Of a DNA stretch of 31,793 bases, positions 1 to 31,793 are shown piece by piece. Location: assembly GCA_051117555.1 (NCBI GenBank), contig JBNPEG010000107.1, forward strand, positions 1 through 31,793. Direction: 5' to 3'. The translations under genes and the position numbers were made by a program. Source of the DNA: Elainellaceae cyanobacterium. Lineage in GTDB: Bacteria > Cyanobacteriota > Cyanobacteriia > CAZCXK01. Positions within the stretch are counted from its first letter, which is position 1; each line of letters opens with the position of its first letter. Under the pieces are notes generated by a model. It made no database searches, was not told the DNA's origin, and worked only from the letters and a program-made list of their open reading frames with translations.

Positions 1-124
1 GCGACGCAACTGCCTTTTCGTATTGACGGATGCTGACGGCTGCCAAGGCTTTCATCGTCTTGACGACAGACTGGAGGTCTTGGGTACTATCAATTTGGGA
101 TTGAAGGGCTTCTAGGGTTTCCAT
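1..124 (-). CDS. atpG: N-ATPase gamma subunit, 5' part (runs off window)
   Basis: Manual translation from ATG at 124: METLEALQSQIDSTQDLQSVVKTMKALAAVSIRQYEKAV, a gamma-subunit N-terminal helix; directly downstream of atpA. Confidence 0.9.
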   Translation of the reverse strand, partial: METLEALQSQIDSTQDLQSVVKTMKALAAVSIRQYEKAVAS

Positions 125-139
125 GATAGAGCTAGAGGG

Positions 140-1690
140 TCAACTATTTTGTAAGGTATCGTCGTGCGCATAGGATTCAACGGCCTGGCGAGCAGTATCT
201 AGCAGGGTGTCTTGGTCATCGTCACTGAGCGATTCACCCGACTGAATGCGATCGCATAGGTCTGCGCACTGGTCGGTCACGGCATGCCGAATCGCAAATG
301 CAGCCTCTTCAACGTCGTCTAAAGGAACGGCATCAAATATGCCTTCACCCACAGCCAGCAGGACTGCAATCTGTTCTGCTACGGGGATGGGATCAGACTG
401 GGGCTGTTTCAGAATCTCGCGCACGCGCCGTCCGCGCCGCAGGGTTTGTCGGGTATCTTCGTCGAGCTGTGTGCCAAAGCGAGCAAAGACTTCGACTTCT
501 TGGAACTGAGAATAGGATAGGCGCAACTCGCCTGCGACGGCTTTGTAGGCAGGAAGCTGGGTTTTGCCGCCGACTCGGGAGACTGACTTGCCGATATCAA
601 CAGGCGGCAAAATGCCTTGCTGGAACAGGTCGGGGGATAGGTAAATCTGACCATCTGTGATTGAAATGAGATTGGTCGGGATGTAGGCTGAAATATTTTG
701 GGCTTGGGTTTCGACAATGGGCAGAGTAGTGAGTGAACCGCCCCCGAGTTCGTCGCGCAGATGAGTCGATCGCTCAAGCATTCGAGAATGGATGTAGAAA
801 ATATCGCCTGGATAGGCCTCTCGACCCGGTGGGCGACGCAGTAGTAAGGACAGTTCCCGATAGGCCCAGGCATGACGGGTGAGGTCATCAAAGATAATCA
901 GCACATCGCGACCCTGCTCCATGAAGTACTCACCCATGGTCGTGGCGGCGTAGGGAGTCACATACTGCAATCCCGGTGGATCGTCTCCCGTGGAAACAAT
1001 GACGATGCTGTAGTCCATTGCGTTGCGATCGCGCAGGGTCGAAATCACCTTGGCGACGGCTGACGTGCGTTTGCCGATCGCGCAGTAGATGCAAATGACA
1101 TCTTTATCTGCCTGATTGAGGATGGTATCCACCGCAATAGTTGTTTTCCCGGTTTGGCGATCGCCCACGATTAGTTCGCGTTGTCCCCGTCCAATGGGAA
1201 TCAGCGCATCAATCGCTTTAATCCCCGTCTGAAGCGGTACTTTCACCGGAGCCCGATCGACAAAGGGGGGCGCGTCTCGTTCGATAGGACGATAATCAAC
1301 GCCGCGAATCTCCCCCTGCTGATCGAGCGGACGACCTGTCGCGTCTAGCACTCGTCCGAGTAGCCCATCTCCGACGGGAGCATTCATGACTTGTTGAGTT
1401 CGCAGAACTCGCTGCCCGACTTTAATATGCTCGCTACTATCCAACAAAATGACGCCGATTTCGTCAGGATCAAGGTTAAACGCGATGCCGTTAACTCCCC
1501 CTGGGAAGCGCAAGATTTCATCGGCTTTAACGCTAGGCAATCCAATAACGCTGGCGATCGCCCCCCCCACTGAGCTGACCATCCCGATTTCGTGGGGTTG
1601 AATTTGAGGCTGATAGGAATCCAATGCTCGGTCGAGCGGGGTAAACGTTTGATCGAGCAAGTTTTTAAGGGATGGAACCTGTGAAGTCAT
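140..1690 (-). CDS. atpA: F1 alpha subunit (N-ATPase type)
   Basis: GDRQTGKT Walker [25 protein letters not shown] motifs. Confidence 0.97.
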
Positions 1691-1788
1691 AGTTGAAGCT
1701 AGGGTGAATTAATACTTGCATTAACGGGTGAATCAATATGTGCATCAACGGGTGTTGGACTATGCAGGAACACGTACTGAGTGATGAG

Positions 1789-2589
1789 TTAAGACGACGA
1801 GGATGTCATTCCCGCCGTTGCTTTTCGCTTTTCTTGTTCAAGCTCGGCTGAGACTTCATCTTCAAGGGCTTGCAAGTAGTCGTTAAAGCTCCAGGCAATT
1901 TCGCGATCGCTCACCTGCATTTCAATGCCACAAATCAGATCCGGTGAGGTGCTAAATTTTACGGCTTGCCCATTGGCGACGTTTGCATCTTGCAGAAGCG
2001 CAATCAGGGACTGGCGGGTATCATCAGATAGCTCAAAGCTACTGCGAATCGTGATGTCTTGATGGTCACTCTGAGCGACCTCTACCAAACGCCGCCATTC
2101 AGGATCATCCAACTCTTTGAGCCGCTGCATAAACACGGTGATGGTCTGCTGCTCAAGGCTCGCATCAGCGAGATCTCGAAAGGCTTGGCGTGCGATCGCA
2201 TAGGTTTCGCGAATCACTCGCCGCTGCAACTGGTCTAAAAACTCTTGCTGCTCTTGCTCAATGGCTTCTTTCCAGCGAGCCTGGCGTTGCTCAATATCGC
2301 GCCGAGCATCATGCATCATCTCTTGATAGTGTTGGTTTGCCTTTTCCTTTGCCTCTGCAATCAGTGATGACCGTTGCTCCTCAAGTTCGCGCTGCTTCTG
2401 ACGATAGTGGTTGGCTTCCTCCTGTGCTTGTTCGCGCTGTTTCTGAGCATCCTCTAGCTGATTCTCAATCCGGGTTTGACGCTCGCGCATGATCCGCGTG
2501 ATGGGCTTATACAAGACCAGTCGCAGCAGAAAAATTAAAAGTAAAAAGTTAAAAACTTGAACGGCAACTGTAAACCAATCAATTAGCAC
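1789..2589 (-). CDS. atpF: F0 b subunit with C-terminal delta-like extension (N-ATPase type)
   Basis: MLIDWFTVAVQVFNFLLL TM anchor, coiled coil, 266 aa with SPDLICGIEM-type C-terminal domain; no separate delta gene in the operon. Confidence 0.92.
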   Translation of the reverse strand: MLIDWFTVAVQVFNFLLLIFLLRLVLYKPITRIMRERQTRIENQLEDAQKQREQAQEEANHYRQKQRELEEQRSSLIAEAKEKANQHYQEMMHDARRDIEQRQARWKEAIEQEQQEFLDQLQRRVIRETYAIARQAFRDLADASLEQQTITVFMQRLKELDDPEWRRLVEVAQSDHQDITIRSSFELSDDTRQSLIALLQDANVANGQAVKFSTSPDLICGIEMQVSDREIAWSFNDYLQALEDEVSAELEQEKRKATAGMTSSSS

Positions 2590-2592
2590 AAA

Positions 2593-2874
2593 TCATCCTC
2601 CCCCACTGGCATCTAGGAAGTGACCCCAAAATGGATTTGCGAAGATCAAAATCATAGACACCACAAAACAGTAAATCGCGGTCGATTCAACGATCGCCAA
2701 ACCAACAAACAAGGTGCGGGTAATGGTGTTGGCTTTGTCGGGCTGTTGGGCGATCGCCGCCATAGCACGAGCTAGGGCTAATCCTTCCCCGATGGCAGGC
2801 CCGACTGCTCCAATGGCGATCGTCAGCCCTGCTGTGATAATTGAAACGATACCCACCAAACCTAAATTATCCAT
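2593..2874 (-). CDS. atpE: F0 c subunit with Na+-binding signature
   Basis: Two TM helices, AQQP loop, Glu in helix 1 (GPAIGEG) and ESTAIY in helix 2. Confidence 0.95.
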   Translation of the reverse strand: MDNLGLVGIVSIITAGLTIAIGAVGPAIGEGLALARAMAAIAQQPDKANTITRTLFVGLAIVESTAIYCFVVSMILIFANPFWGHFLDASGGG

Positions 2875-2909
2875 TAACGATACTCCTGCAACAGTCCATC
2901 ATGACTTTT

Positions 2910-3617
2910 CTATGCGACATCTGCATCTGCCTCCGGGTCAGATTGCTGTAGTTGTTGGGCGCGAGTTCCTGAGGCAATATAAACCATCGTCAAAATGGCA
3001 AACACATAGGCTTGAATGATCCCAATGAGCACGCCAAACAACCGCATCAATGCGGGAAAAAGGATGGGGGCAATGGTAATCAGAATAGCAACGAGCAAGC
3101 TGGTGCTCATGATGTTGCCAAATAGACGAATCGCCAATGATATCGTGCGTGAAACTTCACTAATAATTTGGAAGGGCAACATAATGGGAGTCGGCTCGAT
3201 AAAGTGTTTTAAATAGCCGATGATTCCCCGCTTCCAAATGCTGTAAATTGGCACTGCAACAAAGACGCACAGCGCTAAGGCGGTGGTTGTAGACAGCGAT
3301 CCGGCTGGCGATTCGTAGACCGGAAAAATCGTCAGCATGTTTGCAAGCGCAATAAACAGAAATAACGTGCCGACAAAGGGAAGATAGGGTTTGGGATCTT
3401 GCCGACTGGCTTCTCGAATTTGCTGATTAATGACTTCAACGATCGCTTCTAGCATGTTTTGCCAGTTTGACATGCGATGGCGAATCGATAAATTGCGAGT
3501 GACCCACCAGGAGCCGACGACCAGAATTGCCATAATCAGCCACGTATAGAGAATCGTGGCGTTTAGCGTCCAGATGCCAGATTGCCAGAAAATGATATTA
3601 TCTGGGCTAATTTCCAC
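2910..3617 (-). CDS. atpB: F0 a subunit
   Basis: SLAIRLFGN with conserved Arg, IQAYVFAILT; GTG start. Confidence 0.95.
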   Translation of the reverse strand: MEISPDNIIFWQSGIWTLNATILYTWLIMAILVVGSWWVTRNLSIRHRMSNWQNMLEAIVEVINQQIREASRQDPKPYLPFVGTLFLFIALANMLTIFPVYESPAGSLSTTTALALCVFVAVPIYSIWKRGIIGYLKHFIEPTPIMLPFQIISEVSRTISLAIRLFGNIMSTSLLVAILITIAPILFPALMRLFGVLIGIIQAYVFAILTMVYIASGTRAQQLQQSDPEADADVA

Positions 3618-3618
3618 G

Positions 3619-3918
3619 CTAGTCCTCCCTCGCTACATTCAATAAAGGACGAGGCCCCCAGCGATCAATTAGGATCATCCGCGCCAATAAAAATCCCAGT
3701 AAGCCCACCAGGGCTCGTTCCCAGTGTCCCGACATAATGATGTAAAATCCCAGGATTGTAATCACAGTGCGCCCCAAAAAGCTGCCAACAAATAGGCGAA
3801 TGGGAAGCTGGGTGCTAGGCAGTTGGCGGACGGTGATCCAGAGGCTACAAAAGTAGAAAAGGCCAAGCAAGAAACCGGCAGGGAGGGCGGCGATCGCAGG
3901 TAATACGTCAGTCATCAT
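3619..3918 (-). CDS. atpR: N-ATPase AtpR (small membrane subunit)
   Basis: Three hydrophobic helices (GLFYF..LW.TVR; GFLLAR), located between atpQ and atpB as in N-ATPase operons. Confidence 0.8.
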   Translation of the reverse strand: MMTDVLPAIAALPAGFLLGLFYFCSLWITVRQLPSTQLPIRLFVGSFLGRTVITILGFYIIMSGHWERALVGLLGFLLARMILIDRWGPRPLLNVARED

Positions 3919-3968
3919 GATAGTTTTTCCACTGTCAGGTCATATAATATGTGTCAACTCAATGGATG

Positions 3969-4316
3969 TTAGTCCTCTCGACTTTCTTTCTGAATCCAAT
4001 ACCAGGCATTGAAACACCCCACCACTACCCCAACGAACAGGAGAATGAGCGTCCATGAGATTGGCGTGACCCAGGTTGTATCAATCCAGATTCCAATTGC
4101 GATGCCAATCAGCATCGGAATCGCAATTGACCAGCCAACAATACCAAATACACCAACTTCAGATAAAGCGCTGCGCTCTGTGCTATCTTTGGCTTTGAGC
4201 TTACGAGTCGTCTTTTCCTTGACGGCATGGTAGAAGTTGTTAATCGGGTTGTGTTCCTGATTTTGATAGTCTCGAACCTCCGTATCTTCACGAGGCTTCC
4301 GATCTCGACGTTTCAC
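3969..4316 (-). CDS. atpQ: N-ATPase AtpQ (AtpZ/AtpI-like membrane protein)
   Basis: FGIVGWSIAIP..GIWID..SWTL..GCFNAWYW pattern; start moved from 4439 to GTG at 4316, which follows GGAGGA and removes the overlap with atpC. Confidence 0.8.
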   Translation of the reverse strand: MKRRDRKPREDTEVRDYQNQEHNPINNFYHAVKEKTTRKLKAKDSTERSALSEVGVFGIVGWSIAIPMLIGIAIGIWIDTTWVTPISWTLILLFVGVVVGCFNAWYWIQKESRED

Positions 4317-4320
4317 GACC

Positions 4321-4704
4321 TTATCCTCCCATTTCAATAAAGCGACGCACAAATCCAGATTCGAGCTTCGCGAGAGCAGAGCGCGTTTGCCGCTGGCGTT
4401 CATCAAGTTTGCGAAATTCTTCACTGACCGTTTGCTCAAGGGTTTCTAGGCTTGCCCCCCGCACGGCTTGCCGCGTCGAGACTAAAACCTCTGACCCACA
4501 TTTCACTAAAATTCCTTCATCAACTGCGACAAAGGTTTCTTCGACATCATCGGCTTCAAAGGACAAAATACCTGGCGCTAATGCTGTGACAAAGTCGATG
4601 TGGTTGGGATAGATTCCGAATGCGCCATTTTCAGCTTCAGCCGTGATGTTGCTCACGTCTTCTTCGAGGAGAACTTCGGTCGGTAGGAGAATTTTGAGTT
4701 TCAT
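4321..4704 (-). CDS. atpC: F1 epsilon subunit
   Basis: GAFGIYPNHIDFVTAL, VAVDEGILVK motifs. Confidence 0.93.
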   Translation of the reverse strand: MKLKILLPTEVLLEEDVSNITAEAENGAFGIYPNHIDFVTALAPGILSFEADDVEETFVAVDEGILVKCGSEVLVSTRQAVRGASLETLEQTVSEEFRKLDERQRQTRSALAKLESGFVRRFIEMGG

Positions 4705-4727
4705 CGACGGCTCCTTTAAGACGTGGG

Positions 4728-6278
<1,551 letters not shown>

Positions 6279-6606
6279 CTAAAGAATCAGCTAAGGAATG
6301 ATGCCCGCTCCGCGCTATTCCAGACCCATTATGTATTAAGGAATGCTCCAGGTTTTGAAATAGACACGATTTCACTCATTAACCTATCTATGATTAAAGG
6401 CTGTTATCTCCCGTTCAGCATCTTCCGTTTGAAAGAAACTGGAGAGCGACCTGTAACGCACTGCATCTCTGATAGCGAAACCGTCCCTGTGATTCATAGT
6501 GACCGCATTCGATTTTCTGAGACAGAACTTGCCTATTTTTAGCAGCTAGGCTTCGATGAAATTAGACGAACATCGTTCCTCAATCGTGGGCGAGATGTCG
6601 TTAAAC

Positions 6607-6747
6607 TCAGAGTCGAATATCAGAGTCGAATATCAGTGCAGTCCGACTTTTTCAACTACCCTTTTATAATCACGACTTTATAATGACGACATGGCGGTTG
6701 TGGATGGATATTCGAAGATGGATATTCGAAGATGGATATTCGAAGAT
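6607..6747. repeat. Cluster of three short tandem duplications
   Basis: TCAGAGTCGAATA x2 (6607-6632), TTTATAATSACGAC x2 (6663-6690), GATGGATATTCGAA x3 (6703-6744). Confidence 0.9.
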
Positions 6748-6798
6748 TCCATCACGGCTGAATCCAATCGCTTGTATGCGACTACGCTAGGACTTTCT

Positions 6799-8250
6799 AT
6801 GACGGCAACTTCTCAAAATCCCCAGTTCACTCCAACCAAACCAGCTTGGGCAAAGGCGATCGCCCAGCCTGCTCAAGAGTTTCCCTTGACCCAACTGCCC
6901 ATTCTCTCTGGCAGCATTCCCGATGCATTACGAGGAACCCTTTATCGCAACGGGCCGGCGCGATTGGAACGAGGCGGAGAAAAGGTAGGACATTGGTTTG
7001 ATGGGGACGGCGCAATTCTGGCGATTCATATCACCGATGACGGGGCAACCGGAACCTATCGCTATGTGAGAACGGATGGTTTCATAGCAGAAGAGGCTGA
7101 AAACAAATTCTTGTATGCAGGCTATGGAATGACTCCGCCGGGGCTCATTTGGGAACGGTGGGGCAAATCTGCCAAAAATACTGCCAATACGTCTGTCATG
7201 GCGCTGCCCGATAAACTATTGGCACTGTGGGAAGGTGGGAATCCCCACGCGCTCGATCGCCATTCGCTGCAAACGCTGGGGCGTGATGATTTGGAGGGCG
7301 CACTTGAGGGCGATCGCGCGTTTTCTGCTCATCCCAAACGTGATCCCATGACTGGAGAATTTTATAACTTTGGCCTCACTCCGGGGCTCAACGCCACGCT
7401 TAATCTATATCGGGGGGACGCCACGGGCACTATTTTTCAGACATCCACCATTCAGCTTGATGGATTGCCCCTCGTCCACGATTTTGTGATGGCGGGTCGC
7501 TATCTGGTGTTTTGTGTGCCTCCGGTGCAAATTAATTTGCTACCCGTCGCCATTGGCATTCAAAGCTTTAGTGACTCTATGCAGTGGGAGCCTGACCGAG
7601 GCACTGAGATCCTTGTGGTGGATCGAGAAACCCTTGGAGTTGTCAGCCGTGAAACAGTCGATCCGTGGTATCAGTGGCATTTTGCCAATGGCTTTGTCGA
7701 TCGCGACGGTTCAATCATAGTAGATGTGGTTCGCTATGCCGATTTCAAGACCAACCAATATCTCAAAGAAGTTGCCACGGGCGAAACCCACACGCCTGCA
7801 AAGGCAACGTTGTGGAGACTGCGAATCGACCCTCAATCTGGGCACATTAACGCTCACGATGAGGTCATTAATCGGAGCTGCGAATTTCCAGAAATCAAGC
7901 CCCATCAGCTAGGGCAGGCAAGCGATTCGCTTTATCTATCCGTTCACAGTGCTGGTGCAGATATTGCCAAAGACGTTTTGGGAGCGATCGCCCACGTCGA
8001 TCTATCCACAGGAGACCTTACGGAAGCCGATCCGGGCGAAAATCGCTATCCGTCGGAGCCGATTTATGCGGCTCATCCCGACAATCCTGACCAGGGATGG
8101 ATTTTGACCGTCGTCTTTGATGGCACTACCGAATCTAGCGAAGTCTGGATTTATGACGCAGACGGGCTCGATCGCGATCCTATCTGTCGATTGGGGTTGC
8201 CAAGTATTATTCCGCTCAGCTTTCATGGCACCTGGGCACCGCAGGGATAG
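6799..8250 (+). CDS. Carotenoid oxygenase / RPE65 family dioxygenase
   Basis: LRGTLYRNGP, HWFDGDG and four candidate iron-binding His (SAHPK, VHDF, WHFAN, SFHGTW); ATG 6799 after AGGA preferred over 6691, which reads through tandem repeats. Confidence 0.93.
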   Translation: MTATSQNPQFTPTKPAWAKAIAQPAQEFPLTQLPILSGSIPDALRGTLYRNGPARLERGGEKVGHWFDGDGAILAIHITDDGATGTYRYVRTDGFIAEEAENKFLYAGYGMTPPGLIWERWGKSAKNTANTSVMALPDKLLALWEGGNPHALDRHSLQTLGRDDLEGALEGDRAFSAHPKRDPMTGEFYNFGLTPGLNATLNLYRGDATGTIFQTSTIQLDGLPLVHDFVMAGRYLVFCVPPVQINLLPVAIGIQSFSDSMQWEPDRGTEILVVDRETLGVVSRETVDPWYQWHFANGFVDRDGSIIVDVVRYADFKTNQYLKEVATGETHTPAKATLWRLRIDPQSGHINAHDEVINRSCEFPEIKPHQLGQASDSLYLSVHSAGADIAKDVLGAIAHVDLSTGDLTEADPGENRYPSEPIYAAHPDNPDQGWILTVVFDGTTESSEVWIYDADGLDRDPICRLGLPSIIPLSFHGTWAPQG

Positions 8251-8513
8251 ATAGTGTTCCGGTTGAGCGGCAGACAGTCACCCTTTCCAGTAATGCTGAA
8301 ACTTCTGCCGACATACCTTGACATGTAAGCGCTAGATTTAACTGAGGGAGAGCATCTGGAACACCGAAGGCATCAAATCCTTCTGTAAAATTGAATCGCT
8401 GAGCGTCAAGCATTTTGCGTCGACTGATCCGATTCTAGACGTTGAGCAAGTTTGTGAGCAGCTTCGTGTGAGTCCAAAGGCGACCACAGCCCTAGCTCAC
8501 GGACGTAATACCT

Positions 8514-9485
8514 TTAATGGGATGTTCGGCGGCGATCGCCAACGCCGTGTATTCTCATCAAATCTGCAACCGTTTCACAATAGGGGGATAACCCCAACCG
8601 AGATGGGTTCACTGGACTTTCATAGGTGAAATGGCGATAGCTCAATGAGAATCGATCCCAGGGTGCCATCTGAATGCGAAACAGGATGATGAATAGGTCT
8701 GCAAGCTGAGGAAATAGAGGAATGCGAAGAAAGGTCGATTTGTTGAGATACAAAGAAATCTCTCGAATTGCCTGATTAACGGTCAACGCTGGATTGCCTA
8801 ACACTAGCTTGCGGGGCTGATCGGCAGCAGGCGGATGCTCCACCAAATAGCCAATCACCTGAGCAATGTCATAGGCATGAATGAAATGAAAGCTCCCATC
8901 GGTTCTGAAGAAGCGAATCAGATTCATGTGTTTGATCAGATCAGCAAACCCCGCTGAGAGAAACGAGTAGGGCTTTTTCCCATCTCCACCAAACACCAAT
9001 GTCGGAAAAACGGTCGTGATGCGAGGGGCGATCGCCACCTTCGACAAATTTTGATGGCAGATAAACTTGGTGCGAATATAGTCAGTCCCTAATTCACCGG
9101 CTGCTTTGAGGGGCTGGTTGTCATGGCCTAAAATGCTAGCCGTTGAGAAATAAATCACCTGCTGACAGGTTTCTAAATCGAGTAGATTCAGAAGTTCTAG
9201 GGTTTTAACCACGTTGACATCATAGGTTTCAATCGGGTCGCCCCATGCCGCCGCCGTCAAGATCGCCGTGTTAATGGTCTTGAGCAAGTCTGTGTATTTA
9301 TGAATCTGCTTCAGGTTGCCCTGCAACACATGAATCCCCGGACGTGCATCACAATCGACCTTGAGCTTTTCTGGATTGCGGACTAGTAGAAACAGTTCAT
9401 GGTCGGTCTGCTCAATCAACTGAGAGACGATGTAATGGCCAATGCAGCCACTTGCACCGGTGATGAAAATTTGCTGAGAAGTCAT
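8514..9485 (-). CDS. NAD-dependent epimerase/dehydratase family protein
   Basis: ITGASGCIG Rossmann motif, YIRTK (YxxxK); directly downstream of hemE. Confidence 0.88.
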   Translation of the reverse strand: MTSQQIFITGASGCIGHYIVSQLIEQTDHELFLLVRNPEKLKVDCDARPGIHVLQGNLKQIHKYTDLLKTINTAILTAAAWGDPIETYDVNVVKTLELLNLLDLETCQQVIYFSTASILGHDNQPLKAAGELGTDYIRTKFICHQNLSKVAIAPRITTVFPTLVFGGDGKKPYSFLSAGFADLIKHMNLIRFFRTDGSFHFIHAYDIAQVIGYLVEHPPAADQPRKLVLGNPALTVNQAIREISLYLNKSTFLRIPLFPQLADLFIILFRIQMAPWDRFSLSYRHFTYESPVNPSRLGLSPYCETVADLMRIHGVGDRRRTSH

Positions 9486-9551
9486 GCGTAGCAGTGTAAA
9501 CGGTATCTGTAGCGCCCATCCGAAAACTCGCTAGAGTGTTTGGATAGGTTC

Positions 9552-10616
9552 TTAACGGGTTGGCGTTAATAGCTGATCGGCTTGCTTCGCCGTCTCGAAG
9601 AAGTACCTGACGTTATCTTCAGGCGTATCTTTTAACACCCCATGCCCCAAATTGAGAATGTGTCCTCGGTTGCCCGCCTTTTGAATCGTATCCAGGATGC
9701 GATCGCGAATAAATTCTCGCGAACCATATAAAACACCCGGATCAAGATTTCCTTGCACCTTCATGTCATAGCCCAAGCGCTGCCGGGCATCTGCCATATC
9801 AACTGTCCAGTCGACGCTGATGATATCGACCCCCGACTTGACCATGCGCTCTAGCAAACCCGCACTGCCACTCACCAACAGGATGAGAGGCGTATCAGGA
9901 TGGGTCGCTTTCACCTGCTGCACGACTTGCTGCTGATACGGAAGGGCAAAGATTTCATAATCTTGAGGGCTGAGCTGCCCTGCCCACGAATCAAACAGTT
10001 GCACCACTTGAGCCCCTGAATCAATTTGGTAGCGAACATAGGTGGCGATTGAGTTGGCTAACTGCTCTAAGAGCCGATGAAGTAGAGACGGCTCTGTGAA
10101 CGCCATATTTTTGATGACGGAGTATGTTTTAGACCCTTTCCCTTCAACCGCATAGGCTGCCAGCGTCCAAGGCGCACCCACAAACCCCAACACGGTCGAT
10201 TCATTGCCTACTTCTTGTCTGAGTGCCTGCAAAATCTCTTGAATAAAGGGTAACGATTCGACTGGATTGAGGGGATGCAGCGCGTCAATTTGCGCGCGGC
10301 TGCGAATCGGGTCATGAATGATCGGCCCCTTACCCTCAGCGATGTCCATGTCGATGCCCATCCCAGGAAGGGGCGTCACGATATCCGAAAACAAAATCAC
10401 ACCGTCAGGACGAAACGCCCGCCAGGGCTGTAGCGATACCTCAATGGCGACGTCTGGAATTTCAGAGCGTTCACGAAACGACGGATACTTTTCCCGCAGA
10501 TCCCGATATGCTTTCATGTAGCGCCCCGCTTGTCGCATCATCCAAACAGGAGGACGATCCAACGCTTCGCCACGAGCCGCTCTGAGTAAGTAGGGAATCT
10601 GGGATGATTCGGCCAT
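9552..10616 (-). CDS. hemE: Uroporphyrinogen decarboxylase
   Basis: [34 protein letters not shown]. Confidence 0.97.
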
Positions 10617-10741
10617 TGTGTAAACTTCCTGTTAAATGTCTTTTTAAGCCCATTTGTTAGCTTAGCACTCTGCGATCGCCCTTTTTCGCAGGGGTTTTTT
10701 AAGAAAATTGACTAAACTCATAGCTCACCATGGAAGACACA

Positions 10742-11650
10742 CTAAAGGACGTCACACACAGTTTTCAAGGTTTGCCGGAGCCATTGGTTTGCTTGATCTG
10801 AGTCTGTCAGCTTACTCCACATCATCGATATCGACCACGGTTCAGTTTGAATTGGCAGCTCAAAGACTTGGATATCCTGCCGGGGTGCAAGGTGCGCCGC
10901 GATTCGAGAGGGAATGGCAGTAATTAAATCGGTCGCTGCCACCAAAGATGGCAGCACCAACATATAGGGCGTTGTCACCGCAATACGCCGCTGCAAGCCG
11001 TAGTTCGCCAGAATGTGATCGATATATCCGGTTTCATCACGTCGGATCGTCACTAGAGCGTGAGAAAGACTGGCAAACGTTCCCAGCGACAGTGTTCCAT
11101 TGGCGATCGCCGGATGTTCGGTTCTGGCAATGCCAACAAATCTTTCTTGAAACAGCGACTCTTGCAAAGTCTGCCGGGGTGGAGTTTGAAACACACCCAA
11201 CGCCAGGTCAATGTCACCCTGTTCAAGCAAGTCTCCAACACTATCCTTCTCAAACCCAATTAGCCTTATGTCAATAGCTGGGGCGGCTCTTTGGCAAAAC
11301 GCTAGCAGCTTGGGGATCACAACACAACTTGCGTAGTCGGAACTGCCAATTGCAATCCGTCGCGGGGTGGTCGCGGGGTCAAACGTTTGGCTCGACGCAA
11401 TCGTGTGACGAATTTGCTGGAGTGCCTGCGAAATTCCAAGAGCAATCTGTAGGGCTTTGGCAGTCGGCTGCATTTCGCGCCCAATGCGGATAAAAAGCTC
11501 ATCGTCAAACAACGTCCTCAATCGCCCCAATGCCGCACTCATAGCGGGCTGCCCTACATAAAGTCGCTGGGCTGCCCCGGTTACGCTACGTTCTTCCATG
11601 AGCGCCTCAAACGCCACGAGAAGATTGAGATCAATTGACGATAAATCCAT
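10742..11650 (-). CDS. LysR-family transcriptional regulator
   Basis: DLNLLVAFEAL..ERSVTGAA..QPAMSAALGRLR HTH, divergent from the SDR operon. Confidence 0.95.
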   Translation of the reverse strand: MDLSSIDLNLLVAFEALMEERSVTGAAQRLYVGQPAMSAALGRLRTLFDDELFIRIGREMQPTAKALQIALGISQALQQIRHTIASSQTFDPATTPRRIAIGSSDYASCVVIPKLLAFCQRAAPAIDIRLIGFEKDSVGDLLEQGDIDLALGVFQTPPRQTLQESLFQERFVGIARTEHPAIANGTLSLGTFASLSHALVTIRRDETGYIDHILANYGLQRRIAVTTPYMLVLPSLVAATDLITAIPSRIAAHLAPRQDIQVFELPIQTEPWSISMMWSKLTDSDQANQWLRQTLKTVCDVL

Positions 11651-11656
11651 AGGCGA

Positions 11657-11691
11657 GGGCAGAAGGCAGAGGGCAGAAGGCAGAGGGCGGA
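11657..11691. repeat. Heptamer short tandem repeat (STRR type)
   Basis: (G/A)GGCAGA x5, last copy degenerate. Confidence 0.85.
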
Positions 11692-11815
11692 AGATATATA
11701 CCTACTACTGAATTGTTTCAGCCATTCGGGGCATCCCAACGCCCCATCACTTGCCATACCAATCGAGAATTGAGAATTGGTCTGAACCAATCCATTGGGT
11801 CATAGGAACCATAAT

Positions 11816-11852
11816 ATCAATCAAATTGATTTCTGCTATCTCTATAATCGAT
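11816..11852. promoter_or_regulatory. Two ATC-N9-GAT LysR-type boxes
   Basis: ATCAATCAAATTGAT (11816-11830) and ATCTCTATAATCGAT (11838-11852), 22 bp apart, in the LysR/SDR divergent spacer. Confidence 0.65.
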
Positions 11853-11910
11853 TTGATTAATTTATGTCATCCCAATAGGCTAGAGTCATAGAGTCTTGGA
11901 ATTCACTAAC

Positions 11911-12660
11911 ATGGCACTCCAGAAAAAGATTGCGGTTGTTTCGGGAAGTAATCGCGGGCTAGGTTACGCAATTTCACAAAAACTGGCTCAGCAGGATGAT
12001 ATTCGCGTTGTTTTGACGAGCCGTAATCCAGCAGAGGGGCATGCAACCCAGCAGCAACTCGCGAATGACGGGCTCGACGTTGACTATCACATCCTGGATG
12101 TCTCAAGTGATGACAGCGTTCAGCAATTAGCTGACTGGCTCCGCAGCACTTATGGCAAGGTAGATATCTTGGTGAATAATGCGGGAGTTAATCCGACGCG
12201 CCAGCCTGACGAAGCAAGCCTATTGACGGCTCAACTAGCAATCCTGTCATCAACCTTTGAGATGAATGTAGTGGCGATCGCCCGCATGGTTCAATCCATG
12301 ATTCCCCTAATGAAACCTCAAAATTATGGGCGTATCGTCAACGTGTCTACCGAGATGGCCTCTCTTTCATCTATTCCTAGAGATTTCTATCCGCTCGCGC
12401 CATCCTATCGACTTTCAAAGGTCGGTGTGAATGCGCTCACCGTCCTTTTGGCAAAAGAATTGCAGGACACTAATATTCTCATTAATGCTTATTCGCCAGG
12501 ATGGATGAAGACTGATATGGGCGGTGAGAACGCACCATTTACTGCTGAAGAAGGAGCCGAAACAGCTGTCTATTTGGCGACGCTTCCCGACGGTGGACCT
12601 CAAGGGCAGTTTTTTGGAGAAATGCGAAAGTTCGGAGGACTAGTTCAATTGCTTTGGTAG
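11911..12660 (+). CDS. Short-chain dehydrogenase/reductase (carbonyl reductase-like)
   Basis: SGSNRGLG, LVNNAG, YRLSK, SPGWMKTDMGG; ATG at 11911 preferred. Confidence 0.93.
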   Translation: MALQKKIAVVSGSNRGLGYAISQKLAQQDDIRVVLTSRNPAEGHATQQQLANDGLDVDYHILDVSSDDSVQQLADWLRSTYGKVDILVNNAGVNPTRQPDEASLLTAQLAILSSTFEMNVVAIARMVQSMIPLMKPQNYGRIVNVSTEMASLSSIPRDFYPLAPSYRLSKVGVNALTVLLAKELQDTNILINAYSPGWMKTDMGGENAPFTAEEGAETAVYLATLPDGGPQGQFFGEMRKFGGLVQLLW

Positions 12661-12685
12661 TTAATCTGTCATTAGGAGAATAGAC

Positions 12686-13336
12686 ATGAATATCGGCATT
12701 ATCGGCACTGGAAGCGTTGGCGGTACCTTAGGACGAATTCTCGCACGTTGTGGACATTCAGTGACATTTGGCACTCGAGATCCCCAAAATGAGAAAGTTC
12801 AATCCTTGCTTGCTACGATTAATGGAACTGCTGACGCGACGGACATCGCTACAGCTGTAGCTTCCAGCGAGGTTGTTATTTTGGCGATTCCCTGGAATGC
12901 AACTCAAGAGGCGATCGCCTCAGCAGGCGATCTCAGCGGAAAAATTCTCATCGATGCGACAAACCCGATCGAGATGACCCCTGAAGGATTGGCAAAGGGC
13001 TTGCTCACCGGACATACCACGTCTGCTGCTGAAGAGCTTGCTCAACTAGCTCCAGGTGCAGTTGTTATAAAAGCTTTTAATACGATTGGTGCAAGCCAGT
13101 TTGAGACACCACTCTTCGGCACAATTCGGGCAACCGGATTCATCTGCGGAGATGATTTAGATGCAAAGCAGGTCGTTGCAAGTTTGGTCGAAGAGGTTGG
13201 CTTTGATGTCTTAGATGTCGGAAATCTGAGTCAAGCACGCTTACTTGAACCGTTAGGAATGACGTGGATTCATCTTGCATTCTTGAGAGGTCTGGGACAA
13301 GAATTTGCTGTGACAGTGATTAAACGACCCAATTAG
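12686..13336 (+). CDS. NADPH-dependent F420 reductase family oxidoreductase
   Basis: IGIIGTGSVG, IDATNP, VIKAFNTI, CGDD..AK; AGGAG RBS. Confidence 0.88.
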   Translation: MNIGIIGTGSVGGTLGRILARCGHSVTFGTRDPQNEKVQSLLATINGTADATDIATAVASSEVVILAIPWNATQEAIASAGDLSGKILIDATNPIEMTPEGLAKGLLTGHTTSAAEELAQLAPGAVVIKAFNTIGASQFETPLFGTIRATGFICGDDLDAKQVVASLVEEVGFDVLDVGNLSQARLLEPLGMTWIHLAFLRGLGQEFAVTVIKRPN

Positions 13337-13363
13337 AACAAATACAGAAGTAGGGACACTTTG

Positions 13364-13444
13364 ATGAACATCGGCATTATCGGCAGCGGAAATATGGGGC
13401 GATCGCTCGGTACGGTGTGGGCAGAATCGACGTTATCCATCTAA
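13364..13444 (+). pseudogene. Truncated N-terminus of a second F420-reductase-like oxidoreductase
   Basis: MNIGIIGSGNMGRSLGTVWAE, then runs into the 3' end of ureB and stops. Confidence 0.7.
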
Positions 13445-13744
13445 AGAGCCATTGATTTTGGCATTAAGCCCATAGACCTGACGACTCCCCGCCAACGGCA
13501 CCAGCGTCACCTCTCGCTCGTCGCCCGGTTCAAAGCGCAGCGCATTGCCCGCCGGAATATCCAACCGCATTCCCCTTGCCTGTTCTCGATCGAATGATAG
13601 GGCTTCATTCACTTCATAAAAGTGAAAATGAGAGCCGACCTGAATGGGGCGATCGCCCGTATTAGCAACGACCATCGTTACCGTCGTGCGTCCGGCATTG
13701 AGTTCGATCTCACCGGCTTCTGGAATCATTTCACCTGGAATCAT
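13433..13744 (-). CDS. ureB: Urease beta subunit
   Basis: [32 protein letters not shown]. Confidence 0.97.
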
Positions 13745-13804
13745 CGAGTCTCTCCTTTCATCAACTCATCTCATCAACTCATCAATCAAATCAACGACCT
13801 AAAC

Positions 13805-14395
13805 CTAGATAAACTGATCCGTCAGTTCGGGATAAATTCGCCTAAACGTATCAGGATAATCAATCACCACCCCATCTTCATCAACGGGCAACTCGGCTGT
13901 AAACTCCCGAAATATGCCGTCGTAGCGATGTAGCCCTCCTGTTTCATCGTGCTTTAAGCAGGTATATCGCTGCGGAACTGGTCTAATTTGCATCGCAGGG
14001 ATGGCAATGTACACTGCCCTGATGTTTTTAGACTCCCCCGGCTGAAGCGCGAGGCGGCGAATGGCGAGCGAATTGGTGAAGGGCGTCGCTGAAATATCGA
14101 CCTCAAAACAGCCCTGCAACCCATAAATCGATTGCCCGACCCGATTGATCCAATTCCCTGCACCATCCGTTTCAAGCTGAATCAGGTGCGTATCGCTATG
14201 CAATAGCTCTAGCTTTGCAAAATGCATTTTCCAGGCGCGATCGCACCGAATCTCATAGGCAAGCTGAAACGGCACGCCATCTTTGGCTCCAATGACTACG
14301 CTCTGAGCCCGAATCTGATCGCCTCGCTGAATCAGATGCAATGACTCCAAGCCTAGCCCGTTCCAGGGCTTCCAAAAGATTTGTCGATCGATCAT
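13805..14395 (-). CDS. Putative glycolipid-binding domain family protein
   Basis: GLESL, VDISATPFTNSLAIRRL, QRYT, LPVDEDGVVIDYP motifs. Confidence 0.75.
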   Translation of the reverse strand: MIDRQIFWKPWNGLGLESLHLIQRGDQIRAQSVVIGAKDGVPFQLAYEIRCDRAWKMHFAKLELLHSDTHLIQLETDGAGNWINRVGQSIYGLQGCFEVDISATPFTNSLAIRRLALQPGESKNIRAVYIAIPAMQIRPVPQRYTCLKHDETGGLHRYDGIFREFTAELPVDEDGVVIDYPDTFRRIYPELTDQFI

Positions 14396-14401
14396 GGATA
14401 G

Positions 14402-14704
14402 CTAGCGAATGGGATCGTGAACCGTCACGAGCTTGGTTCCATCTGGGAACGTGGCTTCAACCTGCACTTCGTCCAGCATTTCAGCAATGCCGTCCATCAC
14501 ATCATCTCGCGACAGCAAGGTGGCACCAAAACTCATCAAGTCTGCCACCGTGCGCCCCTCTCTCGCTCCTTCTAAAATGGCAGCAGAAATATAGGCGATC
14601 GCCTCCGGGTAGTTGAGCTTTAATCCTTTATCTTTGCGGCGCTCGGCAAGCAACGCAGCGGTAAAAATCATGAGTTTATCTTTTTCTTGGGGAGAGAGTT
14701 GCAT
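14402..14704 (-). CDS. ureA: Urease gamma subunit
   Basis: [36 protein letters not shown]. Confidence 0.98.
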
Positions 14705-16026
14705 AGGCGTGTTCGAGAAGGGTCACTCCAAATTAGAGACATCAACGTCAACAGCGGAAGAAGATATAGATAGATTGCAAAGGGGATAAACCTAGCATCG
14801 GTCATGAGAACAGTCGCCGGAACAAATCCGGCAATATTCCAGGGTATCAGGGGGGCGATAACAACAACAGTATTTTCAAGATCTAATGCAAGCTGATCGT
14901 GACCCCGCTCGGTTTTGTGATAGGTCGGCTCAGCCAATTGTTGGGTCAACAAAATGGCAATGGTTTGACTACAGCCGACGATTGCAGACAACGTTCCCAC
15001 GAGGGTGGTGTTCAAAAACCGCCGGCTCGGTGACGAACAGCGGCTCAAATAGGTCTCAAGCTGAGCTAATATTCGTGTGCCTGATAGCACCCCAGCGATC
15101 GCCGTTGAGAGGATGACCACGATGCAAACCGGCACCATCGACCGCACACCGCCGCCCACAAAAATCGACTGGAGTGGCGATGAGTCAGGCAGCTCAAACC
15201 CAAACACCGCAAACCGGATTACCTCCGCGATCGAGTAATCTTGAATCACCAGGGCGATCGCCCCGCCGACCAGCAGGCTCGCCATCATCGACCTTTTCAC
15301 CTCAACCCGAACCAGCGCCAATCCCAAAATTACTCCTGCGGGCACTACCACCCAACCTTGTATGTCAAAACTCTGTTGAATATCGTCCGTCAGCGTCGAT
15401 TGAATCGCGTGAGCCGGATTAATCAGTGACAATAAAAAATAAATCATACCCGATAATGCCAGCGGCAGAACAGACGTTTTAGCCATATTTTTGAGATTGG
15501 CATACACATCGGTTTGAGTAAGGCTGGCAATCAGGTTTGCACTAGACGACATCGGAGAACAGCGATCGCCCACATAGGCTCCCGCAATAATCGCGCCCGC
15601 CGCCCAGTGGGGATGCACTCCCCCCGCATTCGCCAAGATCATCAGCGCAATCCCGATCGTGCCTACCGTTCCAAACGAGGTGCCTAGCACGATCGAAACG
15701 AGACTCGTCAGCGCAAACGCAGATAGAATAAAGAACTGAGGATGAATGGCTTGGACGCCATAAAACACCAGCGCCGGAACCGTTCCCGATGCCATCCAGA
15801 CTGAAATGACCATGCCGATCAGCAGCAAGATTTGCAGCACTGACCCTGCTTTTTGGCTTCCCAGAACTGCCATTTTAAGAAGTACCGAAAACGGCATCCC
15901 CTGACGACGCAGCACGATGAGCAGCAGGGCAAGTGACGCAAACAGCGGATAGCCAATGAAATATCCCTGCTGAACGCTGATGAATAGGAGAACAAATGAC
16001 GCGGATAATGCAATGATGACATCCAT
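14668..16026 (-). CDS. NhaC-family Na+/H+ antiporter-like transporter
   Basis: Multi-[41 protein letters not shown]. Confidence 0.85.
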
Positions 16027-16253
16027 CGGGGATTGGGTCTGTGATTTAGGGAGGATGCATAAGACTACTGAGTCGTTGAGTAGGCTGTTTATTTTTCTAA
16101 ACGTGTAGCCTAAAGGCTTTTACATTGACTCATCAATGACTTAAATAGACAACTCCCATTAATAAAATTGATGGATCAATCATTCAATACGCCCTATGCG
16201 ATCGCACCGAAGTAATACCAATTCTTCAAATTCAGACTACCCAACTCATAACT

Positions 16254-16457
16254 CTAATCAGCAATGTCCATTCGTCCAGCAGAAAAAATTGCGTCTACTC
16301 GGAGCTGCAAGTTTGGAAACATCATCGGTTGTTTAGGTTTGCCGATGTATTCTCTACCACCAAGCCCCAGATAATCTGTAATCCAATGCCCTGGTACACC
16401 CATCGATGCTAACTGCGAGTAGATGGCTCCAGATAAACTAGAGTCTAGAAAAGCCAT
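16254..16457 (-). pseudogene. Uma2-family endonuclease remnant
   Basis: MGVPGHWITDYLGLGGREYIGKPKQP joined directly to FPNLQL..DAIF; N-terminal half and an internal segment missing. Confidence 0.7.
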
Positions 16458-16466
16458 CTGAGCACC

Positions 16467-16847
16467 ATGAGATTTTACATTTCACGCCATGCGGAGGAAG
16501 AATTAGATCGTCGAGCAATTCCGAGAGATTTTTTGGATTCCGTTTTAAGTAGGAGGGCTGAATTATTTGTAGGATGGGTTAGCGTCAGCGTAACCCATGC
16601 GGGCGTTGGGTTTCGTTCCTCAACCGCAACCTACGTATGCTCACATTTGATTGTGTTTACCTACTTACGTAATCCGCAACAAATTGTAGAAGATCGGGAC
16701 GGGAAGAAGGTATATCAGTCGCAATTTATGTTTAAGAACGACAAGACGTATTTAGTACGAGCGGTCATAGCTGATAATACGAAGCCAGCAATCGTTATTA
16801 CAGTTTATCGGACGAGTTAAATTGCTCGATATTGGAGGGGAAGATGA
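16467..16847 (+). pseudogene. DUF4258 (BrnT/RelE-like) toxin interrupted by a 120-bp in-frame insertion and a late nonsense codon
   Basis: SRHAEEEL.RRAIP, KVYQSQ, VITVYRTS; TAA at 16818-16820 is followed by IARYWRGR and a TGA overlapping the next ATG. Confidence 0.75.
16546..16667. mobile_element. Miniature inverted-repeat element with TAAGTAGG/CCTACTTA ends and an internal GTAG-REP doublet
   Basis: Terminal inverted repeats including a TA at each end; internal hairpin GGGTTA..TAACCC and GTAGG...CCTAC. Confidence 0.8.
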
Positions 16848-17041
16848 AAGTCATTTATGATGCTGAGACGGACATACTGCGTATTGTATTGACTGACGCT
16901 TTGATTGAAGAAAGCAATGAGGATTCGTCAGGAATTATCTTGGACTATGATGAGGCTGGAAATGTAGTAGGGCTAGAAGTTCTCAACGCATCTGTACGAG
17001 TGAAAGATCCGCGATCGCTCGAGCATATTGTTACAGGTTAA
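16844..17041 (+). CDS. DUF2283 family putative antitoxin
   Basis: MKVIYDAETDILRI..ESNE..GIILDYDEAGNVVGLEVLNAS; ATGA overlap with the ancestral toxin stop. Confidence 0.85.
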   Translation: MKVIYDAETDILRIVLTDALIEESNEDSSGIILDYDEAGNVVGLEVLNASVRVKDPRSLEHIVTG

Positions 17042-17167
17042 ATACTATAAACGTTTGGAAATTCAGAACACTCCCATGATTAACTTCAAAATAACGATAA
17101 GATCTGTAAATTAGATCTAGACATTAAATCTAGAGAATTGGTATCGCGCGATCGCGGATTGTTCGAG

Positions 17168-17214
17168 AGTCCGCGTAGGCGCACATTGTTCGTATAGTCG
17201 CGGTTTCAACCGCC
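17168..17214. repeat. Small palindromic dispersed repeat
   Basis: Two short imperfect hairpins (GTCCGC..GCGCAC; GCGGTT..AACCGC); resembles repeats I recall from filamentous cyanobacteria, single copy here. Confidence 0.4.
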
Positions 17215-17245
17215 AGACTTGAGTTTGGCAATGATTGAGGAGGTT

Positions 17246-17497
17246 GTCGATCTAGAAAACGAGCCGTCGAATGCAGCAAATGAGAGCATCGATCTAGAAA
17301 ACGAGCCCTCGAATATAGAAAATGAGCCCTCGACTATAGAAAACGAAGCCTCGACTATAGAAACTGAAGCCTCGACTATAGCAAATGAGCCCTCGACTAT
17401 AGAAAACGAAGCGCCGACTATAGCAAATGAGCCCTCGAATATAGAAAACGAAGCGCCGACTATAGAAAACGGAGCCTCGACTATAGAAACCGAAGCC
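17246..17497 (+). repeat. 21-bp tandem array, 12 units, open frame encoding acidic heptads (STIENEA/P)
   Basis: Heptads VDLENEP to STIETEA counted from the translation; ORF 17231-17518 possible. Confidence 0.92.
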
Positions 17498-17627
17498 GTG
17501 TTAACGAAGTCGCTTTAAACAGGGGCGATCGCCCCCCATAACCAAACCTTGTAACAAATTTGACTTGCCTGGATGCGCTAAATCGAGTAAATTTTTGAGC
17601 TAAGGCTGTGTGTGTGCAGCTTGTTTG

Positions 17628-17815
17628 TCCCAAAATTTGGTCGAACGCCACTGGAAGGTGAGCCAACACCAACCAGCGGCTGACCCCCTCAACAGATCAC
17701 GCCTGTCTCGGAGGCTGAGTAAGATTTTACTCGTGGCCGTCCCGAACTGCACATGTTTAGGGCGGCTAAATTTTGGGATTCCTTTCCTATCGTTTCATTG
17801 GAGGAATCCCTCATC
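17628..17815 (+). ncRNA. Putative structured cis-regulatory leader, copy A
   Basis: Closing IR TCCCAAAATTT/AAATTTTGGGA; hairpin GCCACTGG-AA-GGTG-N6-CACC-AA-CCAGCGGC then TGACCCC; GCCGTCC/GGGCGGC hairpin; anti-SD stem GGGATTCCT/AGGAATCCC. Confidence 0.65.
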
Positions 17816-18121
17816 ATGTGTTTCACCAATCCAGATCCTCAGCTATTTGAAAACGCTGAGGATCTCAATCTCGTGCCGGTTGCAAATCCCCCTGAACCCG
17901 AGCGGGAGCGCCTACGCCATGATCATCGGCTCACCCGACGGCGTGCGTTGGTGAAGCCGCTCCCTTTGGGAGTATCGGTGATTAATCGATTGCATGTGCT
18001 CCAGTATGCAGAGCAGTCAACCTGGAGTCGGTTGATTAAGATTCCGGAGGGGGGTGTTGTGATTACGCCCGACCAAGGTGCGGTGTTGAGTTATCTGCTG
18101 CGCTATCGGCAGTTGGGGTAA
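17816..18121 (+). CDS. Small protein of unknown function, paralog of 30761-30997, locally frameshifted
   Basis: GGAGG RBS; LxYAExxxWS motif shared with 30761-30997. Confidence 0.75.
   Translation: MCFTNPDPQLFENAEDLNLVPVANPPEPERERLRHDHRLTRRRALVKPLPLGVSVINRLHVLQYAEQSTWSRLIKIPEGGVVITPDQGAVLSYLLRYRQLG
17948..17973. mobile_element. 26-bp SDR-like mini-insertion in a HIP1-like site
   Basis: GCG|TTGGTGAAGCCGCTCCCTTTGGGAGT|ATCGG, with an internal CTCCC/GGGAG hairpin; removal restores GCGATCGG and the paralog alignment. Confidence 0.7.
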
Positions 18122-18124
18122 GAA

Positions 18125-18191
18125 GTGTTTGGGGTGGGCGATGCCCACCCTCGGTTGAGGTGGTGTTTGGGGTGGGCGATGCCCACCCTAC
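18125..18191. repeat. Two direct copies of a REP-like palindrome
   Basis: GTGTTTGGGGTGGGCGATGCCCACCCT at 18125 and 18163; second copy ends in CTAC (GTAG on the minus strand). Confidence 0.85.
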
Positions 18192-18373
18192 GGGGCTTAG
18201 ACAAAAGGCTGAGGGAGAGTTGATTCGTTATATATCTCTTGGAATGCTGCAATTCTAGCGAGATTGCTGTGTGGAAACTTTATACTGATTATGCAGAAGC
18301 ACATTAAAATCGTTCGTAATAAAATTAATCTTTCACGCACATCAACATCGCTTTTTCCTTGAGTAAATAAGCA

Positions 18374-19408
18374 ATGGCACGGGCAGATCTATTAAAAAAA
18401 CTTCTGAAAAGTCATCAAAAACATGATGATTGGGCTTTTCGTGAGGCTGCCGAGGAAATCATTGCCGAGGAAAGGAAAAAGCATCATATTATCCTGGCAA
18501 ATGAGTTGGAGCGGATTTTGAAAAATGGTAATGGTCACTTGAATTATGGACAGATACAAAGTCTCACACAACTAGACTCCGTCCCTAAAGATATTGAAAA
18601 GGGAGTGGCGCTGCTTGAAACCAAATGGACAAACCGTTTTCTAGAGGATCTGATCTTAAGTCAAGAAATTCGGAACGCACTTGAAAGGATGATGCGTGAG
18701 TTTCGAGAATGGGAAGTTTTGGAAGCTAATGGGCTGCTACCTACTCGTCGTGTTCTGTTCTGTGGTCCTTCTGGCTGTGGGAAGACAGCAGCAGCCGAAG
18801 CCATAGCAGCAGAATTAGGATTGCCGCTACTTTATGTTCGCTTTGATGCAGTCGTTTCTTCACTACTGGGTGAAACTGCTGCCAATCTTCGCAGAGTGTT
18901 TGATTATGCTCAACGTGGGCAGTGGGTGATGTTTTTTGATGAGTTTGACGCAATCGGCCGATCGCGTGACGATCCTACAGAGCATAGTGAGATCAAGCGA
19001 GTTGTCAATTCATACTTGCAAATTGTTGATAATTTTAGCGGTCGATCTCTTATCATTGCAGCAACGAATTTTGAGCAAGCACTTGATCCGGCAGCTTGGA
19101 GAAGATTTGATGATGTCATTCGTTTTGAAAAGCCTACAAATGAGCAGATTCGGAGGCTCGTTGGCAAACGATTAGTCCCATTGAGATTTAATAACACTCA
19201 GGTGGCTGAGATAGTAAAGAAGCTATCAGAGTCTACATATGCAGATGCGGAACGAGTGTGTTTAGATATCCGTAAATCATGCGCTATTCAGGGTACTCGA
19301 CAAGTCAAAAAAGAAGATGTTGAAGAAGCCCTTTCACGACACGCTTATCGTCAGGCTATCTTGGAAAGAGCTTGCGGCAATCCTATGCCGAAGATTGATC
19401 AAGATTAA
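18374..19408 (+). CDS. AAA+ ATPase, IetA-like
   Basis: GPSGCGKT Walker A, FFDEFD Walker B, AATN, LDPAAWRRFD; IIAEERKKHH..LANELE N-terminus. Confidence 0.9.
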   Translation: MARADLLKKLLKSHQKHDDWAFREAAEEIIAEERKKHHIILANELERILKNGNGHLNYGQIQSLTQLDSVPKDIEKGVALLETKWTNRFLEDLILSQEIRNALERMMREFREWEVLEANGLLPTRRVLFCGPSGCGKTAAAEAIAAELGLPLLYVRFDAVVSSLLGETAANLRRVFDYAQRGQWVMFFDEFDAIGRSRDDPTEHSEIKRVVNSYLQIVDNFSGRSLIIAATNFEQALDPAAWRRFDDVIRFEKPTNEQIRRLVGKRLVPLRFNNTQVAEIVKKLSESTYADAERVCLDIRKSCAIQGTRQVKKEDVEEALSRHAYRQAILERACGNPMPKIDQD

Positions 19409-19413
19409 TCATT

Positions 19414-21903
19414 ATGCCTCCATCTCAGCCTGAATCTGATCGATATATACACATCACTTTCACTCGTGAACCGAAGAAGCGATTTGATGACCGGAAAACT
19501 CGACCAAATCTTGGTGCGCCAAAAGCTCCTATCCGAGAAGATCGTCATCAACATGCTCAAGAAATTTCACAAGGTATTACGCAGGCAACACAGCAAATAT
19601 CACAAGCCCGAAAAGGCTATGGCATAGATCCTGAACAGCTTCTTGTTTTGGAATTCAATAGCACCAATATCAACCTGCGAGAAACCTTCGAGCGTTTTGG
19701 TGCGTGGGTTGTTAGTGAGTTTAAGGATAAAGTAGCTGATCAAGATCACTATCGTTTGCTTGTTCAATTTCCAACCGAAACTTCGCGTCAGCTTTTATCG
19801 GATGAGAATCGTCTTTACGACATAGGGGCAACTGAGAATACAGTTTTGGCTCCTGTAATGAGACAGAACTTCTTTGCCGCATTAGAATCAGTAAGCTCAG
19901 TATCACGTGAGGAAAGGATTGGAGTTCGTCTACGGGAGGAAGGTTTCCCTGATGCGGAGTCTTTTTATCTTGATGTAGATCTTTGGCATCCCGGAGATCA
20001 AGATTCTGTTCGCAAGGTGTTGGGTGATATTCGCTCAATGTGTGCCAGTTATGATGGACAGCTAACTGAAGAGGTGCGAACTTCTAGTTTGCTACTGGTC
20101 AAAGTTCGCGGTTCGCGGCAGTTAGCAGAGGCTTTGCTGGAGTTAGACTGGGTTGCTCGTGTTGATCTTCCTCCTAAATTATCACGCGCTTATTCCGAGA
20201 TATTTGGAGATGTGAAACCACCTGATCCAATGCCAGTTCCTTCAAACGAAGATCCGATAGTATGTGTCATAGACAGTGGAGTAGTTTCAGGACATCCTTT
20301 TCTAACCAATTGGGTTGTTGAAGAACGAGATTTCGACACAGGAGAAGATACTTCAACTGATCTAAACGGACATGGAACGTCTGTTGCTGGTTTGGTCGTC
20401 TACGGTGACATTGCTAGTTGTTTAGAAAGCAATCAGTGGCAACCCAGAGTTCGGATTTGTAGTGCTAAAGTGCTTTGCCATGATCCTGCGTGGGGACCTG
20501 TTATTCCAGAACACCACCGTGCTGAAGGGTTAATCGAGCAAGCTATCCGAGACTTCGTCAAAGAACGACAATGCCAAGTCTTTAATCTTTCTATTGCCAA
20601 CCCACAAGAAGTTTATCGGGGTGGACGACAGTTCCCGTGGGCAGAAAAACTCGACGAGCTAGCCAGAGAATGGGATGTTGTGATTGTTCAGATTGCTGGT
20701 AATTGCGAACCCCTGATATCAGAGGATGTGACTACGAGAGAGGAATTTCAGAAGGCTGTTCGAGACAGCTTACTGAAAGATGAAAATCTCAGAATTTGTA
20801 ATCCTGGTACAGCTGCTCTTACCATCACAGTTGGTGCCTTGGCTAGATCAGATGCTCTTGGAGATCACGTAAAAACTACAGGTGTTCGCTTGAAAGATGC
20901 GTTTCCAGGTGCGCCAGCTCATGCTCCTGCACCTTTTACCAGAGTGGGGTGGGGGCTTGCTTATGGTGGTAATAACACAGCAGTTAAACCCGATGTTGTT
21001 GCTTATGGAGGAAACTGGGCAATTCAAACTATTGCAGGTGGAAGCCCCAAGTGGAAGCCTTTTATCTTTCTAGGGGAACCAACCATCCAAATAGAAGACA
21101 GTAGTCGGTTTATCACGGCAAGAGATGGCACTTCTTTTGCTTGTCCTCACGTTGCTCATGCTGCTGCGATCGCTGCATCCAGTCTAAAAACAACCCTTGG
21201 ACGAAGACCATCTGCTAATTTGATTCGTGCTTTAGTAGGTAGCGCGACCTATCCACCGCCGTGTCCTCCAGGTTGGTTAGGCAACGAGAAAGACACGCTG
21301 CGTCTCATCGGCTATGGAATGTGTTCTGTCGATGATTTAACAGCATCCAAGAAAAACCGGGTTCGTTTGATTGCCATGGATGAAGTCGAGTTGGATAAGC
21401 TTCATATCTATCGAGTTGCAGTTCCTGAAATCTTTCTTACAACAAAGGGAAAAAGGGGTATTACAGTTGCACTTGCTTACGATCCGCCTATTCGTGCCAG
21501 TCGCAAAGAGTATCTTGCAAATACAATGTGGGTTGAAGCATTACATGGTTTAACCACAGAAGAAGTTGAAATCTATCGAGCAAAGAATACTGCTTCTGAT
21601 GTAGATACTCTTCCGTCTAAATATCAATTAGAGTTGCGTCCTACAAAAACGGATGTTCGATGGTCAACATTACAGGTTAGAAGATTAAAAAAACAGTCTA
21701 AATTGAAAATACCTGCTGGTGAAACAGAGGCAGTAGTTCATTTTGTGGTTGGCTGTCAGCACAGATTTCCTACGGGTTTTGACTACAAACAGAGGTATGG
21801 CTTAGTTGTTCTTTTTTGGCACGAATCAGAACAGATAGAGCTATACCAGGAGTTACGAGTGAGGGATAGAGTGCGTATGAAATCGGCTCGTGTTCGGGCT
21901 TAG
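19414..21903 (+). CDS. S8 subtilisin-like serine protease, IetS-like
   Basis: Catalytic triad motifs VIDSG, NGHGTSVAG, GTSFACP; VKPDVVAYGGN, LAYDPP; 5 bp downstream of the ATPase; no signal peptide. Confidence 0.9.
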   Translation: MPPSQPESDRYIHITFTREPKKRFDDRKTRPNLGAPKAPIREDRHQHAQEISQGITQATQQISQARKGYGIDPEQLLVLEFNSTNINLRETFERFGAWVVSEFKDKVADQDHYRLLVQFPTETSRQLLSDENRLYDIGATENTVLAPVMRQNFFAALESVSSVSREERIGVRLREEGFPDAESFYLDVDLWHPGDQDSVRKVLGDIRSMCASYDGQLTEEVRTSSLLLVKVRGSRQLAEALLELDWVARVDLPPKLSRAYSEIFGDVKPPDPMPVPSNEDPIVCVIDSGVVSGHPFLTNWVVEERDFDTGEDTSTDLNGHGTSVAGLVVYGDIASCLESNQWQPRVRICSAKVLCHDPAWGPVIPEHHRAEGLIEQAIRDFVKERQCQVFNLSIANPQEVYRGGRQFPWAEKLDELAREWDVVIVQIAGNCEPLISEDVTTREEFQKAVRDSLLKDENLRICNPGTAALTITVGALARSDALGDHVKTTGVRLKDAFPGAPAHAPAPFTRVGWGLAYGGNNTAVKPDVVAYGGNWAIQTIAGGSPKWKPFIFLGEPTIQIEDSSRFITARDGTSFACPHVAHAAAIAASSLKTTLGRRPSANLIRALVGSATYPPPCPPGWLGNEKDTLRLIGYGMCSVDDLTASKKNRVRLIAMDEVELDKLHIYRVAVPEIFLTTKGKRGITVALAYDPPIRASRKEYLANTMWVEALHGLTTEEVEIYRAKNTASDVDTLPSKYQLELRPTKTDVRWSTLQVRRLKKQSKLKIPAGETEAVVHFVVGCQHRFPTGFDYKQRYGLVVLFWHESEQIELYQELRVRDRVRMKSARVRA

Positions 21904-22001
21904 ATACTCAGGTTTATTGAATCTAATTTTTTCGATAGAAATTTGGGTAGATGAAGTCACATATTCTTTAGTTCCCTCTAATTCCGAGTAATAGGTGAAA
22001 A

Positions 22002-22250
22002 ATGGTTACAACATTCAACAAACCGTCCTCACTGATTCACGAAATTCAGCTCGAAAAAGTCGGTGACTGGAGTTTATTTAAATTTAGTGAATCTCTCCAA
22101 CTTCGAATGGAGAGCCTTCTAGAGAAAAAGAAAGCTGATCAGCTAACTCCCGACGAACTCTCTGAACTCGATGCGATCGGGGAGCTAGACCGCATTTTTA
22201 CTCACATCAACGCCATGGCTGCTCAACATGCCAGCCGAGTATCACCATAA
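22002..22250 (+). CDS. Small hypothetical protein (antitoxin-like)
   Basis: AGGTG RBS; LQLRMESLLEKKKADQLTPDELSELD helical pattern. Confidence 0.6.
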   Translation: MVTTFNKPSSLIHEIQLEKVGDWSLFKFSESLQLRMESLLEKKKADQLTPDELSELDAIGELDRIFTHINAMAAQHASRVSP

Positions 22251-22385
22251 CATCAGGATCAATTGAAGATATCAATACTACAGAGCGATACTATAGAGCG
22301 ATCGCCCCGTGGTATCGCCCCGTTCAGAAAACCTCAACTAAAATCCGTCGAGACCGATTCAGATGCAAAGTATGTGTCAAGAGGT

Positions 22386-22949
22386 CTATAACTTTAGCCA
22401 ACTAAACACATCACCGACAGTCAGTTGCAACTCAGAAACTAAACTAGGAACTGGTAAAACCTCTTGTGCATCTTGCAGCAATTCAGGTTGTTGTCCGGTG
22501 GGGTAGATGAGAAGCGATCGCTCCTTTGGATCAATCAACCACCCCATCTGACATCCTTGGTTCAAACAATGCAGAATATTTCCAGTTACTTTGGTGGGGC
22601 TTTGTTCTGGAGATAGGATTTCAATTGTCCAGTCAGGGCACATTGGAAAGCTATTGGCAATGTCTCCACGATCGTCAACTGGAATTCGATCCCAAGCAAA
22701 TATGGAAACATCAGGAACGAGCGATCGCCCACCAAACGTACACCTTAATTCTGGGAACGCTAGCGCAATTTTTCGATCCTCCACGACTTGATTAATGGCT
22801 GTGACCAGTTTCCCCTGTAATTTGCTGTGCTTCCCTTGCGGCATCGGCTTCTGAACCACCTTCCCGTGGATATATTCACTGGCGGGCTTTGTTTCGGGTA
22901 GCGTCAGAAACTCCTCCAGCGTAATTGTTCTTTCAGGGACTTGCACCAT
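22386..22949 (-). CDS. Uma2-family (DUF820) endonuclease
   Basis: LEEFL.LPETKPASEY, KPMPQGKHS, VPDVS, PDWTIEILSP, GWLIDP; start moved to ATG 22949. Confidence 0.92.
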   Translation of the reverse strand: MVQVPERTITLEEFLTLPETKPASEYIHGKVVQKPMPQGKHSKLQGKLVTAINQVVEDRKIALAFPELRCTFGGRSLVPDVSIFAWDRIPVDDRGDIANSFPMCPDWTIEILSPEQSPTKVTGNILHCLNQGCQMGWLIDPKERSLLIYPTGQQPELLQDAQEVLPVPSLVSELQLTVGDVFSWLKL

Positions 22950-23136
22950 AAAACTTTTTCCCTTGCTAAGGTCAACACAGCAAAGTAAGAAGGGCACCCC
23001 CCACCTGCTGATGAGTTTTGCCTATTTTAACTTGACTGATTCGATCCAAAGTTGTGGATTAGGTTGGTGCGATCGCCCGTTATTCTTTAACTGCGTATTA
23101 AGATTAAAATGACCCTCTATTGATTGGTCAACAACG

Positions 23137-24330
23137 ATGAAAATAAAGCGCGGTTTGGTCATCACCAGCATCCTGCTAGCCACTACAGCCGGACTAGGAA
23201 GCGGGGTTTCATCCACCGTTAATGCTCAGACCAATTGCACTATTAACCGGGGGCGAGCCAGCACCCTCACCTGCGCCAGAATTTACCGCATCGTCCAAAC
23301 CGTGCGACTATTCACTCGGGGCGGCAGAACATTACGCCTCACCCCTGCGGATCAGACCGTCATACTTCCAGAGGAACGCCTTCAAACCTTGTCAGGTTCT
23401 AGAGCCGAGCTTCAGTTCAACGATGGCTCTCTCGCCTGGACCCGAGCCGGAACCGTATTTGAATTTGCTCCTCGGCAGCGCATCATTCAACTGGGTAACG
23501 GTGCCATATTAGTTGTCACCGAGCGAGGAGCACCACCGATTCGGGTGAGTACGGCAGAAGCAAACATCATTCCTCGGGGGTCTGCCTATGTAGTTCAGCG
23601 GAACGAAGCCACTGAAACCACCGATGTCTTTGCGTTGACAGAAAATCCAGACGGGTTGCTGACGGTATCCAGCTCAGTTGAGGGAGACGAATCGGTCGAG
23701 TTGGAAGCTGGAGAAACCGTCACCGCCGACGAAACCGGACTCAGCGCCGTCGAAGAGTTTGATTTAGAACTGTTTTATTCAACCAATCCGATCGTTGCCG
23801 GACTAGGCCCCAATCAAGAAACCGTCGTATCGCAAAAGCCAGCCTCTGTTCAGCAAACGCTGAATTCGGTCCGGGTAGAAACCTTAGCGGCAGTCGACGC
23901 TCAAACTGCCGGATTTCGCAGAACGTTTCTCCGCACTGCGCTGACGGGAGCGGATATGGATTTAGACCTAGACGTGCGACTGCGGGACGACATTGAAGAC
24001 GTGACAGAGGAGTTGTCTGGACGGTATGAGCTAGATGATGATTTTGATCGAGACGACATTACTGGATTTATAACGTTTGAGCCATTTGATGATGTTGGCA
24101 GCGTCGAGTTTGAGTTTCAGGACGGCGAACTCTTAAGCATTGACGGACAAGCGATTCAGAATATTCGAGTCTCATCGTTTGGGCTGAGTGGCGACAGCGC
24201 CAGAGGCACCATTGTCTTAGACAACGGTGAGGCCATTCGGATTGAAGTCTTCGGGATCGGGGGCAATTTTGACGAAGATGATGAGGTGCTCCCCGGCAAT
24301 CTGATTCGAGGGACGGTTCCCGATCGCTAG
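23137..24330 (+). CDS. Exported FecR-domain protein with acidic C-terminal region
   Basis: Signal peptide (..VNA-Q), LQTLSGSRAELQFNDGS, IRVSTAEANIIPRGS. Confidence 0.75.
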   Translation: MKIKRGLVITSILLATTAGLGSGVSSTVNAQTNCTINRGRASTLTCARIYRIVQTVRLFTRGGRTLRLTPADQTVILPEERLQTLSGSRAELQFNDGSLAWTRAGTVFEFAPRQRIIQLGNGAILVVTERGAPPIRVSTAEANIIPRGSAYVVQRNEATETTDVFALTENPDGLLTVSSSVEGDESVELEAGETVTADETGLSAVEEFDLELFYSTNPIVAGLGPNQETVVSQKPASVQQTLNSVRVETLAAVDAQTAGFRRTFLRTALTGADMDLDLDVRLRDDIEDVTEELSGRYELDDDFDRDDITGFITFEPFDDVGSVEFEFQDGELLSIDGQAIQNIRVSSFGLSGDSARGTIVLDNGEAIRIEVFGIGGNFDEDDEVLPGNLIRGTVPDR

Positions 24331-24359
24331 TTGGATAAGCGAGTATTGATTTGAATTAG

Positions 24360-24712
24360 GGCTTGCTGAAGCGGTTGGGGCAAGCTTTGCCATGACATGA
24401 GCTAAACCAAAGCGACACTTGCCCACGCCAAACTTGCCTTCCACCTGGTTGCGAACAGCAGCATCAGCTTGGGCTTGGGCTTGAACTTCGGACCCGCTTG
24501 CAGGGTGGTGCGGGAGGGGGGCTATACCTACTCGACCACATAACACCAGCCGAACGTACTCATTACCGCTATCACTGGCTTCTTTCAAGTTTTTGGAAAT
24601 GCCCCAAATATCTCAAAAAACCGCCTCAACCGCACTGGCTTACGGGAGTCTGTGAAAGCGCCCTTGCGGGCGCCCTTTGTTTCTGTGGTCGCGGGTTATT
24701 CCGCGAAAAGCC
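24360..24712 (-). mobile_element. Internally deleted IS5-family element
   Basis: Transposase C-terminal fragment RNQVEGKFGVGKCRFGLAHVMAKL; end GGCTTGCTGAA (24360) and degenerate opposite end TTATTCCGCGAAAAGCC (to 24712). Confidence 0.7.
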
Positions 24713-24767
24713 TCAATGCGTCTATATGATCTGACAGCGCTTTTTCCCTATCTCTAGCGGGCTATCC

Positions 24768-25256
24768 CTAGGTTTCGGGTGGAGAGTCAAGATTTTCTGA
24801 TTGAGCTACTTGTACCCCAATAATGTGGTCGATCAAGTCGCGTGCATGTTGGGCTTCCTCTAATCGACTTCTGTAAGAACTATGGAGTGATGCATATTTA
24901 CTCAACCCTTTCAGTGATGCCTTGATGGTTTCTAGTTCATCCTCGGAGAGCAGTTCGCCATCCAGCATTTTCTGAAACAGTTCCAAGCTTTCAATTGATT
25001 TCCTTTCTTTGCATAGTTTTAGCTGGACATCCGCAAGTCCTTGGAGTTTACGAATCGCATCATTGATTGACTCAGACGTATATTGTTCTCCAGCACTCGT
25101 ATTAGAATTGCTGCTGGAGGTATTGCTAATACCATTACTGGAATTATGCTTGGCGGGAGAGTTGGCAGCGCCATCCGCGGTGCCGTTAGTATCGCGGGGC
25201 GTCTGACTGGTTGTCTGACTTGGAGGGTTACTGAGCACTTTATTCTTTGGATTCAT
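24768..25256 (-). CDS. Hypothetical protein, Ser/Asn-rich N-terminus and helical C-terminus
   Basis: 162-aa ORF with AGGA RBS. Confidence 0.65.
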   Translation of the reverse strand: MNPKNKVLSNPPSQTTSQTPRDTNGTADGAANSPAKHNSSNGISNTSSSNSNTSAGEQYTSESINDAIRKLQGLADVQLKLCKERKSIESLELFQKMLDGELLSEDELETIKASLKGLSKYASLHSSYRSRLEEAQHARDLIDHIIGVQVAQSENLDSPPET

Positions 25257-25419
25257 ATGACGTTATCCTGAACTGACGTTATCCTGAACGGAGCATCCAC
25301 AGCGATCATAGTACAAATGCCCTATTGATCAATATATTCTTTAAGTAGATGGGGCTGATAAGAGGTGTTCAAATTTAGATAGCCGCTGATAACGTAGCGA
25401 TTTTCTTCGATAAGATAAT

Positions 25420-25590
25420 CAGAAAATGATGGCTCTTGTCACTCGTTCCAAGGTTGCAAGATCATTAAACACATAGGCTCTACCTTCTTTTTGTAGCAAC
25501 CGTTGAACTTGAGCGGTCCAGGTGAATGGCGGTAAATGAGACTGGGGCGAGCCTCTGGGGACACAGATAATCTTTTGCAACTCATCGAAA
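25420..25590 (-). pseudogene. Fragment of a small cyanobacterial protein
   Basis: Startless frame QVQRLLQKEGRAYVFNDLATLERVTRAII looks protein-like; family not certain, boundaries approximate. Confidence 0.35.
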
Positions 25591-25622
25591 CGCTACTCAG
25601 CTAGTGGTTAAGAAGATGTCCG

Positions 25623-26489
25623 TCAAACTCTCGAATAAACGCTCAATGCAGTCACTGTGACCAAAATCAGTCCCATACCGAAGATTTGTGGGCCCACCAG
25701 GCTTTCATTTAAAACCACTACGCCGAATAGCGACGCGATGACGGGCTCGATCATTGCCACAATTGAGGCCAAAGCCGGCGCGATACTGTTCAGACCAACG
25801 ATATAAAGAACGAACGACAATCCCGCGCCAAACACACCCAGTGCTGCGAACAGCGGCCAATCCGGCGTGCTCAGGACGGCAACGGTCTGATTGACATCGC
25901 CCGGCCAAATCAGGATGGTAGCCAGTACCGCGAACGCTATCGTGAGAATCGCCTGCGGGCTACCGTGGGGTGCCGCATACTTGAAGCCGAAAATGAATAC
26001 CGCATAGGACAGCCCGGCAAGCAGCCCAGCGACCACGCCAATCGGCGTGACACTGCCCGCTCCGATATCGTAAATCTGGGTGAGCAACACGATGCCAAAC
26101 ATCACCACCGCAAACGCAGCCAACTTCGGCACGGTGGGCCTTTCGATCTTGAGTGCGAATGACACAAGATACACGAACACGGGTGCGCAGTACATTAATG
26201 TAGCCGCAACCGCTATGCTGCCCTGCCCGATGCTCACGAAATAGAACGCGAAGTTGCCCGCTACACCGAGACCGGCGATCGCTGACCAGAACCATAACTG
26301 GCGATTGGCCAATCCGCTACCACTCGGGCGCAACGCTAGCCAGACGAGGACAAACAGCAGCCCGATCACGCCTCGATAGAACGAAACCACGAACGCGTCC
26401 CAGCCGCCGGCCATAAGAATACCGCCAATTCCTCCTGATAACCCCCAGCAGAGAGCTGCCAGAACCACGTAAACCTTACTCACACCCAC
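25623..26489 (-). CDS. EamA/DMT-family transporter, probable integron cassette
   Basis: About 10 TM helices, LAALCWG, AATLMYCAPVFV, ASIVAMIEPV; visibly more GC-rich than its flanks. Confidence 0.9.
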   Translation of the reverse strand: MGVSKVYVVLAALCWGLSGGIGGILMAGGWDAFVVSFYRGVIGLLFVLVWLALRPSGSGLANRQLWFWSAIAGLGVAGNFAFYFVSIGQGSIAVAATLMYCAPVFVYLVSFALKIERPTVPKLAAFAVVMFGIVLLTQIYDIGAGSVTPIGVVAGLLAGLSYAVFIFGFKYAAPHGSPQAILTIAFAVLATILIWPGDVNQTVAVLSTPDWPLFAALGVFGAGLSFVLYIVGLNSIAPALASIVAMIEPVIASLFGVVVLNESLVGPQIFGMGLILVTVTALSVYSRV

Positions 26490-26560
26490 TATTTGATCTC
26501 CTTATTGCATGATGAAAATCAGAAAGTTAGAGGTAGTGAGTTCCATACTGCTATGCAAGT

Positions 26561-26655
26561 CCCTAACCATCTGCACCAATCGAGGACTGAACAGCAGATC
26601 TTTCTGACAAACAACTCTGTACTGGTTGTCAGTTTACTTGATCAGTGCTGATTGC
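26561..26655 (-). other. Degenerate attC-like site
   Basis: Minus strand ends CTCGATTGGTGCAGATGGTTAGGG (GTTRRRN); partial pairing with CAGCACTGATCAAG; no clear R'' box. Confidence 0.4.
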
Positions 26656-26658
26656 GCT

Positions 26659-26744
26659 GCTTAACAGTGAAATTGTGCGGTGGCAGATAAGACCGAAATG
26701 AAGCGCAAAGTCTCTATTCCGTCCTCTCCACTGCGTTGTTAGCT
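26659..26744 (-). other. Integron attC site (imperfect arms)
   Basis: Minus strand AGCTAAC...TTATCTGCCACCGCACAATTTCACTGTTAAGC, 86 bp; right arm similar to the attC at 28645. Confidence 0.7.
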
Positions 26745-26956
26745 GGCTGGCTATTACGCGATGCTTCTAATTTCTGCCGAATTGCTGCCTGAATCTTTGC
26801 GTCAAAATCAGGATCGCTCGGGCTCGCAATGAGGGATTTTAGACGCTGACTGAACCTGTCCAAATACGCCTGAAAAACGGCTTGATCTCGGCGGTTTGAT
26901 AGAAAGTGCCGTTTTAATTCGGCATCACTCATAGCATCAAAATTCACTTGACTCAT
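26714..26956 (-). CDS. DUF6887-like small protein (putative antitoxin)
   Basis: NFDAMSDAELKRHFLSNRRDQAVFQAYLDR; C-terminus runs into attC. Confidence 0.65.
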   Translation of the reverse strand: MSQVNFDAMSDAELKRHFLSNRRDQAVFQAYLDRFSQRLKSLIASPSDPDFDAKIQAAIRQKLEASRNSQPANNAVERTE

Positions 26957-27090
26957 CAGAACACCTCTCCGTTCGGTACAATTTCAAACTCAAGGTCTTC
27001 ACCATATCCAGCCAGGACATATACGTTGCGAGTCCGACGATCAACACAGACTACATGCATTGGTTGTAACATGGTGAACGTCAATTGACA
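26956..27090 (-). pseudogene. DUF6888-like partner, N-terminus lost
   Basis: CQLTFTMLQPMHVVCVDRRTRNVYVLAGYGEDLEFEIVPNGEVF*, TGATG overlap with the next gene. Confidence 0.55.
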
Positions 27091-27119
27091 TCTGACGTGG
27101 ATAGGCAGAATGATTCAGC

Positions 27120-27326
27120 TTTCAAGTCCATTGTGCCAAGTCTGGGATGCTCTTTCCGGAGACGTTGAAACTCTTTGGCAGCTTGTTCATCAAACTCAAG
27201 AACCGGAATTGCGCAGTAGTTCGCTATCTGCTACTTCACCGGAACGGGCGCTTGCTAACCTTTGTAAGAGGTGCTGAGCGCTGACTCCTCCACGATCTGA
27301 AATACTGAAACACTACGATGATCGGT
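27120..27326 (-). pseudogene. VapC/PIN toxin remnant
   Basis: Fragments TDH, DRGGVSAQHLLQRLASARSGEVA and NYCAIPVLEFDEQAAKEFQRLRKEHPRLGTMDLK separated by frameshifts; middle and end missing. Confidence 0.65.
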
Positions 27327-27571
27327 TTGCTCCCATCTACCTTCAAGAGCTGCCAAAGCCGACATTGAAGTAGTACAACGGCGATCGCCCTTTTCGATGG
27401 TCGGTGGGTATGGCGTTGTTAGACTACAATCGCTTGCTTCAAGGAATTCATGAGCATGATACGTTCCTAAGAATCTATCGGTGGGGTAGTAAGAGTTGCA
27501 GTAGGGAACGCGCCATTTCATTATGTTTGATTGTTCGACAACCATTTTGATTATGCTTGGATATGTCTAAA

Positions 27572-27595
27572 GGTGCGTCATCGGACGCACCCTAC
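27572..27595 (-). repeat. GTAG-type REP palindrome
   Basis: GGTGCGTC-ATCG-GACGCACC-CTAC. Confidence 0.75.
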
Positions 27596-27610
27596 AAGAT
27601 GGCGATCGCA

Positions 27611-28027
27611 CTATTTTTGAGATGCAACATAAGAACGCCAAATAAAGGTAAACAGCACCCCTAAAGCGAAAGAAACAACGAGAAGTAGAGAACGCCCTAT
27701 AAAAACGTCAGATATATCACTTTTGTCTTGAACAGCAAGCTCAAAGATCCTTTCTAATTTGGCAAGTAAAAAACCAGTTAAGAATGTTGCAATTGCCTTT
27801 CCGAACTCTGAGAATCTTGATCTTTCAATGTCTGAGATTGGCGTTATGAGTATCCCTAGTATCCAGCCAATTAGACCACCACAAAAAAGGAAGAGAACGT
27901 TGAGTTGAGGCGAGTTACCAATCGAGAAACACGACCAGAACAAAAAGCCAATAGCTATTAACCCTAGCAAATAGCCGATTATTGCTCCACTGCTTCTCAT
28001 TTTTTCAATCTCCCCAACAGGGTACAT
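27611..28027 (-). CDS. Hypothetical 4-TM membrane protein
   Basis: 138-aa hydrophobic ORF, AT-rich, inside the cassette region. Confidence 0.7.
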   Translation of the reverse strand: MYPVGEIEKMRSSGAIIGYLLGLIAIGFLFWSCFSIGNSPQLNVLFLFCGGLIGWILGILITPISDIERSRFSEFGKAIATFLTGFLLAKLERIFELAVQDKSDISDVFIGRSLLLVVSFALGVLFTFIWRSYVASQK

Positions 28028-28124
28028 GATAGTTCTTGTTTTGCTTTATCCGGATCTAATTAATAAACAGTCATCTACCTTCATCAGCATCATAATCAAG
28101 ATTAACTTCAGGCAATGTTCTCAC

Positions 28125-28161
28125 CAGCGGGTCAAATGTCCGCTGCAACGACCTGTTGGGC
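28125..28161 (-). other. Truncated attC (left arm only)
   Basis: Minus strand TGCG-GCCCAAC-AGGTCGTTGCAGCGGACATTTGACCCGCTG; exactly complementary to GTTGGGCCGCA at the cassette start. Confidence 0.65.
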
Positions 28162-28638
28162 CGCATCAGGCACAACGCTCGTGAACTCGAACTTGCGACC
28201 CGAGAACGAATCAAATAGCCGCCGATGCTGTTCCAACCCATATTCATCTCTTCGCGTTTCGTACTCTGATACCCACTTGATCAGGTTATCTAGATTCTGC
28301 TCTTGCTCTGATTCGGACGCGAACTTCTCCGGCTCCCAAGGGCGGCGCCGGCAGTGCTCGATGCAAGTGGCCACCCCAGGATTCAAGAACACAAGCGTCT
28401 CGCAGTGCTCAAGAGCAGGTTCAATGATGTCGGCGTAACAACCTTCTACAATCCAATTCTCATTGGCTCCAATGAACTCGAGAACATCGCGAATGCTTTC
28501 AGTGAGTGGGCGCCGCTCGGCTCCTTTTGAGAAAGCCACTTCGTCAAGTGACAGGCGCGGTACGTGAACATCGCCCATCAATGCACGCGAAAGGGTTGTT
28601 TTACCTGCCCCGGCGTTTCCCATAAGCACGATTTTCAC
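28132..28638 (-). CDS. P-loop kinase (adenylate/shikimate kinase-like, FlaR-like), integron cassette
   Basis: GNAGAGKTT, LSLDE, WIVEGCY, RPWEPEKF; GTG start just after attC. Confidence 0.8.
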   Translation of the reverse strand: MKIVLMGNAGAGKTTLSRALMGDVHVPRLSLDEVAFSKGAERRPLTESIRDVLEFIGANENWIVEGCYADIIEPALEHCETLVFLNPGVATCIEHCRRRPWEPEKFASESEQEQNLDNLIKWVSEYETRRDEYGLEQHRRLFDSFSGRKFEFTSVVPDAAQQVVAADI

Positions 28639-28644
28639 AATGCG

Positions 28645-28731
28645 GCCCAACGACTCAAATCAGCGGCGGCAGATAACCTTGAACTCATCACCAGTGGCTC
28701 TCGACCGTCCGCTGCATTTGAATTGTTAGAC
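28645..28731 (-). other. Integron attC site
   Basis: GTCTAAC-AATT-CAAATGCAGCGGACGG...CCGCCGCTGATTTG-AGTC-GTTGGGC, 87 bp, with two extrahelical bases. Confidence 0.9.
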
Positions 28732-28732
28732 C

Positions 28733-28960
28733 TCATAGACTATCGATGAACTCTTCAACTGTAACTTGTGCTTGCTTGAGAATTCCGCTCAACGTACCAA
28801 TCTTCAATTCCCGATGCACAGGGACAACACAACCAATTGCGCCCTCTTCGGTTTCCTTCTTCATTACAATATGACTACCCGTTTGGCGAACTTGCTCGAA
28901 TCCTAACCGCTCAAGTGCTCGAATTGCCTCTCTACTTGAGATGCGTGGCAGCTTAGGCAT
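28733..28960 (-). CDS. hicA: HicA-family toxin
   Basis: LERLGF..VRQTGSHIVMKK..VVPVH..LKIGTLSGILKQA. Confidence 0.92.
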   Translation of the reverse strand: MPKLPRISSREAIRALERLGFEQVRQTGSHIVMKKETEEGAIGCVVPVHRELKIGTLSGILKQAQVTVEEFIDSL

Positions 28961-29162
28961 AGCTGACCTCAATGCTGGTCACAAATCTAGGAGAGGTTTC
29001 AGGTAAAGGAAATTCCTCTAAGTAGAGTCGCGTTGCCTCTCTCAAACCTGCGATTGCCTGCTCGATCGTTTCCCCTTGATCAACTGTGCCAACCTCTGGA
29101 CATTCAGCGATGTACATCTCCTCTTCTTTATAGAGAATGACAGTAAAGCTACGACTCTTCAT
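28953..29162 (-). CDS. hicB: HicB-family antitoxin (short, no DNA-binding domain evident)
   Basis: YIAECPEVGTVDQGETIEQAIAGLREATRLYLE; overlaps the hicA start. Confidence 0.9.
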   Translation of the reverse strand: MKSRSFTVILYKEEEMYIAECPEVGTVDQGETIEQAIAGLREATRLYLEEFPLPETSPRFVTSIEVSYA

Positions 29163-29329
29163 CACGTTTATCCTCAAACCTTCTTTCAGAAAGCATAACA
29201 TCACCCTTTTTTAGAAATCGGCAAAGGGTGACATAGGAGTTCTAAAGAAGAACTTAACCAAACCTGAACTCTCTCAACACAAGCCCTAAAGATGCTGGGC
29301 ACTTGCACTGTGCTAAAAGGGATACGGGT

Positions 29330-29358
29330 GTTGTTTTTCGCACCTCAACCCAACCTAC
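29330..29358 (-). repeat. Degenerate GTAG-REP copy
   Basis: ..TTTCGCACCTCAACCCAACCTAC matches ..TTTCGTTCCTCAACCGCAACCTAC inside the 16546 element. Confidence 0.65.
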
Positions 29359-29373
29359 GAATGAGCGATTGCA

Positions 29374-29781
29374 CTACTTCTCTGCAAGAGCATGACAAGC
29401 GCTTAGGCAAGAGAACCCAATACTTGCCGTGATAGAACCTGCAAGAACAGCTTTAATTCCCCACCCTATAACCGGAATAAAATTCAGCATTTCGGCAACT
29501 GCAGCATGTCCCAATTTAGTTCCCACAAACGCTAATCCACCACCACCCGCTACAGCTATGCCATTCTTTATCAAAAAATCTTTAATTCCGTCTTTCGAGA
29601 TATCTTCAGAAAAATAGAGATTATAAATTGTCACACACATAGCAATTTCTGCTGCTGAGAACACAGCGTGCTTTCCAGTTTCAACTCCAGGAGTGGGAAC
29701 TGCGGCTCCACCGGCATTTGCTGTTGTGGTCGCTATGATTGCAAGAATAGCTTTGTTCCTTTTTGTCGTCAGAGAATCCAT
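29374..29781 (-). CDS. Small glycine/alanine-rich membrane-associated protein (DUF697-like)
   Basis: AAVPTPG, AEIAM..IYNLY, LNFIPVIGW.IKA; GGAG RBS (frame also open back to ATG 29952). Confidence 0.6.
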   Translation of the reverse strand: MDSLTTKRNKAILAIIATTTANAGGAAVPTPGVETGKHAVFSAAEIAMCVTIYNLYFSEDISKDGIKDFLIKNGIAVAGGGGLAFVGTKLGHAAVAEMLNFIPVIGWGIKAVLAGSITASIGFSCLSACHALAEK

Positions 29782-29985
29782 GAACATGCTCCACTTTGAC
29801 GAATGATAGTTAACAAATGATTTCAAATTACTGCAATTTACTAAGAAACTCAATAGACTTAATCGGAAATAGTGGAGCCCTTGATACGCAAGGCTTTCAG
29901 AGATCGGCCATAAACCAACTGGAATCCTTGTCACGTAAGCGTTTGACGCCATCTTTCCCCCCCTTATTACCGATAATGTCTAGCG

Positions 29986-30005
29986 GTCTAACAATGTTAT
30001 TAGAC
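29986..30005 (-). other. Probable attI site
   Basis: Minus strand GTCTAATAACATT-GTTAGAC: GTTRRRY core with an inverted degenerate L box, about 190 bp upstream of divergent intI. Confidence 0.7.
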
Positions 30006-30143
30006 AGAAAGTTTCCGTATATTGTCCTCAGGGGGGTAGATATGCGGAAACTTTCTGCACATCTACCTCGATTGGCTAGATCGCAAGAAACTTTCCACAT
30101 ATTATCCCGATCCAGGTAGATCGCAAGAAACTTTCCACATATT
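30001..30143. repeat. Four 40-bp-phased repeats with palindromic core GAAASTTTC
   Basis: Cores start at 30007, 30047, 30087, 30127; last two units share 27 identical bp. Confidence 0.9.
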
Positions 30144-30190
30144 TTCAGGTATAGTACATGTAGTCTACTGAGTTGCATTTGCTACATGTC

Positions 30191-30454
30191 ATGCCAGTTT
30201 TACCTGAACATTCTACGGGGCCAAAGCCCAAGAAGCTTTTAGACCAGGTTCGCGAGGTGATGCGCTTAAAGCATTATGCTTATCGCACCGAAGAAACTTA
30301 ATCCATTGGATAAAGCGATACATTCTGTTCCATCACAAACGACATCCTAGAGATATGGGATGTGTTGAGATTGAGGCATTCCTAGACGACGATGATTTAT
30401 ACCCATGTACTCAATCGGGGTGGCAGGGGAGTTCGAAGTCCGTTGGATGGGTGA
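30191..30454 (+). pseudogene. intI: Integron integrase, frameshifted and internally deleted
   Basis: KLLDQVREVMRLKHYAYRTEET / IHWIKRYILFHHKRHPRDMG..EIEAFL fused to TTMIYTHVLNRGGRGVRSPLDG*. Confidence 0.92.
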
Positions 30455-30525
30455 AGGCGATCGCCAAAGACCGTTCCTAAAGGATCATCACCCCACAACC
30501 CCATTAAATCTTTCTAATAAGCCAA

Positions 30526-30539
30526 AGTACGGTTGTATT
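30526..30539. promoter_or_regulatory. Possible cyanobacterial LexA box
   Basis: AGTACGGTTGTATT, one mismatch to RGTACNNNDGTWCB, just upstream of TACACT (-10-like) and leader B. Confidence 0.35.
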
Positions 30540-30570
30540 TCTTTCACGAATACACTATTCTTTGCCATTA

Positions 30571-30760
30571 AGCGCTCAAACAGCGCAGCGCTCCCTAGAA
30601 GTGGTGGGACACAACTAGGAAGCTAACCCCTGACCCTGTTCTAGGCAGAATCAGTGGCTTTAGGCATTTTAGCTCCTATCGCCATCCTTCTTTGCCATGT
30701 CAAGTATCAGGGTGGCGTGTTTGTTTGAGCGCTCTTTATCAGAAAAAAGGAGCGTACTTC
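30571..30760 (+). ncRNA. Putative structured cis-regulatory leader, copy B
   Basis: Closing IR AGCGCTCAAACA/TGTTTGAGCGCT; hairpin GCTCCCTAG-AA-GTG-N6-CAC-AA-CTAGGAAGC then TAACCCC; CGCCATCCT/AGGGTGGCG hairpin; anti-SD stem CGCTCTTT/AAGGAGCG. Confidence 0.65.
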
Positions 30761-30997
30761 ATGGTTTATCCTCCCAATCCGCCCGGTGGGGCGGACAGTT
30801 CATCGCGTCCAGATGATGATCGCCATACCCTGCGCATCATTGCAGTAGGGTCGCTTACTGTTGTGAACCATCACATCATGCAGATGTATCAACTCGACTA
30901 TGCCGAACCGGGTGACTGGTCAAAGCCATTGCCCACGGTGAATCCCAATGAGGTGATGCGGATTTTGACCAAACGCATTCGGGGGTTGAATACCTAG
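30761..30997 (+). CDS. Small protein of unknown function (78 aa), paralog of 17816-18121
   Basis: AAGGAG RBS; RHTLRIIAVGS..V...I.....LDYAEPGDWS. Confidence 0.8.
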   Translation: MVYPPNPPGGADSSSRPDDDRHTLRIIAVGSLTVVNHHIMQMYQLDYAEPGDWSKPLPTVNPNEVMRILTKRIRGLNT

Positions 30998-31067
30998 GCT
31001 GGTTGACTGGCAAGACTCTGCACAGCCGATGTTGGATAGGTGAGAGCGTTTAGATTTTCGTGTCAGT

Positions 31068-31085
31068 GCGACCGAGGACGGTCGC
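31068..31085. terminator. GC-rich hairpin downstream of 30761-30997
   Basis: GCGACCG-AGGA-CGGTCGC; no strong U tract, may instead be a dispersed repeat. Confidence 0.3.
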
Positions 31086-31185
31086 GTATTCCTTAATTAC
31101 ACAAAATCTTGAATGCTCTCATGCCTGTCTTTCTGGGGGCTGATCAGTCTCTCCAGGGTGGTCTACTCAACCTGCAAAGTGTTAT

Positions 31186-31437
31186 TTCGAGCCTTCTTTC
31201 CTTTAGTTTGGGACTCATTTCCTTTAGTTCGGGACTCATTTCCTTTAGTTCGGGACTCATTTCCTTTAGTTTGAGCCTTCTTTCCTTTAGTTCGGGACTC
31301 ATTTCCTTTAGTTCGAGCCTTCTTTCCTTTATTTCGAGACTCATTTCCTTTAGTTTGAGACTCATTTCCTTTAGTTTGAGACTCATTTCCTTTAGTTTGG
31401 GACTCATTTCCTTTAGTTCGGGACTCATTTCCTTTAG
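31186..31437 (-). repeat. 21-bp tandem array, 12 units, encoding LKEMSPE/LKERRLE heptads
   Basis: Units counted from the translation; ORF 31144-31497 possible; opposite strand also open (SFSSGLI heptads). Confidence 0.92.
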
Positions 31438-31535
31438 TTCGCTGCGCTCATTCACTCGAACGATACGCCGTACATTTCCTGCAAACGCTAATTCCATTTG
31501 TTTTTTGGAGCGATCGCTTAGTTGAAAAGGGCAGT

Positions 31536-31640
31536 ATGACCAATTCTTCAAAGTAAGGCTACAAATGAACAGGCTAGAACCCTTGCAAGGCTGGTGGCCG
31601 TCAATCCAAAATCGCAAATCCAAAATCGAGAATTGGTATA
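31536..31640. mobile_element. Miniature inverted-repeat element with ACCAATTCT/AGAATTGGT ends and internal AATCCAA/AATCGCA heptamers
   Basis: Inverted ends at 31539-31547 and 31629-31637; related ends at 11756-11781, 16215 and 17134. Confidence 0.65.
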
Positions 31641-31793
31641 TGACCCTGCCAAACAGGCCAACAAATGAAATGGTAATTGCTCAACTAGGTTGACCAAAGC
31701 AAGCCTCCAGCAGAAAATGGTAAGCTTTTGCCATGAAGGAACTGCCCCCTCTAGATAGACTAAGCCCCGCCGAAAAGGATGCCCTCATTGAAG

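Follow-up and report, generated by a model that had tools for sequence, protein, structure and literature searches.

Upstream of a small gene that recurs throughout the genome of this cyanobacterium we found a five-helix RNA leader which, with moderate confidence, we read from its predicted pairings as a cis-acting translational switch for its own small gene, not as a regulator of the IetAS defence pair encoded behind it. As modelled here, the module would consist of a conserved upstream block, a ~165-nt five-helix 5' leader, and a gene of 70-100 aa. The window, that is, the whole 31,793-nt stretch analyzed from the present genome (G000, 6.06 Mb), carries two modules on the + strand: copy A (17622-18121), with its leader at 17622-17782 and a small ORF at 17816-18121 (101 aa, a type-A member), and copy B (30566-30997), with its leader at 30566-30736 and a small ORF at 30761-30997 (78 aa, a type-B member). 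The initial annotation had held that the two copies share one leader fold and lie in the same orientation near the two ends of an accessory island, and both points were borne out: a covariance model built from type-B leaders only matches copy A end to end, and the copies, both on the + strand, are ~12.8-12.9 kb apart. If our reading holds, a large structured class of cis-regulatory RNA would be tied to an equally unnamed family of small proteins.

The leader of copy A is closed by P1, in which TCCCAAAATTTGGTCG (17628-17643) pairs with CGGCTAAATTTTGGGA (17763-17778) over 16 positions, including two G-T wobbles. On the same strand follow P2 (17647-17680, loop 17661-17666), the junction CTGACCCCC (17680-17688), P3 (17692-17706), P4 (17713-17738), and P5, formed by GGCCGTCCC (17735-17743) with GGGCGGC (17760-17766). 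An anti-SD hairpin (17775-17810), with GGGATTCC (17775-17782) paired to GGAATCCC (17803-17810), masks the 3' half of the SD sequence GGAGGA (17800-17805), and the ATG start codon stands at 17816. The P1 3' strand has CGGC in common with the P5 hairpin and GGGA in common with the anti-SD stem, so the competition of the closing stem with both, proposed when this locus was initially annotated, is real. The extension of that stem by wobble pairs, proposed alongside, stood only in part; the pairing can form, but it is one of two alternatives, because in the unconstrained fold of 17625-17822 the partner of GGUCG is UGACC of the junction instead of CGGCU. A 211-nt stretch over the copy A leader folds at -73.8 kcal/mol (z -3.6), with 0 of 200 shuffles equally stable, and the region upstream of the copy B gene likewise folds beyond chance in a shuffle test (z -3.5). 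Immediately upstream of the copy A leader lies a conserved block (17540-17621, + strand) with a small GCTG/CAGC hairpin at 17605-17620; it is kept among the six type-A copies, is near-identical in the orthologue of a same-genus genome (G002), and is a putative promoter. A strict consensus scan returned no sigma-70 promoter upstream of copy A or copy B and no relevant terminator near either copy, and a search for tRNA and tmRNA genes found none. Among the RNA runs searched, none contained 17400-18400.

The fold is a family trait. Model R1, a covariance model made from 16 type-B leaders of the present genome only, matched copy A at 17622-17782 from the first to the last model position (41.3 bits, E 6e-9) and also matched four other type-A leaders, while R2, a wider covariance model, scored copy A at 92.4 bits. 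The leaders share one architecture: P1 closes the domain; the P2 hairpin, interrupted by an internal loop, has a variable apical loop; the P3 hairpin also has a variable loop; the CTRACCCC junction between these two hairpins is conserved; and P4 and P5 (GCCRTCC/GGRYGGC) complete the fold. In a plain MAFFT alignment of the genome's own 16 type-B copies, onto which the structure was drawn by hand, 88.2% of cells paired versus 37-41% when the partners were slid, and compensatory changes occurred in 16 pairs versus 3-7 in the slid controls. Two larger alignments were fitted to the model and are hence biased toward the structure: with type-A leaders and other genomes added (34 sequences), 90.3% of cells paired (37-41% slid) and 35 of 43 pairs were compensatory (11-17 slid), and with 42 distinct sequences from many families, 87.9% of cells paired (37-42% slid), 38 of 43 pairs had changes on both sides (17-25 slid), and none of 500 shuffles reached the score. 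The secondary structure is thus conserved and backed by compensatory changes, as is characteristic of riboswitch-like cis-regulatory leaders.

A structured 5' leader with SD sequestration is a known kind of element; this particular family was absent from Rfam 15 and from the literature searched, which yielded no description of either the leader RNA or the small-protein family. Across the whole window Rfam 15 gave no match at gathering score, and around either copy its E-value mode returned chance-level matches only (E 0.33-9.6). R2 recovered 23 leaders in the present genome (17 type B and 6 type A), where tblastn with both small ORFs found 18 type-B and 7 type-A loci. Each of the four genomes in the GTDB order has the leader (23, 28, 8, and 4 copies). 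Across an evenly drawn sample of the class, limited to genomes with a completeness of 90% or more and to matches at E<=1e-4, it occurred in 41 of 151 cyanobacterial genomes, which cluster in certain families (f9, 9/11; f11, 8/10; f15, 6/10; f17, 10/10); carriers often had at least 10 copies and many genomes at least 18. Upstream of the ORF at 35 loci of Nodosilinea, Halomicronema, and similar lineages, R2 found no match at E<=0.1, the sole hit in those loci being a weak one on the opposite strand elsewhere in L068. Those of the loci that were inspected have a different hairpin upstream of the ORF.

How the leader would meet the ribosome-binding site differs between the two types. In type A, the P1 3' strand ends in GGGA, and the anti-SD strand begins with these same four bases; in type B it is GCGCTCC, where P1 ends, that pairs with GGAGCGY of the ribosome-binding site. 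For 31 of 33 leaders from the present and other genomes, two being dropped as their start was not assignable, we computed how strongly the SD region pairs with the P1 3' end extended by 12 nt. True partners averaged -12.7 kcal/mol, versus -9.45 for partners swapped between loci and -7.4 for shuffles (p 5e-4 and 2e-9), so the complementarity is specific to the locus. Compensatory variants can be seen, such as GGGAUUCC:GGAAUCCC, UCUGGUUUCC:GGAGACCAGA, and, in other genomes, GGGUUUCC:GGAAACCC and GGGAUUUCU:AGAAAUCUC; the weak duplexes were those of L015 (-5.4 kcal/mol) and of L147 and L058 (both -5.9 kcal/mol). For copy A the two states are isoenergetic (-71.2 kcal/mol with P1 closed, -71.1 with the anti-SD helix), and for copy B they are 3.9 kcal/mol apart (-69.8 P1-closed versus -65.9 anti-SD). 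The two pairings are thus predicted to exclude each other, in the manner of an expression platform, with an overlap with P1 that is not universal: in some lineages the anti-SD strand does no more than adjoin P1, or a mimic of the P1 5' strand takes its place. Two type-B leaders, L005 and L007 (contigs C95 and C219), have a ~120-nt insertion between P1 and the SD that opens with GGCAGAA/GGCAAAA heptamer repeats and parts the leader from the ribosome-binding site.

We infer a transcript start upstream of the leader and, from these pairings, the following direction of switching. When P1 and the four inner hairpins are formed, the anti-SD nucleotides would be held in or beside P1 and the ribosome-binding site would be free; when P1 is open, the anti-SD helix would form and translation would be blocked. 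A factor that stabilizes the five-helix core would then turn the gene ON, and the trigger that we favor as a candidate is a small molecule or ion, which would bind where the junction and the P4 loop are invariant. Translational riboswitches such as the add-type adenine-sensing ON switches are 5' leaders that sequester the SD sequence. The present leader resembles them in its multi-helix, aptamer-like domain closed by P1, in its strong covariation, in a P1 3' strand that competes with or abuts the helix covering the SD, and in lacking an intrinsic terminator. Unlike them, it has no Rfam match, its ligand is a candidate only, and two of its apical loops change faster than third codon positions; at least 20 leader copies per genome, all in front of one small-protein family, would moreover be unusual for metabolite riboswitches.

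Those two loops, at the tips of P2 and P3, are the most divergent of the regions compared, and the switch reading does not account for their rapid change. Measured by region over 10 closely related type-B pairs, divergence reached 45% in the P2 loop and 49% in the P3 loop, compared with 29% at third codon positions, 1.6% at paired positions, and 0.6% in the P4 loop. The copy B orthologues of G000 and G002 likewise differ mainly in P2, P3, and the P5 loop, whereas the copy A orthologues are identical there. Pairing of the P2 and P3 loops with the adjacent 21-nt array or with each other was considered and rejected, as no complementarity was seen by eye. If the switch reading is true, the leader would represent an orphan riboswitch-like class with many paralogues, hypervariable loops, and positions at the 3' flank of integron integrases and at sites of cargo exchange.

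The coding half of the module is equally constant in position. A family ORF stands behind 22 of the 23 leaders of the present genome, the 23rd leader lying at a contig end, and among 28 leaders fetched from other genomes the family ORF was recognized by pattern in 20, several of the remaining 8 showing it by eye. Across many filamentous cyanobacteria the leader thus holds a constant 5' UTR position before one gene family, as riboswitch-like leaders do. The copy A and copy B proteins are distantly related (34% identity, E 2e-4) and share the core LR..IGS...V...L..LGYAE..WS...P...GEVM.ILTR. A profile search gathered 728 cluster representatives at E<=1e-3, of which 244 reach E<=1e-10; most have 70-130 aa, with 70-100 aa typical of the proteins in leader modules. 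Neither protein had a match in Pfam, NCBIfam, or PADLOC, a Pfam search over 133 family members revealed no family common to them, and the protein atlas returned only unnamed cyanobacterial clusters. Among longer forms of the protein, 16 of 17 were without an informative Pfam domain. A single 580-aa case, P0185, joins a TIR domain and a WD40 fragment to a C-terminal small-protein domain and may be a read-through gene call.

The invariable pairing of RNA and protein also raises the prospect that the small protein binds the five-helix leader of its gene and so controls the translation of that gene, an autoregulatory scheme that we judge rather unlikely. AlphaFold modelled copy B as a compact beta-alpha-beta-beta core (residues 21-74, mean pLDDT 84), a confident prediction in keeping with that scheme, and RNA-binding folds such as those of KH domains and ribosomal proteins are among its structural neighbours, all of them weak (Z<=3.8). 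Searches against the PDB nonetheless gave no clear structural relative (Foldseek E>0.3; VIA-align wide Z<=3.8), the best PDB sequence profile match had E 0.31, and there was no significant fold or sequence match to an RNA-binding family. The modules on contigs C240, C203, and C187 encode identical proteins behind different P2 and P3 loops, which argues against these loops as protein-matched determinants, and a protein that stabilized P1 would be an activator, not the repressor more usual in feedback control. Autoregulatory ribosomal-protein leaders, of which the rpsF leader is an example (PMC3895269), offer the closest comparison here: in both systems a structured 5' UTR invariably precedes a gene whose small protein product could bind that UTR. 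Unlike those leaders, ours precedes a protein that is non-ribosomal, multicopy, and without a detectable RNA-binding family, and its loop variation is not matched by protein variation. The translational switch is still the reading that we favor, with a small molecule or ion as its candidate trigger.

In copy A itself the gene is damaged. Relative to its positional orthologue in G002, the ORF has lost 2 nt after 17919 and gained 26 nt at 17949-17974; this double frameshift is compensated, such that 17920-17974 is out of the family frame while the frame stays open, and the conserved LIIGSPDGVR is replaced by unrelated residues. The leader, in contrast, shows 3 differences in ~285 nt between G000 and G002 (99% identical), whereas the ORF is ~9% different. 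That the leader is near-invariant although the ORF is damaged hints at a role beyond controlling that ORF. The 26-nt insert was examined as a repeated hairpin element and discarded, since its core occurs once in the genome.

The initial annotation placed copy A directly in front of an ATPase-protease defence pair, and this pair can now be named. PADLOC identifies IetA, an AAA ATPase (18374-19408, + strand; E 1.7e-88), and IetS, an S8 peptidase (19414-21903, + strand; E 1.8e-101), so that both components of the anti-phage system IetAS match the genes downstream of copy A; the naming draws on PADLOC together with the NCBIfam models (IteA 3.2e-68, IteS 4.9e-27), whose scores were both below the curated cut-offs (NF042959, NF042956). 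The leader and small ORF might be taken for the first cistron of an IetA-IetS operon that they regulate. They lie on the same strand, the IetA start follows the stop of the small ORF by 252 nt, and no T-tailed terminator was found between them. The gap is, however, occupied by two tandem copies of a 27-nt repeat with the hairpin GGGTGGGCGATGCCCACCC (18125-18189, + strand), the copy A ORF is frameshifted, and no IetAS was found downstream of the other 21 copies examined or at 20 other module loci scanned; the adjacency is also not kept in G002, where IetAS lies elsewhere and on the opposite strand. We accordingly give the operon very little credence.

Comparison with G002 shows how this site varies. 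Contig C20 of that genome is syntenic with the window at 12000-16409, at 17146-18191 (the array and module A), and at 21988-23939. The 3.8-kb segment between the last two (18192-21987, + strand), which contains IetA and IetS, is missing there, and its slot is held by a convergent gene for a 1121-aa NNH2-NACHT-HEAT protein. G002 retains the 27-nt repeats, and it is exactly there that the swapped segment has its left edge; no att-like repeats were seen at the IetAS junctions. The interior from 23940 to the copy B orthologue also differs in G002, and the distance from A to B is ~12.8 kb in both genomes. G002 has a second, divergent IetAS pair elsewhere in the island; relative to the modules it is placed differently and runs on the opposite strand, and its neighbors are pentapeptide, IS200-like, and group II maturase (fragment) genes. 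Since the G002 slot holds the NACHT-HEAT gene and IetAS lies elsewhere, there appears to be no leader-IetAS coupling, and the leader module, unlike the IetAS system, is found at 22 other places of the present genome without IetAS. A role of the module as a conserved third component of IetAS is, as far as this comparison of genomes goes, not supported, and the link of the leader to IetAS is positional only. The same comparison supports the view that the copy A region is a cargo-swap site framed by two modules. A neighbouring IetAS should hence be taken with caution as a leader-regulated partner, and the leader could serve as a practical marker of variable islands in filamentous cyanobacteria.

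At the other end of the island the neighbor is an integron integrase. Using the intact intI of contig C211 as a tblastn query, we found a decayed copy at 30224-30451 (+ strand), of which residues 6-59 (frameshifted) and 286-322 are left, the middle being deleted; copy B starts 111 nt past it. The C211 gene is the sole intact intI in the present genome (TIGR02249, 466 bits against a cut-off of 265). All three intact intI genes of G000 and G002 are followed by a type-B module at ~115 nt, and remnants of intI precede two more modules in a related assembly. At 6 of 30 intI loci from the class sample, the intI 3' end had a leader no farther than 400 nt away, in one orientation or the other. The association between module and intI is strong. 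Cyanobacterial integrons are noted in Cury et al. 2016 (PMC4889954). Like integron platforms, the module is found beside TIGR02249 integrases, intact or decayed, and beside variable gene content; unlike them, it stands 3' of intI whichever way it is oriented, and an integrase is absent from the vicinity of most copies. A crude scan of both strands of the window (RYYYAAC...GTTRRRY core sites plus folding) returned no attC-like site. The module may mark variable regions and the 3' flanks of integron integrases, or it may be carried into them. A short way upstream of the decayed intI, at 29997-30168, are four AGAAACTTTCC(R)(Y)ATAT motifs in direct and inverted orientation, plus the palindrome GTATAGTACATGTAGTCTAC; they may be operator or integrase-binding sites, and the motif may resemble a LexA box.

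This position invites the proposal that the element acts as DNA, as a folded recombination site of attC or attI type for the neighbouring integrase. Its long closing stem, a structure kept more than its sequence, and its place at the intI 3' flank (6 of 30 loci; all 3 intact genes of G000 and G002) would suit such a site. We nevertheless regard it as very improbable, given that the crude scan of the window showed no attC-like site, that type-A P1 has no AAC/GTT core, and that five helices with invariant junctions are unlike attC. The homology among copies begins 60-110 nt upstream of P1, not within it, and G-U pairs, frequent in the stems (UG in 7 of 42 sequences at pair 11-199), would be A-C mismatches on the other strand.

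Modules are also concentrated in particular kinds of sequence. Of 23 copies in the present genome, 18 lie within 5 kb of a contig end (35% expected, p 3e-5), and 9 lie within 1 kb of arrays of period 21, 42, or 63 (2.9% expected, p 7e-9). In the window, a 21-nt array of ~12 units (17211-17504) lies directly upstream of copy A and another (31140-31496) downstream of copy B; by eye and on consensus units, the reverse complement of the latter unit agrees with the former at 13 of 21 positions. The family of the 31140-31496 array recurs in the same orientation behind the copies or fragments on C71, C86, and C111. Coding by these arrays is doubtful, because both strands are open. Genome-wide, period 21 (also 42 and 63) is the commonest tandem repeat; arrays of 80 nt or more number 74 and fall into several unit families. 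An array of the 21-nt type abuts each of the four ORF fragments that lack a leader (C23, C118, C86, and C111).

A selfish module, akin to a toxin-antitoxin or addiction system, would account for several of these features: its RNA would neutralize or gate a harmful small protein, and it would stabilize, or travel with, integron platforms and variable islands. The multicopy state (23, 28, 8, and 4 in the four genomes of the order), the position beside intI, the frequency of copies close to contig ends (18 of 23) and to tandem arrays (9 of 23), and the decayed copies (the ORFs of C28 and of copy A in the window, and the four leaderless fragments) all speak for it. It is nonetheless improbable, for PADLOC, Pfam, and NCBIfam show no toxin or antitoxin similarity, and the tandem arrays hold no fixed position relative to the ORF, unlike those of type III systems. 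Nor were terminal repeats or target duplications found at the copies, among which homology just fades at about -265 to -380 and +235 to +310. Comparably speculative, and in our estimate a long shot, is the proposal that the leader goes beyond cis-regulation and supplies the RNA part of an undescribed RNA-protein system, one that would seed or mark swappable islands as it travels with integron integrases; the 6-7-nt apical loops of P2 and P3, set on invariant stems, would be programmable elements for recognizing other nucleic acids. The translational switch for the small gene remains the reading that we prefer.

The initial proposal that the module is associated with defence islands or integration hotspots fared unevenly; the integron link and the cargo-swap site speak for it, but enrichment of defence genes was weak. 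Counting ORFs of at least 100 aa around module loci of the present genome, with both window copies left out, PADLOC matches at E<=1e-5 fell on 26 of 121 ORFs near 20 module loci versus 15 of 116 near 20 random loci, a weak excess (odds ratio 1.84, p 0.088). A stricter cut-off of E<=1e-20 gave 18 of 121 versus 9 of 116 (p 0.10), and counting by locus gave 15 of 20 versus 10 of 20 (p 0.19). These counts are no more than suggestive of defence-gene enrichment near modules. Single loci adjoin a type III-B CRISPR-Cas system (C21), AbiU (C136), PDC-S28 (C7), or PDC-M29 (C208), and beside the 22 copies examined there was no recurrent protein-coding neighbor family save open frames running through 21-nt arrays. 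At L121 (contig C21 of G000, 3969-11611), a type-A module and a 21-nt array lie beside Cas6, a WYL/Csx1 protein, and Cas10b.

Two further features of the window were recorded. Near the contig end, ~100 nt at 31539-31640 recur with 95-98% identity at more than 20 places in G002 and are probably a small dispersed repeat. On the minus strand, 140-6266 carries a complete operon for an N-type ATPase, AtpR and the gene-1 protein included, comprising genes for alpha, b/delta, c, a, AtpR, gene 1, epsilon, and beta.

What the first reader, a model, noticed from the sequence alone, without database searches (positions are those of the whole stretch)
30571..30997. Small unknown gene under a conserved, covarying RNA switch - two diverged copies in this window (copy B)
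Seen: the leaders 17628-17815 and 30571-30760 share little sequence but have the same architecture, in the same order. (1) An 11-12 bp perfect long-range closing stem. (2) A hairpin with a C/A mismatch at pair 4, a symmetric AA/AA internal loop and a GTG-N6-CAC cap, followed immediately by TRACCCC. (3) An ATTTTA word. (4) A second GC-rich hairpin. (5) An anti-SD stem whose 5' strand overlaps the 3' strand of the closing stem (GGGATTCCT/AGGAATCCC in A, CGCTCTTT/AAGGAGCG in B). The downstream proteins align without gaps over 34 residues with 13 identities (RxxLRxxxxGSxxxVxxxIxxxxxLxYAExxxWS) once copy A is repaired. Inference: a translational ON/OFF switch (protein-, antisense- or ligand-controlled) on a small, possibly toxic or defence-related protein family that I cannot name. 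It is loosely analogous to phage P1 c4 / P4 CI-controlled leaders or type I toxin leaders.
Basis: partly seen in the sequence, partly recalled or inferred. Interest (0 to 1): 0.88.

Follow-up and report, generated by a model that had tools for sequence, protein, structure and literature searches.

The report
Antisense-controlled leader of a multicopy small gene
The flagged region is one copy of a widespread, many-copies-per-genome cyanobacterial module: a small gene of unknown function behind a conserved folded leader that hides its ribosome-binding site and that seems to encode, on the opposite strand, a two-hairpin antisense RNA whose loops differ from copy to copy.

Summary
Both leaders (30571-30760 and 17628-17815) have the five described features. 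A covariance model built only from B-type leaders finds the A leader full-length (40.6 bits, E~1e-12). Covariation is strong: 39 of 46 pairs change on both sides, with 0 of 500 shuffles as high. There is no Rfam, Pfam, NCBIfam or PADLOC match.

1. This is not a pair. The genome holds about 18 B-type and 7 A-type gene copies. The RNA model hits 30 of 151 sampled cyanobacterial genomes (24 of 81 genera), and a family ORF follows 34 of 39 diverse hits.
2. Hairpins P2 and P3 carry A·C but almost no G·U mismatches and are more stable on the minus strand (56/56 and 55/56). P1 and P5 behave as plus-strand helices.
3. The "ATTTTA word" reads TAnnnT on the minus strand, 7-10 nt upstream of P3', in 53 of 56 leaders. 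That fits an antisense -10 box.
4. The P2 and P3 apical loops are hypervariable (0.53 and 0.40 differences per site, against 0.01 in stems).

Best reading: a cis-antisense-controlled leader that sequesters the ribosome-binding site, like a type I toxin-antitoxin locus. No transcript data were available. The protein's function and toxicity are unknown. Copy A's ORF is decayed.

The parts
30533..30561 (+). Putative sense promoter: TTGTAT (30533-30538), a 17-nt spacer, TATTCT (30556-30561). The predicted start lies about 30568-30571, at the first base of P1.
   Evidence: The blocks ACGGTTGT and TAT(T/G)CT are conserved at fixed spacing among B-type paralogs while the spacer sequence varies. The consensus scan did not pass it (7 of 12 matches). 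Inferred, not mapped.
30571..30582 (+). P1 5' strand (AGCGCTCAAACA), the closing stem.
   Evidence: 12 perfect bp with 30722-30733. 10 of 12 pairs change on both sides. G.U 56 against A.C 7, so it behaves as a plus-strand helix.
30590..30623 (.). P2 hairpin. The apical loop (30604-30609) is hypervariable. C.A on the plus strand equals G.U on the minus strand.
   Evidence: 8 of 9 lower-stem pairs change on both sides. G.U 2 against A.C 80. More stable on the minus strand in 56 of 56. 50 distinct hairpins among 56. Loop divergence 0.53 per site against 0.01 in stems.
30627..30657 (.). P3 hairpin. The apical loop (30639-30645) is hypervariable.
   Evidence: 7 of 7 lower-stem pairs change on both sides. 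G.U 4 against A.C 63. More stable on the minus strand in 55 of 56. Loop divergence 0.40 per site.
30590..30660 (-). Predicted cis-antisense RNA (core P3' and P2'). The start is predicted near 30658-30660; the 3' end is unknown and may run past 30570.
   Evidence: The minus strand of 30556-30662 folds into two uninterrupted hairpins: -44.3 kcal/mol, z -3.7, 0 of 200 shuffles as stable. The plus-strand P2-P3 piece (30590-30662) gives -24.5 kcal/mol, z -1.7. Strand asymmetry. No transcript data.
30666..30671 (-).
   Evidence: TAnnnT lies 7-10 nt upstream of P3' in 53 of 56 leaders. The other 3 have CATAAT or TGGTAAAAC. T1, A2 and T6 are kept while positions 3-5 vary.
30658..30681 (+). P4 hairpin. 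Its 3' half holds the first anti-SD (GCTCCT, 30672-30677).
   Evidence: G.U 34 against A.C 11. GCTCCT pairs with AGGAGC, and the flanking bases covary with the SD flanks across B-type leaders: duplexes of 6-11 bp in 25 of 26 distinct B-type P4/SD combinations.
30682..30715 (+). P5 GC-rich hairpin (GCCATCC...GGGTGGC) with the conserved loop word TTTGYNATG.
   Evidence: G.U 37 against A.C 4. More stable on the plus strand in 41 of 53.
30722..30737 (+). P1 3' strand (30722-30733) overlapping the second anti-SD, CGCTCTTT (30730-30737).
   Evidence: Read directly. The same 4-nt overlap of closing stem and anti-SD occurs in copy A with a different sequence.
30747..30754 (+). Shine-Dalgarno region AAGGAGCG.
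   Evidence: It lies 6 nt before the ATG. It is complementary to both anti-SD elements.
30761..30997 (+). Copy B ORF, 78 aa, intact.
   Evidence: The AlphaFold2 model has mean pLDDT 82.8.
17623..17818 (+). Copy A leader with the same architecture. It has only the local anti-SD (17775-17783 with 17802-17810). The minus-strand TAAAAT is at 17724-17729.
   Evidence: R1 match at 40.6 bits. Folds.
17816..18121 (+). Copy A ORF, 101 aa, open but decayed.
   Evidence: A 2-nt deletion and a 26-nt insertion relative to intact A-type paralogs. The conserved N-terminal strand is read out of frame.

Best explanation
The region is one unit of a dispersed gene family. Each unit is self-contained: a sense promoter, a leader of about 190 nt and a small ORF of 78-100 aa.

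In the sense mRNA the 5' end pairs with a segment just upstream of the ribosome-binding site (P1). The 3' strand of P1 overlaps an anti-SD, so P1 and the anti-SD:SD hairpin compete. B-type leaders carry a second anti-SD in the 3' half of P4.

On the opposite strand, a promoter whose -10 box lies in the P4 loop most likely drives a small antisense RNA. That RNA consists of two stem-loops (P3', P2') and is fully complementary to the 5' part of the leader.

Proposed mechanism (inferred):
1. Loop-loop contacts at P2 and P3 start the pairing.
2. The duplex spreads towards the mRNA 5' end and captures the 5' strand of P1.
3. The freed 3' strand and its anti-SD close over the SD, so translation is off. 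The duplex may also be cleaved.

The hypervariable P2 and P3 loops would keep each antisense RNA specific for its own copy among the many paralogs in one cell.

Shown here: the structure and its covariation, complementarity to the SD with covarying flanks, the strand asymmetry, the position-fixed -10-like box, the loop hypervariability, and the copy number and spread.
Inferred: both transcripts, the direction of regulation, and any toxicity of the protein.
For: Structure:
- R1 finds the A leader at E~1e-12.
- 35 of 46 pairs and 39 of 46 pairs change on both sides, with 0 of 500 shuffles as high.

SD sequestration:
- The local anti-SD overlaps P1 in both A and B.
- The P4 anti-SD pairs with the SD over 6-11 bp with covarying flanks in 25 of 26 distinct B-type combinations.

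Antisense RNA:
- Non-Watson-Crick cells: P2 has G.U 2 and A.C 80, P3 has 4 and 63. P1 has 56 and 7, P4 34 and 11, P5 37 and 4 (same pattern).
- P2 and P3 are more stable on the minus strand in 56/56 and 55/56 distinct sequences. P5 is more stable on the plus strand in 41/53.
- The minus strand folds into two clean hairpins, z -3.7.
- TAnnnT lies 7-10 nt upstream of P3' in 53 of 56 leaders, in twelve hexamer variants. In the closer set, 34 of 34 distinct contexts had a -10-like hexamer at 8-9 nt.

Specificity loops:
- Divergence is 0.53 (P2 loop) and 0.40 (P3 loop) against 0.01 in stems, over 71 close pairs. One pair has 0 of 199 differences elsewhere but 4 of 7 in the P2 loop.
- 50 of 56 P2 hairpins are distinct.

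Family:
- 18 B-type and 7 A-type gene copies in the genome.
- The RNA is found in 30 of 151 genomes and the protein in 51 of 401.
- A family ORF follows the leader in 34 of 39 hits.

Precedent: Sib RNAs tell cognate from non-cognate ibs mRNAs through two recognition domains (PMC2943612, abstract read).
Against: - There are no transcript data. No RNA run was available for this DNA, so neither start site nor the antisense RNA is shown.
- The consensus promoter and terminator scan found no site on either strand in 30350-31150.
- I found no convincing -35 box or intrinsic terminator for the antisense RNA.
- The sequences are related paralogs and orthologs, so the 56/56 counts overstate the number of independent events. 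Some A.C positions, such as P2 pair 4, are ancient and fixed, and could be a structural feature of the sense RNA.
- The P4 loop word could be conserved for a reason in the sense RNA.
- The protein is not a short hydrophobic peptide like most type I toxins. It is predicted to be a soluble alpha/beta domain, and its toxicity is unknown.
- Three paralogs in this genome share the same P2 loop, CGGACA. Any uniqueness would have to rest on P2 and P3 together.
Confidence: 0.55

Rival explanations
1. A purely cis-acting sense-strand regulator, either a riboswitch or a protein-binding leader. The five-helix domain closed by P1 binds a ligand or a protein, possibly the encoded protein itself. That stabilises or opens P1 and so sets the anti-SD:SD equilibrium. 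The A.C positions are conserved non-canonical pairs, and no antisense RNA exists.
For: - P1 overlaps the anti-SD as in many translational riboswitches.
- There are conserved single-stranded words: J1/2, TRACCCC, the P4 loop and the P5 loop TTTGYNATG.
- The whole plus-strand leader folds well, z -3.9.
- P2 pair 4 is C.A in most leaders, as a fixed feature could be.
Against: - P2 and P3 show A.C as the intermediate state at several covarying positions and almost no G.U (2 and 4 cells against 80 and 63). P1, P4 and P5 show the reverse.
- The P4 loop word varies exactly as a -10 box does.
- The two apical loops are hypervariable rather than conserved.
- A riboswitch on dozens of paralogs of one small protein, with no metabolic link, has no precedent known to me (recalled).
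- No Rfam family matches.
Confidence: 0.22
2. A mobile or recombination element acting at the DNA level. The hairpins are single-strand DNA structures recognised by a transposase or recombinase, and the small ORF is cargo or an accessory gene.
For: - There are many dispersed copies, most within 0.2-3 kb of contig ends.
- Similarity stops sharply about 20 nt upstream of the -35 block and at the stop codon.
- Neighbours are unrelated.
- Leader and ORF types appear mosaic between copies.
Against: - No terminal inverted repeats or target duplications were seen at the unit ends.
- No recombinase or transposase recurs next to the copies.
- Copies are diverged (65-94% protein identity), and one orthologous position is kept between two genomes of the genus.
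- SD:anti-SD covariation and plus-strand G.U in P1, P4 and P5 point to function at the RNA level.
- Contig breaks are explained by the adjacent tandem arrays and short repeats.
Confidence: 0.06
3. A trans-sensing switch. The variable P2 and P3 loops pair with other RNAs, cellular or foreign, and that pairing rather than a cis-antisense RNA flips the leader.
For: - Loop hypervariability is far above that of the rest of the leader.
- No consistent partner for the P2 loop exists inside the unit.
- Many copies lie beside conflict genes: IetAS, nSTAND, NACHT, CHAT, AIPR, type I restriction, McrBC and GmrSD.
Against: - Loops of 5-7 nt are too short to name targets.
- The minus-strand signals already give a partner.
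- Conflict genes are abundant in these genomes in any case, and housekeeping neighbours are as common.
Confidence: 0.07

Closest known systems
[quoted passage not shown]
   Same: Several near-identical copies sit in one genome. The sRNA is cis-encoded, and two separate recognition regions let each sRNA act on its cognate mRNA only (PMC2943612, abstract read; PMC3919570, passages read). Here two hypervariable loops sit in an otherwise near-identical leader.
   Different: Ibs toxins are 18-19 aa hydrophobic peptides, and Sib overlaps the coding region (PMC3919570 passages; peptide size recalled). Here the ORF is 78-100 aa and predicted soluble. The inferred antisense RNA overlaps only the 5' leader. 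Copy numbers reach 16 or more per genome. Toxicity is untested.
Ldr/Rdl and SymE/SymR (antisense RNA over the 5' UTR of a toxin mRNA)
   Same: The antitoxin RNA overlaps the 5' untranslated region (Rdl: PMC3919570 passage). SymE is a soluble, non-membrane type I toxin (recalled, not checked here).
   Different: There is no sequence, Pfam or fold match to these proteins. The leader here is a five-helix domain with two anti-SD elements.
CopA/CopT and RNAI/RNAII plasmid antisense control
   Same: Stem-loops with internal loops or mismatches, and pairing that begins as a loop-loop kissing complex and then spreads (PMC3919570 passage). Loop sequence as the specificity determinant is recalled.
   Different: Those systems control plasmid replication. 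Here the copies are chromosomal, dispersed, and control a small ORF.
Translational riboswitches (P1 competing with an anti-SD)
   Same: A closing helix whose 3' strand overlaps the SD-sequestering element.
   Different: No Rfam match. The apical loops are hypervariable, the helices split by strand, and the gene context is a single multicopy small-protein family.
IS110 bridge RNA (two variable loops in a structured RNA beside a gene)
   Same: A structured non-coding region of about 180 nt, 5' of an ORF, with two variable loops (recalled).
   Different: No DEDD recombinase lies beside the copies. The variable parts are apical loops, not internal loops, and there are no element ends.

Membership tests
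Any Rfam 15 family | Score at or above the family's gathering threshold. | tested here: not met
   0 matches in the whole window at gathering thresholds. The best E-value-mode hits around both leaders were E 0.62 or worse and far below gathering scores.
Type I toxin-antitoxin system | An antisense RNA that pairs with the toxin mRNA. | tested here: inconclusive
   Computational support only: strand asymmetry of P2 and P3, a clean minus-strand fold and a position-fixed -10-like box. No transcript data were available.
Type I toxin-antitoxin system | A structured 5' UTR that sequesters the ribosome-binding site. | tested here: met
   Two anti-SD elements. The P4 anti-SD has flanks that covary with the SD flanks. 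P1 overlaps the local anti-SD in both A and B.
Type I toxin-antitoxin system | A small hydrophobic, membrane-active toxin (typical members). | tested here: not met
   78-100 aa. AlphaFold2 predicts strand-helix-strand elements, an alpha/beta domain, with pLDDT above 90 for 49 residues. Soluble exceptions exist (recalled).
Type I toxin-antitoxin system | The protein is toxic when expressed without the RNA. | not testable with these tools
   This needs an expression test.
Riboswitch | A conserved ligand-binding core and a link to genes of one metabolic or transport pathway. | tested here: inconclusive
   Conserved junction words exist. The only linked gene is the small ORF (34 of 39), and the neighbours are unrelated.
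Pfam / NCBIfam / PADLOC protein families | A profile match for the small protein. | tested here: not met
   0 families for P0002 and P0001 and for 18 small-protein relatives. The one exception is the TIR domain in the fused protein P0192.
Known protein folds (PDB) | A significant structural match. | tested here: inconclusive
   Foldseek's best E-value was 0.19. The VIA-align wide search had a best Z of 3.8 and none at 5 or above. The weak rows have generic alpha/beta (ACT, PII, CutA-like) folds.
Transposable element / IS110-type bridge RNA element | An adjacent transposase or recombinase and defined element ends. | tested here: not met
   No recurring recombinase among 59 and 51 neighbouring ORFs. 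One copy lies beside a tyrosine recombinase (L001). No inverted or direct terminal repeats.

The most novel reading that the evidence does not exclude
The dozens of units per genome form a diversified repertoire of RNA-triggered switches. The two hypervariable loops are kept different by selection because each recognises a different RNA in trans, for instance transcripts of phages or other mobile elements. Pairing would flip the leader and release translation of a small effector, giving an RNA-sensing arm of cyanobacterial immunity. A milder version is that a dedicated process actively diversifies the two loops.
Probability: 0.07. Interest if true: 0.95.

Novelty: new variant of a known kind. 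Interest (0 to 1): 0.72.

Why it matters

- The family reaches 16 or more scored copies per genome and occurs in 24 of 81 sampled genera.
- The RNA has no Rfam family and the protein no Pfam family.
- It would be a natural example of many near-identical sense/antisense pairs coexisting in one cell. Two short loops would act as the address labels, which makes the question of how cis-antisense families avoid cross-talk directly testable by loop swaps.
- It gives a handle on an unnamed small-protein family (731 cluster representatives) that often lies in variable, defence-rich regions.
- For annotation: the C.A "mismatch" and the "ATTTTA word" are better read as a G.U pair and a -10 box on the other strand.

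Tried and rejected
- Rfam: nothing at gathering or E-value thresholds.
- Pfam, NCBIfam and PADLOC for the small protein: nothing.
- ESM Atlas: only unnamed cyanobacterial clusters.
- Fold searches: no significant match.
- Search for longer fused forms: 2 proteins of about 180 aa with no domains. One TIR-containing fusion turned up elsewhere.
- Sequencing runs: no RNA holder listed, and only small-share DNA holders. I therefore laid no reads.
- Consensus promoter/terminator scan: no site in the B region on either strand. In the A region there was one minus-strand terminator-like site inside the tandem array.
- A cis partner for the P2 loop inside the unit: best duplexes of 4-8 nt at scattered positions, so none is consistent.
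- P2 loop pairing with the P3 loop: checked by eye on a few copies, not complementary.
- Terminal repeats or target duplications at unit ends: none seen.
- Empty-site search in a genome of the same genus: one locus holds the copy at the orthologous position, and another is rearranged at the unit. No clean empty site was found.
- A conserved operon partner: none.
- A -35 box or intrinsic terminator for the antisense RNA: nothing consistent by eye.
- A sense -10 at fixed distance from P1 across the diverse set: only 20 of 42. It is consistent within the B-type of this family.
- Literature: three full-text searches found no description of this RNA or protein. A fourth failed on a term error. That is far from exhaustive.
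Full report
**What is at the coordinates.** The window is contig C168 of a 6.06-Mb, 256-contig cyanobacterial assembly. Close homologs come from Elainellaceae, Nodosilinea and Leptolyngbya records. Copy B is an intact 78-aa ORF at 30761-30997, preceded by a non-coding stretch of about 190 nt. Copy A is a 101-aa open frame at 17816-18121, behind a stretch of similar length.

Each leader folds much better than its shuffles, with z -3.9 and 0 or 1 of 200 shuffles as stable.

**Is the shared architecture real?** I aligned ten B-type leaders from this genome, wrote a five-helix structure (P1 closing stem, then P2, P3, P4, P5) and built covariance model R1 with 208 positions and 46 pairs. No A-type sequence was used. 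R1 nevertheless aligns the window's A leader full-length (17623-17818) at 40.6 bits, E 8e-13 to 2e-12. It also finds four further A-type leaders.

- On 57 model-aligned leaders from this genome and close relatives, 87.6% of cells pair against 32-45% with slid partners. 35 of 46 pairs change on both sides, and 0 of 500 shuffles reach the observed values. One of the 57 rows is a spurious reverse-strand match.
- On a broader set of 56 leaders from many genomes, 85.3% of cells pair against 36-50% with slid partners. 39 of 46 pairs change on both sides, again with 0 of 500 shuffles as high.
- These alignments were fitted to the model and the rows are related, so the figures lean towards the structure.
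- P1 changes wholesale between subtypes. It is AGCGCTCAAACA/TGTTTGAGCGCT in B, TCCCAAAATTT/AAATTTTGGGA in A, and GCCCAAAA/TTTTGGGC in another lineage. This can be read straight from the sequences.

Rfam has nothing here. There were 0 matches at gathering thresholds in the whole window, and only chance-level rows in E-value mode.

**It is a family, not a pair.** A tblastn search of the genome finds 18 B-type and 7 A-type loci at E<=1e-5, plus one A-type remnant. R1 finds 17 B-type leaders and one A-type leader in the genome.

- DNA similarity between paralogs begins about 20 nt upstream of a conserved ACGGTTGT block and ends at the stop codon. The leader is at least as conserved as the ORF.
- The neighbours have nothing in common. 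In this genome they include an integrase, SAM synthetase, a helicase, nSTAND-WD40, NACHT, CHAT, AIPR, Cas6, ClpB, riboflavin genes and a glycogen phosphorylase. In other genomes they include HtpG, type I restriction subunits, McrBC, GmrSD, PIN, kinases and aminotransferases.
- The protein has no Pfam, NCBIfam or PADLOC family.
- A profile search of 1.84 billion cluster representatives gives 731 hits at E<=1e-3 and 237 at E<=1e-10. Nearly all are 60-180 aa, with the domain at the C-terminus.
- In a sample of the phylum the protein occurs in 51 of 401 genomes and 24 of 155 genera, usually in several copies.
- The RNA model hits 30 of 151 sampled genomes of the class and 24 of 81 genera.
- In 34 of 39 diverse RNA hits that I fetched, a family ORF follows on the same strand, even where the proteins are very diverged.
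- Other subfamilies do not match R1. The Nodosilinea type has a shorter leader with one covarying hairpin.

**The protein.** AlphaFold2 with the family alignment gives mean pLDDT 82.8. It shows a disordered N-terminus and a compact strand-helix-strand alpha/beta domain over residues 21-75. Foldseek against the PDB has a best E of 0.19. The alignment-independent search has a best Z of 3.8. No function follows from the fold.

One 575-aa protein carries the domain at its C-terminus after a TIR domain and a WD40 fragment. A search for longer forms gave only two proteins of about 180 aa without domains.

**Copy A is decayed.** Compared with intact A-type paralogs, the window's copy A has a 2-nt deletion and, 24 nt further on, a 26-nt insertion. 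The frame is restored, but the conserved LLGSxxGV segment is read out of frame.

**Sense-strand logic.** In both A and B the 3' strand of P1 overlaps the 5' strand of a local anti-SD hairpin by 4 nt, although the sequences differ. P1 and the anti-SD:SD hairpin therefore compete.

The 3' half of P4 reads (A/G)CTCCT and pairs with AGGAG(T/C). The bases flanking the CTCC/GGAG core change together: GCTCCT/AGGAGC, ACACTCCT/AGGAGTGT, CACTCCAA/TTGGAGTG and TTACACTCCAA/TTGGAGTGTAA. This gives duplexes of 6-11 bp in 25 of 26 distinct B-type combinations; the 26th has no such duplex. The two A-type combinations lack this element.

Upstream, the B-type copies share TTGTAT, a 17-nt spacer and TAT(T/G)CT, ending 9 nt before P1. 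The spacer sequence varies. That fits a sense promoter whose transcript starts at P1. It reaches only 7 of 12 consensus matches, and the scan tool did not call it. In the diverse set a TAnnnT at 5-12 nt from P1 is present in only 20 of 42 leaders.

**The helices split by strand.** The "C/A mismatch at pair 4" is one instance of a general pattern.

Non-Watson-Crick cells over the 56 diverse leaders (same pattern):

| Helix | G.U | A.C |
|---|---|---|
| P2 | 2 | 80 |
| P3 | 4 | 63 |
| P1 | 56 | 7 |
| P4 | 34 | 11 |
| P5 | 37 | 4 |

An A.C on one strand is a G.U on the other. I folded each hairpin alone, which does not depend on the alignment columns.

- P2 is more stable on the minus strand in 56 of 56 distinct sequences, by 7.0 kcal/mol on average. 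P3 is more stable there in 55 of 56, by 4.5 kcal/mol.
- P5 is more stable on the plus strand in 41 of 53. P4 shows no difference.
- In the closer set, P1 is more stable on the plus strand in 14 of 17 non-tied distinct stems (20 examined; 3 favour the minus strand). That set gave the same pattern for P2, P3 and P5.
- The minus strand of 30556-30662 folds into two uninterrupted hairpins: -44.3 kcal/mol, z -3.7, 0 of 200 shuffles as stable. The plus-strand P2-P3 piece (30590-30662) gives -24.5 kcal/mol and z -1.7.
- The sequences are related, so these counts are not independent events. The pattern does hold in A-type, B-type and distant lineages.

**The ATTTTA word.** Read on the minus strand it is TAAAAT. 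Across the 56 diverse leaders a TAnnnT hexamer lies 7-10 nt upstream of the first base of P3' in 53. The hexamers are TAAAAT (28), TAAACT (10), TACAAT (3), TATAAT (3) and eight rarer forms. The other three leaders have CATAAT or TGGTAAAAC. In the closer set, all 34 distinct contexts had such a hexamer at 8-9 nt.

Positions 1, 2 and 6 are kept while 3-5 vary. That is how a -10 box behaves, and not how a structural RNA word would be expected to behave. It places an antisense start at the foot of P3'. I found no consistent -35 box or terminator, and no RNA data exist for this DNA.

**Hypervariable loops.** I took the 71 leader pairs that differ at no more than 2 of the 92 stem columns and measured per-site divergence by region.

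| Region | Differences per site |
|---|---|
| P2 apical loop | 0.53 |
| P3 apical loop | 0.40 |
| Stems | 0.01 |
| P4 loop | 0.02 |
| J1/2 | 0.04 |
| P5 loop | 0.14 |

- One pair of paralogs (C152 and C203) has 0 differences in 199 other columns but 4 in the 7 loop positions of P2. Three pairs from a related genome have 1 of 197 elsewhere and 3-5 of 7 in the P2 loop.
- 50 of 56 P2 hairpins and 46 of 56 P3 hairpins are distinct, almost entirely through their loops.
- The same holds for near-identical A-type paralogs.
- I found no consistent partner for the P2 loop inside the unit.
- Loops are not strictly unique. Three paralogs of this genome share CGGACA in P2, but they differ in P3.

**Most likely mechanism.** Taken together, each unit most likely encodes two RNAs. 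One is a sense mRNA whose leader can hide its SD. The other is a cis-antisense RNA of two stem-loops over the 5' part of that leader.

My proposal for the mechanism is inference. Loop-loop contacts at P2 and P3 start the pairing. The duplex spreads to the mRNA 5' end and takes the 5' strand of P1. The released 3' strand and its anti-SD then close over the SD, and the duplex may also be a nuclease target. The variable loops would act as address labels, keeping each antisense RNA on its own mRNA among dozens of near-identical paralogs.

The closest described precedent is Sib/Ibs. There, five cis-encoded sRNAs repress only their cognate mRNAs through two recognition domains, and swapping the domains changes the target (PMC2943612, abstract read). 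Antisense RNAs over 5' UTRs (Rdl) and kissing-complex initiation (CopA/CopT, RNAI/RNAII) are summarised in PMC3919570 (passages read).

I put this reading at 0.55. The main rival, at 0.22, is a purely sense-strand switch that binds a ligand or protein and has conserved A.C pairs. A DNA-level mobile element (0.06) and a trans-sensing switch (0.07) are less likely. The reasons are in the rivals section.

**Membership and novelty.** The module works like a type I toxin-antitoxin locus in architecture, but I do not file it as one. The antisense RNA is only inferred, toxicity is untested, and the protein is not a short hydrophobic peptide. It matches no Rfam, Pfam, NCBIfam or PADLOC family. Three full-text searches found no description of it, which is weak evidence that it is unpublished. 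I rate it a new variant of a known kind.

**Verdict.**
- The finding is larger than reported: it is a widespread multicopy family.
- The decisive missing evidence is transcript mapping.

Noticed in passing
window 18374-21903 (+): A two-gene IetAS-type anti-phage system lies directly downstream of copy A. The AAA ATPase at 18374-19408 matches PADLOC IetA at 1.7e-88. The S8 peptidase at 19414-21903 matches IetS at 1.8e-101. The NCBIfam IteA/IteS matches fall below their cut-offs. Other A-type copies are not followed by such a pair.
   Followed up: partly
window 17253-17497 and 31197-31441: Two tandem arrays, each of period 21 and 11.7 copies. One is upstream of copy A and one downstream of copy B. 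By eye, about 15 of 21 positions of one unit match the reverse complement of the other. The B-side array recurs downstream of other family copies (C71, C86, C111) and at contig ends (C202, C235). Both arrays are open in one frame as heptad repeats. Their meaning is unknown.
   Followed up: partly
window 31539-31640: A short repeat of about 100 nt, present in more than 60 places in the genome at 75-98% identity. It looks like a miniature mobile element.
   Followed up: no
window 31041-31096: A palindromic repeat of about 55 nt just downstream of copy B, with about 20 further copies in the genome.
   Followed up: no
L005 981-1280, L007 1547-1851 and about ten related loci (e.g. L032, L034, L036): In about a fifth of B-type leaders, roughly 100 nt are inserted between P1 and the SD. 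The insert begins with purine-rich AAGGC(A/G)G repeats and carries its own SD.
   Followed up: no
L061-L099 (Nodosilinea, Leptolyngbya, Halomicronema and other records): A third subfamily of the protein (about 96 aa, starting MMTE...) has a different, shorter leader. It has one 9-bp hairpin with clear compensatory changes, then an ACCCC-like word and GGAG. By eye, a few of these hairpins also show C.A or A.C mismatches.
   Followed up: partly
protein P0192 (Allocoleopsis franciscana record): A 575-aa protein with a TIR domain (residues 115-236) and a WD40 fragment carries the small-protein domain at its C-terminus. It may be a true fusion or an insertion of a unit into a larger gene.
   Followed up: partly
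window 140-6266 (-): An N-type ATPase operon on the minus strand: alpha, b/delta, c and a subunits, AtpR (PF12966), gene-1 protein, epsilon and beta.
   Followed up: no
window 18123-18198: Two copies of a GC-rich palindrome (GGGGTGGGCGATGCCCACCC) sit right after the stop of copy A. They gave only chance-level microRNA rows in Rfam's E-value mode.
   Followed up: no
window 31673-31793: The last 121 nt of the contig are identical to the start of contig C105 in reverse orientation. An ORF begins at 31733, which may be the edge of an insertion sequence.
   Followed up: no
loci L045-L052 against L008-L010 (alignment): Leader type and ORF type are recombined between paralogs: the same leader type occurs with two different ORF types. 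This suggests gene conversion among copies, and it makes the persistence of different loops more notable.
   Followed up: no
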